From the IMG/VR virus record IMGVR_UViG_3300037067_007160, positions 66,356-130,355 of that record: a DNA stretch of 64,000 bases. One strand, 5' to 3'. How positions within the stretch are numbered: position 1 is the first letter of the stretch; every line of letters starts with the position of its first letter. The notes beneath the pieces are model-generated. The model ran no database searches. It saw only the letters and a program-made list of their open reading frames with translations, and was not told the DNA's origin. Source of the stretch: a virus (taxonomy: Duplodnaviria > Caudoviricetes). A program made the position numbers and the translations under genes. Of the stretch, positions 1 to 64,000 are shown piece after piece.

Positions 1-1443
1 GATTGGAATAAACCTATTATATGTCCACGTTACCATCAAAGTCTACGATGGCAAGACTATCCTATTGATAATATAGCACCATATAGAGTAAGGATACTTA
101 CTGAGGATAACGCACCAGCAAAGCTTACATATGATGCCTATTTTCCAGATGGAACAATACAACAAAATAGAAAGGAACCAATGAATTTTGTTCCTATCTA
201 CAAGGAGTCAGATACTGAGACAAATGATTGGTCTATCAGTGGAAGTACACTACTTCTTACTGGTCCTATTGCTAGCGCATCAGTCATATATCTTAAGCCA
301 CTATTTGATGGTTTTATATCGGTCGATGTGATAGATAATCATGTTGTTGTAATGAACGGTTCATTCAAATCAAGTCCATACGATTCTACCACGGGAAAAT
401 ACACATATGAGCTATTAGAATACGAAGATCTAATGCCATTTGAAACTGATAATCAAGGATATGTAAGTCCAAGATGTCTTAAAGAATCAAAATATAAGGC
501 ACAGGTTCTATCAGCCTATAGTATCAAGGTTCTTCCTCTTGTAATATATGAAGGAAGATATCCAAACTATGTCCCATCTCTCATTGAGGATATACAGAAG
601 AGTGTGTCCAATGGTGTTGTTACAAGCACAATTGGCGATCTTGAACAAGTTACATGGAGAAATACAAGAGGAATAAGAGTCTACGTAAATGAATATCAAC
701 TTCCACAAACTGCTATCGTCGGTTTTGATTTTAATCAAGGTATCATCTATCTAAACACACCAATAGTACCAGACGATAACGTTCAGGTAAGTGTTCTTAG
801 GAAAGCTACATATTATATATGTAACTATCCAAGACTAAGGCCAGAGATAGTATCTGGTAATTCATGGAGAATATACCTTAGAAGTAATTATCCTAACTAC
901 TTCCTTGATAATCCAGCTGATACGCTGGAAAGACTGGCCTATAGACAGCTTACGAATGGTTATCCAACAGGATTTATGAGATGCTGCACTAGTAATCAAG
1001 TTGTTACTGATATAGCAGGAACAATACAACTTGCTGATATCTCTCTAGTTCCAACAATGACGTTTACGGACATAAGATTGTTTGGTGGTGGAATAGTTAC
1101 TGATTCAGAATTTGAGTCAAAGCAAAATAGGGAAAATAAACATAAAGCATCGCCATTCTATACTGATATTGCGAGAGTCCATGCTCCACAACCTGGCACC
1201 TTTAGCGATCATATGCCTTGGCCTATGATTATTGTGAAGATTCCAACATCTGTTCGAACTGATATTGAAACAAGATTTAGCACCACAGATCTAGCTTTGG
1301 CCTATATCAAGAAGACAATAGAGAAACATCTTGCTCTTGGTACATACTACATAATAGTTGATGAGAATAATGATCTGTGGGATAAACCATTTCCGACAAC
1401 AGATCTTAGGAATAAGTCAGTTGGTATGGAGCTTCCTTTATGA
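1..1443 (+). CDS. Putative virion structural protein, 5'-partial
   Basis: Frame of ORF 181..1443 is open back to base 1; beta-rich composition; head of an overlapping structural operon. Confidence 0.6.
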   Translation, partial: DWNKPIICPRYHQSLRWQDYPIDNIAPYRVRILTEDNAPAKLTYDAYFPDGTIQQNRKEPMNFVPIYKESDTETNDWSISGSTLLLTGPIASASVIYLKPLFDGFISVDVIDNHVVVMNGSFKSSPYDSTTGKYTYELLEYEDLMPFETDNQGYVSPRCLKESKYKAQVLSAYSIKVLPLVIYEGRYPNYVPSLIEDIQKSVSNGVVTSTIGDLEQVTWRNTRGIRVYVNEYQLPQTAIVGFDFNQGIIYLNTPIVPDDNVQVSVLRKATYYICNYPRLRPEIVSGNSWRIYLRSNYPNYFLDNPADTLERLAYRQLTNGYPTGFMRCCTSNQVVTDIAGTIQLADISLVPTMTFTDIRLFGGGIVTDSEFESKQNRENKHKASPFYTDIARVHAPQPGTFSDHMPWPMIIVKIPTSVRTDIETRFSTTDLALAYIKKTIEKHLALGTYYIIVDENNDLWDKPFPTTDLRNKSVGMELPL

Positions 1444-2966
1444 AATTGTTAGAAAATGTGACAACAGTCTTCGATGATAGCCTTATCTTTCTTATCCAGA
1501 AGTATCTTGAGAAGAAAGTAAGAAGTGGTGAAATCATCTGGAATGACTCATATAATATGCTTCTTGATATTGCAGCTAAGAAGCTGACAGGATCAGTAGC
1601 CCTCGACTATCAAGAAAAACATGGGAAGATTAATCGGGATGGAATACTAAACGATCTTGAACTTGCCAGTCTTTTCATGCAGGCTCTTAATCTAGAGTCA
1701 AAGAACATAGATAGGATTCTTGGAACACACGAGCTTCTTAGGAAGGATAATGTTCGCATCACAACAGATATTAAGAGACGCTATTTGGATATTATCAATC
1801 ACTCCATCCAAGAGTTTAAGACAACAAATATTGTTGTAAAAGACGGCATGATACGACTATTTCCAATAATCTCGCAGACATTCTCTCCAAGAGATGTTAA
1901 TGTATCATATATTCCTAGTACATACGTCGAAAGAATAGGTAATGATCCAACAGTCGATAACATATCGGCAGGAACTGATGCCGGATACTGGGAAGCTACG
2001 ATTTTCACGAAGAACCAATCTCCCGTATCTGCTGTTATAGAACTAGACTACGTAAATACAATAACATTCAATAGACTAAAGATAAATAGCTCTGGTAAGT
2101 TTCCGATAACTATAACAAATATGGAGATATATCAGAATGGTGAGTATATTAGTATTCATTCTGATGATGAGACATCAAAATACATTAACATCGTCTATCC
2201 TACTACTTATCAGACGTCTAAGGTGAGACTGACTCTTACACAGACGATTGGGCAGTTCAAATGGTGGACTATAATAGATAATAAGGAAAGGCTCATAGAC
2301 GATGATAGACGAGATGATGCTATTAATGAATCAACAAGAGATTCAATAGAAAAGATAGAATATATGCCTATTATTAAGAAGAAGATAAATAATATTTATG
2401 AATATGCAATTGGTGCATATAATATACTTCTCTTCTTAGACATATATAGTGGAAGTAATAATGGAACATTCTATAGTAGAAAGTTTACATCAACAGATCC
2501 AATAGAGAGTGTCGAACTTTCGGATGAGATTATTGAATATAAACCTGGTACTAGTAGTATCAGTTACAGTATTATCCAACAAGATGGATCCAGAGTTCCT
2601 ATATCTCCAACTCAAGCTGTGCCAATAACAAAGATATTTACTAAAACTCAAACGTTGAGTAATGGTGTATCAAACTGGGTTGAACTTTCTTCTGCTCCAC
2701 TAAAGAGCAATATAATAGTGGCAGTCAATGGTGAGATAGCCACTCAGGTAACTCAGTATAGTGGAACTGGTGCTCTAGAGTTCATAATATCTGGAAAGAA
2801 ACTATACTTTAATGTTCCCATCGAAAAGAAGAGTGTTACCGCATCCTATACTCATAAAACGGACTATTTCATAATGGAGATACTCATTAATAATAATACA
2901 GATGAGAATCAGTTTGATACACCTAGCATAGAAAATTTTGAGGTAAAAATAAATGGATCTGCTTGA
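1440..2966 (+). CDS. Putative baseplate/structural protein
   Basis: 508 aa, ATGA overlap, helical N-terminus then beta-sandwich-like region, TP-x-I C-terminal motif shared with the next ORF. Confidence 0.55.
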   Translation: MKLLENVTTVFDDSLIFLIQKYLEKKVRSGEIIWNDSYNMLLDIAAKKLTGSVALDYQEKHGKINRDGILNDLELASLFMQALNLESKNIDRILGTHELLRKDNVRITTDIKRRYLDIINHSIQEFKTTNIVVKDGMIRLFPIISQTFSPRDVNVSYIPSTYVERIGNDPTVDNISAGTDAGYWEATIFTKNQSPVSAVIELDYVNTITFNRLKINSSGKFPITITNMEIYQNGEYISIHSDDETSKYINIVYPTTYQTSKVRLTLTQTIGQFKWWTIIDNKERLIDDDRRDDAINESTRDSIEKIEYMPIIKKKINNIYEYAIGAYNILLFLDIYSGSNNGTFYSRKFTSTDPIESVELSDEIIEYKPGTSSISYSIIQQDGSRVPISPTQAVPITKIFTKTQTLSNGVSNWVELSSAPLKSNIIVAVNGEIATQVTQYSGTGALEFIISGKKLYFNVPIEKKSVTASYTHKTDYFIMEILINNNTDENQFDTPSIENFEVKINGSA

Positions 2967-4551
2967 GAAATTTGCCGAGGATGCAAAAAGGTATATGATA
3001 ACAAGGCCAGAGGGTCGTAATAGAACCCTACTTGGAATCCTTAATGCTTTGGCTGAGTTTGAGAAGAGAATAGATGAGGCTAGAGTTGCTGACATACCAA
3101 ATATTGATGAAGATACAATACCTATGTCGGCCGAGTATAATGACACAGTTCAGATGATAATGGACGATCTTAATTCTATAAGGATCCATCAAATATATAT
3201 AATATCTAATCTCCTTACATCATGGAATGAAATTGAGCAAGTAATTTCTTCGGAAGAGGAAGAGACAACAGTCGATAGAGAATTTTCCCTCTTCTCAACA
3301 ATGGCAGCTGTAAATGGGCATACAACGCTTGGTGTAAAGGTATCGCAATCTGCGATACAACAACTTAAGGAGCCTCCAAAGCTTACAGCAGCATGCTCTG
3401 ACTCTACGGTAGTTCCAATTTATGGAAAGAGTTATGGCCTATATGTTAAAGGAAATGAGACAGGAGAAGATGGAGTTAGACCAGACGATAATGATGGCAC
3501 AAAGATAATCGACAATAAAGATACTTTCTGGGAGGCAGAAGCTGTAACTCTTCAAGAGAAGATGGACGATGACACATATAGTCCCCAGATAACGAATACG
3601 AATGAGATATCACTATCAGTAAACATAACATGCGTATTCAAAGCGCCCATTAATATCAACTTCTTTAGTATAGATCCACATGCCTTTGCTCAGAGTAACT
3701 ACTATGATATAACATCAATCAATGTAATATCCGGAGCTACTACAATTCCTGTCCTTACAGATTTGGTTACTGTAACAGGTAAGACTAGAGTAACATTCAA
3801 TACGACTATGGCGAATGCTATTCAAGTATCTCTTCTACAGAATAAGGGATATTATCAAAAGTACAGTCTAGCAAAGTATAGCATAGGAAATAATTCACTA
3901 TGGATAGATATAACAGGACCACATCTTATAGAGAAGATAGGAGTAAAGACGGGAGATATAAACAAGGTCGTGAGAGAACAGATAGAAGATGCTAATGAGT
4001 GGATAGCATCTATCTGGATGCCAGATGCGCCAACCTCAGAGTCTGCAGTTCTTGACTATCTAGCAGGTGATGAAGGATATATGAGGATAGACTCTTCAGA
4101 GAGTAAGAGAAAGAGATGGGCTATTGGAATACAAGAAATTGATTTTGGTGAAGAACTCTACGAAGATGTATCAGAAGTTGTTAGCCTTCCATATGATATG
4201 CCAGATGAAACAACATCTGTCTATGTTCTAGCTGACGAGGATGTACCTAGTGGAACTGAGATTATATATATGCTCTCATTTGATGATGGTGCTACATGGT
4301 CTGAGATCCTTCCACTAAATAGTAAACCTAAGTTAAAGGATACTGGCTATCTTATCCCCCAGAGAATCTATATCAATAATGATCTATCATTTACAAGGAA
4401 GCAAAATAGTCTTACGGGAATTGATGGATTTGTAAATACGCCAAATAGAAAACTAAGGACAAGGGCTATCCTAAAGAAGGGGGAGACATCCTCGAACACG
4501 CCACGGATTAAAAGTCTATTGCCAGTGTTCGACACGTCTGTGCCAACATGA
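2953..4551 (+). CDS. Putative baseplate/structural protein
   Basis: 532 aa; D-x-FWEA motif like the preceding ORF (YWEA); SFDDGATW motif; TPRIK near C-terminus. Confidence 0.55.
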   Translation: MDLLEKFAEDAKRYMITRPEGRNRTLLGILNALAEFEKRIDEARVADIPNIDEDTIPMSAEYNDTVQMIMDDLNSIRIHQIYIISNLLTSWNEIEQVISSEEEETTVDREFSLFSTMAAVNGHTTLGVKVSQSAIQQLKEPPKLTAACSDSTVVPIYGKSYGLYVKGNETGEDGVRPDDNDGTKIIDNKDTFWEAEAVTLQEKMDDDTYSPQITNTNEISLSVNITCVFKAPININFFSIDPHAFAQSNYYDITSINVISGATTIPVLTDLVTVTGKTRVTFNTTMANAIQVSLLQNKGYYQKYSLAKYSIGNNSLWIDITGPHLIEKIGVKTGDINKVVREQIEDANEWIASIWMPDAPTSESAVLDYLAGDEGYMRIDSSESKRKRWAIGIQEIDFGEELYEDVSEVVSLPYDMPDETTSVYVLADEDVPSGTEIIYMLSFDDGATWSEILPLNSKPKLKDTGYLIPQRIYINNDLSFTRKQNSLTGIDGFVNTPNRKLRTRAILKKGETSSNTPRIKSLLPVFDTSVPT

Positions 4552-6257
4552 CATTTACTGAAGATTTTAATACCTCTATTAATGAACTAAAGACAACTAT
4601 AGAAGAGCTTCATACTAGGTCGAAAGAGCAGGTCACGTCCTTTATACAGAAGAGTGGATCTTCCTATACCGAGCTTCTTAACATTCTCAAGAGAGATACC
4701 TTGCTCGAAGATACATTTGTTGATGGTAGCAAGATAGCAGAGATTGATCAGTTGTCCTATGATAGGGATGGTTGGACAAATAGTTTTGTTACAACCGAAG
4801 TTCCTTTTCTTAATGAATACTACACAAGTACGACTTATCCAATGATCATGGATGGTGGTAGAATTATTCCAGGAAGTGATTTTTCCAAATTATTCCTTGA
4901 TAGAGAAGGATTCTGGGGATACATGAAAGACGATGACATAAGTACACCATCTGAGTTTTCTCTAACTTTTAAGCTTAAGAATAACCAACCAGTAAGTGCA
5001 AATAGAATCTATCTTAGAACCAATAATATTCTTGACGTAGAGTGCTTCTATCGTCCTGATTTTGGAGAAGAGTGGGTCTCGCTTGGATCACGTGGTGGTA
5101 GACATCATGTATGGACAGCTCCTTTCGTTGGTGTAGAAATAAAATTTTCTACTACTACGACAATGTTTGCTATATCATTCGTTGCCGTCTGTGAGGCCAT
5201 ATTTGCTAAGAGTGGTAGTTTTACGAGCACATACTACACAGTAGATGACTTAAGAAAGCTTAGGATAGATGTTGATGCTGATATACCAGCTGGAACAAAT
5301 ATAAGAAAGTTTATAAACATAACAAACACAATACCAAACACAGTTCCTGACTCTGGTTGGATAGAATGGAATGGTGATGATGTTATAACACTCTCTACGA
5401 TTGAGACGCTAGCTCCTGTAGAGAGTGGATATATTATACCAAGTGGTTACGTTCAGGATTCAATAGTTCTTAGGAAGGGCTATAGAGAATGGGATAATGT
5501 TACTGAAGTAGACTATCCACTAGTAACAGAGTCTATCGAACGCCTTGGTACAAACTATCTTGATATACCAGCTGGTTATATGGTCGTACAGGATGGTGTA
5601 GCATCAATGTTTATTGGGGATGGAGATAGTAGAACAAACTTTACAAAGGATGAAGACTATACAGTTACGTACAATACTGATGCTGATACTGTGCTTGTCA
5701 CTAACATTCCTGGCGGAAGGTTAGATGGTATCTTAGAGCATCCATATGCTGAAATACGTATTAGAAAACCAATAAGCGTTGTCCAAAGAAGAACATTTGT
5801 CTATCTTGAGAATGATAATGACATAGTTGTTTCTATACCTACTCCAGGGATTACGCTTCGTTCTCTTCATATTGGTGATACCATAGAGAACGAAATAACT
5901 ATTGAGAATATTGAGACTGGAGAATATACAATAGAAGGAAAAAGTGGGCTTACTCTAGTCGAGGTTGAAAACTTTGATTCGGTAAATGCTCCACAGATAC
6001 TAAGCGTGTATGATTACTTTTCAAGTCGATACTGGTTAAGAGAGAGTGAAAGTATACCACCAGAGACTAACGAATATTATCTAGATCCAGCCGAGAGTGG
6101 ATTCAAACTAGTGGCTATTGATACAAATTTATATCTTCGCTACCTAATACCAACAGACTATAACAATGTTGCTATCAGTTTCGAACTAGAAGGAACAGAA
6201 CAGATAGCACCACTTCTTCGTGGTTATGAATTAACAAATACAATCGACAAAATTTAA
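4548..6257 (+). CDS. Putative structural protein
   Basis: 569 aa, acidic and beta-rich, coupled to upstream gene. Confidence 0.55.
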   Translation: MTFTEDFNTSINELKTTIEELHTRSKEQVTSFIQKSGSSYTELLNILKRDTLLEDTFVDGSKIAEIDQLSYDRDGWTNSFVTTEVPFLNEYYTSTTYPMIMDGGRIIPGSDFSKLFLDREGFWGYMKDDDISTPSEFSLTFKLKNNQPVSANRIYLRTNNILDVECFYRPDFGEEWVSLGSRGGRHHVWTAPFVGVEIKFSTTTTMFAISFVAVCEAIFAKSGSFTSTYYTVDDLRKLRIDVDADIPAGTNIRKFINITNTIPNTVPDSGWIEWNGDDVITLSTIETLAPVESGYIIPSGYVQDSIVLRKGYREWDNVTEVDYPLVTESIERLGTNYLDIPAGYMVVQDGVASMFIGDGDSRTNFTKDEDYTVTYNTDADTVLVTNIPGGRLDGILEHPYAEIRIRKPISVVQRRTFVYLENDNDIVVSIPTPGITLRSLHIGDTIENEITIENIETGEYTIEGKSGLTLVEVENFDSVNAPQILSVYDYFSSRYWLRESESIPPETNEYYLDPAESGFKLVAIDTNLYLRYLIPTDYNNVAISFELEGTEQIAPLLRGYELTNTIDKI

Positions 6258-6262
6258 GATAG

Positions 6263-6271
6263 TGATATAAT
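6263..6271 (+). promoter_or_regulatory. Extended -10 promoter element TGATATAAT
   Basis: TGnTATAAT with TCGACA 16 nt upstream of the TATAAT; same motif recurs before several genes. Confidence 0.6.
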
Positions 6272-6284
6272 TAAAGAGGAAGAC

Positions 6285-6500
6285 ATGGGAATTCGATCAT
6301 TTAGAATCAATTTTAGGACAAGAGCTGGGGTAGATCCATTCCTATGGAATCAATTCTGGAACAATCTCGAAGAAGATCTAAATGATATCATAGGAAGTGG
6401 GGCAGAACCTATTCTAGATGAAGATCTTGGTGTGCCTGACTTTCTGGATCTCTATGATATAGCAGTATCAGGAATGGCAGGTAAGGAGAGCTACGATTAG
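6285..6500 (+). CDS. Small hypothetical protein
   Basis: 71 aa with AGAGGA RBS. Confidence 0.6.
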   Translation: MGIRSFRINFRTRAGVDPFLWNQFWNNLEEDLNDIIGSGAEPILDEDLGVPDFLDLYDIAVSGMAGKESYD

Positions 6501-6582
6501 GATAAGAAACTATACAGTTAGCGATACAAGTCAACTGACATCGGAACTTCTCAATAATATAACCGATGACTTTAGTGGCGCC

Positions 6583-7527
6583 ATGGCAGAAGCCTATCTT
6601 GAACTACGTGATCTAAAGATAAGGAATGCTGCCTTTCGTAGTGCATCTAGCCTATCAATGGACTATCTAATAGGAAGGATCAACGCCCTTCCTAGTACAT
6701 TGACGGGACTAAAGATTAGTGCATATAATCCAGTCGTTTCATCAACCGGGATTCAGCTGGATAATGTATATGGTCAGTTGACTCTTGAGGAGCAGGATAG
6801 AACAACCCACATACCAGTGGATGATGATAACTATGGAAACTCACGAGCGTTATCATCCGTTTCAATAGAGACAGGATCAACAGAGTCAAACTTCGCACCA
6901 AATGCTGATATTAGAGCTGTTATCGATGAAGAAGATGAGATATGGTGTGTGACGATGGCTGATGCTGATACAGACGCTGGTTCCATATGGATAAGGGTAG
7001 CTACTCCAGCGATAGCCCAGGTACCAAACTTTGTTGCCGTATATCCATTATCTGGAACGATAGTTGATACGATAAAGGTTAGACATACAAGTGGATATAC
7101 GACATTTACACCATCTTCTGAATGGCCAATAAAGTATCATCAGAACTTCTCAGACTACCAGAACGAGGTTAGAATCAAGCTAAATGGTGTAAGTAGTGGT
7201 AATGGAACCTATAAGTTTTCCCTTAAGAAGATAGAAATATATAGTGTTAGGTACGCATCAGAGGGAACCTTTACCTATCTAACGGAGGACGCATTTACTG
7301 ATATAGCATCGGTGACTATCAATAGCTCATACTTCTATCCAATAGTCTCACAGAATGTTGGAATGTTACGGATTAGAGTCCTAACAAAGGACTCGAGTAC
7401 GGTGCTCTACGATAGCTCAAGAGGGTCATCGGCGTTCGTTGTGCCTGCCGGACCAGAGCAAGTTGTCGTCGAGGGCACCCTCTATCGTACAGATGGGAAT
7501 ACGCCGTTTATAAGAACCATTACTTGA
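6583..7527 (+). CDS. Putative structural protein (true start may be upstream, near 6496)
   Basis: 314 aa ORF; frame open from 6463. Confidence 0.6.
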   Translation: MAEAYLELRDLKIRNAAFRSASSLSMDYLIGRINALPSTLTGLKISAYNPVVSSTGIQLDNVYGQLTLEEQDRTTHIPVDDDNYGNSRALSSVSIETGSTESNFAPNADIRAVIDEEDEIWCVTMADADTDAGSIWIRVATPAIAQVPNFVAVYPLSGTIVDTIKVRHTSGYTTFTPSSEWPIKYHQNFSDYQNEVRIKLNGVSSGNGTYKFSLKKIEIYSVRYASEGTFTYLTEDAFTDIASVTINSSYFYPIVSQNVGMLRIRVLTKDSSTVLYDSSRGSSAFVVPAGPEQVVVEGTLYRTDGNTPFIRTIT

Positions 7528-7567
7528 CACATGAAGAGGGTGCTACTATATAGATTGGGAGGGTTTA

Positions 7568-7867
7568 ATGAGTGCTGGATATGTAACTATCGAGCAATTT
7601 GAAGATCTAAAAGCCACATTTAATGAGCTACATGAGCAGACACGGAAACTAATGAATGGACAGGCTATTGCTATAGATAGGAAGTTACAGACTTTGACGC
7701 GACAACTAGAGACATTTATGAGCAAGAAGCCCGATCCAACTATCATTAGAGACGCATGGATCCGACAGATACCAAAGATAAGAGACGAGCTGAAGCTCAT
7801 ATCCATGGATATTGCTCAGCTGAAATCAGTAAGTGAAAAGAGAGGTAGCTCATGTCCTCAGAAGTAA
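7568..7867 (+). CDS. Coiled-coil protein resembling the N-terminus of the downstream fibre
   Basis: 99 aa; VTI..F..K and IRxxW motifs also in 7852 ORF. Confidence 0.6.
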   Translation: MSAGYVTIEQFEDLKATFNELHEQTRKLMNGQAIAIDRKLQTLTRQLETFMSKKPDPTIIRDAWIRQIPKIRDELKLISMDIAQLKSVSEKRGSSCPQK

Positions 7868-10596
7868 CCATATCAGCAGCTGAGTTCGCTGCTTTTAAGG
7901 CAGATGTTGACGAACGTTTTGAAAACTTCGTATCCCAGCTTGCTCTCTTAAACGTTAGTATAACAACTCTACAGAGTTCAACAGGTTCTACAAGCTCTTC
8001 TAGTATTGATCTCGCAGTTCTAAAAGCTGATATAGATGAGCGTTTCGAAAACTTTGTATCACAACTTACACTACTTAATAATGATGTTGTTGCAATACAG
8101 AACACAACGGTAGTCACTGATTTTCCTGATGAAGAGCAACAGATAAGAGAGAAGTGGTTAAGTGCCTTTAGTGATGAGGTAGCTTCTCTTCTTGCTAATG
8201 TTAATAAAATAAATACCGATATTATCACATTACAAAGACTTGTTGGAGCTACAGAAGTAGATCACGGAAACCTAACTGGTCTATCTGATGATGACCACCA
8301 ACAGTATCTATTAGCAAATGGAAGTAGGACGCTTGATGGATCTTTAACAGTTTCTGGAAGTGGAGTAGTAACAGGAGATATAAGAACAGGCGGATCCTAC
8401 TATGGGGATGGGAGTCATCTTAGTGGAGTAGGTGTAGCAACTAACCATAGTACTTTATCCAATCTTGGAGCTGATGATCATATTCAATATCTTAGGACGG
8501 ATGGAACAAGAAATAGCACAGGAACACAACACTTTGATCAATCACTTGTTGTTGATGGAAGTGGAGTTATCAATGGTGATGTTAGAACAGATGGAATAGT
8601 ACATACTAAGGCAATACAGTTAAATACAGATCCAACAGTAACACATAGGGACGGTCAGATATTTTATGATGCATCACATAGAACTTTAGGTGTTCATCTT
8701 GATAACGATATAACATTGCAGGTTGGTCAAGAGGAACATATATATGTTACGAATAATACTGGTGTTGCGATAGCCAATGGTAAACCTGTATATATTTCTG
8801 GCGCTAGTGATGAATTCCCATATATTGCACTAGCAAAGGCCGATAATTTTGCAACATCTTTTGTTGTTGGTTTAACAACACAACAAATACCAAGCGGACA
8901 GAAAGGTTATGTTTGTGTCCGTGGAATAGTGCATGATGTAGATACTTCATCATGGGCAGCTGGTGACGAGCTATTTCTATCAGCAAATAATGCTGGAGGA
9001 ATTGAGAACTATACGGCAGAAAGTCCATACTATGATGTAAGACTTGGGCGCGTACTTGTTTCAGACCCAACATCTGGATCGCTTTATGTTAGGCAGAGAG
9101 TCGCTACAAGACTAGATGATATTTCTGATGTTAATACATCTGGCGTTATTCTAGATCAAGTACTAAAATATAATGGTTCAAGTTGGGTCGCTGGAAGTCC
9201 AGTAACATCATCAGCATCTGTAGGTATTGACTTCTTTCAGGATGATACAGTAATTGTTCCATTGTCAGGAACAGTAAATACGTTAGAGATAAATGCATTA
9301 TCTAAAGTACCAGTACAAACAACAGAACACGTTGATAGTGTAGTAGTTACAGCTGCAACATCGCCAGTTACTGGAGAAGCGTATCTATATAATACAGCAC
9401 TAAATAGGTTGACTTTAGATGCTGGTATATGGACTTTTAATACGTATGCTTCTGTTAGCTCTGTTGGTGGTGGAAGAGTATCTAGTATTAAGAGAAATAT
9501 ATTCAAAGTTAGTGAAGGAACTGGTACAGTAACAATAACTAACTTGGGTGTTGGAACGAAAACTGTAACAGCATCGTCTGGCAATCCATTTCCTGTAGGA
9601 ATAGATAATGTTAATAAAGCACTGGCTGGATGGATCCAAACACCCATCGGTCTTTATCAGGTTATAGCTCGTGCAAGTTCTACAAGTGTTACTATCTCAG
9701 TTCCTACTGGTTACACAACCGAGACAGCTGTTGCATATAGTGTTTGGAACTATATAGGAACATCACAAACTAGTACGATAACAGCGATAACAACCAACTA
9801 CTCTTTATATACATCTGAAATTAGTTTAGCTGCTGTCACAACACTATTAACAGATAAACTTGGTGAAATAGTATTTGGTATTAGTAATAATAACACAACT
9901 ATATATTGGACACATAATGGAACATCACATTATAGCAACTTTAGAACACCACTAATAACACTGCACAATAATCTAGCTGGACTTCAAGGTGGATCAAGTA
10001 ATGAGTATTATCACTTAAGTTCTGCTAATTATACTGATTTGACAGATGGTGGAGCAACAACTCTTCATAAACATGATCATGGTAGTATGGATGACCTTAG
10101 CCATGATGATCATCCACAATATGCATTAGTCAATGGTTCAAGAAACTTTACGGGAACTGAACGATTTGAAAAAGATATCAATGTATCTGGTAGCGGGGTA
10201 TTTGAGAATGGTTTGTACGTTAATGGACAAATACATGGAGAAAAACGAACAGTTAGATTCGTAATGGATAATGGTAGTAGTGAAATATCAACTGGACTTA
10301 TTAATGCTCAAGTAAAGTTGCCCTATGCTATAAACTTAAGTGAGTGGTCGATTTTAGCTACTCCATCTGGTAATATTGAGTTGGACATTTTAATGGGTAA
10401 TCCAACATCTCTTCCTCCAACAGAAAGTATTACTGGTAGTGAACAACCATACGTAACAGGAGATAGATACAATAGTTCTACTCTACTCACTGGATGGACA
10501 GATACTATTCCAGAAGATAAAGTATTGGATGTTAATGTTGTATCTTGTAGTGGTGTTACTAAATGTTTTCTCGATCTTTATGGAGTAGAGGTTTAA
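7852..10596 (+). CDS. Tail fibre-like protein with H-x2-L-x2-L-x2-DDH-x-QY repeats
   Basis: 914 aa Gly/Ser/Thr-rich; N-terminal duplicated KADxDERFENFVSQL; C-terminal domain homologous to 30843 ORF. Confidence 0.75.
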   Translation: MSSEVTISAAEFAAFKADVDERFENFVSQLALLNVSITTLQSSTGSTSSSSIDLAVLKADIDERFENFVSQLTLLNNDVVAIQNTTVVTDFPDEEQQIREKWLSAFSDEVASLLANVNKINTDIITLQRLVGATEVDHGNLTGLSDDDHQQYLLANGSRTLDGSLTVSGSGVVTGDIRTGGSYYGDGSHLSGVGVATNHSTLSNLGADDHIQYLRTDGTRNSTGTQHFDQSLVVDGSGVINGDVRTDGIVHTKAIQLNTDPTVTHRDGQIFYDASHRTLGVHLDNDITLQVGQEEHIYVTNNTGVAIANGKPVYISGASDEFPYIALAKADNFATSFVVGLTTQQIPSGQKGYVCVRGIVHDVDTSSWAAGDELFLSANNAGGIENYTAESPYYDVRLGRVLVSDPTSGSLYVRQRVATRLDDISDVNTSGVILDQVLKYNGSSWVAGSPVTSSASVGIDFFQDDTVIVPLSGTVNTLEINALSKVPVQTTEHVDSVVVTAATSPVTGEAYLYNTALNRLTLDAGIWTFNTYASVSSVGGGRVSSIKRNIFKVSEGTGTVTITNLGVGTKTVTASSGNPFPVGIDNVNKALAGWIQTPIGLYQVIARASSTSVTISVPTGYTTETAVAYSVWNYIGTSQTSTITAITTNYSLYTSEISLAAVTTLLTDKLGEIVFGISNNNTTIYWTHNGTSHYSNFRTPLITLHNNLAGLQGGSSNEYYHLSSANYTDLTDGGATTLHKHDHGSMDDLSHDDHPQYALVNGSRNFTGTERFEKDINVSGSGVFENGLYVNGQIHGEKRTVRFVMDNGSSEISTGLINAQVKLPYAINLSEWSILATPSGNIELDILMGNPTSLPPTESITGSEQPYVTGDRYNSSTLLTGWTDTIPEDKVLDVNVVSCSGVTKCFLDLYGVEV

Positions 10597-10597
10597 T

Positions 10598-11044
10598 ATG
10601 GCAAAGACTGAAATTATTGGAAAAAGACTTTATAATTGGAATAAGGATGGATCAGCTGGTATTATTAAAGACACCATCTTTCGCAGATGTTTCTGGCCTG
10701 TATCTGATGTACCACTCTTTCCTTTTGCTGATGGAAGTAGTGGAATAGAAGTGGAGGGTCCACCAACACCAAGGAATATTCGATTTCCCAATGACACTAA
10801 GTTCCTCAATGGTACTCGCGGTGACTGCTTCTATTCTGTGACTATTAAGAAAGACCAGGATGTAGTGAAAACTGTCGAGGTTGTAAAGACCGGTGTTACC
10901 GTCGAACCTGGCAAGGTGAAGGATGTGAAGTACACCGATACCGTCACCGTCAAAGAGGACGTGCGCGAGGTGACGGAAATTCCTGTTCCTGTCTACAAAA
11001 CAGTTAAGGAGTTGAAGGTGAACGGAAATGGAAAGGTAAAATAG
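10598..11044 (+). CDS. Hypothetical fibre-associated protein
   Basis: 148 aa with GAGG RBS, between fibre and beta-helix genes. Confidence 0.6.
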   Translation: MAKTEIIGKRLYNWNKDGSAGIIKDTIFRRCFWPVSDVPLFPFADGSSGIEVEGPPTPRNIRFPNDTKFLNGTRGDCFYSVTIKKDQDVVKTVEVVKTGVTVEPGKVKDVKYTDTVTVKEDVREVTEIPVPVYKTVKELKVNGNGKVK

Positions 11045-11045
11045 C

Positions 11046-12371
11046 GTGGGAACTCTTTATATCGACACAGGTGGATCAGCCACTAATAGCGGAAGCCGTG
11101 ACGAGAATGCAGCAATCCTGACGGGATCAGCAGCTACTGCATCTGGCGTTGTTGTTTCTCTCGATGGAAGCCCCGACCTATCATCGGTTATCTATACTGC
11201 TGGACCTACACAAGACAGTATCTATCTTGCACAGGCAACGAACTCCAATCAGAAAATATTTTGGATAACAAACATTGATAATGTAGCGAAAACAGTAACG
11301 ACTAATGTGGCTCCAACGGGTATTGTGTCCTCGGCGTGGGCGATTGGTGGAAGGCACGTCCTTACGAACGCATCCATTGAAGGAGCCCCACGCGCTGGGG
11401 ATGTAATCCAGTTTAACAATAGTCCAGCAGCAAGCGCTTCGACACTTTGGACATGCCGCACAGCAGGGGACAATACGTCGGGCTGGATCACTCTACGAGG
11501 GAAGGCCGGGACGCGTCCGGTTCTCACGAATACGTCGACGAACTGGTGCATAAACGCAAACAACCAGGCGTATTGGAAAATCGAGAACCTGGAACTGCAA
11601 CAACAAGGCGCGTCAGGTAACGCTCTTACATTTTCTGGATACTGGCAACTCAAAAATGTAAAAGTCAGTGACAGTGCTGGGGGATTCAACATCAGTATAG
11701 GGAACATCATTGCCGACTCTGAGTTTTCCGGCATCGGGGGTACTGTGTTTTCCGCCCCAGGAGGGGCGCAAAGTCTCCAAGTGCTCAACAGTTATATCCA
11801 TGACAACACTGGGAATGTTCTTAGTCTCTGGTCGACAGCTAGCTTCGTGATTTTTCATAACAATATCGTCGATAGTATGACCGGGAAAGGACTTTACATC
11901 GCGGCGGCTTACACGTCGCCGAACATGCCTATTTGGATAACGCAAAACACGTTCTATAGGTGCGGCGATAGTGCTATAGAAATAACAGACAAGGACGTTG
12001 GGCCCGTCATTCTCTACAACAACATCTTCAAGGACAATGGAAATGCCGCTGGAGAATACAACTTTGAGCAGACTGGTGGAACCTTTAATGCATCTGGCGG
12101 AATCTCTCGGAGCAATATTTTCAGCATCGATGGTATTGTTGGGGGTGGAAACACCTATGGAATCACGCTAGACTCCACTGATATTGTAGCCGATCCTCTC
12201 TTTGTTGATGCCCCTAATGGTGATTTTTCTCTTCAATCCACTTCACCAGCTAAGGCAGGGGGATATCCCGGAGTATTCCTGGGTGGTCCTATCGGATACC
12301 TTGACATTGGAGCGGTGCAACGACAGGAAGAAAATAGTTCTGTACAAAAGGCCTATTCATTTATTGGATAG
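11046..12371 (+). CDS. Right-handed beta-helix (pectin-lyase-like) tailspike/receptor-binding protein
   Basis: Repeated I-x2-N-x-I/F ladders; C-terminal DPLFVD..GDFSL..SPA..DIGA motif. Confidence 0.7.
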   Translation: MGTLYIDTGGSATNSGSRDENAAILTGSAATASGVVVSLDGSPDLSSVIYTAGPTQDSIYLAQATNSNQKIFWITNIDNVAKTVTTNVAPTGIVSSAWAIGGRHVLTNASIEGAPRAGDVIQFNNSPAASASTLWTCRTAGDNTSGWITLRGKAGTRPVLTNTSTNWCINANNQAYWKIENLELQQQGASGNALTFSGYWQLKNVKVSDSAGGFNISIGNIIADSEFSGIGGTVFSAPGGAQSLQVLNSYIHDNTGNVLSLWSTASFVIFHNNIVDSMTGKGLYIAAAYTSPNMPIWITQNTFYRCGDSAIEITDKDVGPVILYNNIFKDNGNAAGEYNFEQTGGTFNASGGISRSNIFSIDGIVGGGNTYGITLDSTDIVADPLFVDAPNGDFSLQSTSPAKAGGYPGVFLGGPIGYLDIGAVQRQEENSSVQKAYSFIG

Positions 12372-12404
12372 GTTGGATAATATTACGTTAGGACGAGGTA
12401 TTAT

Positions 12405-12686
12405 ATGAACGAAAAAGGACTGTTTAATAGAATATGCACAGCATGGCCAGTTGTTGTATCGTTTGCTGGACTCATGGCAGCAGTAGCAAGCTTCTTTATA
12501 TGGTATGGTGGTTGGTCATATAGAGCGGATATTCTCAATAATACTGTAGCAAAATCTGTCGAAAGGTTGGACAACCAAGAGAAGCGGATCTCAGAAGTAG
12601 AACGGGCTGTAAGAGAAATTCCGGAAATGAGATCTGAGATTAAGCGCATTCTCGAAATAGTGTTGTCCATAAAGAGGAATGGATAA
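12405..12686 (+). CDS. Membrane-anchored coiled-coil protein (holin/spanin-like)
   Basis: One N-terminal TM segment plus coiled coil. Confidence 0.5.
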   Translation: MNEKGLFNRICTAWPVVVSFAGLMAAVASFFIWYGGWSYRADILNNTVAKSVERLDNQEKRISEVERAVREIPEMRSEIKRILEIVLSIKRNG

Positions 12687-12948
12687 GAGCGATGTACTTT
12701 ATGCAATATCAATTTTCATCTTCTTCTTCTTCCCACTCATGGGAGGAATGTTCTACGTTGTTAGTATTATAGATCCAATAGCAAATCACCTTGAAACGAT
12801 AAACAGAAGGCAGGAGAATCACGAGGAAAGACTTATCAATATAGAAGATAACATAGTTGATATTGTACAGATGAGAGAAGAACTAGAAAAGATTAGGAAT
12901 AAACTCGAACAATTACAGAAGGAAAAGAGGAATGAATGGCAAAATTAA
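12679..12948 (+). CDS. Membrane-anchored coiled-coil protein (holin/spanin-like)
   Basis: One N-terminal TM segment plus coiled coil; same architecture as previous ORF. Confidence 0.5.
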   Translation: MDKSDVLYAISIFIFFFFPLMGGMFYVVSIIDPIANHLETINRRQENHEERLINIEDNIVDIVQMREELEKIRNKLEQLQKEKRNEWQN

Positions 12949-13616
12949 TTCCCTATCCTAAATTTGATACTGTATCTCCTGAACAGGTGCTTAAGGCCAG
13001 CATCTGGCTCTTCTATGGTGGAAATAAGGTTACTGAGTTCTTTGGAAATCATGTATATAAGCATCCATTCTGGCCAGCTGCCTTTCATGCTGCCGGAGGA
13101 CTTGGTGGTGCCGAAATGCTTAATATTGGCATTGAAGCAACAATTAAGGATGTTAGAAAGGAATATCAAGAGACTAGAAGGATCGACGTTATTGAGCTAC
13201 TTGACCTTACCGACTTCGAGCGAGATATAATCTGTAGGAAGTTTAGAAGAGATGCTGGTAACAATATATACGATGCCGGTGGATACGCTAGAATGGGTAG
13301 CAAGTTCTGGGTCCTCCGTTTCCTAAAGAATATACATGCTTCTGATAAGAATGACTTCTGTTCAGATAACGTAGTTGATAACTTCTCTGAACCTCCATTA
13401 AGGAGGAAGGGAGAAGCTGATGAAGAATATAACAGTCTCTTGCTTCCAAGGAAAATAGAAGTAAGCTACCTCTCATCAGAGGATACGGCACCATGGCATC
13501 TCTTAGAACATGCCATAGACAAGAACTTTCAGAATGGAACAAGGAGAATAAGGACTGTTCATATTGGGCCCGACTTTCTAGCAGCTCAAAAGAAAAAATT
13601 TCCTGAGCTAACCTAG
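12936..13616 (+). CDS. Permuted papain-like (YiiX/NlpC-P60) amidase
   Basis: FHAA His before YD and FCSD Cys motif, the permuted catalytic order. Confidence 0.55.
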   Translation: MAKLIPYPKFDTVSPEQVLKASIWLFYGGNKVTEFFGNHVYKHPFWPAAFHAAGGLGGAEMLNIGIEATIKDVRKEYQETRRIDVIELLDLTDFERDIICRKFRRDAGNNIYDAGGYARMGSKFWVLRFLKNIHASDKNDFCSDNVVDNFSEPPLRRKGEADEEYNSLLLPRKIEVSYLSSEDTAPWHLLEHAIDKNFQNGTRRIRTVHIGPDFLAAQKKKFPELT

Positions 13617-13682
13617 CCAGGGAAGGACTACCGCAAGGAGTCCATCACACGCGAGCCTATGAGGCCGCAAAAGGAGAAACAC

Positions 13683-14153
13683 ATGTTCAAGACGTTTATG
13701 CCATTAGTAAACATCGACGAAGACTTCGATGGAGTGTTTGATAGACTCCATGATCAACTTATGAATTCCCTAAGTCAAAAGAGTGGCTTCATTAAGTTAA
13801 TCGGAGATTCTTCCTACCCAAAGTGTAATGTACGTGTGGATGGCAATGATGTTGTATTCGATATTGCCATTCCATATCACAGAAGTGAAGATGTAAAGGT
13901 TAGCATAGAGGACAACGTCCTTACAATCTCTGGACAGTCAGCGGCGCCAAAGGCTGATGAAGTATTCCTTCTCAGGGAAATACCCCAGAGATCATTTGCA
14001 AGATCGTGGAGGCTTCCTGCAGTTCCATCTAGAGTTCTAAGCGAGAGTGACATTGCCGCCGATTATAAGGACGGTCTGCTCACAATTCGTGTCAAAGAAC
14101 TTATACCTCCCAAGGTTGAAAAGAAGCGAATTGACATTAAACTAAGCAAGTAG
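13683..14153 (+). CDS. hsp20: Small heat-shock protein (Hsp20/alpha-crystallin)
   Basis: YPKCNV, LTISG, REIPQRSFARSW, ADYKDGLLTI motifs; AAGGAG RBS before ATG 13683. Confidence 0.92.
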   Translation: MFKTFMPLVNIDEDFDGVFDRLHDQLMNSLSQKSGFIKLIGDSSYPKCNVRVDGNDVVFDIAIPYHRSEDVKVSIEDNVLTISGQSAAPKADEVFLLREIPQRSFARSWRLPAVPSRVLSESDIAADYKDGLLTIRVKELIPPKVEKKRIDIKLSK

Positions 14154-14159
14154 TATAAT
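14131..14159 (+). promoter_or_regulatory. Consensus sigma70 promoter for nrdJ
   Basis: TTGACA-17 nt-TATAAT. Confidence 0.85.
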
Positions 14160-14174
14160 CTCAGATCATAGTAC

Positions 14175-14215
14175 TGGTCAGTGGAGGCGTAGTATACGCT
14201 GCGCCTCCATTACCA
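14175..14215 (+). other. Strong GC-rich hairpin in nrdJ leader (terminator or regulatory)
   Basis: GTGGAGGCGTAG / CTGCGCCTCCAT inverted repeat followed by TTTT. Confidence 0.6.
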
Positions 14216-14232
14216 TTTTGAGGAGAGAACAA

Positions 14233-16086
14233 ATGAATCCATCTAACAAACTCTTGTCGGATATCGTTGCTTTTAGAACGTACGCTCGATATATATCTAA
14301 TCTATCAAGACGAGAATCATTGGAAGAAACGATTAACCGAAATATGGTAATGCATCTTGAGAGATTTCCAGCTCTCTCAAAAGATATTATCAAAGCATAT
14401 GGGTTGGTTCATGACAAACTTGTTATGCCTTCAATGAGAGCCCTTCAGTTCTCTGGCGAGGCTGTAAGAAGGAATAACCTTCGTCTCTTTAACTGCTCCT
14501 ATCTCTCTATAGATGATCCACACGCTTTCGCTGAAGTCCTCTACCTCCTTCTATCAGGTACAGGAGTCGGCTACTCCGTTCAGAAGAAACACATTAACAA
14601 GCTTCCTATCGTTGGTAGTCCGAGAGAGGATAACATATTCAAGATTCATGACTCCATAGAAGGTTGGGCACAGGCTATCCACGTTCTTGCTGAAGCCTAC
14701 TTCTATAGTAGAATTCGCCCAATATTTGACTACTCACAGATAAGGGTACGAGGGGCCAGACTATCTACTACAGGAGCAAAGGCTCCTGGGCCAGAACCAC
14801 TTAAACATATGCTAGAAACAGTTGAGAAGAAGTTTCAGAATGCAAGAGGAAGAAGGTTACGTCCAATAGAGGTTCATGATATCGCATGTATTGTTAGTGA
14901 CTGCGTCCTCGCTGGCGGAGTACGTAGATCTGCCATGATTAGCCTATTTGATAGGGATGATAAGGAGATGCTTACCTGTAAGAGTGGTGAGTGGTACATA
15001 CAACATCCATATAGAGCTAGGGCTAATAATAGTGTTGTCCTTCCAAGGAAAGAGGTTACAAAAGAAGAGTTTGAGCATATCTTCAAGATAACAGAGGAGA
15101 GTGGGGCCGGCGAACCTGGCTTCACATGGACAAGCAATTCTGACATGGGCGTCAATCCATGTTCAGAGATATCTCTCTTTTCCAATCAACTCTGTAACCT
15201 CACTAGCATTAATCAAAGGGGAATTGAAGATAAGGCCGACTTCCTTAGAAGAGTAAATGCTGCTACCCTTATTGGTACTCTTCAAGCTGCTTATACTGAC
15301 TTTCCATTTGTTAGACCAGTATGGAAAGAAGTGACTGAGAGAGAAGCTCTCCTTGGAGTTTCATTCACGGGCATTGCTGATAGTGGTAGCAAAATTACTA
15401 ATGATTGGCTTGAAGAAGGAGCCATCTATGCGAAAGAAGTTAATGAACGGATAGCGAAGAAGATTGGTATAAATCTTGCAGCACGAATAACCTGTGTTAA
15501 ACCAGAAGGAACACTATCAACTATTGTTGGTTCATCTTCTGGAATTCATGCACGACATGCGCCATATTACATACGAAGAATTCGTATGAGTAAGAACGAT
15601 GATCTAGCTCATTATCTATCTAATACAATACCCGATCTTGTAGAAGATGATATTGCAGCAGCCAATACTGTAGTCGTGTCAATACCGCAAGAAGCACCAG
15701 ATGGTGCTATTGTAAGGAATCAGGAAACTGCTCTAGACCTCCTTGATCGTGTAATGCGCTACAATAATAACTGGGTAAAACCAGGACATAGAAGTGGAGA
15801 TAATCTTCACAATGTGAGTTGTACTGTGTCTGTGAAACCTGATGAGTGGAACAAGGTTGGTGAGTTCATGTGGAAACACAGGGCCAATTACACAGGTATC
15901 TCCCTTCTACCATATGATGGAGGAGAATATAAACAAATGCCTTTCGAAGAATGTACAAAAGATAGGTATGATGAACTGATGTCGCATATAAAGACCATTA
16001 ACTTAAGGGAAATACATGAGAATGATGATATGACGGAATTTACTAAGACTGTAGCATGTTCTGGTGGAAAATGTGAACTTATATAA
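14233..16086 (+). CDS. nrdJ: Class II (adenosylcobalamin-dependent) ribonucleotide reductase
   Basis: FNCS, GGVRRSA, NPCSEI thiyl motif, VKPEGT, C-terminal CSGGKC. Confidence 0.92.
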   Translation: MNPSNKLLSDIVAFRTYARYISNLSRRESLEETINRNMVMHLERFPALSKDIIKAYGLVHDKLVMPSMRALQFSGEAVRRNNLRLFNCSYLSIDDPHAFAEVLYLLLSGTGVGYSVQKKHINKLPIVGSPREDNIFKIHDSIEGWAQAIHVLAEAYFYSRIRPIFDYSQIRVRGARLSTTGAKAPGPEPLKHMLETVEKKFQNARGRRLRPIEVHDIACIVSDCVLAGGVRRSAMISLFDRDDKEMLTCKSGEWYIQHPYRARANNSVVLPRKEVTKEEFEHIFKITEESGAGEPGFTWTSNSDMGVNPCSEISLFSNQLCNLTSINQRGIEDKADFLRRVNAATLIGTLQAAYTDFPFVRPVWKEVTEREALLGVSFTGIADSGSKITNDWLEEGAIYAKEVNERIAKKIGINLAARITCVKPEGTLSTIVGSSSGIHARHAPYYIRRIRMSKNDDLAHYLSNTIPDLVEDDIAAANTVVVSIPQEAPDGAIVRNQETALDLLDRVMRYNNNWVKPGHRSGDNLHNVSCTVSVKPDEWNKVGEFMWKHRANYTGISLLPYDGGEYKQMPFEECTKDRYDELMSHIKTINLREIHENDDMTEFTKTVACSGGKCELI

Positions 16087-16567
16087 GAGAAGGAAAACGG
16101 GAGGAAGGACAAAATATCTTGGATATTGTGTTGATTGTAAGATAGAAAAGACACAAAGATGGTATAGACTTAAAGAGAACAAATCAATGGCAAGATGCCA
16201 ACATTGTTATGGAAAACTTAGACTTTGCAATAAACAAGTAAGAGAAATAAGAAATAAGCAAAGAAAAGAATGGGGAGAGAAATATGCGTACAGAGTATTT
16301 CTCAATCTAGTAAAATATAAGAAGTACACAACAGATATAACAAATGAGGAATATCTAACCTATATAAAACAACCATGTCATTATTGTGGAGGTAGCCTTC
16401 CAAATAGCGGCATTCGTCTTGATAGGGTAGATAATACGATAGGATATCTAAACTCAAATGTCGTTCCTTGTTGTAAAACTTGTAATATTGCAAAGAACAA
16501 CAAGTCAGTAGAAGAGTTTAAGGTATGGGTTATCAATGTCTACAATAAATTTCAAATAGTTAAATGA
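16064..16567 (+). CDS. Free-standing HNH-type homing endonuclease overlapping nrdJ 3' end
   Basis: CHYCG..LDRVDN..GY...NVVPCC..CN..K motif; more AT-rich than neighbours. Confidence 0.8.
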   Translation: MENVNLYKRRKTGGRTKYLGYCVDCKIEKTQRWYRLKENKSMARCQHCYGKLRLCNKQVREIRNKQRKEWGEKYAYRVFLNLVKYKKYTTDITNEEYLTYIKQPCHYCGGSLPNSGIRLDRVDNTIGYLNSNVVPCCKTCNIAKNNKSVEEFKVWVINVYNKFQIVK

Positions 16568-16579
16568 TATAATTCCAAC

Positions 16580-17269
16580 ATGGAACCAAACTACTCACTT
16601 CAAAGGCCAGATTATGCCCTTCAGACGGGGTGGACACCAATACCACATGCTGTAGTACGGGTCTCCAACAATACCATATCTATTCTCTGTAATAGATCTA
16701 CATACATATCAGTTGGTGATAAGATACTTCTAACACAGACGACTGATAAGTACTTCGAAGTTACCAACATATCAGTTGTTGGAAATACAACAACAATAAC
16801 TCTTAGTAGTCCTGAGGGTAGTGTTGTGAGCACTGACACAATCTACTATTCCTACTTCTCCAAGAATGATAGACCCTATGGTTATACTTCGGTGGGAAGG
16901 TTCAAGGCAGGAAGTTTCTTGACACCACATGGTGCTGATCCTGATGTCCAAAGTGTGACAGGTATTGGATTTAAGCCAAAGGCTATTGTATTTCTTGGCG
17001 TTTGTGGCCAGACTCCATCTGCTGAAAATGGTATAGGAGTTGGTATAACAGATGGAACTTCCTCCTTCTCCATTGTAGGATATACAGTAGATGGTGGAGC
17101 CTCTGGTGGAGAAGGACCAACTGCGAATACGGTTTTCCAACAGATAGATACTGTAGGCGCCATAACTATGAGCGCCAATCTAACTTCTATGGATGTTGAT
17201 GGATTCACCCTTCTATATAGTTCAAAAGCAGTGAATCCATATGTCATTGCCTATCTTGCTATGGGATAA
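16580..17269 (+). CDS. Tail fibre-like small protein
   Basis: 229 aa; TGIGFKPKAI motif, Gly/Thr-rich. Confidence 0.55.
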   Translation: MEPNYSLQRPDYALQTGWTPIPHAVVRVSNNTISILCNRSTYISVGDKILLTQTTDKYFEVTNISVVGNTTTITLSSPEGSVVSTDTIYYSYFSKNDRPYGYTSVGRFKAGSFLTPHGADPDVQSVTGIGFKPKAIVFLGVCGQTPSAENGIGVGITDGTSSFSIVGYTVDGGASGGEGPTANTVFQQIDTVGAITMSANLTSMDVDGFTLLYSSKAVNPYVIAYLAMG

Positions 17270-17272
17270 TAG

Positions 17273-17281
17273 TGATATAAT
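17273..17281 (+). promoter_or_regulatory. Extended -10 promoter upstream of the ncRNA/ribozyme locus
   Basis: TGATATAAT. Confidence 0.6.
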
Positions 17282-17340
17282 AATAGTAATATACATGTGG
17301 CGCCTCTGTCTATGACACGCGCAAACTCCACATGTTTTAT

Positions 17341-17407
17341 GGGCCTTGGTGAGGACGCATAGAGCGTACCTGACACCTTAAGATAGGTTTTACTCCTATC
17401 TGGTCCA
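17341..17407 (+). ncRNA. tRNA-like small RNA (5-bp acceptor with G3:U70 equivalent, 7-bp T-like arm, no anticodon loop)
   Basis: GGGCC/GGTCC-A; AGATAGG-TTTTACT-CCTATCT; central hairpin capped by ATAGA. Confidence 0.6.
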
Positions 17408-17464
17408 AACTAGCAAAGATAGCCACCTCCACGTGGTGCTAGTTGGATAACGCTAAGAGCTATC
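17408..17464 (+). ncRNA. Minimal HDV-like (theta-type) self-cleaving ribozyme
   Basis: P1 AACTAGC/GCTAGTT, P2 GATAGC/GCTATC, P3 ACC/GGT, L3 TCCACGT, P1.1 GG, J4/2 GCTAA. Confidence 0.8.
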
Positions 17465-17492
17465 ACACAGGACGAAGGTCCAGGAGGATACA

Positions 17493-17939
17493 ATGGGAAA
17501 TAATTCAAATTCCAAGAAAGATAGACTATTGGGAATACCACACGGAACTGCTAATGGACAGTTACGAAAAATGTTGGTCTTTGACATGGCTAAACGTCTT
17601 GGATTACTAGACTGCTATAGATGTAAAGAACCTATTCTTAAGATAAGAGATTTTTCTATAGAACATAAAATACCATGGCAGTCATCTGAAGAACCAAAAG
17701 TAGCATTCTTTGACTTAGAAAACATTGCTTTCTCACACTTAAGTTGCAATAGTGGTGCGGGCAGTGGAAGTGGAAGAACCATTATATATCCTGAAGGGCA
17801 GAAGTGGTGTGGTATATGTAAATCGTTCAAATCACTCACAGAGTTTCCTGCCTGTGCAAAACGAGATAGAAGTAGAAACTGTAAAGAATGTCATAGCAAC
17901 TTAATGGCAAAATGGAGAGAAAGAACGGGAAGACACTAA
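17493..17939 (+). CDS. HNH-like endonuclease, paralog of 22079 ORF
   Basis: CYRC..SIEHKIPW...NIAFSHLSCN plus C-terminal Zn finger; AGGAGG RBS. Confidence 0.8.
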   Translation: MGNNSNSKKDRLLGIPHGTANGQLRKMLVFDMAKRLGLLDCYRCKEPILKIRDFSIEHKIPWQSSEEPKVAFFDLENIAFSHLSCNSGAGSGSGRTIIYPEGQKWCGICKSFKSLTEFPACAKRDRSRNCKECHSNLMAKWRERTGRH

Positions 17940-18029
17940 CTCCCATTCTGGTCCACCAATTTCGCTGACTGTGCGGGGCAGTCCATCTACATAAGATCCC
18001 CGTTGTCCCTTGCGAAAGGGGAGGTCATA

Positions 18030-18836
18030 ATGTACAAGAACAATTATGTTCTAACCATTAGAAGGAATAACCAAACCCTACCAGAAACAAATGGTGAGTG
18101 TCTACTCCCATTCCAATCAGAATACGAAGTGAGGCTCAGGAACAAGAATAGGAAACGATCCCTGGTCGACCTCTACATTGATGGCCGACTTGTCACTAAG
18201 GGCGGTCTAATTGTTGATGCCAATAGTTATGTCGACCTTGAGAGGTTCATCGATAGTGACCTTACTAGAGGTGATCGGTTTAAGTTTGTTCCGATCAGTG
18301 ATGACAGGATCGACAAGGGTGAATCACAGAATGGCCTAGTAGAGGCTAGATTCTATGATGAGAGAGAACGAAAGTTTGAGATTCTTAACACTAGTTGGTC
18401 CCATACTTGCCACTATCAAAACTGTTGGCAATGTGGTACATGGCATTGTTCATGTCAATACTGTCCTATTCGAAACTATACAATCAACTCTGGTGGAACA
18501 AGTGGCAACGCCATCTATAGTTCAAATGTGGCAATATATAATAGCACCGACATTAGTCAATGTTCAACGGCACATCCCACCAGTAGCGTCCTACGTGGTG
18601 AAGCATCGGCTGGAGGAACTGTTCGTGGTGGCACCTCTAGCCAGAGGTTTACAGCATCCTACCTAGATGTTGATAAGGAAAAGCCCACAGTTATTAGGCT
18701 TAAGCTCCTTGGTGTTCCTCCACAAGGACATGAATGCAAGGGAAAGATCATCTCCTACTGCACTCGATGTGGCCAAGAGACTGGTCAGGAAGATAGGTAC
18801 TGTTCCAAGTGCGGAAAAGATCTAACCCGCAGATAA
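18030..18836 (+). CDS. Conserved phage protein with Cys-rich insert and C-terminal double zinc ribbon
   Basis: LPFQSEYEVRLRN..VDLYIDG motif; CTRCG..YCSKCG; GGAGG RBS. Confidence 0.7.
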   Translation: MYKNNYVLTIRRNNQTLPETNGECLLPFQSEYEVRLRNKNRKRSLVDLYIDGRLVTKGGLIVDANSYVDLERFIDSDLTRGDRFKFVPISDDRIDKGESQNGLVEARFYDERERKFEILNTSWSHTCHYQNCWQCGTWHCSCQYCPIRNYTINSGGTSGNAIYSSNVAIYNSTDISQCSTAHPTSSVLRGEASAGGTVRGGTSSQRFTASYLDVDKEKPTVIRLKLLGVPPQGHECKGKIISYCTRCGQETGQEDRYCSKCGKDLTRR

Positions 18837-19192
18837 ACTTCATAGAGACTGGTCTATCGGTACTCATAGAGGGAGCTGGATCAATTTCCGGCTTCCTTTA
18901 TGGGCCGATAAATGGTATGATGCTGGAAGATGGGCGGGTAGCGCTACAGATGTTCATCAAGACCCCTACCCACTTTCCACTTGGAAATACAGATGCTAAC
19001 TACAAGATAAGGTTTGTGGCGGCCAATCTGGCTACAGAAGCTGTGCAAATTGGTAGATATAGGGATGAGGGTTCGATGTACTTCGTTAGGGTAGCTCTGA
19101 CGACAGATGAGATTCAACAGGTAAGTTCAGCCCTTAGCTACAATAAGCTAAGGGAAGGTATGGGCCAAGTGATAAAGATGTTGACAAATTGA
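18809..19192 (+). CDS. Hypothetical protein
   Basis: 127 aa ORF filling the gap before the promoter. Confidence 0.55.
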   Translation: MRKRSNPQINFIETGLSVLIEGAGSISGFLYGPINGMMLEDGRVALQMFIKTPTHFPLGNTDANYKIRFVAANLATEAVQIGRYRDEGSMYFVRVALTTDEIQQVSSALSYNKLREGMGQVIKMLTN

Positions 19193-19209
19193 AAAATCTG
19201 TGATATAAT
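19181..19209 (+). promoter_or_regulatory. Consensus sigma70 promoter at the head of the tmRNA/tRNA array
   Basis: TTGACA-17 nt-TATAAT with extended TG. Confidence 0.9.
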
Positions 19210-19215
19210 ATATAC

Positions 19216-19341
19216 ATGCCAAAGAAGCTAATGTCATGCGTCAGACAACTGAAGAGAAAAGGAAACTCTAATCCTTGGGCAATTTGTATTGCGGCCACAG
19301 GGCAACACCCTGAGCCGAGGCGGCACAAGAAAAGACGGTAG
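19216..19341 (+). CDS. Small basic protein (41 aa, MPKKLMSCVRQLKRKGNSNPWAIC...)
   Basis: ATG 6 nt after -10 box; two Cys, Lys/Arg-rich; not in ORF track. Confidence 0.55.
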   Translation: MPKKLMSCVRQLKRKGNSNPWAICIAATGQHPEPRRHKKRR

Positions 19342-19373
19342 ACAACCTCCAGTTGCAACAGACGACTCAGCAC

Positions 19374-19422
19374 CAAGGGTGGGGTTCTACTAAAAAGGAA
19401 TCTCACCCTTGCTCTTTGACAA
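19374..19422 (+). promoter_or_regulatory. rrn-type antitermination site: hairpin plus boxA-like TGCTCTTTGACA
   Basis: One mismatch to boxA TGCTCTTTAACA, preceded by a long hairpin. Confidence 0.65.
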
Positions 19423-19425
19423 TAT

Positions 19426-19862
19426 GGGCCTGAATTAGGTTTGACGGGGCTCACCGAGTGAAAGCGGCAAGCAGGGCCGGCACAACGTCCCTTGAAAAAC
19501 TTGTGCAAAGCCTAAATGGCAAAGTAAAAGAAGAGTCCAGCCTGCTCTCTCAGGCTATGGCGATTATTGACGCAGCGTTCGAAAGAGCGCCGGAGTTCGT
19601 TCTCGCCTAACCCGCAAGGGTTGTCTCGATCCTAACTAGATTCGTTCACCTTGTAAGGGATCGGGTAACACTAGGTGAATGGCGGTCTCTATCAGCGCCT
19701 TATCTGGTAGATGGTGGAGGAGCCTAGAAGATTTACCAAATGATTTGGTAAATCTTAGTTCGCTCCCTGTAGTAAACCAAGCCATTGGTTAATTGGCTAA
19801 GCTTGTAGATGCGATCATAAAGGAGTTTCGGACGCGGGCTGCGATGCCCGCCAGGTCCACCA
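19426..19862 (+). ncRNA. ssrA: tmRNA; tag frame 19518-19610 (A)GKVKEESSLLSQAMAIIDAAFERAPEFVLA
   Basis: GGGCCTG..TTGAC 5' end, GGAC-GCGGG..CCCGC-CAGGTCCACCA 3' end with G3:U70; TAAAT before resume codon. Confidence 0.92.
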
Positions 19863-19869
19863 ATATAAG

Positions 19870-19943
19870 GCCGGTTTCGTATAAAGGAATTATACCTCAC
19901 TCGTAATGAGGAGATCCTGGATCGTTACCAGGAACCGGCTCCA
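19870..19943 (+). tRNA. tRNA-Thr(CGT)
   Basis: GCCGGTT/AACCGGC, CCTCA-CTCGTAA-TGAGG, CCA. Confidence 0.88.
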
Positions 19944-19956
19944 GTGTTGTAGGGAA

Positions 19957-20013
19957 TCCGTGGATCCTCTCGCATAGAGCGAGTGCTGGTAAGACCGGCG
20001 GTGAAACCACGGG
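19957..20013 (+). ncRNA. Unassigned three-way-junction RNA element
   Basis: CCGTGG/CCACGG enclosing CTCGC-ATAGA-GCGAG and GCTGGT-AAG-ACCGGC. Confidence 0.45.
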
Positions 20014-20015
20014 CT

Positions 20016-20093
20016 GCTCATGTGGCGCAATTGGCAGACGCATCCGGCTTAGAACCGGAAATCCTGCAGGTTCGACTCCTGTCATGAGCACCA
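20016..20093 (+). tRNA. tRNA-Leu(TAG), short variable region
   Basis: GCTCATG/CATGAGC, TCCGG-CTTAGAA-CCGGA. Confidence 0.9.
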
Positions 20094-20109
20094 GATTTGA
20101 GGAGGTTAT

Positions 20110-20205
20110 ATGGATATTGAAGAGTTCGTTAGGTCACAAGTTGACCTACCAGAAGACTTTAAGAAATTACTTGAGGAGAACTTCTGGAATCTGATTCTTG
20201 AATGA
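20110..20205 (+). CDS. Small hypothetical protein (31 aa)
   Basis: GAGGAGG RBS; MDIEEFVRSQVDLPEDFKKLLEENFWNLILE. Confidence 0.55.
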   Translation: MDIEEFVRSQVDLPEDFKKLLEENFWNLILE

Positions 20206-20209
20206 TTTT

Positions 20210-20286
20210 GCCTCATTGGTGTAGCGGCTTGCATGCTTCCCTGTCAAGGAAGAGGCTGGCGGGTTCGACTCCCGCATGGGGCGCCA
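20210..20286 (+). tRNA. tRNA-Asp(GTC)
   Basis: CTTCC-CTGTCAA-GGAAG, GCCA end. Confidence 0.9.
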
Positions 20287-20296
20287 GATAGTAATT

Positions 20297-20382
20297 GGGC
20301 TTGTGGTGGAATGGCAGACACGTGCGCTTGAGGTGCGCATGGCCGCAAGGTCGTGGAGGTTCGACTCCTCTCAAGCCCACCA
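20297..20382 (+). tRNA. tRNA-Leu(GAG)
   Basis: TGCGC-TTGAGGT-GCGCA, long variable arm. Confidence 0.92.
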
Positions 20383-20383
20383 T

Positions 20384-20471
20384 GGAGAGTTGGGTGAGAG
20401 GCTTATACCAGAGGTTTGCTAAACCTCCGAGCCGCAAGGCTCCACAGGTTCGAATCCTGTACTCTCCACCA
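20384..20471 (+). tRNA. tRNA-Ser(GCT)
   Basis: GAGGT-TTGCTAA-ACCTC, long variable arm. Confidence 0.92.
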
Positions 20472-20477
20472 GATTTT

Positions 20478-20555
20478 GCGCCTGTCGTACAAATGGAAAG
20501 TACACTCGGCCTTTAACCGAGACTAGTGTGGGATCATACCCCACCAGGCGCACCA
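20478..20555 (+). tRNA. tRNA-Lys(TTT), C33 and atypical T-loop
   Basis: CTCGG-CCTTTAA-CCGAG; T-loop ATCATAC. Confidence 0.85.
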
Positions 20556-20571
20556 GATTTATGGGAGAAAT

Positions 20572-20886
20572 ATGGATAAAAGAACATATAAAGATAGAAG
20601 AGAATATCTCATAAAAGCAGTAAAGAGAAGAAGACGAGAATTAAGAAAACAAGCAGTGAATTATGCTGGAGGAAAGTGCATTTTATGCAATTATAATAAA
20701 TGCTTACATGCACTAGAATTTCATCATAAAGATCCAACACAGAAAGATTTTGGAATATCAAATGGTAATTGTAATAGTTGGAATAGAATGAGGAATGAAA
20801 TTGATAAATGTATTCTAGTCTGTGCAAATTGTCATAGAGAAATACATGAGAAATTGGCGTCTACCCATCAAGGTGACGGGTCCTGA
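20572..20886 (+). CDS. HNH endonuclease; stop codon inside tRNA-Asn
   Basis: CILC..LEFHHKDP..KCILVCANCHRE. Confidence 0.85.
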   Translation: MDKRTYKDRREYLIKAVKRRRRELRKQAVNYAGGKCILCNYNKCLHALEFHHKDPTQKDFGISNGNCNSWNRMRNEIDKCILVCANCHREIHEKLASTHQGDGS

Positions 20887-20932
20887 CTGTTAATCAGGCA
20901 CAAGGGTGGTTCGATCCCACCGACGCCAGCCA
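20855..20932 (+). tRNA. tRNA-Asn(GTT)
   Basis: TGGCGTC/GACGCCA, CCTGA-CTGTTAA-TCAGG. Confidence 0.85.
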
Positions 20933-20950
20933 AATTTAGGAGATATATAT

Positions 20951-21385
20951 ATGCATCTAACATACACAAAAGCACAATTAGCATCACTTAAAGTTCAAAT
21001 GTGGGCTAATCAATTAGGATATGTCGTTTCAATACCAACTGTTGAATCTAGATATGATATTCTTGTTGATGTTGATGGAAAAATATTTCGTTGTCAAGTT
21101 AAGTATGCTGGAAGAAAGCTTACAAGTGGGGCAACAGAGTTGGATCTTCGTAAAGAGACAAGAAATAATGGGAAAAAAAGATTATATACGAAAGATGAGA
21201 TAGATGTTATTCTTGTATATGTTCCTGAAGAAGACAAGGTTCTTTGGATTGATCATTCTAAATTTCATAATAGAAAAAGTCTAACAATTAGACATATTGA
21301 GAATACAAAATGTAAACAAGATTCAATATTTGTTAACGATTATATATGGGTCCAGAGCTCGGTTGGTAGAGCAGACGCCTCTTAA
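20951..21385 (+). CDS. PD-(D/E)XK homing-type endonuclease; stop codon inside tRNA-Lys(CTT)
   Basis: VSIP..RYDILVD..RCQVKY..Y...EID motif; AGGAG RBS before ATG 20951. Confidence 0.82.
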   Translation: MHLTYTKAQLASLKVQMWANQLGYVVSIPTVESRYDILVDVDGKIFRCQVKYAGRKLTSGATELDLRKETRNNGKKRLYTKDEIDVILVYVPEEDKVLWIDHSKFHNRKSLTIRHIENTKCKQDSIFVNDYIWVQSSVGRADAS

Positions 21386-21423
21386 GCGTAAGGTCGTGGG
21401 TTCGATTCCCACTGGTCCCACCA
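21348..21423 (+). tRNA. tRNA-Lys(CTT)
   Basis: ACGC-CTCTTAA-GCGT, TTCGATT loop, ACCA. Confidence 0.88.
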
Positions 21424-21430
21424 ATTTGTT

Positions 21431-21458
21431 GTGGGTCCAACTCCCACTCGACGCACCA
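21431..21458 (+). pseudogene. Orphan tRNA 3' remnant (T-arm, acceptor strand, ACCA)
   Basis: GTGGG-TCCAACT-CCCAC-TCGACGC-ACCA with no matching 5' half. Confidence 0.7.
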
Positions 21459-21463
21459 GATTT

Positions 21464-21539
21464 GGCCTTATAGTGAAATTGAATATCACATCTCCGTCCT
21501 AAGGAGAAGTTTTCGGTTTGAGTCCGAATAAGGCCGCCA
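21464..21539 (+). tRNA. tRNA-Arg(CCT)
   Basis: TCTCC-GTCCTAA-GGAGA. Confidence 0.88.
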
Positions 21540-21554
21540 GATATAGGAGTCTTC

Positions 21555-21923
21555 ATGAACAAGATACCACTAGTCTCAGTAACCAAAGATGACTTGGAAA
21601 TACAGACGTTTAGATGTGGAGGAAAAGGTGGCCAGCATCAGAATAAGACAGAAAGTGGAGTAAGAATTATTCATCCTCCATCTGGAGTAACAGTAGAGTC
21701 AAGAGAGGAACGGTCACAGGCACAGAACAAGGCTATTGCATTTAAGAGACTTACTACTAATAAGAAGTTTCTATTATGGTTAAAGATGGAATCGGCTAGG
21801 AAGATGGGCATCCTTGAAGATATTAATAGGGCAGTTGATAGGATGATGGATCCAAAGAATATAAAGACCGAAGTTAAAGAAGATGAGAAATGGGTAGAGA
21901 AGGAATTAGCGGGTGTGGTGTAA
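21555..21923 (+). CDS. Stand-alone RF-1-domain peptidyl-tRNA hydrolase (ArfB-like ribosome rescue factor)
   Basis: FRCGGKGGQHQNKTESGVRIIHPPSG..ERSQAQNK; lacks codon-recognition domains. Confidence 0.88.
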   Translation: MNKIPLVSVTKDDLEIQTFRCGGKGGQHQNKTESGVRIIHPPSGVTVESREERSQAQNKAIAFKRLTTNKKFLLWLKMESARKMGILEDINRAVDRMMDPKNIKTEVKEDEKWVEKELAGVV

Positions 21924-21982
21924 TGGTAGCATGAGACCCTTCCAAGGTCCAGGTACGAGTTCGAGTCTCGTCATCCGCTCCA
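21909..21982 (+). tRNA. tRNA-Gly(TCC)
   Basis: GCGGGTG/CATCCGC, CTTCCAA loop, TCCA. Confidence 0.9.
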
Positions 21983-21987
21983 GTTTT

Positions 21988-22059
21988 GACGGTGTAGCCT
22001 AATGGCTAGGCAACGGATTGCAAACCCGTTTTATGCTGGTTCGATTCCAGCTGCCGTCT
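21988..22059 (+). tRNA. tRNA-Cys(GCA) with substituted 3' acceptor strand, no encoded CCA
   Basis: TTGCAAA loop; GACGGTG/TGCCGTC; perfect 3' end CACCGTCTCCA displaced to 22485-22495. Confidence 0.85.
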
Positions 22060-22078
22060 CATTTTAGGGGTATTATAA

Positions 22079-22483
22079 TTGTTAAATAATAATAAGAAGA
22101 ATATACAACTCGAAATGAAATATGGAACAGCTTGTAATAAACTTAGAAAACTAATACTATTCACATTAGTTAAAGAAACAAAGAGAAATATATGTTATCA
22201 ATGTAAAAAAGAAATAACAAGTATCGATGATTTCACAATAGAACATAAGATTCCTTGGTTAGATAGTTTGGAACCAAAGAAATTGTTCTTTAGTATTGAT
22301 AATATTGGATTTTCTCACTATAAATGTAATATACGAGTTGCAAGAAAGATAAACAAGAAATATGCAACAAGAAATCAACGAGTAAGAGAATCTAGTAAAA
22401 GAATAAGAGATAGAATAAGGAAAACTAATCCAGAATTACTTAGACAGATTAGAAGAGAACAATATAGAAGGACAGGAAATTAA
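22079..22483 (+). CDS. HNH-like endonuclease, paralog of 17493 ORF
   Basis: GTACNKLRK..CYQC..TIEHKIPW..NIGFSHYKCN. Confidence 0.8.
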   Translation: MLNNNKKNIQLEMKYGTACNKLRKLILFTLVKETKRNICYQCKKEITSIDDFTIEHKIPWLDSLEPKKLFFSIDNIGFSHYKCNIRVARKINKKYATRNQRVRESSKRIRDRIRKTNPELLRQIRREQYRRTGN

Positions 22484-22496
22484 TCACCGTCTCCAT

Positions 22497-22590
22497 GGAA
22501 GAGCTGACCGAAGGCTGGCGCCGGTAGCTGTCTCGAAAACAGTCAGTCCAATGATTGGACCTGTGGGATCGTTCCCCACCTCTTCCGCCA
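22497..22590 (+). tRNA. tRNA-Ser(CGA)
   Basis: GCTGT-CTCGAAA-ACAGT, long variable arm, GCCA. Confidence 0.85.
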
Positions 22591-22600
22591 GATTTTAGAT

Positions 22601-22676
22601 GGACCTTTGGTGTAGGTGGTGTGCACGTCTGTCTGAAGCACAGAAGGAATCCGTTCGACTCGGATAGGGTCCACCA
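22601..22676 (+). tRNA. tRNA-Phe(GAA)
   Basis: TCTGT-CTGAAGC-ACAGA. Confidence 0.88.
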
Positions 22677-22682
22677 GAATAT

Positions 22683-22781
22683 GCGCCCGTTGACTAACGG
22701 TGAAGTCTCCCGCCTTATAAGCGGGCAAGTCAGGTCCTAGATTGGGGCCTCATCCAGGTTCGAATCCTGGCGGGCGTACCA
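22683..22781 (+). tRNA. tRNA-Ile(TAT) with very long variable arm
   Basis: CCCGC-CTTATAA-GCGGG; 28-nt variable region with 8-bp stem. Confidence 0.8.
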
Positions 22782-22789
22782 AGTTTAGT

Positions 22790-22802
22790 TGTTCTTTGAC
22801 AA
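22790..22802 (+). promoter_or_regulatory. Second boxA-like element
   Basis: TGTTCTTTGACAA followed by the same TATGGGCCTG as at the tmRNA. Confidence 0.55.
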
Positions 22803-22805
22803 TAT

Positions 22806-22880
22806 GGGCCTGTGGTGTAATTGCGAGCATTGATCCCCTGCAAGGATTAGGCGAGGGTTGGAATCCCTCCAGGTCCACCA
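22806..22880 (+). tRNA. tRNA-Ala(TGC), C33
   Basis: GGGCCTG/CAGGTCC G3:U70; GATCC-CCTGCAA-GGATT. Confidence 0.88.
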
Positions 22881-22884
22881 ATTT

Positions 22885-22959
22885 ACCCCTGTGGTGAAAC
22901 GAATATCATTTTGCGCTTCGAACGCAAAGTTGCGGGTTTGAATCCTGTCAGGGGTGCCA
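22885..22959 (+). tRNA. tRNA-Arg(TCG)
   Basis: TTGCG-CTTCGAA-CGCAA. Confidence 0.88.
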
Positions 22960-22960
22960 T

Positions 22961-23035
22961 GGGCCTATAGTGTAATGGATAGCACAAGACTCTACGAAAG
23001 TCTAAGTGATGGTTCAAGTCCATCTAGGCCCGCCA
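22961..23035 (+). tRNA. tRNA-Arg(ACG)
   Basis: AGACT-CTACGAA-AGTCT. Confidence 0.9.
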
Positions 23036-23043
23036 AATTTTAT

Positions 23044-23118
23044 CTAGCTGTAGCGTAATTGGTAGCGTCCACCGTTTGGGGCGGTGTGGTGAGAGTTCAA
23101 GTCTCTCCAGCTAGACCA
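23044..23118 (+). tRNA. tRNA-Pro(TGG)
   Basis: CACCG-TTTGGGG-CGGTG. Confidence 0.9.
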
Positions 23119-23135
23119 GTTTATGGGAGGAAGAA

Positions 23136-23327
23136 ATGAATAGGGGTAAAGTTGCTACAATTATAATTAAAGAAAAGAATGGGAGAAAATTACAGTTTGA
23201 TGTATCAGGTTACTCATATCGTTTCTCTAGGAAGAAAGTTCCAGTATTTGGAGTGACAGAGTTAGATCATATTATTATTGGTCCAGGAAAACTAACTATT
23301 TCAGCAAGATTACCTGCACCAAAATAA
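23136..23327 (+). CDS. Hypothetical protein (63 aa)
   Basis: GGGAGG RBS. Confidence 0.6.
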   Translation: MNRGKVATIIIKEKNGRKLQFDVSGYSYRFSRKKVPVFGVTELDHIIIGPGKLTISARLPAPK

Positions 23328-23390
23328 GATTTATAGATGTAGCACTTTTGTAAGAAAAATGTAGACGTTTTCCTTACAAAAATGTAGAAT

Positions 23391-23466
23391 GCTAATGTAG
23401 CACAATTGGCTGTGCACTTTCTTGGTAAGAAAGAGGATGTGGGTTCGAATCCCATCATTAGCTCCA
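23391..23466 (+). tRNA. tRNA-Thr(GGT)
   Basis: CTTTC-TTGGTAA-GAAAG. Confidence 0.9.
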
Positions 23467-23471
23467 GATTT

Positions 23472-23546
23472 GCCGATGTAGCTCAATGGTAGAGCAGTCG
23501 CTTTGTAAGCGAAAGGTTGGAGGTTCAAGTCCTCTCTTCGGCTCCA
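23472..23546 (+). tRNA. tRNA-Thr(TGT)
   Basis: TCGC-TTTGTAA-GCGA. Confidence 0.9.
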
Positions 23547-23551
23547 GATTT

Positions 23552-23743
23552 ATGAAGATCATAGAGACTATAAAAAGGTTCTGTATTAGACATCCAAAGT
23601 TGGCCCGTGTAGGTTGGACCTGGAGTCTACCAACTTTCAGTAAGAAGAATGAACCAGTAGAACATGAGGAAAGAAAGGTAGTAGCCCATTATTGTTGGTG
23701 TGGTCATTGTCATTGGGATCCACCTACTTGTTGTCAGAAGTAG
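23552..23743 (+). CDS. Small Cys/His-rich protein
   Basis: HYCWCGHCH..CC; ATG 23552 (track start lies inside a tRNA). Confidence 0.5.
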   Translation: MKIIETIKRFCIRHPKLARVGWTWSLPTFSKKNEPVEHEERKVVAHYCWCGHCHWDPPTCCQK

Positions 23744-23747
23744 ATTT

Positions 23748-23834
23748 GCCGCGTTGGCAGAGTGGTCTATCGCAGCTGACTGTAAATCAGCCGGACTATG
23801 TCCTTCGGTGGTTCGAATCCACCACGTGGCACCA
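23748..23834 (+). tRNA. tRNA-Tyr(GTA)
   Basis: GCTGA-CTGTAAA-TCAGC, variable arm. Confidence 0.92.
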
Positions 23835-23876
23835 TATTTGGTTCGCGAAGCCAAGCTAGAGCTTAAGATATAATTT

Positions 23877-23956
23877 GGCCATAACCACAAATCCTGGTGG
23901 TATTAGGCAAGTAAGCGTTGGTCCAGGAATCCAACGGACTATAAGTCCTGTAGCCA
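23877..23956 (+). ncRNA. Unassigned tRNA-sized four-way-junction RNA with possible kissing loops
   Basis: Closing stem GGCCATA/TGTAGCC; hairpins ACCAC/GTGGT, GTTGG/CCAAC, GGACT/AGTCC; TCCTG/CAGGA loop complementarity. Confidence 0.5.
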
Positions 23957-23960
23957 AATT

Positions 23961-24034
23961 GCGGGTGTAGTATAAAGGTAGTACGACACGTTGCCAACGT
24001 GTAGGCGCCGGATCGTTACCGGTCACCCGCTCCA
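23961..24034 (+). tRNA. tRNA-Gly(GCC)
   Basis: ACACG-TTGCCAA-CGTGT; T-loop ATCGTTA. Confidence 0.88.
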
Positions 24035-24042
24035 AGTTTATC

Positions 24043-24116
24043 GGGGTCGTGATGCAACTGGCAGACATCGAAAGCTCAAACCTTTCGTCCTGTGGGTTCG
24101 AGTCCCACTGACCCTA
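24043..24116 (+). tRNA. tRNA-Leu(CAA), short variable region, no encoded CCA
   Basis: GAAAG-CTCAAAC-CTTTC. Confidence 0.85.
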
Positions 24117-24202
24117 CGGTCCTGTAGCTCAAGTGACAGAGACAAATGTTACTATTGACATATAGTTCTGTTTAAGATATAATCTTGGTAGGAGGTCAGA
24201 TC

Positions 24203-24655
24203 ATGAATCCACCAAGATATTTACATCTGAAAGAACAAGTGATACATCTTCGTAAGCAAGGATTTGGTTATAGGTCAATTTCAAACAAGCTTAATAATAC
24301 CATTCCATGGAGTTCTGTAAGAAGACTAGTAATTGGAATGCGTAGTAATCCAAGACTAGCTTATCTAATGGCGACTGAATACTCTCAAAGGAGACCAAAG
24401 GAATGGAATGATATACGAACAATGAGAGTTCGTCGTTTGTATCTTATTCAAGAACGTGGTCATAAATGTGAAAGCTGTAATTTAAGTTTCTGGAAAAATC
24501 ATACTATTCCACTAGAACTTGAGCATAAGGATGGATGTAGAACTAATAATAGTAAATCTAATTTAGAGTTATTATGTCCTAATTGCCATGTTTTTACTCC
24601 TTATTATAAAGGAAAGAATACTTCATCTTTTCGAAGTAGGGCGAGTGTGGTGTAA
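24203..24655 (+). CDS. HTH + HNH endonuclease; stop codon inside tRNA-Leu(TAA)
   Basis: KCESC..LELEHKDG..NNSKSNLELLCPNCH; GGAGG RBS. Confidence 0.88.
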   Translation: MNPPRYLHLKEQVIHLRKQGFGYRSISNKLNNTIPWSSVRRLVIGMRSNPRLAYLMATEYSQRRPKEWNDIRTMRVRRLYLIQERGHKCESCNLSFWKNHTIPLELEHKDGCRTNNSKSNLELLCPNCHVFTPYYKGKNTSSFRSRASVV

Positions 24656-24717
24656 CTGGCAAACACTCTGATCTTAAAAATCAGATCTTGTGAGTTCGAA
24701 TCTCATCACTCGCACCA
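24641..24717 (+). tRNA. tRNA-Leu(TAA), short variable region
   Basis: GCGAGTG/CACTCGC, CTGAT-CTTAAAA-ATCAG. Confidence 0.88.
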
Positions 24718-24783
24718 ATTTAATATTAGCGAACTAGTGTCGGTTCGAGTCCGACCAGGACTACCATATTTATGGGAGGATGT

Positions 24784-24918
24784 ATGAAGAAAGACACATT
24801 AAGATGCCCATATTGTAAGGGTGATATGAGGCATTCGAAACCGGATCAGAACGGAAACGTAATTTGGAATTGTGACTATTGTAAAGCAACATTAGCTGAT
24901 AAAATATCCACCAAGTAA
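24784..24918 (+). CDS. Small zinc-ribbon protein (44 aa)
   Basis: CPYC..WNCDYC; GGGAGG RBS. Confidence 0.6.
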   Translation: MKKDTLRCPYCKGDMRHSKPDQNGNVIWNCDYCKATLADKISTK

Positions 24919-24921
24919 AAT

Positions 24922-25176
24922 ATGGCAGCGATACTAGGCTGGATCTCTACCATCATCTTCTCAGTCTGTATCCTACCACAGATCTGGAAGACTTGGAAGA
25001 GTAAGAGGGCTGATGATATCAGTATTGTCTCATGGCTCATGTTCTTTACTGGTAACGTAACCGCCCTAATATATGCTATAATGATAGTCCAATGGCCGCT
25101 GATCATTAAGTACGTTTTCGCACTTGCTGCATCTTTTCTATTGACAGTATTATGTTTATTGTATAAAAGGAGGTAG
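24922..25176 (+). CDS. PQ-loop/SemiSWEET-family membrane protein
   Basis: LPQIWKTWKSKRADDIS motif, three TM helices. Confidence 0.82.
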   Translation: MAAILGWISTIIFSVCILPQIWKTWKSKRADDISIVSWLMFFTGNVTALIYAIMIVQWPLIIKYVFALAASFLLTVLCLLYKRR

Positions 25177-25177
25177 C

Positions 25178-25402
25178 ATGCTCATGAAAGCGAAAGTAAA
25201 AGAATGGTTCCTTGGAAAGGCACTGAAGAAGGTTGCATCACAGGTTGCCATATTCGCGGTCGCCATAGTAGCGGCCGTCAACGCCAAGAACCTTGGAGTA
25301 AATATTAACATTGATCCTGATGTGCTGGCTGGATCCGTCTTCGCTGGTCTTCAGCTATTGCGCAACTTCCTCAAGACAAAGTATAATGTAGACTGGCTTT
25401 AA
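25178..25402 (+). CDS. Small membrane protein (holin-like)
   Basis: Two hydrophobic segments; AGGAGG RBS. Confidence 0.55.
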   Translation: MLMKAKVKEWFLGKALKKVASQVAIFAVAIVAAVNAKNLGVNINIDPDVLAGSVFAGLQLLRNFLKTKYNVDWL

Positions 25403-25412
25403 CATTCTCAAT

Positions 25413-25486
25413 GGCTCCGCAGCTCGAAGGTCGAGCATCCGGCCTACATCCGGAAGGGGCTGGTTCAATTCCAGCCGGGGTCACCA
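25413..25486 (+). tRNA. tRNA-Val(TAC), C33
   Basis: TCCGG-CCTACAT-CCGGA. Confidence 0.88.
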
Positions 25487-25557
25487 ACTTTGCGCTCAAA
25501 GCTCATATGGCTGAGCATATGTCGATAACTGTGATATAATTTAACTAGGAGGATATC

Positions 25558-25965
25558 ATGGATAAGACATGTGTTCTTTGTTGGAATAAAGTAAAGAAGT
25601 ATAGATCTGATATATGTGGATCATGTATGGTTTTAATACGGAGACTTCGTCTAAAACTTGCGTGTATAAAGTTACTTCATGGAAAATGTTTCAAATGCGG
25701 AATGATCGCAACATTGAAAAATCTAGGAGCATTTCAGTTTCATCATAAAGATCCAAGTGAGAAGAAGTTCCAGTTATCATTTGGTACATACTCTTGGGAT
25801 AAAATAAAAGAAGAAGCAAGAAAATGTGAACTTTGGTGTGCTAATTGTCATTCTATTAATCATGCAACAACATACACAGAAGAAAAGATTAATAGAGCTA
25901 TACGTTTTTGTGGAACTGAAGATATACATAATCTTGTAGCAGAATGGAAAATTATTGGCTCGTAG
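25558..25965 (+). CDS. HNH endonuclease; stop codon inside tRNA-Ile(GAT)
   Basis: KCFKC..FQFHHKDP..KCELWCANCH. Confidence 0.85.
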   Translation: MDKTCVLCWNKVKKYRSDICGSCMVLIRRLRLKLACIKLLHGKCFKCGMIATLKNLGAFQFHHKDPSEKKFQLSFGTYSWDKIKEEARKCELWCANCHSINHATTYTEEKINRAIRFCGTEDIHNLVAEWKIIGS

Positions 25966-26029
25966 CTTAATGGTCAAGCCATCGCTCGATAAGCGATAGA
26001 TGTGGGTTCGATTCCCAACGGGCCAACCA
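25956..26029 (+). tRNA. tRNA-Ile(GAT), cassette-borne, C33
   Basis: TGGCTCG/CGGGCCA, ATCGC-TCGATAA-GCGAT. Confidence 0.85.
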
Positions 26030-26093
26030 ATATGATAACCGGGAGATAGCAGGTTCGAATCCTGCTGGGCGCACCAAATACGGAGGACGCATA

Positions 26094-26129
26094 ATGGCGA
26101 AGAAGAAACCTCGTGGTGGCTGTAAGTAG
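26094..26129 (+). CDS. Possible micropeptide MAKKKPRGGCK
   Basis: GGAGG RBS; followed by hairpin ACTCCCC..GGGGAGT. Confidence 0.35.
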   Translation: MAKKKPRGGCK

Positions 26130-26163
26130 ATAGAAGACTCCCCTCAACTTGGGGGAGTTACTT

Positions 26164-26236
26164 TGCGGAGTCATTCAATGGTAGGATGTCGCTCTCTGAA
26201 AGCGATAACGTTGGTTCAACTCCAGCCTCCGCAGCC
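26164..26236 (+). tRNA. tRNA-Gln(CTG)
   Basis: TCGCT-CTCTGAA-AGCGA. Confidence 0.88.
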
Positions 26237-26327
26237 GGAAGATTGGCCGAGTGGTTTAAGGCACTCGTCTTGAAAACGAGAGGACCTGATGAAGGTTCCA
26301 CTGGTTCGAATCCAGTATCTTCCGCCA
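26237..26327 (+). tRNA. tRNA-Ser(TGA)
   Basis: CTCGT-CTTGAAA-ACGAG, long variable arm. Confidence 0.92.
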
Positions 26328-26332
26328 ATTTT

Positions 26333-34307: not shown

Positions 34308-34790
34308 ATGATAGATCTAGGTATATTAAAGACCGAAGTTGAGACTGATCCTCTTGGACTTGGTTATAGCAGTGGAAAGCTCAAGCCAAATAAGGTAATT
34401 GCTGAAATAATGAATACTGTGCCAGGAACTCCTGGGAGTGGTAGAGAAGTTGATAAGAGTACAGTGACATCATCAGAAATAATGAGTTGTATAGTCTCAG
34501 TGGAGTACGATGCTCTTAAGGCAACTGATAAGGAGAAGCTGGCTCTTCTTCTCTCAGTCGAGACTATACACGTCTCGAAGCCTACTACAATTGCTTTTCT
34601 TGATTCAATGTTTAATAATACGACAGTAACCTATGCTAACATTAGAGCTTTGTTCAAGGCTCCAGTTAGTCGGGCCATCTCCCTCTTTGGTGAACCTGTT
34701 CACTATTGGGATATAGCGAAGGCCCTTAACAATGGTAATCCTGATCAATTATCCGCACAGGCTGAACTGGGCGCCAAAGAGGTGAAATAA
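34308..34790 (+). CDS. Fibre-associated hypothetical protein
   Basis: TDPLGLGY..SRA motif; AAGGAG RBS. Confidence 0.6.
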   Translation: MIDLGILKTEVETDPLGLGYSSGKLKPNKVIAEIMNTVPGTPGSGREVDKSTVTSSEIMSCIVSVEYDALKATDKEKLALLLSVETIHVSKPTTIAFLDSMFNNTTVTYANIRALFKAPVSRAISLFGEPVHYWDIAKALNNGNPDQLSAQAELGAKEVK

Positions 34791-34791
34791 A

Positions 34792-35265
34792 ATGGCTAAC
34801 GAAATCAAAGATAAATTTAGCTCATCAACTGCATTTACTATAACACTAGCAAGTTTGGCAACGTCAGTAGTTGGTGTTGGTAGGCAGTCGGATATTGTTG
34901 ATAATAGTGTCACCCGCTACCAAGATGTTCTTGTCTATGCCAAGATCAAACAAGGTACGTCTCCTACAGGCAGCAGATCAGTGTACGTCTATGCTATAAG
35001 ATCTGACGCTAATGCAACTCCTCATAGGTCAGACGCGGCCGGCGCATCTGATGCTGGTATTACAATACTTAATGCCGAGCTTATAGGTGTAATGAGGAAT
35101 AAGGCAAGTCCAACAACAGGGGATGATCTCTATGGTGAGTTTATGCTTAGTAGGCCCGGTCCTGGCTTTGGTATAGCTATTGTGCATGATACTGCAGTTA
35201 ACCTTGATTCAACTGGTAGTAATCATTGGGTAAGGTGGATAGGACTTAATCCCGAGGTGCAATAG
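34792..35265 (+). CDS. Fibre-associated beta-sandwich protein
   Basis: 157 aa, TITLASLA N-terminus. Confidence 0.6.
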   Translation: MANEIKDKFSSSTAFTITLASLATSVVGVGRQSDIVDNSVTRYQDVLVYAKIKQGTSPTGSRSVYVYAIRSDANATPHRSDAAGASDAGITILNAELIGVMRNKASPTTGDDLYGEFMLSRPGPGFGIAIVHDTAVNLDSTGSNHWVRWIGLNPEVQ

Positions 35266-36200
35266 TGATCTACGCTCCTAGATCATCTCTTCCTAAGGTT
35301 CATCGTTTTCAACCAGGAAAGTTCGTAAATCCAAAACTATGGAATAATCTTCAGATCTGGTATCTTGGAGAACGATCCCTACCAACAATGGAACACCTAG
35401 GACTTCTTGTTGTTCCAGTAAAGAACCTTAAGAAAAGAACGGATATAATACAGTATGTAGGTGATTCTGGCATCGTAGACGGATCGATGATTTCTAGTGT
35501 TCCACTAAATGGTAGAACACATGGGCCATTTGGAAGATGTATACCATTTAGTGGTGGTGTTACTGAGAGAATAGAAACTACACAAACACTAACCCAATGG
35601 ATATCTACATCCGACTGGATTAGCACCATGATGTTATGGGTCTACATATCATCATCAGTCGCATGTCCAGCAGGATCAACTGCCTATGCTGGTGAATGTC
35701 TATTTGGTGATAATGGTGGCTACTATGGTGCATTTAGGTACAATAAGTCTGGTACTGGTGATAAGATTCACTTCTACTCGTGGGGAAGCTCAGAGACAAC
35801 CGTAAGTGCCGCAACTATACTTGACCAGTGGGTTCATTATACATTTGTTAGAGATGGATCAAATGGTTACGTATATACTAATGGTGTTCTATCAGCATCA
35901 GGCACATTACAGGATATTAGTGGTCTAACCAACCCGCTCTACTTTGGTCGTACACAGTATTCTATACAATTTGTTGGCGGTATGGATGATATTCGTCTAT
36001 ACTCTAGAATATTATCTGATAAAGAAATCTACGATTCTTCAAGAGGAATACTACCAACAACAACGACGCCGCCTAGTCCTTCCTTGCGTTATATAGACTC
36101 TATACCAACGTCTGTATTACACAGGGCCAACTTTGGCGGCGGTGGTTGTTTTGGTGGAACGATTCAGTCAACAGGCCTTGTTGGTATTGGTGTATCTTAG
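35265..36200 (+). CDS. LamG/ConA-like lectin domain protein
   Basis: WVHYTFVRDG..VYTNG..FVGGMDDIRLYSRILS. Confidence 0.8.
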   Translation: MIYAPRSSLPKVHRFQPGKFVNPKLWNNLQIWYLGERSLPTMEHLGLLVVPVKNLKKRTDIIQYVGDSGIVDGSMISSVPLNGRTHGPFGRCIPFSGGVTERIETTQTLTQWISTSDWISTMMLWVYISSSVACPAGSTAYAGECLFGDNGGYYGAFRYNKSGTGDKIHFYSWGSSETTVSAATILDQWVHYTFVRDGSNGYVYTNGVLSASGTLQDISGLTNPLYFGRTQYSIQFVGGMDDIRLYSRILSDKEIYDSSRGILPTTTTPPSPSLRYIDSIPTSVLHRANFGGGGCFGGTIQSTGLVGIGVS

Positions 36201-36367
36201 GCCTCGTTTAGTGTGAATCCAACTTGATTCTTAAAGATTACTGGTTCTCCTTTAGCAGTATATAGATATGGCTGGTTGCTTGGACAGTGCGTCTTAACAT
36301 ACTCATCAGACGCCTTTATCTGATCTATAATATTTCTATCTCTAAGCTGTAAGAATATCCCCTCCAT
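36197..36367 (-). CDS. Small hypothetical protein
   Basis: MEGIFLQLRD... with GAGGGG RBS. Confidence 0.45.
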   Translation of the reverse strand: MEGIFLQLRDRNIIDQIKASDEYVKTHCPSNQPYLYTAKGEPVIFKNQVGFTLNEA

Positions 36368-36707
36368 TAGAACCCCCTCTAAATAAGTTCTCCAGTTTCT
36401 CCAACTTGCCTGTCTTCTCTCCAAGGATGGAACTACCACCCATGAATAGTTCATACTCATCCATGAGAAGGCGCATCCTCGCTGTTCTATCATTAATCTC
36501 TTTTGGAATGTTGTTCTTCATCTGATCGAACTTCTTCTGCCTATCAAAGAATTCGATCTTTCCTTCGCCATCCATTTGAACAACTTTCTCATCCTTTAAC
36601 GACTCTTGTGCAATCTTCAAGAGGATGACCTTGTTCTGTTCTATGGCTATAGCAGCCTCGAGACTCTCAACAACAGCGCTTGATATCTTATTCCATCGTG
36701 GTTCCAT
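36342..36707 (-). CDS. Hypothetical coiled-coil protein
   Basis: 121 aa, AAGGAG RBS. Confidence 0.6.
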   Translation of the reverse strand: MEPRWNKISSAVVESLEAAIAIEQNKVILLKIAQESLKDEKVVQMDGEGKIEFFDRQKKFDQMKNNIPKEINDRTARMRLLMDEYELFMGGSSILGEKTGKLEKLENLFRGGSNGGDILTA

Positions 36708-36809
36708 TTATCTCTCCTTTGAGTTTGTGCTTTCTAGCACTCTTGCCCTTCGTAGTTAATATATCCACCATCTTCAGCTTCAGTAAATAACATCAGTTGT
36801 ATTTCCATG

Positions 36810-37667
36810 TTAATAGCTCCCATCATCTTTTTTACATTGATCTAGAAATTGACAGTACTGGCACTGCCAGTCTCCTCCAACTCCTGACTCCATCCAGGTC
36901 TCATACTTCTCCTTTGTAATCTTCTTCCTCGCATAAAGCTTTGCAACCAACTCTCTGGACTTCCACTGTTTTTCATAGCTAGGAGTTGGGACACTAGGCC
37001 CAGAAGAAGTAACAATAGACTGTATGACGTCTTTTTTGTCAATAGGACACGAATCAACCATGTAAGAGATGGCATCAAGTTGCCCCCGGTCATAGTAGAT
37101 AACTTCAATGCTATCTATTTTACCAAGTTTCTCTGGAAAAAGCAACATTGTTATCCATGCCTGAAGCAAGTGACCTTCCTTGATACTTCCTGCTGTGGTT
37201 ATATTCTTTGTTTTCGTGCCAAATACTTCCGCTCGAAAGCCATATCCAGAACCAGTGAATATAAGGACGCCTTGTACAGTTGGTACATCTATACCAGCAG
37301 TGATCATTCCATCAAGATAGCACCAAATGTTTCTCTTCTCAGTAGGAACATACCAACCATAAGGTTCAATACTCAGTGGTCGTATAACTCTCTGAATCTT
37401 CTCAAGAAGTATCTTCTTTATAGAGGCTGTAATATGATCAGCTATAACAAGGTGATCCTTCTCCTTGTTAGTCTCTGTTATGTCATTTATTCTATACCAG
37501 AGACTTCTAGAACAACCACCAAGTCTTCCATTAATATAGTCAACTCCAACATCTCTTATACTAGGAGACTGATTGACTAGGTCCTTGAGGGGTTGCGTCT
37601 GAACTCCCTGAATCTTTTCCATAAGTGTTCCCTCTACCGGACCCGTTATATTTCTTAGAAGCGTCAT
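36810..37667 (-). CDS. Cas4/RecB-like nuclease-fold protein with 4-Cys cluster, degenerate active site
   Basis: GCSRSLWY ... WQCQYCQFLDQC; LDG present but no E-x-K. Confidence 0.65.
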   Translation of the reverse strand: MTLLRNITGPVEGTLMEKIQGVQTQPLKDLVNQSPSIRDVGVDYINGRLGGCSRSLWYRINDITETNKEKDHLVIADHITASIKKILLEKIQRVIRPLSIEPYGWYVPTEKRNIWCYLDGMITAGIDVPTVQGVLIFTGSGYGFRAEVFGTKTKNITTAGSIKEGHLLQAWITMLLFPEKLGKIDSIEVIYYDRGQLDAISYMVDSCPIDKKDVIQSIVTSSGPSVPTPSYEKQWKSRELVAKLYARKKITKEKYETWMESGVGGDWQCQYCQFLDQCKKDDGSY

Positions 37668-40056
37668 ATGTAGCTCCTTTCGCCCTAATTCTATCAACTT
37701 CCTTACTAACCAATGTCTGTGCCTCTGTAGGATTCATCTCTTCGTAGCGAGATCTCTTAGGATCAAACTTGAAGAATATATTCCCCTTGGAACCTGTTAT
37801 TTTATTCTTAGGACACTCAAGCTCATTGATAGGTGAGGTTGTGCCTTTGTTATTCCATATCATAACACTCTGTCTATCAATATGGTAGTTCTGGTGAAGA
37901 ATCCAAACAAGGTCACTGACGAACTCAATGGATCCAGTTCCCTTAACATCTCTAATGGTAGCTCTCGAAGACCATTCAGTCTTCCGAAGCTCTACATTTA
38001 CGAACATGGGAATGTTATAGCGTTTGCACATACGCTTGATGCGCTTGGCGGTGGAGTCCATTTCCTCCCATTTACCACTATCAACATCAGCCAATCTATG
38101 GAAGTTGTCCAGCATGAAGACAAGCTTCTTCTCTGGATACTTCTTGATAGCCTCGTTGATATGCTTCTCCATAGCAAGGACTGTGAATCCATCATCATCA
38201 TCCTTGATAACCATCCGATCCTTAAGCTTGGCCATCTCATCAAATCCGGCCAGGACTGTCTTCTCCATTACTGGGTTCTTCTCAAGTAGGATCCTATTAG
38301 ATACGAGGTCCTGTGGTACTCCAGTCAGGAGAGAGACGAAACCATTGATGATCTTCTGAAATGAGTCGTCGATGCTCATGAAGATAAGATGGATCTCTGG
38401 GTTAGAACGAATAAGCTCCCAGGCCAAGTTTCGCACAAAGCTTGTCTTACCAATATTAGCATATCCAGTAAGAATCATCATCTGTGCATCACAAGGAAAA
38501 CCACCAAGGGCCTCACTTATCTGCGTAAGCTTTCCACAGGAGAATCGGTTTCCTACATTCTTGTTCAGTAATAGATTCTTTACCGACGCGACCTTCTCAA
38601 CGTAGTCAACCTGCTCATTAGTAGTGTCCTCTATCATATTCAACATCTTTCCATAGTAATCACCAACCATGGTTACAATAGAGTCTGTATCGTTAAGCGA
38701 GGATAGCTTCCGCTGCATATCCTTACCAGCCTGAAGGATCTTCTTTTGTACCATGTTCTGAATACCATTGGTCTGGTTAAGAACTTCCTGGTTAATAAAG
38801 TCTAATGGTATGTTAGTCTTGGCAGACAGGGTCCTACACATATCCCATCTAGAGATTGAGTTTGGCTCATTTACGATAAGAGGAATCATCTTATCGGCCG
38901 TCTCCTTAGGATCTGCATTATATGGTAGGTGGTCCAGCTTCCAGGCGAATGGAGCTAGAAGTTGGAACTTGTTAAACTCTTCTAGTCCATTCTCCGATAT
39001 GAAGCTATCTGGATCATCAGAAGTGGGTGGTAGATTGCATATCCTTGCTGATACAGTAGGTGCCTTTACTAGATGTTCATCTATGATCTTACCTGTATTA
39101 TGAACACCCATTGTATCTCCATCTAGGCAGAGAATTAGGTTGGTAAGATTATGCTCGATCAATACATCTAAATGATTCTCTCCTGTCTTATGCGCCTCAG
39201 AGGGAGAGGTAAAGGATGTTCCACCAATAGCTGCCACCTTCTTTGTCCCAGCCTGCCAGAGTGTAACTCTGTCTGGATATCCCTCGACTATCCAGAGTGG
39301 ACCAGGAAGGTCAAGACATTCATTAAGGCCATAAAGAATTCGTCCCTTTGGATAGATAACAGAGAGTGGGCTATTAACATACTTTGCACCATACTTCTCT
39401 TCATCGCCCTTCTGTTTAACCAACATATTACGTGCGGCGAAAGCTACTGGCCGGCCATTTATATCATTGACAGTAAATATAAGTGAGTTGTGAGAAAAGA
39501 TTCTCCTATCCAGTAGGCCGACCTGCTGCATAAACTCCTGTGTCCAACCAAGAGCTTTCATAGTCTTAAGATAGATATCAAAATTATCAACAGTTCCTAT
39601 ACCAAGAGCCCTTGCTGTCTCAACTGTCCACTTTCTATCCAATAGATAGCAGTGGATCATGGAGTCCTGCCTATCAAGACTAGAGGCAACGTAGGCAGCA
39701 ACATCCCTGTGTATTGCTAGAAGCTGGTATCTCTCCTTATCCTCCTGAGTAAGAGTCTCTTCTGTGTACTCAATCTTGAAGCGCTTCGCCAGTTCACTAA
39801 CTGTCACCTTCCAGAAGTCAGGGCCCTCTATAGGCATGTCTTCTAGATAGTGAGCAGCATGAAATATAGTTCCACTGGTAGAGCAACCAAGGCAATGCCA
39901 TACCATATTGTCCGTTCCAGGAACTATACCAACCGAAGGTGTACTATCATTATGAAGTCCAGTAAAGCATTGAAACTTTCCTATTACCTTTATTCCTTTA
40001 CTGGAAAGATATGGCAGTAGATGTGCTTTCAATTCTTCAATCACTGTTTCATTCAT
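37561..40056 (-). CDS. DnaG-type primase fused to DnaB-like helicase
   Basis: C..H.D.TPS..CLGC zinc finger, KYVNSP, VEGYPD and LDGD TOPRIM motifs, GYANIGKTS Walker A, LDNFH. Confidence 0.9.
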   Translation of the reverse strand: MNETVIEELKAHLLPYLSSKGIKVIGKFQCFTGLHNDSTPSVGIVPGTDNMVWHCLGCSTSGTIFHAAHYLEDMPIEGPDFWKVTVSELAKRFKIEYTEETLTQEDKERYQLLAIHRDVAAYVASSLDRQDSMIHCYLLDRKWTVETARALGIGTVDNFDIYLKTMKALGWTQEFMQQVGLLDRRIFSHNSLIFTVNDINGRPVAFAARNMLVKQKGDEEKYGAKYVNSPLSVIYPKGRILYGLNECLDLPGPLWIVEGYPDRVTLWQAGTKKVAAIGGTSFTSPSEAHKTGENHLDVLIEHNLTNLILCLDGDTMGVHNTGKIIDEHLVKAPTVSARICNLPPTSDDPDSFISENGLEEFNKFQLLAPFAWKLDHLPYNADPKETADKMIPLIVNEPNSISRWDMCRTLSAKTNIPLDFINQEVLNQTNGIQNMVQKKILQAGKDMQRKLSSLNDTDSIVTMVGDYYGKMLNMIEDTTNEQVDYVEKVASVKNLLLNKNVGNRFSCGKLTQISEALGGFPCDAQMMILTGYANIGKTSFVRNLAWELIRSNPEIHLIFMSIDDSFQKIINGFVSLLTGVPQDLVSNRILLEKNPVMEKTVLAGFDEMAKLKDRMVIKDDDDGFTVLAMEKHINEAIKKYPEKKLVFMLDNFHRLADVDSGKWEEMDSTAKRIKRMCKRYNIPMFVNVELRKTEWSSRATIRDVKGTGSIEFVSDLVWILHQNYHIDRQSVMIWNNKGTTSPINELECPKNKITGSKGNIFFKFDPKRSRYEEMNPTEAQTLVSKEVDRIRAKGATYDASKKYNGSGRGNTYGKDSGSSDATPQGPSQSVS

Positions 40057-40126
40057 GTTAACCTCCAAATTTTCTAACCTATCAAGTAACACCTATGACC
40101 CATTTGTTTGAGATATAATAGAAGGG

Positions 40127-40849
40127 ATGAAACTTACCATTGACCAACTTCGACAATTTTCCACCTGTCCACTTCTCCTTGAGCAGTATGAATCTTATCA
40201 AAGAGAAACACTGGTGTCAAGAACTATTAGAGATGGTATCATGTCTCTAATATATTCTACACTATATCTCAAGATGCGTGGAAAAAAACCCTCCCAGAAG
40301 ACTATCATCCAACTATGGAAAGAAGCAACAACCAAGATAGAATGTTGCCATCCAAACATAAAGAAAGAAGACTTTGAGTTTCCGGCCCAATGTGTCGCCA
40401 TCTTTCTTGAGCACTACCTAGATAAGACAGACGAGGAGATCATAGGAATAGGTGTTCCTTTCTCATTCAAGATCATTGATAATGATATCTCCATTTCTGA
40501 CTCCTTTCCTCTCCTTTCTAGAAACCCCTATGGCACCCGGATAACTATCTTTGAGATGGACTGGAAGAGTAGACTAAAGCTATGGATGGAAAATGATCCA
40601 CTTCTCTCTATATACCCATTAGCCTATAAGGATGAATATGGTCCTAACTTTCTTAATCTAACCGTACACAACCTAGGAGATGGAAGCCAGATTGAACTTA
40701 TCAAAAAGCCATCAATTCTAGATGATCATAGAAAAAGACTTGCTATGCTTCTTGATCTTTGTTATAATCATTATAGTTTTTCAAATGATCAATACTGTAG
40801 TAGATGTAAAATCGCATCGAAATGCCATAATACGAGGTATATTGAGTGA
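40127..40849 (+). CDS. PD-(D/E)XK nuclease-like protein with 4-Cys cluster, degenerate
   Basis: FSTCP ... CSRCKIASKC; catalytic motifs not recognisable. Confidence 0.55.
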   Translation: MKLTIDQLRQFSTCPLLLEQYESYQRETLVSRTIRDGIMSLIYSTLYLKMRGKKPSQKTIIQLWKEATTKIECCHPNIKKEDFEFPAQCVAIFLEHYLDKTDEEIIGIGVPFSFKIIDNDISISDSFPLLSRNPYGTRITIFEMDWKSRLKLWMENDPLLSIYPLAYKDEYGPNFLNLTVHNLGDGSQIELIKKPSILDDHRKRLAMLLDLCYNHYSFSNDQYCSRCKIASKCHNTRYIE

Positions 40850-41037
40850 CGTCAGATCTTATGAGTGTAACAGAAGAAGTTCTAAATGACACAAATCCAT
40901 TAGATACTCTCCTATTTCATATGAAGATTGAAAATGGACTCTCAGAGGCGGAGGTAGCAGAACTTCTCGGAATTACACGACAAAACGTGACATCAAGACT
41001 AAGGAAAGTATATAAGAGGATTAGAGAACGATGCTAG
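40846..41037 (+). CDS. Sigma region-4-like HTH protein
   Basis: LSEAEVAELLGITRQNV. Confidence 0.75.
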   Translation: MTSDLMSVTEEVLNDTNPLDTLLFHMKIENGLSEAEVAELLGITRQNVTSRLRKVYKRIRERC

Positions 41038-41597
41038 TTCTAAGCATAGATCAATCGATGGCCTGTAGCGGATGGGCACTAGTTCAGAGGGATGGAGAGA
41101 AGATAACTCTTATCCAGAATGGAACAGTTGAAACAGTTCTCGATAAGAAGGATCCTACTAACTCTGGCCGGCTTGAGTTTATCTTTGAGGCCTTTTCTAG
41201 TGTTATAAGAGATGCTATAAAGCAGTACACTAGAATAGACGCTATTGTAATAGAACGCTTCTTTAGTAAAAATTATCAAGGCACTCTGGCCGTTGCTGAG
41301 GTAAGAGGCATAATTAAGCTTCTTTCTAGTATATATATGATTCCCATCTATGAATATGCTCCACAGAGCGTTAGAAAGAAGCTTATAGGAAATGGTAGGG
41401 CTGAAAAGGAAGATGTGGTTGCCTACCTAAGAACTAAATTAGATCTTGAACAAGATATAACATTAGACGAAACCGATGCCATAGCGCAAGGAATATATGC
41501 CACAGGAGAAATCGGTGATAGGACCACGACCACTTCGACCGCTACAGAGACCATTGAAACAAGAAATAGTGGAAAGAAGAGAGGAAAGAAAAAATAA
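41031..41597 (+). CDS. ruvC: Holliday junction resolvase
   Basis: LSIDQS..SGW, VIE, GNGRAEKEDV, DETDAIA. Confidence 0.88.
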   Translation: MLVLSIDQSMACSGWALVQRDGEKITLIQNGTVETVLDKKDPTNSGRLEFIFEAFSSVIRDAIKQYTRIDAIVIERFFSKNYQGTLAVAEVRGIIKLLSSIYMIPIYEYAPQSVRKKLIGNGRAEKEDVVAYLRTKLDLEQDITLDETDAIAQGIYATGEIGDRTTTTSTATETIETRNSGKKRGKKK

Positions 41598-41658
41598 TAT
41601 ATCCGAAGATGAGATACTGCAGCTGATACTAAAGAGAAAGAGTCAAAAGGAGAGTCCA

Positions 41659-42750
41659 ATGTCTGTTCTAAGAGCTGTGAAATTTGGTATTGTTGGAATC
41701 GGCCAAGGTGGAGGAAGACTTGCCGCCGTATTCCATCAGTTGGGCTATCCTACGGTAGCTATCAACACATCACCACAAGATCTTGAACCACTTGAAGTTG
41801 GAGTTAAAGTCGCCATCGGCGCCGATGGAGCAGGACGTGATATTGGTATTGGAAGAGATGCTGTAGAGAAGAACAAGGATCAGATCATATCTTCTATCCA
41901 ACGGGCCTTTAGTACGACTGATGTTAACTATGTCTTACTCTGCAGTGGAAGCTCTGGTGGTACAGGTGGAGGTGGTATCGATCCAATGGTCGATATTATG
42001 AAGAGTCTACAACTACCTATTGGTGTCCTTACAACTCTACCTCTTAAGTCAGAGGATACAAGATCAAAGAAGAATACTCTTGAGGTCCTAAAGAGACTCT
42101 TCACTCGAGTTATTAGTGGTGATATTGCGCCATTTATTCTTATGGATAATGAGAAGATTATCCAGAACTATCCAACTCTCTCAACCTTAGAGTTCTGGAA
42201 TAAGGCCAATGAAGAAGTTGTTAAGATCTTTGATATGTTTAATGTCCTCTCAGCTAGAAATAGTGCCTATACAAGCCTTGATCCTGCTGACTATAAGAAG
42301 ATACTACGGGCCAAGGGCTGTATGATCTTTGGCGCCCTTACAGTAGAGGACGTCGGTGGAGAGAATACGTTATCCAGCATTCTTACTGAGAATATGGAGA
42401 AGGGACTTCTGGCCACAGGATTCACCCTCCTTGATGCAACACATGCTGGTATGATCGTTGTTGCAAATAGGGACACCCTATCCAAGATGCCAAGGAAGGC
42501 AGAGGAGAATGCAATGAGCACTCTTCTTAAGCTTCTTGGATCTGGCACAGTCTATAAGGGTGTCTATGAGAGTAAGAAGTCTGAGCACGTGGAGGTCCTT
42601 ACAATGATCTCAGGACTCCAGCTACCAGCCAAGAGGATAAGAGATCTAGTAGACGAGTCCAAAAAAGAAACAGTTCATCTCGAGAAAAAGAATACCCTTA
42701 AGAACATGGATGAAATTCTCAAGGAGTTCGAGAGGGAAGGAGCTGTATAA
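41659..42750 (+). CDS. Tubulin/FtsZ-family GTPase (PhuZ/TubZ-like)
   Basis: GIGQGGGR, AINTS, GAGRD, SGGTGGG signature, DNE, LDPADY; AAGGAG RBS. Confidence 0.88.
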   Translation: MSVLRAVKFGIVGIGQGGGRLAAVFHQLGYPTVAINTSPQDLEPLEVGVKVAIGADGAGRDIGIGRDAVEKNKDQIISSIQRAFSTTDVNYVLLCSGSSGGTGGGGIDPMVDIMKSLQLPIGVLTTLPLKSEDTRSKKNTLEVLKRLFTRVISGDIAPFILMDNEKIIQNYPTLSTLEFWNKANEEVVKIFDMFNVLSARNSAYTSLDPADYKKILRAKGCMIFGALTVEDVGGENTLSSILTENMEKGLLATGFTLLDATHAGMIVVANRDTLSKMPRKAEENAMSTLLKLLGSGTVYKGVYESKKSEHVEVLTMISGLQLPAKRIRDLVDESKKETVHLEKKNTLKNMDEILKEFEREGAV

Positions 42751-42968
42751 TGGCAAAGAAGACAGAACCAAAGGGATGTAGAGAAACAGTGAAGGGTCTT
42801 CAGAAGGTTATAACCGCTAATCATAATGCAGTAGTTAGCGCTGCTAAACAAATGAGTAAAGCATTAAAGGGTTCTGGAAATCCAAATGCATTTGTTCTTA
42901 TTCCAGGACATAATACACTAAAGGCACCAAACTTCAAGAAGAGACAACCAACTCGAAGCAGAGAATAG
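42750..42968 (+). CDS. Small basic protein
   Basis: 72 aa Lys-rich, TAATG coupling. Confidence 0.6.
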   Translation: MAKKTEPKGCRETVKGLQKVITANHNAVVSAAKQMSKALKGSGNPNAFVLIPGHNTLKAPNFKKRQPTRSRE

Positions 42969-42977
42969 GAGAAATAA

Positions 42978-43205
42978 ATGGGAAACAAAGGTAAGGTTAA
43001 GTGGTTTGATAAGAAGAAGGGCTGGGGATACATCACAAGAGATGATGGACAAGATTTCTTTGTCCACTACTCCAATATTAAGCTTCTTGATACAGATGGT
43101 AAAGAGAAGAAGGGATTTAAGACTCTTGAGGCTAATCAGGTTGTAGTATTTGAAACCAGGGATGATGCAAAGGGACCACAGGCTATTAATGTTGTAGTTC
43201 AGTAA
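42978..43205 (+). CDS. Cold-shock domain protein
   Basis: GKVKWF..KGWGYI..DFFVHYS..KGPQAINV. Confidence 0.93.
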   Translation: MGNKGKVKWFDKKKGWGYITRDDGQDFFVHYSNIKLLDTDGKEKKGFKTLEANQVVVFETRDDAKGPQAINVVVQ

Positions 43206-43242
43206 GTAGTTTAAGAATTATAATGGGAGGAAGATATACAAG

Positions 43243-46200
43243 ATGGTCAAGATCCTAATAGCAAGTGACTCGCCCTTTCTAAATACAGGATTGGCGAATG
43301 TTGCTCGCTTCATTGGTACAACACTTCATAATGCAGGTTATGGCGTAACCCACCTAGGATTCTCAGATCCAAGGATAGATAAGTCTTCGCAGAAATGGGG
43401 AGGCCGGTATATACCGTGGCAGGTTCTTGCCACTGCTGATATGCCAGAGGATAGATTTGGGCAAAGATCGTATAGCAGCATTCTTTCCCAGGTTGAACCT
43501 AACCTTGTTATTGTCGTAGCTGATGTATGGAACTCTGACCATCTTCTAGTAGGAACAAACTGTCCTACTATTCTATTCCTTCATATTGAGGCTGAACCCC
43601 TACCAACAAGGCTTATACAGGATCATGCCAATGTAATTCCTCGTATCATATCCCACGCCAATGTTGTTATCTCTGCTGGAACTTTTGGTAGAAAGACTAT
43701 TCAACAACGGATGTTAGAGTACTGTAAACTTCCTCCAGAAAAGACAGAGAAAGAAATAAAGGCCGTTATTAGTAATACCAACATCATTATCCCAGATGCT
43801 ATAGACACTGAGGTATTTAAGCCAATAAATAATATAGGTCTTAAGGAGAAGATGTTTAAGGGCCTTAAAGAGACTGACTTTGTTATTGGTTATTTTGGAA
43901 GACAAAATCCAAGGAAGGGACTTCCATATGCTATAGAAGCTTTTACTCAATGGAAGGATAGACCTTCTAATGTCTATCTCTACCTTCACACAGCTATAAA
44001 AGATCGCTCAGGATGGAATCTTCCTCAGCTTCTTATAGACTCTGGTGTACAGGACAAGATTATCATCGATCCTAGTATAAAAGTTGGTGGTGGGTGCTCT
44101 GATGAAGTTCTTAATGCACTCTATAATACATGTTTTCCAGCTGGTACACCTGTACTAACCGAAATAGGCTACAAGTGTATAGAGAATATTAAGAAAAATG
44201 ATATGGTCATATCAGCACAGGGAAATACTAGAAAGGTTGTCGAGACAATGTCCAGAACATACAATGGACATGTTGTTGGTATAACAACGAGTAGAAATCG
44301 TGCTACACTTACCTGCACAGCAGATCATAAGTTCCTTGTACTAAGTGGTAGAAAAACTGAGTATAGAAAAGCGTCTGATCTGGAAGTCGGTGATATGATT
44401 CTCACACCAGTACCAACTGGTCAGTCATACATTACTTCATCGTCGACACAGGATATATGCGAAGCTCTTAATATTCAGAATGACTATGTTAGAAAACGAT
44501 ATGAAGCTGTCATAGAGCTTGACTCCAAATGCTATAAGATTAGAAAGCGCTCTGGTCCTATTCCCTACTTCAGTAAGGATGGGAAGAACTATATTATTTC
44601 TATAGTAGAGACATTAGCGTATGGTAATGGGCGAATTAGAGTCTATAATATTGAAGTTGAAGAAGATCATAGTTATGTAGCAGGTGGCCTTGGTGTAAAG
44701 AACTGTGACATTACTATTCTACCAACAACAGGAGAAGGATTTGGAATGACGGTAGCTGAAAGTCTAGCTGCTGGTACTCCTGTTATAACTACTGACTATG
44801 CTGAAACGCCAACGCACTTTGGTGATGTGTGTGAACTAGTAAAGCCTGATGCCTACTGGGTTGAACCAATCACAAATATAAGAAGGGCTATTCCATCTAT
44901 TCAAGGGCTCATCCAAAAGATAAAGAAGCTGCATAGAGATCCAAACTATAGGAAGGCCCTTTCAATTCGTGGTCGAGAACATATGGTATCAAAGTATGAT
45001 ACCAAGATAGTTGCTCCCTTATGGTTAGATATGGTTGAGAAAGCTGCAAGGATACCAACAACAATAAAGGAACTAGAACAAAGAAGAAGTAAACGGGAGA
45101 AGAAGAGGGTCTGCTTTATAGGAAGCTACTTCCTTCCTGACCTCATTGGTGGAGGAGAGATAACGTATTATAAGCTTCTTAAGGAGTTTCAGGAACGTGG
45201 TTGGGAAGCTGCTACGTATATATCAAGAGATGGAATAAATGACGAGGAAGTAACAATTGATGGAATTGAAGTTACAAGAAGAGATAAGATGGCTCCTGAT
45301 AGAAAGCTTCGGGCTTATATGGAAGCCACTGTTCCTGACGTTGTTATAACAACTCTTATAGATCCAAACTTTACAAGGATGGCTCTTGAGATAGCTAGAA
45401 ATATTGGTGCTACAACAATCTACTACGAACAGTTCTATAACTCTATATGTACGAAGTATAGAGATGTTATGAATCTTGGCGCCCAGTCTATTGCGCCATG
45501 GGGTGGTAAGATACTCTCAATGTGCGATCTTATCTACTCAAATGGAAACTTTGTACAAAGGGCTATGTTGAAACACCAACAGTTCAACTCAAAGATACTA
45601 CACCCCTATATAGACCTATCAGAGGCTAGGGTAGAGAAGCGGGAACCTGAATATGTAACGATGATAAATCCAGATCCTGGAAAGGGCGGTGGAACTCTAG
45701 TCTATCTGGCCAAAAATATGCCAGATGTTAAATTCTTAACTATTAGAGTATCAGCCAATAATGATTATAGTAACCTTACAAAAGAGGGAGAACTTCCAAA
45801 CCTTACTATATGGGACTTTCAGAAGGATATAAGGAAGATATATGAGAAGACAAAGCTTCTGATTGTTCCAACAATAGTTGATGAGACATTCTGTAGGGTA
45901 ATACCAGAGGCTCAATCAAATGGAATTCCTATTATTGGTAGAGATGTTGGTGGAATAAAGGATACTATGGGAGCTGGTGGGATACTGATAGGAAAGTATG
46001 AGGATGATGATACATGGAAGGATACAGTATCTCGCATTCTTGAGAATAAAGAGGAATATGAGAATCTATCCAAGCTAGCTATAGAGAACTCAAAGAAGAT
46101 TGACTATAAGAAGGAATTTGATTCCTTCTTTGATGATGTCCAAGCTACTATGAAGACAGGGATAAAGAAGAAAATCTGCTGTATCGTTCCTGACTTTGCT

Positions 46201-47139
46201 GGTGTAGCAGAAGTCTTTAGAAATATTAAGAATCTCCATAGTAAGGATGTAGAGATTATAGAGATTAATGCCTTCACGATCTCTACAAATGTCATTAGGA
46301 AGCTTGAGAGGTTTACTCCTGAGATTATAGTATTTGGCGCCTGGGTTCCTTTACATAAGGATGTTATGATATGGGCTAGAAAGAATATTCCTGGTGTTAA
46401 GATAGTGGCATCTTGGTTCTCAAACTTTAGCCAGATGGAATTCTCAGTTAATAATGAACTTGGTATATTCAATGAGTTACAAGGTTGGATGTCTGGTCAA
46501 CAACACCTGATTGATGAGATATGGATGTCTAGTGTAGAAGATGCTTATGTTCTTAATAAACCAAATATTAAACCACTTCCATGTCCTATAAGTATACCAG
46601 ATGAGATACCATCGTATGTTCCTGAGCCAGGGAAGATCAAAGTCAGTCTCTTCTGTACACCAGGGCCTAGAAAGAACTTGGCTAACCAGATACTAGCATG
46701 CTCCAAGGTTCCAGGAGTTGAGCTTCATCTAAATGGTCTATCAAAGAAACCAGAGTTTGCCCAACTTCTTAAGACGTTAAACATAAAGTATGTCGATCAT
46801 GGATGGATGGACAAGTCAACATATAGGAATACCATTGCTACCATGGACGTTGGACTCCAGGTAACATTTGCTGAGACATTCAACTATGTTGTAGCTGAAC
46901 ATATGATCTATGGTGTTCCAATTGTTGTATCAAGTATGATCCCAATTATTAATAAGATTGATGAACTTAAGGAGCTAGTTGTTGAGAACGCTCAATCACC
47001 TGGAGATATAGCCAAAGCTATAGAAACCATATATAGATCAAGGAATAGACTATCTTCTACAGTGAGGAAGATCGTACATGATATTGCTGGTCGCAATAAT
47101 GAAGATGTAAGGAAGCTTCTTAGCTTGGGGGATAAATGA
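43243..47139 (+). CDS. Multi-domain GT4 (GT-B) glycosyltransferase with intein
   Basis: Three GT-B modules (EGFGMTVAE, ETFCRVIPE, ETFNYVVAE). Confidence 0.88.
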   Translation: MVKILIASDSPFLNTGLANVARFIGTTLHNAGYGVTHLGFSDPRIDKSSQKWGGRYIPWQVLATADMPEDRFGQRSYSSILSQVEPNLVIVVADVWNSDHLLVGTNCPTILFLHIEAEPLPTRLIQDHANVIPRIISHANVVISAGTFGRKTIQQRMLEYCKLPPEKTEKEIKAVISNTNIIIPDAIDTEVFKPINNIGLKEKMFKGLKETDFVIGYFGRQNPRKGLPYAIEAFTQWKDRPSNVYLYLHTAIKDRSGWNLPQLLIDSGVQDKIIIDPSIKVGGGCSDEVLNALYNTCFPAGTPVLTEIGYKCIENIKKNDMVISAQGNTRKVVETMSRTYNGHVVGITTSRNRATLTCTADHKFLVLSGRKTEYRKASDLEVGDMILTPVPTGQSYITSSSTQDICEALNIQNDYVRKRYEAVIELDSKCYKIRKRSGPIPYFSKDGKNYIISIVETLAYGNGRIRVYNIEVEEDHSYVAGGLGVKNCDITILPTTGEGFGMTVAESLAAGTPVITTDYAETPTHFGDVCELVKPDAYWVEPITNIRRAIPSIQGLIQKIKKLHRDPNYRKALSIRGREHMVSKYDTKIVAPLWLDMVEKAARIPTTIKELEQRRSKREKKRVCFIGSYFLPDLIGGGEITYYKLLKEFQERGWEAATYISRDGINDEEVTIDGIEVTRRDKMAPDRKLRAYMEATVPDVVITTLIDPNFTRMALEIARNIGATTIYYEQFYNSICTKYRDVMNLGAQSIAPWGGKILSMCDLIYSNGNFVQRAMLKHQQFNSKILHPYIDLSEARVEKREPEYVTMINPDPGKGGGTLVYLAKNMPDVKFLTIRVSANNDYSNLTKEGELPNLTIWDFQKDIRKIYEKTKLLIVPTIVDETFCRVIPEAQSNGIPIIGRDVGGIKDTMGAGGILIGKYEDDDTWKDTVSRILENKEEYENLSKLAIENSKKIDYKKEFDSFFDDVQATMKTGIKKKICCIVPDFAGVAEVFRNIKNLHSKDVEIIEINAFTISTNVIRKLERFTPEIIVFGAWVPLHKDVMIWARKNIPGVKIVASWFSNFSQMEFSVNNELGIFNELQGWMSGQQHLIDEIWMSSVEDAYVLNKPNIKPLPCPISIPDEIPSYVPEPGKIKVSLFCTPGPRKNLANQILACSKVPGVELHLNGLSKKPEFAQLLKTLNIKYVDHGWMDKSTYRNTIATMDVGLQVTFAETFNYVVAEHMIYGVPIVVSSMIPIINKIDELKELVVENAQSPGDIAKAIETIYRSRNRLSSTVRKIVHDIAGRNNEDVRKLLSLGDK
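44131..44703 (+). mobile_element. Mini-intein (191 aa)
   Basis: CFPAGT start, TADH block B, VYNIEVEEDHSY block F, VKN/C junction; no LAGLIDADG domain. Confidence 0.88.
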
Positions 47140-48191
47140 GACTACTCTACGTTGCCAGCGCGTTTCATCGTGCCGAAGGATTCGGGTCTGTGTGTAATGC
47201 CATGGAGAGGCTCGGCATAGAGCTTACCTACTATCCCATATATATGAGGCTATCAGACTTTAGAGATGAAATAAAGAAAGGAAAGCTTCTAAAGACAGAT
47301 GCTGAGATAGCTGCATATACACATAAGCTTCTCTATAATGAACTACTCATGAAGGTATCAGATCACGATGCTGTCTTCTTCTGGAAGGCAGAGAATATAG
47401 ATAATAGAATTATAGAGAAAGTCTCAAAGATGGTCCCAACTGCATTCTACTCATGGGATGATCCATATCAGATAGAACTTGATAAGACAGAACTAAAGAG
47501 AGGTTCTGCCTGCCACATTACAGCTACATGCTGCAAGGCATCTGCTAATGAGTATGCCAAAGCTGGAGCAAGAAGGGCCCTTTGGCTACCTCCAGGTTAT
47601 GATCCAGAAATACACTATGATACTGGAGTGGAACCAAAGGCTGATGTCTGTTTTATAGCTACAAATACATACTGTAAGGAAGCCTATGGTAAGGTCCAGA
47701 ATCCACCGTTCGATAGACGAGAAATAGTAAGGGCAATCCAGAAAGTAACAAACAATATAGAACTCTGGGGCCGTGGAGATGAACCATTGGGATGGACCCA
47801 TCCTACCTATGGAGATCCATCTTTTAAGAAATACTACAAAGGATTCATACCATTCTCAGATTCAAGAAATGCCTTCTGTAACTCTAAGATATGCATAAAT
47901 AGTCATGTAAGAAGAAATGGATATAGTTACTTTAATGAACGTACGTTCCAGATCATGGGTTGTAAGAGGCCAATGCTTATTGATAATAATCCAGGAACTA
48001 TTGATGTTCTTGGAAGTACCGCTCTTACCTATAATAAGGTAGAGGAAATACCATTGCTTATTGAAGAACTTCTTAAATCGGATGAGAAGCGGAAGGATCT
48101 GGCCCAACGGGCCTATGAACTTAGTAAGGGATTCACTTGGGATAAGTTCTGTGAGACCATACTGGAGGAACTCAATGGCATCAACAAATAG
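47136..48191 (+). CDS. CgeB-like glycosyltransferase
   Basis: DDP, SKICIN, NERTFQIMGC motifs. Confidence 0.8.
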   Translation: MRLLYVASAFHRAEGFGSVCNAMERLGIELTYYPIYMRLSDFRDEIKKGKLLKTDAEIAAYTHKLLYNELLMKVSDHDAVFFWKAENIDNRIIEKVSKMVPTAFYSWDDPYQIELDKTELKRGSACHITATCCKASANEYAKAGARRALWLPPGYDPEIHYDTGVEPKADVCFIATNTYCKEAYGKVQNPPFDRREIVRAIQKVTNNIELWGRGDEPLGWTHPTYGDPSFKKYYKGFIPFSDSRNAFCNSKICINSHVRRNGYSYFNERTFQIMGCKRPMLIDNNPGTIDVLGSTALTYNKVEEIPLLIEELLKSDEKRKDLAQRAYELSKGFTWDKFCETILEELNGINK

Positions 48192-48693
48192 CACAGGAGA
48201 TCCAATTCAATTCGATCAGGCAAGAGATTATACTCATAACTTTATTCTAAATCAATACTCAGGAAATGGTATTACAATTAGTAGAGAACAGATAGAAGAT
48301 GCTCGACTACGTGATGAGGCGATGAGAAGACTTATTCGTCCTAATCTTCAAGAAGGACGTGATTATGACATATTCACTACAACATTTGATCTTCCAATAG
48401 AATATAGCGATATAACATTTGGTGAAATTAACAAGGATGAGAAGGATAGTAGGAAGAAGGGAAATCTAAAGATGTCAGTTGAATGCTTTCTAGAACTACT
48501 AGGAATAACCACAGATGTGCAGATGGCTAGCATTCGACTAGATGTCAATAATGATACTGTCAACATATCACTAAGATCAAAGGATAAAATTATTCCTGTA
48601 GGTGATAATATGATGATCAAAATGATGGAAGTTCCCGAAGGAATGGAAATTCCTAATGTGGCTGTTGAACCACTTGATGGAGATGATAGATGA
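48175..48693 (+). CDS. Hypothetical protein
   Basis: GGAGG RBS before ATG 48175. Confidence 0.55.
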   Translation: MASTNSTGDPIQFDQARDYTHNFILNQYSGNGITISREQIEDARLRDEAMRRLIRPNLQEGRDYDIFTTTFDLPIEYSDITFGEINKDEKDSRKKGNLKMSVECFLELLGITTDVQMASIRLDVNNDTVNISLRSKDKIIPVGDNMMIKMMEVPEGMEIPNVAVEPLDGDDR

Positions 48694-49460
48694 TATCTAT
48701 CTGTATTGCCGGCTGTCTAAGAAGGCCAGAGCGAGTTCCATATCTAAGACAGAATATGGACTCTCTTCTTAAGCACTTTCCTGAGGCCGACTACCTAATA
48801 GGTCTGGATAACACATCAGAAGAAGCTGGTAATCTTGTACAAAAAGAATATCCTATGGCTAGAGTAAAGGTTCATAGCCTCGGCTTTGGTCACTCCTGGA
48901 ATTGGGCCATTAAGGAGGCAAAGCACGACTTCATCCTTCAGACTGAGGAGGACTGGCTCTGTACCTGTTGCTGGAGCAGTGATAAGGACAAGGATATTGC
49001 GCAGAAGGTTGAATATGGTATAGAGAAATGTACATCTGATACTGGTATTCTCCTCAAGCTTGATAATGGAATGGGAATAGGTTCTCCACCAACAAGTCCC
49101 TATAGACCAGGTTGGAAGGAGTATGAGAAGTGCCCAAAGACTGGTAAGCAGGTCTATGAGCTCAATAGACCAGATCCAAGGCATTGGTATGAAGGGTGGA
49201 ATCCCTACTTCATGTCTAACCATCCACATCTAAAACACAAGAAGTTTCATGAGCTGGTTGGTTTCTACGCGGAAAAGGCTGCCCTACTTGCTATGATTAA
49301 GCAACATATTAGAGATGAGAAGAAGGCAGATTTAGCGGTCGTTCCACAGACAGAGCTAGATATGTGCAAGAAGGTCATCATCAATCCAAAGACGAAGATG
49401 TTATTCTATAATAATAACTCATTCGTTCATATTGGGCATGAGTCAGTGAGGGAATATTGA
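48690..49460 (+). CDS. GT2-like glycosyltransferase
   Basis: LQTEEDW, FVHIG motifs. Confidence 0.72.
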   Translation: MISICIAGCLRRPERVPYLRQNMDSLLKHFPEADYLIGLDNTSEEAGNLVQKEYPMARVKVHSLGFGHSWNWAIKEAKHDFILQTEEDWLCTCCWSSDKDKDIAQKVEYGIEKCTSDTGILLKLDNGMGIGSPPTSPYRPGWKEYEKCPKTGKQVYELNRPDPRHWYEGWNPYFMSNHPHLKHKKFHELVGFYAEKAALLAMIKQHIRDEKKADLAVVPQTELDMCKKVIINPKTKMLFYNNNSFVHIGHESVREY

Positions 49461-50065
49461 AGAACTTCAATACAAAAGAGAATTGGGATAATAGCCTTAT
49501 GAAACTCCAGGATGATGGCAACTGGAGAATGAGAAGGCAGGATTGGAGAACTATCTCTAAGGACTCCATTATGATCCGTGAAATTGAGGATATGATTCAT
49601 AAGTATAAACCAGAGCTAAATTCCATCCTTGAGATTGGTCCAGGTGATGGCTTTCTCGTCTATGGTCTATCTAGAGGTCTATTCTCTGATAAGCGGATAG
49701 ACGTAGTTGATATTAGTGAAGTATCACTTAAGATGATTAATAGCCACTCGCCGGGCGTTGGGACATATATGGGGGAGATGGAGCGTTTTGAACTCTGTAA
49801 AACCTACGATGTTATTATAACATCCCAGGTTCTAGAACATACTACTAATATTGATAAGACGGTAAAGCAGATACTAAAACACTTAAATCCTACTGGAATA
49901 CTTATAGCAGTTCTACCATATAATTGGGGAACTGATCTACAACATAATCTAAATATCGATGATACCTTTGTTCGAATGTTAGGCCTTATGATAGGAAAGA
50001 TGGAACACTATGATAAGTCTGTTCAGTATCAATCAAAGATAGCTGTTATTAGGTATGTCCAATGA
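49457..50065 (+). CDS. Class I SAM-dependent methyltransferase
   Basis: LEIGPGDG, VDIS, YDVI..VLEH. Confidence 0.85.
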   Translation: MKNFNTKENWDNSLMKLQDDGNWRMRRQDWRTISKDSIMIREIEDMIHKYKPELNSILEIGPGDGFLVYGLSRGLFSDKRIDVVDISEVSLKMINSHSPGVGTYMGEMERFELCKTYDVIITSQVLEHTTNIDKTVKQILKHLNPTGILIAVLPYNWGTDLQHNLNIDDTFVRMLGLMIGKMEHYDKSVQYQSKIAVIRYVQ

Positions 50066-50877
50066 GTGCTAGAAACATAGTTGTATGTGCAGCCTACGGA
50101 AACCTAAGTCTGACGAAGATGACCTATGAGAGCTTTCTTAGGACATCGAGTCCAGATACAAAACTTATCTTAATTAACAATGGATCCAAGGATGAGACTG
50201 CTGATTGGATGAAGAGTATTGAATTGAATGTTGGACACCTCAATACTGTAGTAGGTGGATGTCCCTCTAGACTGGCGAAAGTAACACTAGTTCATTCTCC
50301 ATATAATGGTGGCTGTGGAATAGGCCGGAACATAGGTCTTCGCATGATTCAAGAGCTTGGTAAGATTGGTGAAGAATATGAATATGTAACACTCATAGAC
50401 AATGATATAGTCCTTACCCAAGGTTGGGACATTGAGATGATGAACTTCATGGATGGGCATCCACTCATTGGTCTTTGTGGGCCAGCAACAAACTACGCTG
50501 GCACTCCTCAGCTACTAAGCAGGTCAGACCTACCAAAGAAGCTTGAGGATATTGAACCATTTGCCACTATCTATTTGAATCAGAATAGGGGTAGGGCCCA
50601 TGGCGTTCCAAATGGTTTTGTCGTCATAGGTTTCTGTATGATGATTAGAAGAAAGGCCTTTGAGCAAGTAGGTCTCTTTGATGAACGCTTTAAGCTCTAT
50701 GGAAATGAAGACAATGACTACTGTATACGAATGGTAAGAGCTGGATGGAAGCTGGCCTACTATATGGGAACTTACGTTCATCACTGGGGTGGTAAGAGCC
50801 TATCCATCCTTGGAGATGATGGTATTAGACAATGGGATCTCAATAGAAAGGCATTCGAGGAAAAATGGAAGAAATAA
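50062..50877 (+). CDS. GT2 glycosyltransferase
   Basis: NNGSKD, IDND, GLFDERF..EDNDYC, HHWG. Confidence 0.88.
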   Translation: MSARNIVVCAAYGNLSLTKMTYESFLRTSSPDTKLILINNGSKDETADWMKSIELNVGHLNTVVGGCPSRLAKVTLVHSPYNGGCGIGRNIGLRMIQELGKIGEEYEYVTLIDNDIVLTQGWDIEMMNFMDGHPLIGLCGPATNYAGTPQLLSRSDLPKKLEDIEPFATIYLNQNRGRAHGVPNGFVVIGFCMMIRRKAFEQVGLFDERFKLYGNEDNDYCIRMVRAGWKLAYYMGTYVHHWGGKSLSILGDDGIRQWDLNRKAFEEKWKK

Positions 50878-51662
50878 AACCCGATATTCTAGTAGTCCTA
50901 CCAGCATATAACTGCGCAGATACTATTGTTGAAGCTGGTATGTGTATCCTACGTCAGAGCTATAAGAACATAAAGCTTATGGTTTTGGATGATGGATCGA
51001 CAGATACTACTTATCATGAAGCTAAAAAACTGCTATACTACTATGACAGTTTAGGCTGGAAGCCAAAGCATCCAGTAACTATTGCTACACATAGTCCAAA
51101 TATAGGTATTGTTGATACTCTTAATTATGGCCTACTTATTGCCATGAAGAATGATATACCATATGTTGCTCGTATGGATGGTGATGACCTATGTTCTCCA
51201 TGTCGACTCGAGAAGCAGCTTAACTATATGGTCGAGAAAGACTTGGACCTCTGTGGAACGTGGGCAAGAGTTGTAGGTAAGGATGGAAAGCATCTTGAGG
51301 ACTTCCATCCTATGATACCAGAGGGTGATGAGAAGAAGTGGCTTGTTAAGTTTAACTACTTCATCCATGGTAGTATGATGATAAATACATCTATACTTAA
51401 GAAGGTTGGGTGCTATACGGATGTAAGACATATGATTGAGGACTTTGATCTATGGATGAGAATAGCTGACCAAGGCCGTGTAGGAATTCTTAACGAGTAT
51501 ATGTATACCTTGGTTCGAGGAAATAGTACTACAAGTGGACATGAAAATGAGATTTATAATAAGGCAAAGGAAATCAGATTACACTGGGCCAAGAAGTGGG
51601 ACATACAGATACCAGATCATGATCTACCAAACTTCAATACAATAAGGAGCAACAATGTCTGA
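50865..51662 (+). CDS. GT2 glycosyltransferase
   Basis: PAYN, DDGSTD, RMDGDD, EDFDLW. Confidence 0.9.
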   Translation: MEEIKPDILVVLPAYNCADTIVEAGMCILRQSYKNIKLMVLDDGSTDTTYHEAKKLLYYYDSLGWKPKHPVTIATHSPNIGIVDTLNYGLLIAMKNDIPYVARMDGDDLCSPCRLEKQLNYMVEKDLDLCGTWARVVGKDGKHLEDFHPMIPEGDEKKWLVKFNYFIHGSMMINTSILKKVGCYTDVRHMIEDFDLWMRIADQGRVGILNEYMYTLVRGNSTTSGHENEIYNKAKEIRLHWAKKWDIQIPDHDLPNFNTIRSNNV

Positions 51663-52938
51663 CAAAGAGAATCTAATACTGATCACAGTGGATTCATTCA
51701 ATCCAAAGTATCTTCAGCCATTTGGCTACAAGGTAGAAACGACACCAGTTCTCAACTCAATTAAGAACGATTGTCTTCTATTTAGCAACTGCATGGCTGG
51801 TGCGTCCTTCTCTCCTATAGCAACAACAAACGTCCTCTGTGGTAACTATCATATTACCTATGAACTTGACGACTGGCTTGATGGTATTAGATTTGAAACT
51901 ATAGCACAGAAACTACCAAAGGAGTATGTAAAGGCCGGCTACTCAGGACTAGGTCACATTGGTAGTGGGCTTGGGTTTGATCGTGGCTTCGACATCTTTG
52001 ATGAGCCTCTTCCAAACAATGATCCTAGAAGGAAGAATAAGTATGAGTGGGTCCGTCATATGTATGATACTTATGGTGCTGGTCCAAAGGCCAAGGGTTT
52101 CTACATGGGCAACTGGTTCGTAGATAGAATGGTTGACTTTATTGGCACGAACGCCGATAAGCCCTTCTTTGTCTATGCGCACTACGCGGAAACACATATA
52201 GGCGCCGAGAGGCAGATACCAAAGGCCTATCATCACTTCCCTAATAATAAACAGCAGAACTATATGTATGATGGGAAGCTTAGATGGTGGGATACTGAGT
52301 TCATCGCTCCTATCGTGGACATGCTTCGAAAGAAGGGTATCTACGAGAATACAACGATTGTTATAACAGGTGATCATGGTGAGTCCTTTGGCTACCATAA
52401 TGAGCCTACACATGGCCTCTGGGTCTACAATGAGGGCATGCGGGTTCCTCTTATAATTAAGTCCAGTAAGGTACATGATAAAGGTAGGATCGTGAAGAAT
52501 ATGGTCCGTCATATTGACATTCTTCCTACCTGTCTTGACCTTATTGGTGATACAAGCTGGAGACTTGATTCTAGCAGGATTATAGGCGATAGTGTTCTTA
52601 GTATGTTTGATGGAAAACCAAACCATGAAGAGAACATCGTTGGCTATCTTGAGAACTATGGTACCAGATACTCTGGGGAACAGCGTGGACTTATGACGAA
52701 CTCATTTAAGTATATTCTTACAGAACCTATCCTTAATATTCCAAAGGATCCATTCTACAAGGATCTTATCAATAGATATCCACAGGAACAAGAGATGCTC
52801 TTTGATCTTCGCTATGATCCAGAGGAGAGTATTAACGTCATTGGTAATATTGAGTATGAAACTCTCGTTGGAAAGCTTAGAAACATTATGAAACAAGCCA
52901 AAGAGAATAAAGGATATAGTCAATGGAGAATTGAATGA
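51655..52938 (+). CDS. Sulfatase-like/alkaline phosphatase superfamily hydrolase or transferase
   Basis: LITVDS, KPFF, TGDHGE, RVPLII, DILPT, LFDL..DPEE. Confidence 0.82.
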   Translation: MSDKENLILITVDSFNPKYLQPFGYKVETTPVLNSIKNDCLLFSNCMAGASFSPIATTNVLCGNYHITYELDDWLDGIRFETIAQKLPKEYVKAGYSGLGHIGSGLGFDRGFDIFDEPLPNNDPRRKNKYEWVRHMYDTYGAGPKAKGFYMGNWFVDRMVDFIGTNADKPFFVYAHYAETHIGAERQIPKAYHHFPNNKQQNYMYDGKLRWWDTEFIAPIVDMLRKKGIYENTTIVITGDHGESFGYHNEPTHGLWVYNEGMRVPLIIKSSKVHDKGRIVKNMVRHIDILPTCLDLIGDTSWRLDSSRIIGDSVLSMFDGKPNHEENIVGYLENYGTRYSGEQRGLMTNSFKYILTEPILNIPKDPFYKDLINRYPQEQEMLFDLRYDPEESINVIGNIEYETLVGKLRNIMKQAKENKGYSQWRIE

Positions 52939-53636
52939 ACGAACCAGTTCTATTTAGCCAACTATCAAAAGAAATAATAGAGCAGTTTGAAGATGGATGG
53001 AATGAAAACAACTATAAGAAACCGGGATGGGTTATAGACGAGATACCATTCTTTGATATTACTCCTAGAAATGCATATACACATAACGCATATGATTCTA
53101 ATAAAACATTTGGTATATTAGGTAAGATGTCAAAAAGTCTATCTGGTCCAAATACTCTCGGCTGTGACATTGGCTGTGTTGATATGACCTATGCTAGTAT
53201 AATGATTAGCTATGGAATAGAGAAAGTAATTATATTTGAACCTAAGCTATTGAATGATACAAAACAACCACAGATAGAACTTATGACTATGGATATAACA
53301 CGAGAAGAATATACTGGCCCAAAGTTTGATCTTATGTGTTGTATATCTACCATAGAACATATAGGACTAGGAAGATATGGTGATCCTATAGATCCAATTG
53401 GCGATATTAAGATGATGAAAGCTATATATAATATGCTAAAATCTGATGGAAGGGCAATTCTATCCTTTCCATATAATAAGAATCCAGAGTCTGTTGGTAT
53501 TATTAGATGGAATGGTTGTAGAATATATAATCAATTTAGAAAAGATCTGCTATTCAAAGATTTTAACGTTGTAGAAGAAACTAATCTAGATAATCCACAA
53601 CCAATCTGGGTTCTTAAAAAGAAGGAGGAAGTATGA
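52935..53636 (+). CDS. DUF268-like methyltransferase
   Basis: STIEHIGLGRYGDPIDP motif. Confidence 0.78.
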   Translation: MNEPVLFSQLSKEIIEQFEDGWNENNYKKPGWVIDEIPFFDITPRNAYTHNAYDSNKTFGILGKMSKSLSGPNTLGCDIGCVDMTYASIMISYGIEKVIIFEPKLLNDTKQPQIELMTMDITREEYTGPKFDLMCCISTIEHIGLGRYGDPIDPIGDIKMMKAIYNMLKSDGRAILSFPYNKNPESVGIIRWNGCRIYNQFRKDLLFKDFNVVEETNLDNPQPIWVLKKKEEV

Positions 53637-54205
53637 AGAAAGAAGAAGCTATTAAAATAGCAGAGTCTGTTGAAGGTTGGATGGATCCTCCCGATCTAGA
53701 GTTTCTATACAATATAGCCACAAAGACTATTTCTAGTGATAAGATTGTTGAAGTTGGTCCATGGCTTGGGAGGTCAACAACTGCTCTTGTTCTTGGCGCC
53801 AAGACCAAGGATATTACTGTTGTTGATAAGTGGGAAGGAACACTTGGAGAAGAAGTAGATTTTCCAACAACTGGTTCTCCTATACGTGAACGTTTTCTCG
53901 ATGCAATGAAGAAGATAGGATTCGTTCCAGCAATGATCTATGATGAATCTTGGAAGGGAGCTGAAAGGTTCCAAGATAATTCAATAACACTGCTATTTAT
54001 AGATGCAAATCATACAGAGGAGTTTGTTCATAGAGATATGGTTAACTGGATTCCAAAGGTAAAACCTGGTGGAGTCATCTGTGGTCATGACTGGTATACC
54101 AAGCCTGGAGTGCCAATTGCGGTAAAGAGAGTAATGTCCGAGCGTACTGATGTTGCCAATCTAAGGCTTGCTGGATGTAACATATGGGCCATGGAAAGAA
54201 AATGA
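53633..54205 (+). CDS. Class I SAM methyltransferase (Methyltransf_24-like)
   Basis: VEVGPWLGRST, FIDANH, PGGVICGHD. Confidence 0.85.
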   Translation: MKKEEAIKIAESVEGWMDPPDLEFLYNIATKTISSDKIVEVGPWLGRSTTALVLGAKTKDITVVDKWEGTLGEEVDFPTTGSPIRERFLDAMKKIGFVPAMIYDESWKGAERFQDNSITLLFIDANHTEEFVHRDMVNWIPKVKPGGVICGHDWYTKPGVPIAVKRVMSERTDVANLRLAGCNIWAMERK

Positions 54206-54594
54206 AACTCAACTGTGTCTTCTCCTGGGACCTCTATCCATATGATGTTATGTTCTCAGTAGGACAGACATCTGAGGAAGTAATAAAGATACTAAGGAAG
54301 ATTACAAAGAAGATAACAGATGCTGATATACAGGAACTGAGAACTATCGATGACAAGGATGATAAGGAAGGAAAGACAATATTCCTATCTGGTGGCCAGA
54401 CTCTTATATGGCTTAGTGACTATAAGAATAAACCAGAGTATATGGGCCTACTTGCCCATGAGGTATTTCATGCTACCTTCTTTCTTATGAATCATGTTGG
54501 TATAAGACACGCTGATGAAAGCGAAGAGGCCTTTACCTATGCTGCACAGTGGCTTATGGTGCAACTTATGGATGCTCTAACTAGGAGAAAATAA
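54202..54594 (+). CDS. HExxH metalloprotease-like protein
   Basis: LAHEVFHA..EEAFTY. Confidence 0.65.
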   Translation: MKLNCVFSWDLYPYDVMFSVGQTSEEVIKILRKITKKITDADIQELRTIDDKDDKEGKTIFLSGGQTLIWLSDYKNKPEYMGLLAHEVFHATFFLMNHVGIRHADESEEAFTYAAQWLMVQLMDALTRRK

Positions 54595-55496
54595 TGAATC
54601 CAATGGTATCCTACTTCTTCCTCTACTGGAATCCATATGGGGACAAGAAGTTTATAGAACCAAGGTTTGTTCAAGCAGTAGAGTCTCTCTATAGAAACTG
54701 TGATCCAGCCATAAGCAAAGAAGTATTTGTCATCTGCCAAGGAAATCCTGAGTCGACACAGGAAACTGTCAGAGGACTTAGAAAGACTTATGGCTTTCAA
54801 CTGGTAGAACTTACTAAGAATATAGGACTATCTGCTGGTATCAATATGGGATTCAACCTAAGTAGGGGCAAGTATATGGCTATGTTCTCCCAAGACGTAA
54901 TGATGACTAAGGGATGTGATACAAATGTAATACGATATATGGAGACTGATCCTAACATAATGCATGTTGTTCCTGTGTCTGATAAGAGCGACTACCCTCA
55001 CCAGCAGTGTCCTGTTAGGGAGCCATTTGGTTCAGATGTTGTTGATATTGGTAGGGTCCAGGCTATTAAAGGAAGGCCAAGAATGGGAGCTGTATGTGTT
55101 GAGATAAGCCTTAACTACTTCTCTCGTGAGATACTTAATACTGTGGGATACTTTGATGAGAGGTGGAAGGGTTGCTACGAGTGTGCAGACTATGGAGTTC
55201 GTACGGCAATGGCTGGGAAAGCAGTTATTGTCTCCTATGAATCCTTTATATGGCATCATCTACATACATGTAGTGACTACATAGGAAAGTTGGAGATCTA
55301 TGCTGACTACCTACAAGGTGATCCATTTGCAGATGATAGAGTAGGAAAACTAATGTGGGACAAATGGTCACCAACGATACGGGATGAGTCTCGATGGTAT
55401 TCACCTGGTTCCATGGATGAAGGTAGGAGACAGGGTCTATTATCAAAGTATAAGCAACATATCTACCTTCCTTTTAATCAGGATAGGAAGTACTAG
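54594..55496 (+). CDS. GT2 glycosyltransferase
   Basis: NIGLSAGIN, GYFDERW..ECADY, IWHH. Confidence 0.78.
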   Translation: MNPMVSYFFLYWNPYGDKKFIEPRFVQAVESLYRNCDPAISKEVFVICQGNPESTQETVRGLRKTYGFQLVELTKNIGLSAGINMGFNLSRGKYMAMFSQDVMMTKGCDTNVIRYMETDPNIMHVVPVSDKSDYPHQQCPVREPFGSDVVDIGRVQAIKGRPRMGAVCVEISLNYFSREILNTVGYFDERWKGCYECADYGVRTAMAGKAVIVSYESFIWHHLHTCSDYIGKLEIYADYLQGDPFADDRVGKLMWDKWSPTIRDESRWYSPGSMDEGRRQGLLSKYKQHIYLPFNQDRKY

Positions 55497-55504
55497 GAGG
55501 AAGT

Positions 55505-56191
55505 ATGCCAGATTTCTATAGTCAACAAGGAGAGGATGGAGTTGTTTCCTCACTGTTTCAAGGAGTTAATAATGGAACATATATTGATGTTGGTGCACAT
55601 GATGGAATTAGGTTTAGCAATACCTATCACTTTGATCTTCGTGGCTGGAGGGGCCTATGTTGTGAGCCACATCCAGGTTTCTTTAAGCTTCTAAAGGATA
55701 ATAGACCAAATGCCACATGCATTGATAAGGCTATATCCGACTATAAAGGAAAGGCATCATTCTACGCTAATAGCAGAGGCGCTCTATCAACTCTCGACAA
55801 GTCCTTTGAGAAGAGTTTTAGTGGATATGGCCAGTGGTTTACAGGCTTTGAGGAGGTTGAAGTAGATGTAGATACACTAGATAATACACTAGAGGAGATG
55901 TTCCCATATCAAATTGATATAGCATCAATAGATGTGGAAGGAACTGAGATAGCTGTCCTTCGTGGATTTAATCTTGAGAAGTGGAAGCCAAAGGTTCTAA
56001 TCATAGAAACTAATGAACAGGATAAGATAGATAAACATATGGCAGATCATGGATATACAATGGTACGAAGGATAATACCAAATACGATCTATATAGCACC
56101 AGACTTATTACCAAAGCTGAGCATTATACAATTGGCTAAGGGACCTGGAAAGCTTGTTCACACCGATGGAAGGAACATCTATCTCAAATGA
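55505..56191 (+). CDS. FkbM-family methyltransferase
   Basis: YSQQGED, IDVGAHDG..SNT, SIDVEG.E. Confidence 0.9.
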   Translation: MPDFYSQQGEDGVVSSLFQGVNNGTYIDVGAHDGIRFSNTYHFDLRGWRGLCCEPHPGFFKLLKDNRPNATCIDKAISDYKGKASFYANSRGALSTLDKSFEKSFSGYGQWFTGFEEVEVDVDTLDNTLEEMFPYQIDIASIDVEGTEIAVLRGFNLEKWKPKVLIIETNEQDKIDKHMADHGYTMVRRIIPNTIYIAPDLLPKLSIIQLAKGPGKLVHTDGRNIYLK

Positions 56192-57156
56192 TAAAGATAC
56201 AAGAAGATAACTTACCATGGACTGCGGAAGAGAAGCTCTATATGCCAGATGCTTCTGGCACACGTGGTATAGATGTCATATCAGAAAAGATTATGTTTGT
56301 TCGTATGGGTGGTGATATAGGACTATCTAAGGAAGGGGAAACTGTCTCGGGGATACCAAGAAATAAAACTATCCTCCTACTGTTTGAAAATCCATGTAGA
56401 AATCCATCATGCTATGCTAAAATCTTCCAGAAGGACTACATGAATACAATGTCAACTGTAGACTCTAATGGAACAGTGCATTATATTATACCAAGATCAT
56501 TCAATACTATAGGAGAATTCTTTGATCGTCCAAGGACACAACATATGTGCTTCATTGGAAATCCAAAGGATGTTCTTAAATCAATAGTAGGTACTGAGTT
56601 AATGGCGTATGATAGATCAGGGTTTAGATCCGAACTTGTTATCAAACTATCATCTATGAACTATCCAGGTGGTTACCTTCATGTCTATGGAGACTGGAAT
56701 GATCCAGCTATAAACTCTAAGTATAGATATGGAATTGTTGGTCCAAGGAAGAATGGACTATCTGGCTACTGCCTTAGTTGTCCAAGAACGGCTGGAGAGA
56801 CTCTTGCTTGGGATGGTAAATTTGCTGTTCTTTCTAAGCATAGGTTTGCCCTCTGTATAGAGAATGCGCAGTTTCCTGGGCATATAACCGAGAAGATATT
56901 TCAGGCACTAAGTTGTGGATGTATACCAGTCTACATAGGAGCTCCAAATATTGAGAAGTATGTAGATCCTTCTATATTCATTGATGGTAGAGGAATGAGC
57001 CCGACTGATATATATAATAGAACAACGAGAATGACAGATGCTGAAGCTACATCAATGAGAGTGAAGATACGATCTTGGCTCGCGGATAATGCCAATAGTT
57101 TTTCGTCTGTATCTTTCGCGAAGAAGCTTATAGAGGCATGTGGACAATGGATATAA
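56188..57156 (+). CDS. GT10 (fucosyltransferase-like) glycosyltransferase
   Basis: FALCIEN..GHITEKI..GCIPVYIG. Confidence 0.82.
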   Translation: MIKIQEDNLPWTAEEKLYMPDASGTRGIDVISEKIMFVRMGGDIGLSKEGETVSGIPRNKTILLLFENPCRNPSCYAKIFQKDYMNTMSTVDSNGTVHYIIPRSFNTIGEFFDRPRTQHMCFIGNPKDVLKSIVGTELMAYDRSGFRSELVIKLSSMNYPGGYLHVYGDWNDPAINSKYRYGIVGPRKNGLSGYCLSCPRTAGETLAWDGKFAVLSKHRFALCIENAQFPGHITEKIFQALSCGCIPVYIGAPNIEKYVDPSIFIDGRGMSPTDIYNRTTRMTDAEATSMRVKIRSWLADNANSFSSVSFAKKLIEACGQWI

Positions 57157-58016
57157 CAATAGTAACACCGACAAAGTTACAATCTAGTGAGGATTTTGAT
57201 ATTGTTGATAGAGCAATAAGGACACTCTATAAGTCACTTGGATCCAATAGGCCGTTGCATTACTTCTCCACTCTAGATACTCCACCACTCCATGTAAAAC
57301 TTCTGAAACTTCTTAATCATCTTGCAATAAATTATAAGGAAGTATCTAAAGATCTTAACTATCTAGAGTCTTTCCTATCACTAACAGATAGCGTTACGAC
57401 AAAGTACTACTACTTTCAATCATCAGATGTAACAACACTGACACAGAAGAATATCCTTGAAACATGTATAGAGGCAATGGACAAGGACCCTCTCCTATGT
57501 CATGTTAGAATTGGTGGATATCCACTAGCTTCAGGACCAAATAACTATACCAGCTTTACCGTAAAAGATGGTATTATAGTAATGAATGATACGACAAGGG
57601 AACCAATGGATCCAATCTATACTTCTACAGGCGATGTAGTATGGACTATTCCAATGGAAGCTAGATGCCAAGAGTCAGTATATGCCTGGCCGGTATGGTG
57701 CTCTGTTGTTAGAACCGATATCTTAAAGAGGACTATATCAAGTGTTAAAGGGCTACTAAAACCCACAGAGAAGTCTATGAGTGATATTTTGGGAAAGATG
57801 TGTGGCGCCAGAGACCTCATTGGTTATACACTCCCAAAGATTGGATGGCCAGAACCAATGAGATGGATATCAGAGTATAGACAGGGCTTTCTAAATCTCG
57901 CAAACTATACCTGTCCACTTGGTAGGGTAGCATCTGAGTTGGATATGTTAGATAATCACATGCATGAGATTAGGAGTGTTGGTGATCTTGAAGCTCTAAG
58001 GGGCAAACCTAAATGA
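57147..58016 (+). CDS. GT-A-like protein, paralog of 58948 ORF
   Basis: ITIVTP, LCHVRIGGYPL. Confidence 0.6.
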   Translation: MDITIVTPTKLQSSEDFDIVDRAIRTLYKSLGSNRPLHYFSTLDTPPLHVKLLKLLNHLAINYKEVSKDLNYLESFLSLTDSVTTKYYYFQSSDVTTLTQKNILETCIEAMDKDPLLCHVRIGGYPLASGPNNYTSFTVKDGIIVMNDTTREPMDPIYTSTGDVVWTIPMEARCQESVYAWPVWCSVVRTDILKRTISSVKGLLKPTEKSMSDILGKMCGARDLIGYTLPKIGWPEPMRWISEYRQGFLNLANYTCPLGRVASELDMLDNHMHEIRSVGDLEALRGKPK

Positions 58017-58957
58017 GAGTAAGAGAGTATCAGGACTGGACGATAGAAGAGAAGATGTATATGCCAGATATGAATGGAAGGACTGGCATTGACCTCTTTA
58101 GGAATGCTGGATATGAGTGGGTAAAGTGGACAGATGATACAGATCTTGCAGTCTCTAAGAATGGTGTATCATGTGGAAAGATAACAAATGATAAAGCTCT
58201 TCTAATGATATTTGAGCCACCCAACCAACTTCCTTATATCTATAATACTCATTACTTTAAGAGGTTTAGACAAGTAATGAGTACTGTAAAGATGGAGGGC
58301 ATTCCACACTTCTATATACCAAGAGCTTTTAATAATGTAGATGTCTTCTTTAATCGACCAAAGACAGATCTCCTCTGTATGGTTGGAAGGAATATGGATG
58401 TAAATGGACTTCCAAAGACGGATCTGACGAGGATGCGATTACAGCTTATAGACTACTTTACCGAGAAACTTGGTCCAAAGGAATTTCATCTATATGGTAG
58501 GTGGCCCGCTGGTCCATGTTATAAAGGTGAGATATCTCCTATTGCACATGGGCTAGCTGGCTATAACCTAAATTGTCCAGTCACAAAGGCTCAGAAACCA
58601 TGCTGGGATGCAAAGTGGTCCGTCTTCTCAAGTCACAAATTTGCTCTAGCTCTTGAGAACTCCATCTGGCCAGGCTACTATGGATGCAAGATGATAGAGG
58701 CGATGCAGTGTGGATGCATTCCATTATATGTAGGTGATCCTGATATAGATAGTCATACACCAAAGGATGTCTATATTGATATGAGAGGACGAAGCATGGA
58801 TGAGCTTCTAGAGATTATTACATCCATGAGTGAGGAAACAAGACTTGGGTATCAAGAACGTATTATGAATTACCTAAAGACAAAGGGTAATGATCTCTTC
58901 TCATCAGTCACATTTGCTAAGAAGGTTGTGGCTGGACTGGATGCCCTATGCAAGTAG
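58013..58957 (+). CDS. GT10 glycosyltransferase, paralog of 56188 ORF
   Basis: WTxEEKxYMPD, FALALENS..GCIPLYVG. Confidence 0.82.
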   Translation: MRVREYQDWTIEEKMYMPDMNGRTGIDLFRNAGYEWVKWTDDTDLAVSKNGVSCGKITNDKALLMIFEPPNQLPYIYNTHYFKRFRQVMSTVKMEGIPHFYIPRAFNNVDVFFNRPKTDLLCMVGRNMDVNGLPKTDLTRMRLQLIDYFTEKLGPKEFHLYGRWPAGPCYKGEISPIAHGLAGYNLNCPVTKAQKPCWDAKWSVFSSHKFALALENSIWPGYYGCKMIEAMQCGCIPLYVGDPDIDSHTPKDVYIDMRGRSMDELLEIITSMSEETRLGYQERIMNYLKTKGNDLFSSVTFAKKVVAGLDALCK

Positions 58958-59865
58958 ATGATAAGCTAACGATCATAACACCAGTTCGCCTTGGAACAAC
59001 AACAGATACTATTAACTTCATCATGTCGATGACATCTCTATATGTTGTTATGTCACAGAGCAGACCAAAACATCTTATCTCACCATGTGACTATCGTGGT
59101 CTTCAGGTTGGTCGTGTGAGTGGTGCATATAAGTCTGCCCTAGTTAACAACTACAAGAGCGAGTATATGAAGGCAAAGCAGTGTCTAACACACTACGGTG
59201 CTAACTGGACTGAGATAGCACCAATGTCTACCCCAGTCCAGGCCCTAGTAGCATGCCTAAGAGAGACAAATACAGAGTATACATATATTCATCTTGCTGA
59301 TGTTGGTTTCATAAATGGTAAGGATGTATTCTCACTATGCATAAAAGCTATGCATGGAAACCCAAAACTCTGTCAGGTTAGAATTGGTGGGTATCCCCTT
59401 AGTAACCCAAAGAAGAATACAGATGTCATAGGAAGAGATGGCTTTAATGTGTATTTCACGAATGATAGGCAGCATCCACTTGAGGAATATCCAGTGGATA
59501 ATCATGATCCAGCTGAAGATGTAGTATGGTCTATTTCCATGAAGGCTGAATGTCAAAAGAACTTCTTTCCTGTTCCTCTATGGAATTGTGTAATGAGGAC
59601 ATCATTCCTTAAGAAGGTAGTAGAACAGGCTCTCCTGCTAACAAAGGTTGAGCCTAAGACGTTGACTAATCTTGTTACAATAATTAATGGAGCTGCTGAC
59701 TTGGTTGAGTATGCGATACCTCGAACTGGATGGAGAGAAGAGTTTAAGTGGATAGAAGAACTGGATCATGGGATCCTAAACATGGCCTGCTACCAGTATG
59801 CTTGGGGCAGAGAAGAGAACTCTCCAGATTGGTTTGCGAAGAATAATACTATCGAAGTGATATAA
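58948..59865 (+). CDS. GT-A-like protein, paralog of 57147 ORF
   Basis: LTIITP, LCQVRIGGYPL. Confidence 0.6.
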   Translation: MQVDDKLTIITPVRLGTTTDTINFIMSMTSLYVVMSQSRPKHLISPCDYRGLQVGRVSGAYKSALVNNYKSEYMKAKQCLTHYGANWTEIAPMSTPVQALVACLRETNTEYTYIHLADVGFINGKDVFSLCIKAMHGNPKLCQVRIGGYPLSNPKKNTDVIGRDGFNVYFTNDRQHPLEEYPVDNHDPAEDVVWSISMKAECQKNFFPVPLWNCVMRTSFLKKVVEQALLLTKVEPKTLTNLVTIINGAADLVEYAIPRTGWREEFKWIEELDHGILNMACYQYAWGREENSPDWFAKNNTIEVI

Positions 59866-60011
59866 TAGCTGTGGGAGGATTCAATGAACAACCTACCTAA
59901 TGGAATGGAAATCTATATATGGATATGATACCTGGAATCCTGGAGCTTCTAGCCTGGTGGATGATTATCTATTTCATCTATAAATTTGTTCGTACACCAA
60001 GGGAGAAATAA

Positions 60012-61154
60012 ATGAAGGTCCCACAGTTTCAACCATGGATTGGAGAAGATGAATACAAGGCCATTAAGTCTTGTTTTGACTCAAACTGGATAACAGAGGG
60101 GCCTAAGACTAAAGAATTTGTAAAGAGAATGCTTCTTCTTACTGGGGCCGAATATGGTGTAATGGCGCCAACAGGAACTCTTGGCCTATATCTAGCCCTT
60201 AAAGGGGCTGGCATAGGTCCTGGAGATGAAGTTATAGTTCCAGACTTTACCTTTCTTGCCAGTGCATCTGCTGTTGAGATGACTGGAGCCGTTCCAGTCT
60301 TCTGTGACGTTACTCCCTACAACTTCCAAATAGATGTCTCATCCGCTCAGGAGAAGATTACACAGAAGACCAAAGCTATTATGCCAGTCCATATATATGG
60401 AATGTCAGCTAATATGGAACGTGTTATGGAGTTAGCAGATAGAACTGGCCTTCTTGTAGTTGAGGATGCTGCTCAAGCCGTTGGTGTAAAGTATAAGTCC
60501 AGCAGAACTGGATGGTTATCGAAACATTGTGGAACATTTGGAGCAACATCCATGTTCTCATTCTTTGCTGACAAGACTGTCACTATGGGCGAGGGCGCCT
60601 TTGTTGCCACTAATGATGCCGGCATCTATGATAAGCTGCTCTATATGCGTAATCAAGGCAGGAAGAATAGAGGATCGTTTATTCATCCTGAGATTGGCTA
60701 CAACTTTAGAACGACTGATATTCTTACATCAGTTGGTCTTGTTCAACTTGAGAAGATGGATCGTATTGTGAACATAAAGAATATTATCCTAAGTAAGTAT
60801 CATGAGTTCTTAAGTGGTATTGAGGAGATTCGTTTTATCAAAGTTGAACCCGGTACAGATCCTTACATACCATTTAGGATAGCTATCATTGCCTCAGATG
60901 CCCAGAAACTAATGGCCTATATGGCCTCTAAAGAGATTGAGCCTAGATCTTTCTTCTACCCAATGCATAGGCAACCATGTTTTCAGAAGTATGCTAAAGC
61001 TACGGACTATAGGCATGATATGGATGATAGATACTTTCCTAATGCTATCTATGGATATGAGAATGGTGTCTGTCTACCATCCTTTGTTGCACTCAAGGAA
61101 GAGGAAATAGAATATGTCTGCAATACCATAAAGGAGTTTTATCATGGAAAGTAA
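60012..61154 (+). CDS. DegT/DnrJ/EryC1/StrS sugar aminotransferase
   Basis: GPGDEVIVP, MPVHIYG, EDAAQ, FSFFADKTVTMGEG, GYNFR. Confidence 0.92.
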   Translation: MKVPQFQPWIGEDEYKAIKSCFDSNWITEGPKTKEFVKRMLLLTGAEYGVMAPTGTLGLYLALKGAGIGPGDEVIVPDFTFLASASAVEMTGAVPVFCDVTPYNFQIDVSSAQEKITQKTKAIMPVHIYGMSANMERVMELADRTGLLVVEDAAQAVGVKYKSSRTGWLSKHCGTFGATSMFSFFADKTVTMGEGAFVATNDAGIYDKLLYMRNQGRKNRGSFIHPEIGYNFRTTDILTSVGLVQLEKMDRIVNIKNIILSKYHEFLSGIEEIRFIKVEPGTDPYIPFRIAIIASDAQKLMAYMASKEIEPRSFFYPMHRQPCFQKYAKATDYRHDMDDRYFPNAIYGYENGVCLPSFVALKEEEIEYVCNTIKEFYHGK

Positions 61155-61965
61155 AGAAATATACTCACCACAGTTTTCAGAGTACTATGACATGCTATAT
61201 GGAGAGAAAGGATATGTACTTGAGTGCAATCATCTTGAGAATATATTTAATCGCTTCGGAAAGGTAACATCTATTCTTGATCTAGGTTGTGGAACTGGAA
61301 CACATGCTATCGAGTTAGGATCCCGTGGATATAAGGTCCTTGGTATAGATCTATCTCAAAACCTAATAAATATAGCTAACTCAAAGAAGAAGCCAGAAGA
61401 TCAGAATGTAACGTTCGAAGTTGGTGACGCTAGATCTATTCACTCAGCCCAGGTGTACTCTGCCGTAATAGCTATGTTTGGCATAGCAAGCTATCAGCTT
61501 ACTAGGGATGATATTATTAGAATGTTTAAGTCAGCTAATAGGAATCTGGCCGCTGGAGGCTTATTTATATTTGACTTCTGGAACCATAATGCTGTTGTCC
61601 AAGCTACGCGACCAAATGGTACCATGAAAGAAATCAAGATCTCTAAAGATGAGAAACACGGGATGAGAACAATCTATAAGTATACAGAGGTCATACCTGA
61701 TGGACAGGAGTCAAATTTAGCAACATACTCCGCTACTATTATCATCCTAGAGAGTGGTAAAGAGGCAGTTATTATAAAGGACAAGCATAGACAACGTTTC
61801 TTCTCAGTTAATGAGATAAAGGAAATACTTCAGGATGCCGGATTCTCTATGGTAGGTGTTGATGGTGGTAACCTAGGGACCACCCATATCCAATCAGAGG
61901 GAGTCAACCGTCTTCACTGGAACATATCAGTTATTGCTAGAAAGGAGATGGATCGTGGATGGTAA
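61144..61965 (+). CDS. SAM-dependent methyltransferase (amino-sugar N-methyltransferase-like)
   Basis: YYD..Y..K.Y..E, LDLGCGTG, GGLFIFD. Confidence 0.85.
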   Translation: MESKEIYSPQFSEYYDMLYGEKGYVLECNHLENIFNRFGKVTSILDLGCGTGTHAIELGSRGYKVLGIDLSQNLINIANSKKKPEDQNVTFEVGDARSIHSAQVYSAVIAMFGIASYQLTRDDIIRMFKSANRNLAAGGLFIFDFWNHNAVVQATRPNGTMKEIKISKDEKHGMRTIYKYTEVIPDGQESNLATYSATIIILESGKEAVIIKDKHRQRFFSVNEIKEILQDAGFSMVGVDGGNLGTTHIQSEGVNRLHWNISVIARKEMDRGW

Positions 61966-62569
61966 ACTTCTCCATCTAGGATGTGGTAATAAGCATCTCC
62001 CTGGCTTTATTAATATTGATATACAGAAGTTGCCAGAGGTAGATCTTGTTGCCGATATCACCGACTTATCATTTATTCCAGCCGAGTCTGTTGATCTTAT
62101 CTATGCATGCCATGTCTTGGAACATATAGATAAGAAGCAGACTGTAACTGTTCTAAAGAATTGGTATAGAGTGCTTTCTTATGGTGGAACTCTTAGGGTG
62201 GCTGTTCCTGATTTTGCTGCAATAACAAAGTGGTATAGAGAAACGGGTGATATAGATTCATTAGTTGGCCTTACAATAGGTGGAAATAAGAATGACTACG
62301 ATAATCACAAGGCACTATTTGATCTAAAGAAGCTGGAGGATGTAATGGAAGAAGCCGGTTTTTCTTACATTAGAAAATACGACTGGAGAAATACCATTCA
62401 TAAGGACCACGATGACTTTAGCCAGGCCTACCTACCTCATATGCAGAAGACTGGTATGTTAATGTCACTTAATGTTGAGGCTATTAAGGCACATAGAAAG
62501 GGTGGCATAGGCGCCAAGCTTGTTCATGATAACCCTATTCTAGTTGGGCAAAGGAAGGAAAATATATGA
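61955..62569 (+). CDS. SAM-dependent methyltransferase
   Basis: LHLGCG, HVLEH, GGTLRVAVPD. Confidence 0.85.
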   Translation: MDGKLLHLGCGNKHLPGFINIDIQKLPEVDLVADITDLSFIPAESVDLIYACHVLEHIDKKQTVTVLKNWYRVLSYGGTLRVAVPDFAAITKWYRETGDIDSLVGLTIGGNKNDYDNHKALFDLKKLEDVMEEAGFSYIRKYDWRNTIHKDHDDFSQAYLPHMQKTGMLMSLNVEAIKAHRKGGIGAKLVHDNPILVGQRKENI

Positions 62570-62988
62570 TAGTCACAGACGCTGCTGGTAATGATATAGC
62601 ACTTGTAGTGACACAACAGTGCACTCTAGAGAATAAGCTGTCATTCTTCTCTAGAGAGAAGGATCCTCTGCAGGTTGGAAGATGGTGTAAATATCCAAAG
62701 GGAAAGGATATAAAGACACATAGGCATAACTCAGAATCTGAACGTGTTGTAAAGGGTTTTAATGAGCTCTTCTACGTTGAGAGTGGTAAAGTTATCATAT
62801 ATCTATATGATGCAAAGGACAAACCAGTCGAGAAAGTCTACCTTGGACCTGGCGATCTCCTTGTGCAGTTATCAGGTGGTCATGGATTTGATGTCCTTGA
62901 GGATGGCACAACAGTCTTAGAGGTAAAGAATGGTCCCTATAGCGACAAGGCCACAGATAAGACCATTATAGATGTCTCCAAGTGGTAA
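62566..62988 (+). CDS. Cupin-fold protein (WbuC-like)
   Basis: HRH..E..GGHGF..EVKNGPY. Confidence 0.72.
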   Translation: MIVTDAAGNDIALVVTQQCTLENKLSFFSREKDPLQVGRWCKYPKGKDIKTHRHNSESERVVKGFNELFYVESGKVIIYLYDAKDKPVEKVYLGPGDLLVQLSGGHGFDVLEDGTTVLEVKNGPYSDKATDKTIIDVSKW

Positions 62989-63012
62989 TGAGATATAATG
63001 ATGGGGGGAGGA

Positions 63013-63954
63013 ATGATGAACCTACTTATTAGCCAGAACACAGTAAAACATACAGGATATGACGTCCATATCAATGCTGGTATGGTACGGTATAATACCG
63101 CCTGGTATACACAGGAAGAACTAGTTGAAAAGCTAGCCAAGACAAATCGCCCAAGATTTGTTGATGTTCACTCCGACCGTAAGAAAGCCAAAGTAGCCAA
63201 GCATGACTATAAGACCCTTCTCCAGTATCTTGGAAGCATAGGTGTTGAATGGGTTGCTATATCTAAGGTAGAGAATATAGATACCATAAGAGAAGCTAGA
63301 GAATGTGTTGCTAACCCTAAGACTAGGATTTGTGCAAAGGTTGAGTCTATTGCCGGCTATAACATTCTGAATGGTATTATGGCTACAGCTGATGGTGTCA
63401 TGGTGGACTCTGAGGATCTGGCTACTGAGGTAGGATGGGAAAAATCCATTGAGCTCTCTGAAGAGATGTATAAGAGAATGATGGGTCGTCGCTATCCCTA
63501 CTTTAGGCTCAAGGGAGTAATATTCGAGTATGACAATGTCAAGACGGACAAAGTTGTCTACACATATGGTGTATTTGATATGCTTCATCCTGGACATGTT
63601 ACCCTTCTTGAGAAGGCTAAGGCCGCTGGAACTAGGTTGATCGTTGGTGTAGTAAAGGATGATGCTGTTAGGGAAAAGAAGGGAAAGGATAGGCCTATTC
63701 AACCATTCGCTGTAAGAGCTGAGATGCTTTCAAAGCTAAAGTGTGTTGATGAAGTCTGGGAACAAGATACGTTCGATCCTGTACCAAACATGGTACAACT
63801 AGATCCTGATATTCTTGTAAAAGGAAACGATTGGAGTTATCCTGCTGGAGATGAGTGGATAAAGGATAATGGTAAGATACTCATTAGACCCGAATATACG
63901 GTAGGCTACTCAACAACTGAAATGATTAAGAAGATAAGGGAGGAAGTGCAATGA
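63013..63954 (+). CDS. Truncated pyruvate-kinase-like barrel fused to cytidylyltransferase-family (RfaE domain II-like) domain
   Basis: ICAKVES..DGVMV..DL; YGVFDMLHPGH, KG..RPI, LVKGNDW, STT. Confidence 0.78.
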   Translation: MMNLLISQNTVKHTGYDVHINAGMVRYNTAWYTQEELVEKLAKTNRPRFVDVHSDRKKAKVAKHDYKTLLQYLGSIGVEWVAISKVENIDTIREARECVANPKTRICAKVESIAGYNILNGIMATADGVMVDSEDLATEVGWEKSIELSEEMYKRMMGRRYPYFRLKGVIFEYDNVKTDKVVYTYGVFDMLHPGHVTLLEKAKAAGTRLIVGVVKDDAVREKKGKDRPIQPFAVRAEMLSKLKCVDEVWEQDTFDPVPNMVQLDPDILVKGNDWSYPAGDEWIKDNGKILIRPEYTVGYSTTEMIKKIREEVQ

Positions 63955-64000
63955 AAGTTTTGATAACTGGCGTTACGGATTTTGATAGAATATGGAAAAA
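63951..64000 (+). CDS. 3'-partial ORF (MKVLITG...)
   Basis: ATGA overlap; runs off the window. Confidence 0.5.
   Translation, partial: MKVLITGVTDFDRIWK

Follow-up and report, generated by a model that had tools for sequence, protein, structure and literature searches.

The locus described here raises the question of how a selfish nuclease gene can settle in the 3' end of a gene for a tRNA-shaped RNA without the loss of that RNA. The window analysed is a 64,000-nt stretch of phage DNA (IMG/VR record IMGVR_UViG_3300037067_007160), in which a 67-nt anticodon-less RNA, here called X, is followed by a theta-type ribozyme, an HNH endonuclease gene and a diverged second copy of the 3' end of X (Table 1). 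A reading of the sequence alone had proposed that a mobile unit of ribozyme and HNH gene invaded the 3' end of this RNA, and every sequence element on which that sequence-only reading relied was found in its place. The locus offers a natural before-and-after pair in which a ribozyme and a homing-endonuclease gene arrive as one 548-nt block, sited exactly where the 3' end of X would otherwise be destroyed. To our knowledge, neither the origin of theta ribozymes nor the function of their members that are not associated with tRNAs has been established.

Table 1. Features of the locus, in window positions.
Feature	Position	Strand	Basis
Promoter-like site TTGCTA-17-AATAAT, weak	17256..17284	+	Consensus scan, 9/12 matches
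Hairpin ACATGTGG...CCACATGT followed by TTTTA, directly before the X gene	17293..17335	+	Sequence
X, 67-nt anticodon-less tRNA-shaped RNA	17341..17407	+	Fold -28.7 kcal/mol, z -3.7
T-loop position 57 of X: T in window, G in empty allele	17391	+	SNP map, window vs L090
Upstream repeat copy, tRNA positions 58-73 (ACTCCTATCTGGTCCA)	17392..17407	+	Alignments
548-nt insertion relative to the empty allele	17408..17955	+	BLAST, MAFFT against L090
Theta-type minimal HDV-like ribozyme	17408..17464	+	Descriptor, Rfam RF02682, model R1, published layout
Candidate catalytic cytosine, first base of J4/2 (CTAA)	17453	+	Place in published theta layout
AAGGTCC (complement of first 7 nt of X), then Shine-Dalgarno AGGAGG	17475..17487	+	Sequence
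HNH homing-endonuclease gene, 148 aa	17493..17939	+	Pfam PF01844
Downstream diverged copy ACTCCCATTCTGGTCCA of positions 58-73 and genomic CCA	17939..17958	+	Alignments

Occupied and empty alleles of the X gene

The X gene is uninterrupted in a relative of the phage (L090), where it terminates in ...CTGGTCCA-CCA with the CCA encoded. Over about 5.5 kb (14272-19741) this relative differs from the window only by the SNP at 17391 and by a 548-nt indel. Given that X is intact there and that the indel is the sole other change, the ribozyme, the HNH gene and the 17-nt diverged copy of the X 3' end contained in the block represent one insertion, and its absence from a near-identical phage indicates that the cassette travels as one piece. 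Genomes that are otherwise identical have either all of the 548 nt or none of them. An equally valid placement of the insertion is 17392-17939, since the boundaries slide within the 16-nt repeat. The occupied allele was also found by BLAST and MAFFT in L091, and gene spacing on a Logan contig implies a second empty allele. Thus the search for relatives lacking the insert, which had been suggested as a check, yielded an empty allele, and this comparison directly supports the earlier proposal of a mobile ribozyme and HNH unit.

The only base difference over the 5.5 kb lies directly 5' of the repeat, and from the genomic CCA onward the window is the same as the empty allele. As the flanks are identical to those of that allele, the cassette appears to be recent. 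No contrast was found in the base composition of the insert. The hairpin that precedes the X gene is also the same in the empty allele; the promoter-like site upstream of it is of a kind whose number does not exceed that in shuffled sequence. The cassette bears no integrase and is of the homing-endonuclease type, sited in the 3' part of the X gene. No close relatives of the two proteins flanking it were found in IMG/VR; a profile search of JGI metagenomes with the upstream neighbour gave no match, and no intermediate relatives were seen among the homologues of the downstream neighbour.

X folds into a Y shape, with a 5-bp acceptor (GGGCC/GGUCC) carrying the alanine-type G3:U70 pair, discriminator A73 at A17407, a 7-bp T-type arm with a 7-nt loop and a single 11-bp bulged hairpin with a 5-nt loop. 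The five terminal acceptor pairs and the ACCA end are common to the tmRNA and the tRNA-Ala of the same phage. X was called by neither ARAGORN nor Rfam and, having no cloverleaf with a D arm and a 7-nt anticodon loop, is not a tRNA. Its identification as a tmRNA was rejected, as it is only 67 nt long and has no Rfam or ARAGORN tmRNA match, and a separate full tmRNA is encoded at 19426-19862. Derivation from the phage's tRNA-Ala was also rejected, the alignment score being no better than that against other tRNAs. These features suggest that this giant phage, which has 33 tRNAs and a tmRNA, also encodes a still uncharacterised tRNA mimic of the alanine type. X is absent from a more distant relative (L092), so that a benefit of keeping it intact is an assumption.

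The downstream copy matches 17392-17407 at 15 of 16 aligned bases, with a 1-nt insertion in the copy, and the stretch shared by the two is the 8-nt CTGGTCCA. None of 2000 mononucleotide shuffles of the 600 nt 3' of the ribozyme reached the score of this copy, and a whole-window control gave about one such match per 128 kb. The displaced 3' end claimed by the sequence-only reading holds in essence: the genomic CCA and the former downstream flank of X are found 548 nt further on, preceded by a diverged duplicate of positions 58-73. The upstream copy, as we infer, probably serves as the working 3' end of X.

The exact 17-mer of the downstream copy had no match in IMG/VR, and its 27 matches in metagenomes were all chance occurrences inside unrelated sequence. 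A pattern for native genes ending in this copy (ACTCC-N3/4-CTGGTCCACCA) gave at least 120 matches in IMG/VR, none of which had CATT or TAT. Orphan fragments accounted for 115 of the 120 matches to this Ala-type 3'-end pattern, with CGC or CAC variants common; we interpret them as att-like sites. Other matches to the X 3' end occur inside ORFs of the window (29415, 53138, 54379 and, on the minus strand, 3935); they are more numerous than in shuffles and were judged to be coding coincidences.

A theta-type ribozyme behind X

Theta ribozymes are minimal HDV-like ribozymes at the 3' ends of phage tRNAs, where they have been shown to cut in vitro; 95% of the tRNAs linked to them have no encoded CCA, and Mg-dependent scission was abolished by a catalytic C-to-U change in four other theta ribozymes (Kienbeck et al., 2024, PMC10879173). 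The motif behind X is a full-length member of this family by sequence and structure, its self-cleavage being inferred. P1 is formed by 17408-14 and 17438-44 (AACTAGC/GCTAGTT), P2 by 17418-23 and 17459-64 (GATAGC/GCTATC), P3 by 17425-27 and 17435-37 (ACC/GGT) and P1.1 by CC at 17429-30 and GG at 17445-46. J1/2 is AAA, an extra C stands at 17424, L3 is TCCACGT (17428-34), L4 is ATAACG (17447-52) and J4/2 is CTAAGA (17453-58). A short L4 replaces P4, and the four helices form a nested double pseudoknot in the theta segment order. The core (ACC-TCCACGT-GGT, GG and CTAA) is intact, and its columns, including that of C17453, are invariant across 80 aligned family members.

A covariance model (R1) was built from 80 theta-like ribozymes of phages in IMG/VR, with that of the window left out. 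It matched 17408-17464 at full length with 56.4 bits (E 5e-11), the next match having an E of 2.2. The earlier assignment to the theta type is upheld by this score and by the match to the published layout. Rfam RF02682 scored 26.2 bits on 17408-17465 (E 0.014 in 901 nt; 4.7e-4 in the 130-kb record), and falls short of its gathering score of 44 owing to the lack of P4. A descriptor requiring all pairings recovered known tRNA-adjacent theta ribozymes as positive controls and gave exactly one match in the window on both strands, compared with 0.067 (loose) and 0 (strict) per window in 150 dinucleotide shuffles. The descriptor search advocated by the sequence-only reading thus gave a single match.

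The cut is predicted at 17407/17408, immediately 3' of the discriminator of a tRNA-shaped RNA that escapes tRNA finders (the criterion for association is 5 nt or less from a tRNA 3' end). Its position, which had also been proposed earlier, is supported by the start of the R1 alignment at 17408 and by A17407 and G3:U70, whereas scission itself is inferred. The +1 base is A; A17408 pairs with U17444, and the G(+1) criterion of the theta family is not met. Among 88 unique theta-like ribozymes the first base is G in 83, A in three and T in two. In HDV, the G:U wobble helps to bind the catalytic metal, so the A-U pair at this position could reduce activity. One natural A1-U variant (L248) has a homologous ribozyme with G1-C (L292), a compensatory change of the closing pair of P1. 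P2 has only 6 bp with an unpaired C, followed by a 6-nt J4/2, a sub-layout seen in 28 of the 88 unique ribozymes.

In its segment order, its core (ACC-T-CC-ACGT-GGT ... GG ... CTAA), its 57-nt length and its lack of P4, this ribozyme resembles the published theta ribozymes (PMC10879173), as it does in the predicted cut right after the discriminator A of an RNA with no encoded CCA. It differs from them in having an A at +1, in lying behind an anticodon-less tRNA-shaped RNA rather than a tRNA and in being part of a 548-nt present-or-absent block with an HNH gene. Another non-tRNA alanine acceptor stands upstream of a theta ribozyme in L230, where the ribozyme directly follows a phage tmRNA. The main text of PMC10879173 mentions neither endonucleases nor tmRNA. 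The background of recoded phages and suppressors given by the sequence-only reading does not hold for this phage: no suppressor is found among the 33 tRNAs in the window, a further difference from the published theta ribozymes.

The HNH gene and its family

The HNH ORF passes the PF01844 cut-off (24.8 bits against 21.4), and its catalytic motif (H58, H82, N86 and the cysteines) is invariant among 26 homologues. With its presence or absence at one site between near-identical flanks, the gene behaves as expected of a homing-endonuclease gene in this one respect. Its product probably acts as such an enzyme, with site-specific cleavage and biased inheritance both inferred. The last base of its stop codon, TAA (17937-39), is also the first A of the downstream repeat. 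Eighty-eight homologues of the protein were found, the closest with 55% identity, and a paralogue lies within the window at 22079-22483. Among the 80 related loci considered, 68 are in phage tRNA arrays and 45 have a same-strand tRNA ending no more than 200 nt upstream; the protein belongs to a family of free-standing endonucleases in phage tRNA arrays.

AAGGTCC at 17475 pairs with 17341-47 in the minimum-energy fold of the precursor. The sequence-only reading had suggested that this GGGCCUU/AAGGUCC pairing couples cleavage to translation; the complementarity is real, but coupling is not shown and the folding model omits pseudoknots.

The ribozyme is not an obligate partner of this HNH family, a possibility rejected when model R1 found a theta ribozyme at none of 66 loci of HNH relatives. 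The descriptor likewise found none in cr126_1, the L004 group, the window's paralogue or 80 HNH relatives in IMG/VR. A repeat of the upstream tRNA 3' end was also rejected as a general feature of the family, only three of 32 loci having a significant match. In the two of these that were inspected (L083 and L051) the match was a second tRNA-like sequence downstream of the HNH gene and not a short orphan fragment. In a GIY-YIG case (L259 vs L280), the nuclease gene forms an indel and the ribozyme ahead of it is retained. This and the absence of the ribozyme from the 66 HNH loci indicate that ribozyme and nuclease are separable elsewhere, and what looks like one arrival of both at this locus could have been two separate steps.

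Proposed mechanism and its alternatives

The window is likely to represent the occupied allele of a homing cassette inserted in X and made up of the ribozyme, the HNH gene and the duplicate. The HNH enzyme would cut the empty allele close to its T-loop or 3' end, comparable to the recognition of T-loop DNA by T4 SegB, and repair from the occupied genome would copy the whole 548-nt block together with the adjoining T-loop base 17391. In the transcript, the ribozyme would cut between A17407 and A17408 and free X at its discriminator with a 2',3'-cyclic phosphate; host enzymes would dephosphorylate X and then add CCA. Neither a CCA-adding enzyme nor an RNA ligase was found in the 130-kb record, which covers about 52% of the genome. 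The same cut would free the HNH message with a 5'-OH. The ribozyme would render the insertion harmless to the X gene, as a self-splicing intron does for an intron-borne endonuclease, and it is probable, with self-cleavage inferred, that the cassette's ribozyme mends the harm done to that gene. The downstream copy would be an old duplicate of the target's end that now travels with the cassette, its divergence perhaps protecting from re-cleavage or from deletion between the repeats.

Parts of this scheme have counterparts in known systems. T4 SegB, which recognises tRNA T-loop DNA (PMC2330249), is also encoded among tRNA-type genes, with the T-loop region the likely recognition or insertion site here, and is inherited as a block with flanking markers. 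SegB is nevertheless a GIY-YIG enzyme without a ribozyme, whereas here an HNH gene stands behind a predicted self-cleaving RNA and the insertion duplicates target positions 58-73. R2 retrotransposons also lie in a structural RNA gene and are co-transcribed with it, and an HDV-like ribozyme at their 5' junction cuts the element from the host RNA (PMC3774820). They are, however, eukaryotic retroelements with a reverse transcriptase inserting into 28S rDNA, in contrast to a DNA-level phage homing cassette in which the released upstream RNA is the likely beneficiary. In introns bearing homing endonucleases, catalytic RNA makes the insertion of the endonuclease gene phenotypically silent, and the lariat-capping ribozyme of twin-ribozyme introns shapes the 5' end of the endonuclease message. 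No splicing or exon ligation is involved here, and repair would consist of cleavage plus a duplicated 3' end. As in integrase-driven islands in tRNA and tmRNA genes, the insertion is in the 3' part of the gene, copies of whose 3' end flank it as a direct repeat, and the gene stays intact, although there is no integrase and the element is only 548 nt long. A ribozyme is needed here, unlike in the islands, because the retained copy lacks CCA and the natural trailer.

It is conceivable that the ribozyme mainly serves the HNH message, X being a functionless tRNA-derived remnant in the 5' leader. Cleavage would strip a very stable structured RNA off the mRNA's 5' end, leave a 5'-OH and improve translation or stability, similar to the lariat-capping ribozyme of twin-ribozyme introns. 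In favour of this are the lack of an anticodon loop in X, its non-recognition by ARAGORN or Rfam, its absence from L092 and the possible pairing of AAGGUCC by the ribosome-binding site to the start of X before the precursor is cut, through which cleavage could matter for translation. We consider it unlikely, as the predicted cut is placed precisely at the discriminator, which is also where tRNA-linked theta ribozymes cut, and X has retained a perfect acceptor of the alanine type and a 7-bp T arm, as well as an encoded CCA in the empty allele; in any case, serving the message and freeing X are not mutually exclusive. It is also improbable that the ribozyme is an inactive relic or hitch-hiker, killed by A(+1) and a weak P2, with the 3' end of X made by host RNases of the RNase Z/BN type before CCA addition. 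A1-U in place of G1:U or G1-C (only three of 88 unique relatives), the 6-bp P2 with its unpaired C and the sub-threshold Rfam score would fit such a relic. Against it stand the intact family-invariant core and catalytic C, the 56.4 bits in model R1, the natural A1 variants with a compensatory partner, the frequency of the P2 and J4/2 sub-layout and the apparent recency of the cassette.

A further alternative, for which we see little support, is that the window is ancestral and that a deletion between the two CTGGTCCA repeats removed the cassette from L090. Recombination within the shared 8 nt would yield the exact junction of L090, ...CCTATCTGGTCCA-CCA, and the life cycle of homing-endonuclease genes ordinarily includes their loss. 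Against this, the single SNP of the 5.5 kb is at the 5' edge of the repeat, which co-conversion predicts and deletion does not, and L092 and the HNH family at large illustrate the gain and loss of such genes in tRNA regions; under gain or loss alike, the block is one mobile unit. An intron of 550 nt in the X gene, splicing 17341-17391 to 17939-17958, is virtually ruled out. HNH genes are often intron-borne and the repeat copies could resemble exon ends, but 17200-18100 has no Rfam match to group I or group II introns at E up to 10, HDV-like ribozymes cleave without splicing, and the downstream copy would mispair in the T stem, whereas the upstream copy completes a perfect fold. The homing cassette is preferred to these alternatives, and it suggests a second route, besides self-splicing introns, by which selfish nucleases may inhabit RNA genes, namely to cleave and keep a duplicated end. 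It could also explain the spread of self-cleaving ribozymes among phage tRNA genes. The small size and sharp borders of the locus, and the knowledge of both alleles, open the idea to direct laboratory tests.

A bolder reading, which we find slightly less likely than not, is that the cassette belongs to an undescribed class of integrase-free mobile elements that enter the T-loop/3' end of tRNA-shaped genes (tRNAs, tmRNA and tRNA mimics) and duplicate positions 58-73, the universally conserved A58 completing the stop codon of the nuclease and a theta ribozyme re-creating the RNA 3' end. If so, many 'orphan' phage theta ribozymes would be remains of such cassettes, and the theta ribozyme would be combinable with unrelated nucleases (GIY-YIG or HNH). 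A recurrent design also supports the homing cassette itself: eight of 86 unique theta loci have a repeat of tRNA positions 58-73 about 650 nt downstream, where it follows closely on the TAA stop codon of a GIY-YIG gene, either intact or decayed. A58 of the repeat supplies the final A of that codon, the same arrangement as at 17937-17943; the order in these gut-phage theta loci is tRNA, ribozyme, GIY-YIG nuclease, TAA on T-loop A58 and repeat of 58-73. Homing-endonuclease genes are enriched right behind theta ribozymes (7/28 ORFs vs 9/135, p 0.008), as are Seg-like fragments (16/81 sites vs 37/428, p 0.005).

Empty and occupied alleles of the cassette

The upstream neighbour protein of the cassette locus was found unchanged on further contigs. 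In L090, a 71.7-kb NCBI contig nearly identical to the window, the gap to the next gene is 213 nt, compared with 761 nt in the window. Alignment showed the RNA gene of L090 to be uninterrupted (...GATAGGTTTGACTCCTATCTGGTCCA-CCA-ATTTCGCTG...), with both the ribozyme and the HNH gene absent from the aligned site, and a search of this contig with R1, a covariance model built from 80 phage theta-like ribozymes without the window's own, gave no match. The L090 version of X, the tRNA-shaped RNA directly 5' of the ribozyme, has the same fold with its ACCA end free. Across 14272-19741 of the window, the sole differences from L090 are base 17391 (T-loop position 57; T in the window, G in L090) and a 548-nt block, while outside this interval the divergence is 1-20% per 200 nt. 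Because the two differ by the whole block, the ribozyme, the HNH gene and a 17-nt repeat copy have been gained or lost together.

An occupied allele was also identified (L091, 99.9% identity), and a Logan contig has the gene spacing of the empty allele. Based on these three comparisons, the cassette is mobile now or was so recently. The sequence-only reading had proposed a mobile ribozyme-HNH unit at the 3' end of the RNA, followed by a displaced, diverged copy of that end still bearing CCA. The observation was confirmed and this interpretation is supported, given that L090 carries the intact RNA gene without the block and the Logan spacing agrees. In a more distant relative (L092, neighbour protein 66% identical), the X gene is missing from the 111-nt spacer (L092:4640-4750). 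That spacer contains a consensus-like promoter and a hairpin like the leader downstream of X, with nothing tRNA-like.

The block is edged by two repeat copies, ACTCCTATCTGGTCCA and ACTCCCATTCTGGTCCA, both corresponding to tRNA positions 58-73; the downstream one is followed by the genomic CCA and then by flank identical to L090. The last base of the HNH stop codon (17937-39) is also the downstream copy's first A, namely A58. The upstream copy is exactly the L090 sequence, and the downstream copy, with two substitutions and one extra base, is much more divergent than the flanks. We read the latter as an old duplicate now carried inside the cassette. IMG/VR and metagenome searches returned no native gene with the downstream version as its end; the origin of this version is thus untraced, and either copy may be the original. 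The lone SNP, at 17391, borders the repeat on its 5' side and could reflect co-conversion during homing.

The IMG/VR record (130 kb), of which the window is the second half, is only about 52% complete by estimate, indicating a giant phage. The locus lies 1.5 kb upstream of the tRNA/tmRNA array. The tmRNA and tRNA-Ala have almost identical leaders, (t/c)tctttgacaatatGGGCC (window 19410-19430 and 22790-22810); the leader of X differs (...catgttttatGGGCC). Collinearity with L090 ends right after the tmRNA (window 19867 onward, L090 6739 onward), beyond which a single tRNA-Leu segment matches, so it is in the tRNA array that these genomes vary.

Features of the cassette locus and its surroundings, and of the tmRNA locus L230
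Feature	Sequence	Position	Strand	Remarks
229-aa ORF	window	16580-17269		upstream neighbour of locus
X	window	17341-17407		67 nt, no anticodon
Upstream repeat copy	window	17392-17407		
Theta ribozyme	window	17408-17464		
HNH gene	window	17493-17939		
Downstream repeat copy	window	17939-17955		
Zinc-ribbon ORF	window	18030-18836		downstream neighbour of locus
tmRNA, full	window	19426-19862		
tRNA genes (33)	window	19870-28892		
HNH paralogue	window	22079-22483		phmmer E 1.4e-24; between tRNA-Cys and tRNA-Ser(cga), without ribozyme
tmRNA	L230	3833-4347	minus	ARAGORN
Theta ribozyme	L230	3773-3832	minus	directly behind tmRNA

The theta ribozyme and the HNH nuclease

The ribozyme reads AACTAGC-AAA-GATAGC-C-ACC-TCCACGT-GGT-GCTAGTT-GG-ATAACG-CTAAGA-GCTATC. 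The nearest Rfam model, RF02682, which includes P4, matched 17408-17465 with 26.2 bits, under the gathering score, its match beginning precisely at the predicted cut. A descriptor written for this analysis, requiring every pairing, was scanned over both strands and found a single match in the window, compared with 0.067 loose and no strict matches per window in 150 dinucleotide shuffles. As a positive control, it finds classical theta ribozymes abutting suppressor, Met and Leu tRNAs in IMG/VR. R1 matched the ribozyme over its full length (56.4 bits, E 5e-11), with no other scoring stretch in the window. All four independent lines agree, and the HDV-like assignment made before any database search therefore held: this is a real member of the theta family by sequence and structure. 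Its activity is likely, although cleavage remains unproven.

Two deviations were observed. The +1 base is A (in an A-U pair), off the family consensus: among 88 unique relatives the first base is G in 83 (62 paired with U, 21 with C) and A in only three. One relative with A at this position (L248) shows a compensatory G-C to A-U change against its homologue L292. The second, an unpaired C before P3 combined with a 6-nt J4/2, is a sub-layout common to 28 of the 88.

The 148-aa ORF passes Pfam HNH, and its closest homologues show 50-55% identity. Among 80 IMG/VR loci of relatives, 68 have tRNAs in their flanks and 45 a same-strand tRNA ending no more than 200 nt upstream; relatives in the crAss-like phage cr126_1 and the L004 group share this setting. 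The family thus resides in phage tRNA arrays. No theta ribozyme was found at any of these IMG/VR loci, in cr126_1, in the L004 group or at the window paralogue, which makes a theta ribozyme an unusual partner for this HNH family.

Nucleases behind theta ribozymes elsewhere

A survey of 114 IMG/VR theta-like ribozyme loci considered ORFs beginning no more than 150 nt behind the ribozyme. Of 28 unique cases, seven encode a homing endonuclease (GIY-YIG in six, HNH_3 in one), compared with 9 of 135 behind ribozyme-less tRNAs on the same contigs (Fisher p 0.008). Seg-like fragments within 900 nt occur at 16/81 theta sites vs 37/428 control tRNAs (p 0.005). Relatedness among these phages means that the counts are not independent.

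The tRNA-type positions 58-73 recur downstream, mostly perfectly and at about 650 nt, in 8 of 86 unique theta loci, seven behind tRNAs (L219, L269, L301, L307, L238, L241 and L245) and one behind a tmRNA (L230). In the former, the last 12-17 nt of the tRNA are repeated some 650-690 nt behind the ribozyme (139 nt in L245). The repeat is preceded by a TAA whose last A is A58 in six of the seven, L307 having TGA, and four of them carry gene fragments that Pfam assigns to GIY-YIG-type (Seg-like) endonucleases. With the repeat set directly behind the stop codon of a GIY-YIG gene, whether intact or decayed, these loci share the window's design. L230, in which a decayed Seg-like gene follows the ribozyme and the tmRNA 3'-end repeat lies 648 nt behind it, shows that theta ribozymes occur behind tmRNA too. 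L259 (3952-4007) and L280 (9630-9685, reverse strand) share the same tRNA and ribozyme, and only L280 has a 690-nt GIY-YIG gene, starting 5 nt behind the ribozyme, so a ribozyme can be there before the nuclease or remain after it.

For T4 SegB, the recognised DNA is the T-loop portion of tRNA genes (PMC2330249), so these cassettes could plausibly have a T-loop target as well. The main text of the theta ribozyme paper (PMC10879173) mentions neither endonucleases nor tmRNA, and no paper connecting HDV-like ribozymes with homing endonucleases was found in the literature searched. The locus combines known kinds of element, a theta ribozyme and a free-standing homing endonuclease; the evidence of its mobility is unusually clean, and the target RNA is unusual.

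The target RNA and a putative mechanism

X folds into a Y shape (-28.7 kcal/mol, z -3.7) with a 5-bp acceptor (GGGCC/GGUCC, third pair G:U, discriminator A), a T-type arm (7 bp, 7-nt loop) and a single bulged hairpin (11 bp, 5-nt loop). Neither ARAGORN nor Rfam called it. The five terminal acceptor pairs and ACCA end also occur in the phage's tmRNA and tRNA-Ala; overall, X is no nearer to tRNA-Ala than to other tRNAs. G3:U70 and A73 make up the alanine identity set; charging data for X are lacking.

What the data show is the motif, the indel and the family contexts; each step of the mechanism below is inferred. The HNH enzyme would cut empty alleles near the T-loop or 3' end, and repair would copy the block. 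A transcript from the upstream promoter-like region would span X, the ribozyme and the HNH gene. The ribozyme would cut after A17407 (there are no cleavage data), leaving X with a cyclic phosphate and freeing the HNH message with a 5'-OH. Host enzymes would need to open the cyclic phosphate and add CCA; the half-genome examined yielded neither a CCA-adding enzyme nor an RNA ligase of the phage. The 5' end of X is complementary to AAGGUCC beside the ribosome-binding site and is paired with it in the pseudoknot-free precursor fold. The GGGCCTT/AAGGTCC complementarity noted earlier thus held, with the coupling of cleavage to translation only proposed.

Stretches of 12-16 nt matching the X 3' end (TACTCCTATCTGGTCCA) also occur inside ORFs (29415-29431, 53138-53150, 54379-54392 and, on the minus strand, ~3935), with six sites in total against about one expected from shuffles. 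They are likely coding coincidences, though the excess is unexplained. The pattern ACTCC-NNN-CTGGTCCACCA was found in at least 120 viral contigs (L094-L213, IMG/VR), in most cases as orphan fragments for which no tRNA or tmRNA was called; they look like att-type copies of the 3' ends of alanine-type tRNAs or tmRNAs.

What the first reader, a model, noticed from the sequence alone, without database searches (positions are those of the whole stretch)
17341..17407. 67-nt anticodon-less tRNA-like RNA with a 5/7 acceptor-T fold and alanine identity
Seen: 5-bp acceptor GGGCC/GGTCC (G:U at position 3, A discriminator, same terminal 5 bp as this phage's tmRNA and tRNA-Ala) next to a 7-bp arm with 7-nt loop TTTTACT, giving the 12-bp acceptor branch of a tRNA in 5/7 rather than 7/5 form. 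The D and anticodon arms are replaced by one bulged hairpin with an ATAGA pentaloop. Inference: alanylatable decoy or donor (EF-Tu/SmpB/anticodon-nuclease decoy, or Ala donor for non-ribosomal transfer).
Basis: partly seen in the sequence, partly recalled or inferred. Interest (0 to 1): 0.75.

Follow-up and report, generated by a model that had tools for sequence, protein, structure and literature searches.

The report
Anticodon-less tRNA-like phage RNA, ribozyme-trimmed
A phage gene encodes a 67-base RNA shaped like the acceptor half of an alanine tRNA with no anticodon. In this genome a selfish ribozyme-plus-nuclease insert sits exactly at its 3' end and would cut it free. No distant relatives could be found, so what the RNA does remains inference.

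Summary
Bases 17341-17407 fold into a 5-bp acceptor stem (G3.U70, A73), a bulged 11-bp hairpin with an AUAGA loop, and a 7-bp arm with a 7-nt loop (z -3.7).

It looks like a real tRNA-type gene derived from tRNA-Ala. It shares its ends with the phage's tRNA-Ala and tmRNA. It has its own TGATATAAT promoter. In a wetland sister phage it continues straight into an encoded CCA and the usual tRNA trailer.

This note did not mention that a P4-less HDV-like (theta-type) ribozyme begins at 17408. With an HNH gene and a decayed 17-nt copy of the RNA's 3' end, it forms a 548-bp insert between A73 and CCA. The predicted cut site is the insertion junction, so the cut would regenerate the RNA's 3' end.

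No tRNA or tmRNA model matches the element. No homologue was found in any reachable collection, so covariation, expression and charging are all untested. The alanine-acceptor reading is plausible. The decoy or donor role is a guess.

The nearest precedent is the TLD-only ssrA of mycobacteriophage DS6A. This scan had already noted ribozyme-nuclease cassettes at tRNA ends on other DNA.

The parts
17273..17281 (+). Extended -10 promoter TGATATAAT, about 12 nt before the leader hairpin
   Evidence: This exact 9-mer occurs 11 times on the + strand of the 130-kb record and never on the - strand. One copy precedes the tmRNA and others precede HNH cassettes. Function as a promoter is inferred.
17293..17335 (+). 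5' leader hairpin (ACAUGUGG...CCACAUGU) followed by UUUAU
   Evidence: Present in the MFE and centroid folds of the intergenic region. Its role is unknown. It would be removed by an RNase P cut at 17340/17341 (inferred).
17341..17407 (+). 67-nt anticodon-less tRNA-like RNA. Acceptor 17341-45/17402-06, discriminator A17407, bulged hairpin 17348-17377 (loop AUAGA 17359-63), T-like arm 17381-87/17395-17401 (loop UUUUACU 17388-94).
   Evidence: Fold. Ends shared with tRNA-Ala and tmRNA. No tRNA or tmRNA model hit at E<=10.
17408..17464 (+). Minimal, P4-less HDV-like (theta-type) self-cleaving ribozyme. P1 17408-14/17438-44, P2 17418-23/17459-64, P3 17425-27/17435-37, L3 UCCACGU 17428-34, P1.1 C17429-30 with G17445-46, putative catalytic C17453. 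Predicted cut between 17407 and 17408.
   Evidence: RF02682 scores 26.2 bits, E 0.005 on the 321-nt scan, below the gathering score of 44. Of 22 IMG/VR matches to its 16-nt P3/L3 core, 15 have the full P1+GG+P2 fold with 11 different P1 helices, against 0.14% at random positions.
17493..17939 (+). HNH endonuclease gene (148 aa), Shine-Dalgarno AGGAGG at 17482-87
   Evidence: PF01844 at 24.8 bits, above its cut-off. phrog_23251 at E 4e-22. Relatives at 41-62% identity lie in 16 IMG/VR loci, and in 7 of these a tRNA gene ends just upstream.
17939..17958 (+). Displaced, diverged copy of the RNA's last 17 nt (ACTCCCATTCTGGTCCA, versus ACTCCTA-TCTGGTCCA at 17392-17407), followed by the original CCA (17956-58) and trailer ATTT
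   Evidence: Read directly. The copy has 1 substitution and 1 insertion and no longer pairs with the 5' strand of the T-like stem.
17408..17955 (+). The 548-bp insert (ribozyme + HNH + 3' copy). The boundaries can slide left by up to 9 nt (17399-17946) because TCTGGTCCA is repeated.
   Evidence: A 525-nt contig of wetland run X6 joins 17398 to 17947, with 9 letters fitting both sides. Landfill run X2 and wastewater run X5 carry the occupied form.

Best explanation
This is a resident small-RNA gene of the phage. It derives from a tRNA-Ala-type gene and keeps only the acceptor branch.

The RNA has a 12-bp acceptor/T stack re-partitioned as 5+7, and a T-loop that keeps U54, U55 and A58. The D and anticodon arms are replaced by one capped helix.

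The proposed pathway is as follows. The RNA is transcribed from its own promoter. Its 5' end is cut by RNase P (inferred). It ends in CCA.

In the uninvaded allele the CCA is encoded, followed by the AU-rich trailer used by the phage's tRNAs.

In this genome a ribozyme-HNH homing cassette has landed between A73 and CCA. Its HDV-like ribozyme cuts at the junction. That cut releases the RNA ending in A73 with a 2',3'-cyclic phosphate, and the HNH mRNA with a 5'-OH. The host CCA-adding enzyme must then heal and extend the RNA (inferred).

The mature RNA most likely accepts alanine from the host AlaRS through G3.U70/A73, as minihelices do. Because it cannot decode, it would act as a non-translating acceptor-arm mimic. 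Candidate roles are a competitor or decoy for factors that read the tRNA acceptor end (AlaRS, EF-Tu, end-modifying or end-cutting defence toxins), or an alanine donor.

Shown here: the fold, the alleles, the ribozyme anatomy and the tRNA-type flanks. Inferred: RNase P processing, CCA addition, charging and the trans function.
For: The fold is well defined, and all 23 pairs are Watson-Crick except G3.U70. A decaying pseudogene would be expected to show mismatches.

The first 11 nt match tRNA-Ala positions 1-12 with one deletion. The 3' end GGTCCACCAATTT matches tRNA-Ala including the trailer. Of the phage's 33 tRNAs, 29 encode CCA, most followed by a (R)ATTT-type trailer.

The empty-site allele reads ...CCTATCTGGTCCA-CCA-ATTTCG.

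A strand-specific promoter motif lies directly upstream.

The ribozyme is real, and its cut site coincides with the discriminator. Close relatives with the same A1 start follow phage tRNAs directly, in L015 by ARAGORN and in L023 by fold. Theta ribozymes are published as tRNA 3'-end processors (PMC10879173).

The HNH family sits at tRNA 3' ends in other phages. In L048 it also has a duplicated tRNA end.

The alanine determinants A73, G2-C71 and G3.U70 are present. Alanine minihelix charging is established (Francklyn and Schimmel 1989, listed).

A precedent for a phage anticodon-less Ala-type RNA exists: the DS6A TLD-only ssrA (PMC4131195; located).
Against: No homologue was found beyond near-identical sister phages, so there is no covariation. 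The searches were pattern scans of IMG/VR, JGI metagenomes and GTDB genomes and a covariance model over 305 kb of held loci plus five phage records.

The distant jumbo-phage relative XacN1 has no such element upstream of the homologous gene.

There is no expression evidence. G4-C69 and G20 of the bacterial alanine set are absent. C56 and R57 of the T-loop are absent.

No partner protein was found in the 130-kb record, which is 52% complete: no CCA enzyme, SmpB, FemAB, RtcB, LigT or AlaRS.

The ribozyme's exact placement could serve only the cassette, by freeing the HNH mRNA. The 5/7 geometry alone is common by chance.
Confidence: 0.5

Rival explanations
1. It is a relic: a remodelled, non-functional copy of a tRNA-Ala gene. 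It persists because it is young or neutral, and it merely offers a tRNA-like DNA target to the ribozyme-HNH cassette. The RNA has no trans function.
For: This phage's tRNA region is littered with broken tRNA genes left by nuclease cassettes (earlier notes e1-5844598 and e1-5844596, not re-tested here). No homologues were found anywhere. The element lies outside the tRNA array and is absent at the syntenic site in XacN1. Both alleles seen in other runs showed no listed differences within the element, so no constraint can be measured.
Against: There are zero mismatches in 23 bp, with the only wobble exactly at 3:70. The T arm is not a decayed tRNA-Ala T arm. It is a different, perfect 7-bp helix that keeps the 12-bp stack. 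It retains its own promoter, CCA and trailer.
Confidence: 0.25
2. It is a cis-acting processing module. The tRNA-like fold in the 5' leader of the downstream operon (the 268-aa gene at 18030) exists to recruit RNase P and 3' processing. This sets the mRNA's 5' end or stability, and the excised RNA is a by-product.
For: In the empty allele the element lies between a promoter and the next start codon, about 71 nt upstream of it. 'Isolated' relatives of the ribozyme are often preceded by a plain hairpin ending 0-2 nt before the cut (L009, L022). This fits a general transcript-punctuation role.
Against: A processing signal does not need G3.U70, A73 or an encoded CCA. Ordinary tRNAs of this phage are also co-transcribed with ORFs.
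Confidence: 0.12
3. It is a TLD-only tmRNA analogue that titrates SmpB and blocks host trans-translation, as proposed for the phage DS6A RNA.
For: It has the same three-way layout as a tmRNA tRNA-like domain: acceptor, a long irregular helix in place of the anticodon arm, and a T arm. It has the Ala-type end and lies 2 kb from the phage tmRNA. Hudson et al. cite evidence that TLD-like molecules inhibit tmRNA.
Against: It gets no tmRNA-model hit at E<=10, whereas the DS6A TLD scores 43 bits. Only 2 nt stand where the TLD has its D-loop analogue. The T-loop lacks C56 and R57. The phage encodes a full tmRNA of its own and no SmpB in the available half.
Confidence: 0.08
4. It is a chance fold with no biological meaning.
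For: The 5/7 geometry alone occurs about 17 times per shuffled genome.
Against: z = -3.7. The ends are identical to tRNA-Ala, with CCA, trailer and promoter. A tRNA-end-specific cassette is inserted exactly at position 73|74.
Confidence: 0.03

Closest known systems
tmRNA tRNA-like domain, and the TLD-only ssrA of mycobacteriophage DS6A (Hudson, Lau, Williams 2014, PMC4131195; JN698994 28478-28560)
   Same: Both are phage-encoded, lack an anticodon, have an alanine-type acceptor end, and form a three-way junction of acceptor stem, capped long helix and T arm.
   Different: DS6A keeps a 7-bp acceptor, the D-loop analogue and a canonical GUUCGAUUC T-loop, and scores 43 bits on RF00023. The element here is 5/7, has a 2-nt linker instead of a D-loop analogue, has the loop UUUUACU, and gets no tmRNA hit.
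Alanine minihelices and microhelices (Francklyn and Schimmel 1989; Hipps and Schimmel 1995, both listed in PMC9976931)
   Same: Both have a 12-bp acceptor/T stack with G3.U70 and A73, which is enough for AlaRS in vitro. The 1995 title reports growth inhibition by sequence-specific minihelices.
   Different: Those are laboratory constructs with a 7/5 origin. This one is natural, carries an extra 30-nt helix, and has C4-G69 instead of G4-C69.
Theta ribozymes (tRNA-associated minimal HDV-like ribozymes of Caudoviricetes; Kienbeck et al. 2024, PMC10879173)
   Same: Both are minimal HDV-like folds whose cut site abuts the 3' end of a tRNA-type RNA that lacks an encoded CCA.
   Different: Here the upstream RNA is not a tRNA by any gene finder, position 1 is A rather than G, and the host environment is groundwater, landfill or wetland rather than gut. 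The ribozyme is the first element of a mobile HNH insert whose empty site is documented. The paper never mentions HNH, homing or endonucleases.
tRNAs with 8/4 or 9/3 acceptor branches (Mukai et al., PMC5389517)
   Same: The 12-bp acceptor branch is conserved while the acceptor/T split is shifted.
   Different: Those shift toward a longer acceptor and are decoding tRNAs. This one shifts the other way (5/7) and has no anticodon.
Free-standing HNH homing endonucleases in phage tRNA clusters (T5 F-Tfl enzymes, T4 Seg/Mob; from general knowledge and earlier notes of this scan) and R2 retrotransposon 5' HDV-like ribozymes (general knowledge)
   Same: A selfish nuclease gene lodged in or next to an RNA gene. 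Like R2 in 28S rRNA, the insert is co-transcribed with its host RNA gene and frees itself with an HDV-like ribozyme at its own first nucleotide.
   Different: This is a DNA homing cassette rather than a retroelement, and the target is a tRNA-like gene.
Phage T4 stable RNAs species 1 and 2 (rnaC, rnaD), recalled from memory and not checked here
   Same: Small stable RNAs of unknown function, encoded with phage tRNAs and matured by the tRNA pathway.
   Different: They are longer and have a different fold. No paper on them could be retrieved.

Membership tests
Canonical tRNA (Rfam RF00005) | Cloverleaf with D arm and an anticodon arm bearing a 7-nt loop with U33 | tested here: not met
   The fold has one 11-bp hairpin with a 5-nt loop. 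Opening the last pair gives CAUAGAG with A at position 33. ARAGORN does not call it.
Canonical tRNA (Rfam RF00005) | Score on the tRNA covariance model | tested here: not met
   No RF00005 hit at E<=10 in a 321-nt scan with lax filters.
Canonical tRNA (Rfam RF00005) | 12-bp acceptor/T coaxial branch, 7-nt T-loop, no base between T stem and acceptor 3' strand, discriminator plus CCA | tested here: met
   The branch is 5+7 bp with loop UUUUACU and a 0-nt junction. CCA is encoded in the empty allele. T-loop positions C56 and R57 are not kept.
tmRNA tRNA-like domain (Rfam RF00023) | Score of the two ends on the tmRNA model, D-loop analogue, canonical T-loop | tested here: not met
   No RF00023 hit at E<=10. 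The positive control, the DS6A TLD-only RNA, scores 43.2 bits.
tmRNA tRNA-like domain (Rfam RF00023) | G3.U70, A73, CCA | tested here: met
Bacterial alanine acceptor identity (A73, G2-C71, G3.U70, G4-C69, G20; PMC9976931) | A73, G2-C71, G3.U70 | tested here: met
   Read directly.
Bacterial alanine acceptor identity (A73, G2-C71, G3.U70, G4-C69, G20; PMC9976931) | G4-C69 and G20 | tested here: not met
   The pair is C4-G69, as in the phage's own tRNA-Ala and tmRNA. There is no D-loop, so no G20.
Bacterial alanine acceptor identity (A73, G2-C71, G3.U70, G4-C69, G20; PMC9976931) | Actual charging by AlaRS | not testable with these tools
   This needs an aminoacylation assay.
HDV-like / theta ribozyme (RF02682, RF00094; Kienbeck 2024) | Nested double pseudoknot: P1, P1.1 (GG with L3 CC), P2, P3 with a 7-nt L3, and a C at the start of J4/2 | tested here: met
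   All elements were placed. The same layout occurs in 15 of 22 IMG/VR sequences that share the core, with P1 and P2 covarying, against 0.14% in controls.
HDV-like / theta ribozyme (RF02682, RF00094; Kienbeck 2024) | Rfam gathering score | tested here: not met
   26.2 bits against a cut-off of 44. The clear relative in L006 is also below threshold, at 35.8 against 50 and 25.6 against 44. The curated models under-score this phage subfamily.
HDV-like / theta ribozyme (RF02682, RF00094; Kienbeck 2024) | Cut site within 5 nt of a tRNA 3' end (definition of 'tRNA-associated') | tested here: inconclusive
   The cut is 0 nt from the discriminator of a tRNA-like RNA that tRNA finders do not call.
HDV-like / theta ribozyme (RF02682, RF00094; Kienbeck 2024) | Self-cleavage | not testable with these tools
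   This needs in-vitro transcription with a C17453U control.
HNH endonuclease (PF01844) | HNH motif above the Pfam cut-off | tested here: met
   24.8 bits against 21.4. phrog_23251 at E 4e-22.

The most novel reading that the evidence does not exclude
Phages encode a previously unrecognised class of alanine-accepting, non-decoding 'acceptor-branch' RNAs, built 5/7 and invisible to tRNA and tmRNA finders. These RNAs act in trans on the host's tRNA-end machinery. For example, they could soak up acceptor-end-targeting defence toxins, AlaRS or EF-Tu. They matter enough that an invading homing cassette carries a ribozyme to keep them functional.
Probability: 0.2. Interest if true: 0.85.

Novelty: new variant of a known kind. 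Interest (0 to 1): 0.6.

Why it matters
If the RNA is made and charged, it would be a natural alanine minihelix. That would give a biological use to a molecule known for 35 years only as a laboratory substrate. It would also be a second, structurally different example, after DS6A, of phages making anticodon-less Ala-type RNAs.

It also shows that gene finders and Rfam miss such RNAs. Some of the 526 'isolated' theta ribozymes in the literature may in fact follow non-canonical tRNA-like RNAs.

The documented empty and occupied alleles show an HDV-like ribozyme acting as the leading edge of a DNA homing cassette. This suggests one origin for tRNA-associated ribozymes that the theta-ribozyme paper does not consider.

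Tried and rejected
**Homologue searches, all empty or chance hits only**
- blastn of the locus against GenBank phages.
- Structure-tolerant DNA patterns for the element in IMG/VR, JGI metagenomes and GTDB genomes. All matches failed to fold.
- The variant 3' end CTCCCATTCTGGTCCACCA in IMG/VR.
- The shared tRNA-Ala/tmRNA leader motif in IMG/VR.
- A single-sequence covariance model over 305 kb of held loci, XacN1 and five whole phage records.

**Synteny routes**
- The upstream 229-aa gene has 65-68% identical relatives (P0002-P0005). Their contigs could not be fetched. The search for related loci found none in IMG/VR or the JGI set.
- The downstream 268-aa gene gave no IMG/VR relatives. It has only 24-27% identical relatives in XacN1-type jumbo phages, with no element at the syntenic site.

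**Other checks**
- Expression: no RNA holder listed. The one RNA-seq-labelled contig is flagged as probably DNA and stops inside the element.
- Neighbour genes gave no functional clue.
- No paralogue of the element exists in the 130-kb record.
- I considered reading the 7-nt loop UUUUACU as an ochre-suppressor anticodon loop (UUA). I rejected this because position 37 is C and there would then be no T arm.
- I considered that the whole element came in with the cassette, as in the nuclease-plus-spare-tRNA design. I rejected this because the empty allele keeps the element, and no 5' remnant exists between the upstream ORF and the element.
- The MAFFT alignment of the ribozymes was out of structural register and was not used for pair counts.

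Full report
**Setting.** The window is the second half of a 130-kb IMG/VR phage record, estimated 52% complete. It carries 33 tRNA genes and a tmRNA. Near-identical DNA occurs in groundwater, landfill, wastewater and wetland metagenomes.

**Observation.** They fold exactly as described:
- a 5-bp acceptor stem GGGCC/GGUCC with G.U at 3:70 and A as discriminator;
- two linker bases;
- an 11-bp hairpin in 4+3+4 blocks with bulges and an AUAGA loop;
- three linker bases;
- a 7-bp arm with the loop UUUUACU that abuts the acceptor 3' strand.

The fold has an energy of -28.7 kcal/mol, takes 66% of the ensemble, and has z = -3.74. None of 200 shuffles folds as well. It persists in the context of the whole intergenic region. 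Every pair except 3:70 is Watson-Crick.

The first five pairs and A73 equal those of the phage's tRNA-Ala and tmRNA. I tested how special the bare 5/7 geometry is, and it is not special. There are 49 such arrangements in the record against about 17 in shuffled genomes. The case therefore rests on the accompanying features, not on the geometry.

**It is a tRNA-type gene derived from tRNA-Ala.**
- The first 11 bases (GGGCCTTGGTG) match tRNA-Ala positions 1-12 with one deletion.
- The 3' side matches through the trailer: CTGGTCCACCAATTT against CAGGTCCACCAATTT. The interior is unrelated.
- Of the 33 tRNAs, 29 encode CCA, usually followed by a (R)ATTT-type trailer.
- The 9-mer TGATATAAT, an extended -10 motif, occurs 11 times on the + strand and never on the - strand. 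One copy precedes the tmRNA. Another lies at 17273-17281, just before a leader hairpin and the element.
- No tRNA or tmRNA covariance model matches the element at E<=10, and ARAGORN does not call it.

**The part this note did not mention: the 3' end is a junction with a mobile insert.** A relaxed Rfam scan places an HDV-like ribozyme at 17408-17465 (RF02682, 26.2 bits, E 0.005, below the gathering score of 44). All elements of the nested double pseudoknot can be placed:
- P1 at 17408-14/17438-44;
- GG at 17445-46, pairing with CC of L3;
- P2 at 17418-23/17459-64;
- P3 ACC/GGU;
- L3 UCCACGU;
- a C at 17453 opening J4/2;
- P4 essentially absent.

I searched IMG/VR for the 16-base P3/L3 core. Of 22 matches, 15 have a complete P1 (6-7 bp) + GG + P2 arrangement with 11 different P1 helices. 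The same detection procedure succeeds at 0.14% of random positions. Relatives with the same A1 start follow phage tRNAs directly, in L015 by ARAGORN and in L023 by fold. This is the published theta-ribozyme context (PMC10879173). The relative in L006 is also below Rfam's thresholds, so the curated models under-score this subfamily. The predicted cut falls between A17407, the discriminator, and A17408.

**The insert and its two alleles.** An HNH gene lies after the ribozyme (17493-17939; Pfam HNH above its cut-off; phrog_23251). Directly after its stop codon comes a diverged copy of the RNA's last 17 bases, then CCA and the trailer.

Laying Logan contigs on the locus shows both alleles:
- A wetland contig joins 17398 to 17947, skipping 548 bases with nine ambiguous letters. 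This gives ...CCTATCTGGTCCA-CCA-ATTTCG, the uninterrupted gene with an encoded CCA.
- Landfill and wastewater contigs carry the occupied form.

The insert therefore lies between position 73 and CCA, and its first nucleotide is the ribozyme's first nucleotide. Relatives of the HNH protein (41-62% identity) occur in 16 IMG/VR loci. In seven of these a tRNA gene ends 30-50 nt upstream. In L048 a copy of the tRNA's 3' end again follows the stop codon. None of them has a ribozyme.

My inference is this. Those relatives insert after CCA and the trailer, so normal 3' processing survives. This one removed CCA and the trailer from the RNA, and the ribozyme substitutes for them. The two changes in the displaced copy may also protect it from the nuclease.

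This scan had already noted ribozyme-nuclease cassettes at tRNA ends on other DNA. I confirmed the design here independently for this locus. The library holds no paper linking HDV-like ribozymes, homing endonucleases and tRNA, and the theta-ribozyme paper does not mention nucleases.

**What the RNA does.** Nothing here measures function. The element carries A73, G2-C71 and G3.U70 of the bacterial alanine set. It lacks G4-C69 and G20, as the phage's tRNA-Ala and tmRNA lack G4-C69. Minihelices with G3.U70 are AlaRS substrates (references).

Its loop keeps U54, U55 and A58. It has lost C56 and R57, the two residues that by established tRNA structure contact the D-loop, and this RNA has no D-loop.

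The layout is that of a tmRNA tRNA-like domain with its long helix capped. A phage precedent exists: mycobacteriophage DS6A encodes 'little more than the TLD', and similar molecules inhibit tmRNA (PMC4131195). I located that RNA at JN698994 28478-28560, where it scores 43 bits on the tmRNA model. Our element scores nothing and has no D-loop analogue, so an SmpB decoy is the less likely variant.

The available half-genome encodes no CCA enzyme, SmpB, FemAB-type transferase, RtcB, LigT or AlaRS. Neighbouring genes are uninformative.

**Limits.** I found no homologue beyond near-identical sisters, despite pattern scans of three collections, a covariance model and synteny routes. Covariation therefore remains untested, as do transcription and charging.

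**Verdict.**
- A real, tRNA-Ala-derived, anticodon-less tRNA-like gene matured by the tRNA pathway, with a ribozyme-made 3' end in this genome: about 0.5. Within that, alanylation is likely and the trans role is open.
- A young relic: about 0.25.
- A cis processing module: about 0.12.
- An SmpB-titrating TLD analogue: about 0.08.
- Chance: about 0.03.

Noticed in passing
L006:6754-6828 (IMGVR_UViG_3300044956_000678), just upstream of the HDV-like ribozyme at 6829-6898: A GC-rich cloverleaf-like RNA. It has a 9-bp closing stem, a 4-bp arm, a 10-bp arm with a 5-nt loop where an anticodon arm would be, and a 5-bp arm with the 7-nt loop AUCGAGA. One unpaired C follows, then the ribozyme's G1. No tRNA model hit and no ARAGORN call. 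This may be a second anticodon-less tRNA-like RNA in front of a theta-type ribozyme.
   Followed up: partly
IMG/VR loci L002-L023: The 16-mer CCACCTCCACGTGGTG (P3 plus L3) is a very specific probe for HDV-like ribozymes. Of 22 exact matches, 15 are complete folds, mostly 'isolated' ones preceded by a hairpin that ends 0-2 nt before the cut (L004, L009, L022).
   Followed up: partly
whole record G000; in the window at 6263, 16565, 17273, 19201, 25532, 26469, 59858: The exact 9-mer TGATATAAT occurs 11 times on the + strand and 0 times on the - strand, typically just upstream of genes, the tmRNA and HNH cassettes. It is probably the phage's main promoter -10 element.
   Followed up: partly
window 19870-28892: Of 33 tRNA genes, 29 encode CCA, and most are followed by a (G/A)ATTT-type trailer. 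The exceptions are Cys 21988, Leu 24043, Gln 26164 and Glu 26903.
   Followed up: no
L048:2380-2900 (IMGVR_UViG_2898484519_000011): A homologue of the HNH gene follows tRNA-Ser(GCT). After its stop codon comes GGTGCTACCGCCA, a 12/13 copy of the tRNA's 3' end GCTGCTACCGCCA. This is the same insert design without a ribozyme.
   Followed up: partly
window 16064-16567: A second nuclease-like ORF (167 aa; endonuclease VII / HNH PHROG hits) starts inside the last 23 nt of the ribonucleotide-reductase-like ORF (14218-16086). It is probably another free-standing homing endonuclease.
   Followed up: no
JN698994.1 28478-28560 (Mycobacterium phage DS6A): The TLD-only ssrA described by Hudson et al. is not annotated in the GenBank record. 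It lies between gp33 and gp34 and ends in ACUA rather than ACCA.
   Followed up: partly
window 17266-17295: A 152-nt contig of landfill run X2 shares only this 30-nt promoter stretch, with two small insertions and different DNA on both sides. The promoter segment therefore recurs in other contexts in related phages.
   Followed up: no

Follow-up and report, generated by a model that had tools for sequence, protein, structure and literature searches.

What does it signify when a tRNA gene lies broken in two and a complete tRNA gene with the same anticodon sits between its halves? A locus of this kind is found in the stretch of DNA analysed here (the window, 64,000 nucleotides), which forms the second half of a 130-kb IMG/VR virus contig with an estimated completeness of about 52%. 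ARAGORN finds 33 tRNA genes in the window, all on the plus strand between 19870 and 28892, and the tRNA hits of the contig are all confined to this single array. HNH genes lie within the array at 20572, 22079, 24185, 25558, 26484, 27055 (minus strand) and 27762, together with a PD-(D/E)XK gene at 20906. The window phage also codes for a tmRNA and for a rescue-like factor with an RF-1 domain. We favour the view that the tRNA-Ile(GAU) gene of the array has been invaded by a 515-bp mobile cassette, composed of a free-standing HNH homing endonuclease gene and a replacement tRNA. This reading is likely (probability roughly 0.85), with the activity of the nuclease, its target, the position of the cut, homing itself and the function of the cargo tRNA all being inferred.

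The split tRNA-Ile(GAU) gene and its insert

The anatomy of the locus is shown, and its parts are as follows:

25492 to 25517, plus strand: resident tRNA-Ile(GAU), 5' remnant; tRNA positions 1-26 (acceptor 5' strand, A8 A9, complete D-arm, A26)
25518 to 25538, plus strand: scrambled junction; TATGTC in place of the 5' strand of the anticodon stem, then GATAACTGTGATATA
25531 to 25540, plus strand: promoter-like GTGATATAAT; an extended -10 element, TGnTATAAT
25547 to 25552, plus strand: ribosome-binding site AGGAGG, 5 nt ahead of the ATG
25558 to 25965, plus strand: HNH endonuclease gene, 135 aa (open reading frame with a match to PHROG 2255)
25956 to 26029, plus strand: cargo tRNA-Ile(GAU), complete with CCA (ARAGORN; Rfam tRNA, 54.2 bits)
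26030 to 26032, plus strand: spacer ATA, 3 nt, separating the CCA of the cargo from the 3' remnant of the resident
26033 to 26076, plus strand: resident tRNA-Ile(GAU), 3' remnant; positions 33-76 (5'-truncated tRNA match in Rfam)

The 5' remnant starts 5 nt past the CCA of a tRNA-Val gene and reads GCGCTCA AA GCTC ATATGGCT GAGC A. The 3' remnant, TGATAA CCGGG AGATA GCAGG TTCGAAT CCTGC TGGGCGC A CCA, comprises U33, the anticodon GAU, A37 and A38, the 3' strand of the anticodon stem, the variable loop, the T-arm, the 3' acceptor strand, A73 and CCA. The two acceptor strands (the 3' strand at 26066-26072) pair at seven of seven positions with one G-U, and the D- and T-stems of the resident are perfect. 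Six nucleotides are absent, namely the 5' strand of the anticodon stem and position 32. An intact resident, whose reconstruction the initial annotation had suggested, is obtained by supplying a 6-nt filler, upon which ARAGORN reports a canonical 76-nt tRNA-Ile(gat); joined without filler, the halves give no tRNA call. The Rfam tRNA model aligns to the 3' half as a 5'-truncated match (model positions 32-71, 26.6 bits), and the 26-nt 5' half, too short on its own, gave no tRNA match to Rfam. Pairing as such is weak evidence: a shuffle test that demanded a seven-of-seven acceptor stem (G-U allowed) and any 4-bp D-stem within 1 kb was passed by 13% of shuffles. Because this test is not stringent, the case against chance rests on position and homology.

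The insert (25518-26032, 515 bp) is headed by a promoter-like element. The motif GTGATATAAT occurs in six exact copies in the window, against 0.19 expected, all of them on the plus strand and upstream of genes; one copy, at 26468, heads a second cassette in tRNA-Glu. The Ile cassette would thus use the phage's own promoter motif, with promoter function being inferred from the motif.

The one open reading frame of the insert that matches any family encodes the 135-aa HNH protein, and no tyrosine or serine recombinase is present; terminal inverted repeats bounding the cassette were not found either. The protein matches PHROG 2255, 'HNH endonuclease', at E 7.2e-17 and three more HNH PHROGs, and a search of 1.84 billion representatives gave 12,455 relatives at E <= 1e-3. 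A 39-sequence alignment shows no variation at C44, C47, H63, C90, C94, C97 and H98 and very little at H62 and H102, and the motif residues (FQFHHKD ... KCELWCANCHSINH) include the His/Asn/His motif and zinc-binding Cys pairs. There is no match to Pfam PF01844 (HNH; below threshold) or in NCBIfam, a family model that paralogues in the array do reach in the case of PF01844. An AF2 model of the protein (pLDDT 92.7) has mostly HNH nucleases as its top structural matches (Cap5, the Cas9 HNH domain, the Gme nicking HNH, T4 endonuclease VII and the GVE2 HNH), but the scores are low (Foldseek E >= 0.05; for VIA, Z 4-5.9 across residues 21-106) and a beta-beta-alpha metal fold is no more than suggested; a sequence search against solved structures gave spurious matches only (E >= 0.19). 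Seven of the eight relatives whose context was inspected adjoin tRNA genes.

The cargo is the sole tRNA-Ile(GAU) on the 130-kb contig. It overlaps the nuclease gene such that the HNH stop codon, TAG, forms tRNA positions 8-10. Every stem differs from that of the resident: the acceptor is TGGCTCG/CGGGCCA and the anticodon stem ATCGC/GCGAT, and the loop TCGATAA (UCGAUAA, with C33) differs as well. C33 is unusual, and it is also present in four other anticodon loops of the array, those of Lys(ttt), Ala(tgc), Val(tac) and the resident Glu(UUC). By sequence, the cargo also has A73, C4-G69, U12-A23 and C29-G41, which are reported to be identity elements for the E. coli isoleucyl-tRNA synthetase (Nureki et al., 1994). 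That this C33-bearing tRNA replaces the function of the resident is inferred; its charging and use are not shown.

How much of the resident survives at the left junction? Downstream of TATGTC, the stretch 25524-25538 (GATAACTGTGATATA) is identical at 12 of 15 positions to resident positions 34-48 at 26034-26048 (GATAACCGGGAGATA), forming a direct repeat. The left copy covers the anticodon, the 3' stem strand and the variable region, and it overlaps the promoter motif. Its significance is modest: 15 of 2000 shuffles did as well in local alignment to 26029-26048, and 128 of 3000 with wider windows (p about 0.01-0.04). The left copy looks like a partial duplicate of the target that has diverged.

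Much of this anatomy had been proposed in the initial annotation, which was made from sequence alone. Its coordinates for a split tRNA-Ile(GAT) with a nested Ile(GAT) held exactly, as did its description of a cargo with a different acceptor, anticodon stem and loop (both by sequence, ARAGORN and Rfam). Its statements that about 6 nt of 5' anticodon-stem strand are absent and that both remnants still pair well also held, with the refinements that position 32 belongs to the lost segment and that the acceptor pairs at all seven positions. Its placing of the end of the 5' half at GAGCA (25517) held in part, since the left remnant probably extends to the diverged copy at 25524-25538. The left junction is not a clean break: the anticodon, the 3' stem and the variable region are kept there in a second, diverged version.

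An intact homologue and the distribution of the cassette

Did the two halves ever form a single gene? Their homology to one intact gene of a relative is shown. A 132-kb JGI contig (L067) derives from a related large phage, as judged by a phosphatase (59% identical), an HNH_5 protein (68%) and a large structural open reading frame (62%), and it has the same layout as the window, with a tmRNA and a tRNA array (38 tRNAs). Its intact tRNA-Ile(GAU) at 7355-7431 is identical at 59 of 70 positions (84%) to both halves in the same order, and the rare A8-A9 and the D-arm GCTCATATGG..GAGC are common to both. By blastn-short, the best L067 matches of the two halves fall inside this one gene (5' half, 7355-7381; 3' half, 7403-7431 at 90%). 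At acceptor pairs 6:67 and 7:66, the window has C-G and A-T where L067 has T-A and G-C. Each pair has changed on both sides in a compensatory manner, with its two partners separated by the 515-bp insert, and the halves therefore evolved as one working tRNA. Homologues of the six cassette-type nucleases of the window were absent from the 20.8-kb L067 locus that holds the tRNA array. Since L067 is only moderately close and its tRNA order differs, its gene is a homologue of the resident and not a strict empty site. Intact tRNA-Ile genes of the resident type that are less close (about 70% identical) are present in two further large-phage arrays (L065, L066).

These observations bear on a first group of rival readings, in which the locus would be a genuine split tRNA of the Nanoarchaeum type (made from paired, joined transcripts), an assembly chimera or a chance resemblance. 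In favour of a split gene, the D-, T- and acceptor stems have been kept perfect in the halves. Against it, one strand of the anticodon stem is absent and no complementary leaders flank the halves. An artefact is opposed by the identical locus in independent assemblies from other samples: it is 100% identical in an NCBI metagenome-assembled contig (L058) and an ENA contig (L059), which makes three assemblies with the window, and an assembly error is accordingly very unlikely. A further point against these readings is that the two halves match a single gene of a relative. This whole group of readings is all but excluded, and chance resemblance of the halves is ruled out by the spacing to tRNA-Val, the shared match to one intact relative gene and the independent assemblies.

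Is the cassette a recent arrival? It is present in every near-identical strain that could be read, including those of runs X2 to X4, and an empty Ile site was not found among near-identical strains. Between the window and L058 there is not one difference over 23857-26188, and the flanks differ in patches, a pattern that would fit, and in no way proves, a recent spread of the cassette, and that is no more than a hint of co-conversion of flanks in mixed infection. In wastewater run X5, about 93% identical nearby, there is almost no depth over three HNH genes and no joint across the Ile cassette was listed; this pattern can be read either way and counts neither for nor against an empty Ile site there.

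The search for an unbroken copy elsewhere gave little. Exact 5' and 3' halves had no matches in IMG/VR, and two junction-spanning patterns for the unbroken resident gene had none in JGI metagenomes. Megablast and blastn against 50,697 phage records returned a single match, of the cargo tRNA at 77% identity to the tRNA-Ile of Xanthomonas phage X1. Around the locus, the flanking phosphatase has distant IMG/VR relatives only (<=45% identical), a word-based protein search with the upstream 74-aa open reading frame and the HNH as queries recovered their own clusters only, and for an 84-aa open reading frame no record was found.

Three further suggestions of the initial annotation can be judged from these data. 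It had held that halves belonging to unrelated tRNAs in relatives would refute the swap, which is not borne out, as both match the same L067 gene. Its suggestion to look for source phages of both tRNAs by BLAST yielded only the 77% match of the cargo to the Xanthomonas phage tRNA-Ile. Its claim of a recent insertion held in part, being merely suggested by the undecayed stems and by the identity of the cassette across three assemblies.

Sister cassettes and rival explanations

Do the nuclease and the spare tRNA travel together? At least three cassettes with a nuclease and a spare tRNA lie within 3 kb of the array, and near-identical strains differ by whole cassettes. Two neighbours of the Ile cassette are the following:

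26411 to 27030, plus strand: Glu cassette in tRNA-Glu(UUC); 5' part 26411-26449, insert 26450-27002, 3' part from 27003
24118 to 24770, plus strand: third cassette of the same layout; 5' remnant, TTGACA-17-TATAAT promoter, HNH gene 24185-24655, cargo tRNA, 3' remnant

The Glu cassette lies about 400 bases downstream of the Ile cassette, and its insert consists of a promoter, an HNH gene (26484-26924) and a cargo tRNA-Glu (26903-26975). Its presence and absence among strains are shown. Contigs of four other metagenome runs, from three studies, join 26449 to 27003 via 12 other letters, TCTGAAGACACG, the longest contig with the unbroken tRNA-Glu being one of 8 kb from a landfill. In the unbroken form, the HNH gene at 26484 and the cargo are both missing, and the 12-nt join makes the tRNA-Glu(UUC) perfect once more, its stems being TCAGA/TCTGA and ACGGG/CCCGT; ARAGORN calls it as canonical tRNA-Glu(ttc). 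This form cannot be a deletion product, because its 12 letters are absent from the occupied site. In the third cassette, the cargo tRNA (24641-24717) has the anticodon UAA, and the acceptor of the 3' remnant matches that of the 5' remnant.

A converse case is provided by L058, a 71.7-kb contig from an NCBI metagenome assembly of a near-identical phage, in which a PD-(D/E)XK gene and a cargo tRNA-Ser(gct) are nested in a tRNA-Ser gene that is intact in the window (20384-20471). Recurrence of the layout is also shown in a contig without nucleotide similarity to the window (L064). Its HNH protein (P0089) is 36% identical to that of the window, and the end of the HNH gene overlaps a tRNA-Ile(gat); the two are nested between two remnants of another tRNA-Ile, whose acceptor pairs at seven of seven positions. 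The 5' remnant, CTGCATG TA GCTTAG, starts 3 nt after a tRNA-Leu. The 3' remnant, CTGATAA GTGGA AGATC GCAGG TTCGAGT CCTGC CGTGCAG A, opens with the anticodon loop, the 5' stem strand being absent as in the window, and its T-arm is of the same resident type. Diverged cassettes in the window and L064 thus break tRNA-Ile at the same position, which points to a conserved target in the anticodon arm and is indirect support for cutting at or near the insertion point. Taken together, the presence and absence of the Glu cassette, the converse Ser case and the L064 nesting make it likely that nuclease and cargo tRNA form one mobile unit. The Glu cassette and L064 also support the swap that the initial annotation had proposed, of a broken resident with a nested replacement; cleavage by the HNH remains inferred. 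A flanking direct repeat looks meaningful for the Ile cassette and the L058 Ser cassette only, and no comparable repeat was found at the Glu, UAA and L064 cassettes, for which reason no argument is based on it.

Could the insert instead be an intron? Group I introns occur in the anticodon loop of bacterial and phage tRNA genes, and if the insert were a self-splicing intron, of group I or another kind, with the HNH gene inside it, the halves would be the exons of a working tRNA-Ile. In support of this, the closest IMG/VR relative of the HNH (L005, 47% identical) sits directly downstream of a tRNA gene that bears a group I intron (Rfam, 37.7 bits, E 9e-8). The evidence against it is considerable. 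No intron or ribozyme family was found by Rfam in 24000-27600, even at E <= 1. The exons would be 6 nt short of the 5' strand of the anticodon stem, and their direct join is not a tRNA by ARAGORN. The insert holds a whole second tRNA. Finally, the empty Glu site has 12 nt that the occupied site does not, and splicing could not restore them. We regard the intron reading as all but excluded. Because the L005 relative sits beside an intron-bearing tRNA, the HNH lineage is found with both rescue devices, an intron and a spare tRNA.

Alternatively, the locus may record two separate events, in which two tRNA-Ile genes were present at the outset, or the second came in by ordinary recombination, and the HNH gene arrived later, the nesting being incidental. 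Tandem Ile genes do exist in this phage group, as L067 has adjacent Ile(gat) calls at 7355-7431 and 7433-7506 (ARAGORN). However, insertion into the first copy of a tandem would leave the second outside the halves, whereas the cargo is found inside them, after the nuclease and before the 3' half. Moreover, the stop codon of the nuclease gene lies in the cargo tRNA, and identity between the second L067 gene and the cargo is merely 50%. The Glu and Ser cassettes gain or lose nuclease and cargo jointly, and L064 repeats the nesting with a different nuclease, cargo and resident. Two independent events are thus very unlikely.

Proposed mechanism, known systems and significance

How might a single cassette produce such a locus? 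We envision a mixed infection in which the HNH enzyme would cut or nick an unbroken tRNA-Ile gene of the resident type in or next to the anticodon arm. The break would be repaired from a cassette-bearing genome, with homology being provided by the flanking tRNA halves and the neighbouring tRNA genes, and nuclease and spare tRNA would therefore be copied in together. With the 5' strand of the anticodon stem lost in the split, the occupied site would no longer be recognisable. The cargo, differing in every stem, is presumably not a target, and it would take over the decoding of AUC and AUU. The stop codon of the HNH gene inside the cargo tRNA ties both genes physically, probably within one transcript. 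One feature is left unexplained by this mechanism: plain double-strand-break repair does not predict the imperfect 15-nt direct repeat.

The closest precedent is SegB of phage T4, a GIY-YIG enzyme that cuts inside tRNA genes of phages lacking it and whose homing swaps the tRNA region of the recipient for that of the donor (PMC2330249). The SegB recognition site is the T-psi-C region, which lies at the 3' end of tRNA genes (PMC2330249), and SegB homologues are statistically associated with phage tRNAs (PMC13096335). Similarly, the HNH enzymes F-TflI, F-TflII and F-TflIV of the phage T5 tRNA region are free-standing homing endonucleases in phage tRNA clusters (cited within PMC2330249). As with SegB and the T5 enzymes, the nuclease gene of the Ile cassette lies between the tRNA genes of a phage array, without intron or intein. 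Unlike SegB, it encodes an HNH enzyme, and the resident tRNA gene is broken in its anticodon arm. Homing by SegB relies on long homology in the flanks and, from the published description, produces no nested halves, whereas the Ile cassette is a compact unit (promoter, nuclease and same-anticodon tRNA) in a broken target, with the nuclease stop codon within the spare tRNA. We found no description of a nested replacement tRNA in the open-access papers and bioRxiv preprints searched, in which homing endonucleases of phage tRNA clusters are described. It is likely that the Ile cassette represents a variant of SegB-type homing in phage tRNA clusters, with homing being inferred.

Two other classes of element share part of this design. 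Like the homing endonucleases of introns and inteins, the cassette pairs a selfish nuclease aimed at a conserved, useful gene with a device that keeps the function; unlike them, it brings a second complete gene, involves no RNA or protein splicing and leaves the original gene dead. Free-standing nucleases beside introns reportedly engage in 'collaborative homing' (Bonocora and Shub, 2009, Zeng et al., 2009). Prophages and genomic islands driven by integrases insert in tRNA genes and carry a copy of the 3' part of the tRNA. Like such islands, the Ile cassette hits a tRNA gene, brings replacement sequence and leaves a displaced remnant. In contrast to them, it has neither an integrase nor att-type recombination, its sole protein being the 135-aa HNH; unlike att repeats, the repeat that flanks it matches at only 12/15 positions and corresponds to positions 34-48 instead of the 3' end; the tRNA that it brings is whole and divergent, where islands bring an identical 3' segment; and its host is the array of a lytic-type phage, not a bacterial chromosome.

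A bolder reading would see in the cassettes natural cut-and-replace gene drives for tRNA alleles, through which divergent isoacceptors sweep phage populations. We consider it unlikely. If it were true, anticodon-loop variants of the C33 type might evade host anticodon nucleases, and a selfish element would double as a vehicle of counter-defence. As a further part of this reading, RNase P processing of the cargo would make the nuclease mRNA non-stop, coupling the dose of nuclease to tRNA maturation.

What would the preferred reading, a homing cassette with its own replacement tRNA, imply more broadly? Homing endonucleases keep the gene that they target working by residing in an intron or an intein, or by a position beside the gene. 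The Ile locus would represent a fourth way, in which a complete spare copy of the destroyed gene is carried along. Such cassettes would account for the mosaic make-up of phage tRNA arrays, in which nuclease genes are mixed with pieces of tRNAs and with duplicated isoacceptors. They would also provide a route for the horizontal spread of tRNA alleles between phages, which bears on the contest between phage tRNAs and tRNA-cutting host defences, and they offer small natural nucleases apparently aimed at defined sequences of tRNA genes, the target being inferred. The Ile case is amenable to a direct test, as an intact target allele (that of L067), the occupied site and a presumed immune cargo allele are all known.

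Gain and loss of tRNA cassettes among strains

The tRNA array is a mosaic of cassettes that have been gained and lost among strains elsewhere 97-100% identical. A landfill variant, represented by record 2 of metagenome run X2 and by L058 (a 71.7-kb NCBI metagenome-assembled contig of a near-identical phage), skips or replaces four stretches of the window:

Stretches of the window that differ in the landfill variant
20561-20852: HNH gene at 20572
20938-21427: PD-(D/E)XK gene with tRNA-Lys(ctt)
21475-21985: ORF with an RF-1 domain, with tRNA-Gly(tcc)
23754-23828: tRNA-Tyr, exchanged for a divergent allele

Conversely, the window's intact tRNA-Ser(gct) (20384-20471) is interrupted in L058, where a PD-(D/E)XK nuclease gene and a cargo tRNA-Ser(gct) are nested within it (L058:4301-4960) and both junctions bear mutated copies of the anticodon arm.

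An empty site is available for the Glu cassette. Across window 26411-27030, contigs assembled from four metagenome runs have only 12 other letters linking 26449 with 27003; in this form tRNA-Glu(UUC) is intact, and both the HNH gene (26484-26924) and the cargo tRNA-Glu are gone. Positions 26988-27002, which comprise approximately the first 15 nt of the window's 3' remnant of tRNA-Glu, resemble the displaced segment in diverged form. We infer, on sequence grounds alone, that these ~15 nt probably belong to the Glu insert and do not reflect decay of the remnant in place.

A separate observation concerns tRNA-Gln(CUG): in its anticodon stem (window 26189-26209), L058 and the window differ by a cluster of paired changes that affects both strands of the stem, whereas the remainder of the gene is identical.

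Promoter motif and tmRNA

The motif GTGATATAAT occurs in six exact copies in the window (0.19 expected), exclusively on the + strand and in every case upstream of a gene:

Exact copies of GTGATATAAT in the window
6262, + strand
17272, + strand
19200, + strand
25531, + strand
26468, + strand
59857, + strand

GTGATATAAT probably represents the extended -10 promoter of the phage. It is carried by two nuclease cassettes in the window and is also present in the Ser cassette of L058.

A tmRNA was called by ARAGORN at the place homologous to window ~19426-19866 both in L058, where its tag reads GKVKEESSLLSQAMAIIDAAFERAPEFVLA, and in L067, a 132-kb JGI contig of a related phage. For the window itself, the ARAGORN list contains no tmRNA, although the L058 tag is also encoded there, in the ORF at 19458-19610.

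Relatives of the HNH beside other tRNAs

Within IMG/VR, the protein nearest to the HNH shares 47% identity with it and is encoded immediately 3' of a tRNA (L005:2620-3279) whose anticodon loop contains a group I intron of ~195 nt (Rfam 37.7 bits, E 9e-8). Conceivably, this arrangement is a tRNA version of 'collaborative homing'. In another locus (L007:2741-3335), the overlap seen in the window recurs: the stop codon TAG of the HNH relative coincides with positions 8-10 of the tRNA that follows, and this tRNA holds ~53 extra nt within a perfectly paired anticodon stem (CTCAG/CTGAG).

Two cultured jumbo phages, Yersinia phage fHe-Yen9-04 (L060:1377-1935) and Xanthomonas phage XbC2 (L061:1214-1945), both have an orphan T-arm with an acceptor 3' strand 530-700 nt 3' of tRNA-Ile(GAU); the 7-mer that matches this acceptor strand, AGTACTG, is located just past tRNA-Ile(GAU) and is followed by an HNH relative before tRNA-Asn. 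The orphan T-arm and AGTACTG might represent another split tRNA, a tentative reading given that the 7-mer is nearly palindromic and a D-arm is lacking.

Unusual anticodon loops

Five anticodon loops of the window's array contain C33 in place of the near-universal U33:

Window tRNAs with C33
20478: Lys-UUU
22806: Ala-UGC
25413: Val-UAC
25956: cargo Ile-GAU
26411: resident Glu-UUC

In L067, a second tRNA (7433-7506; ARAGORN call Ile(gat)) directly follows the intact tRNA-Ile. Its odd loop reads TCGATTG (C33, U37, G38), and its identity with the cargo tRNA-Ile of the window is only 50%.
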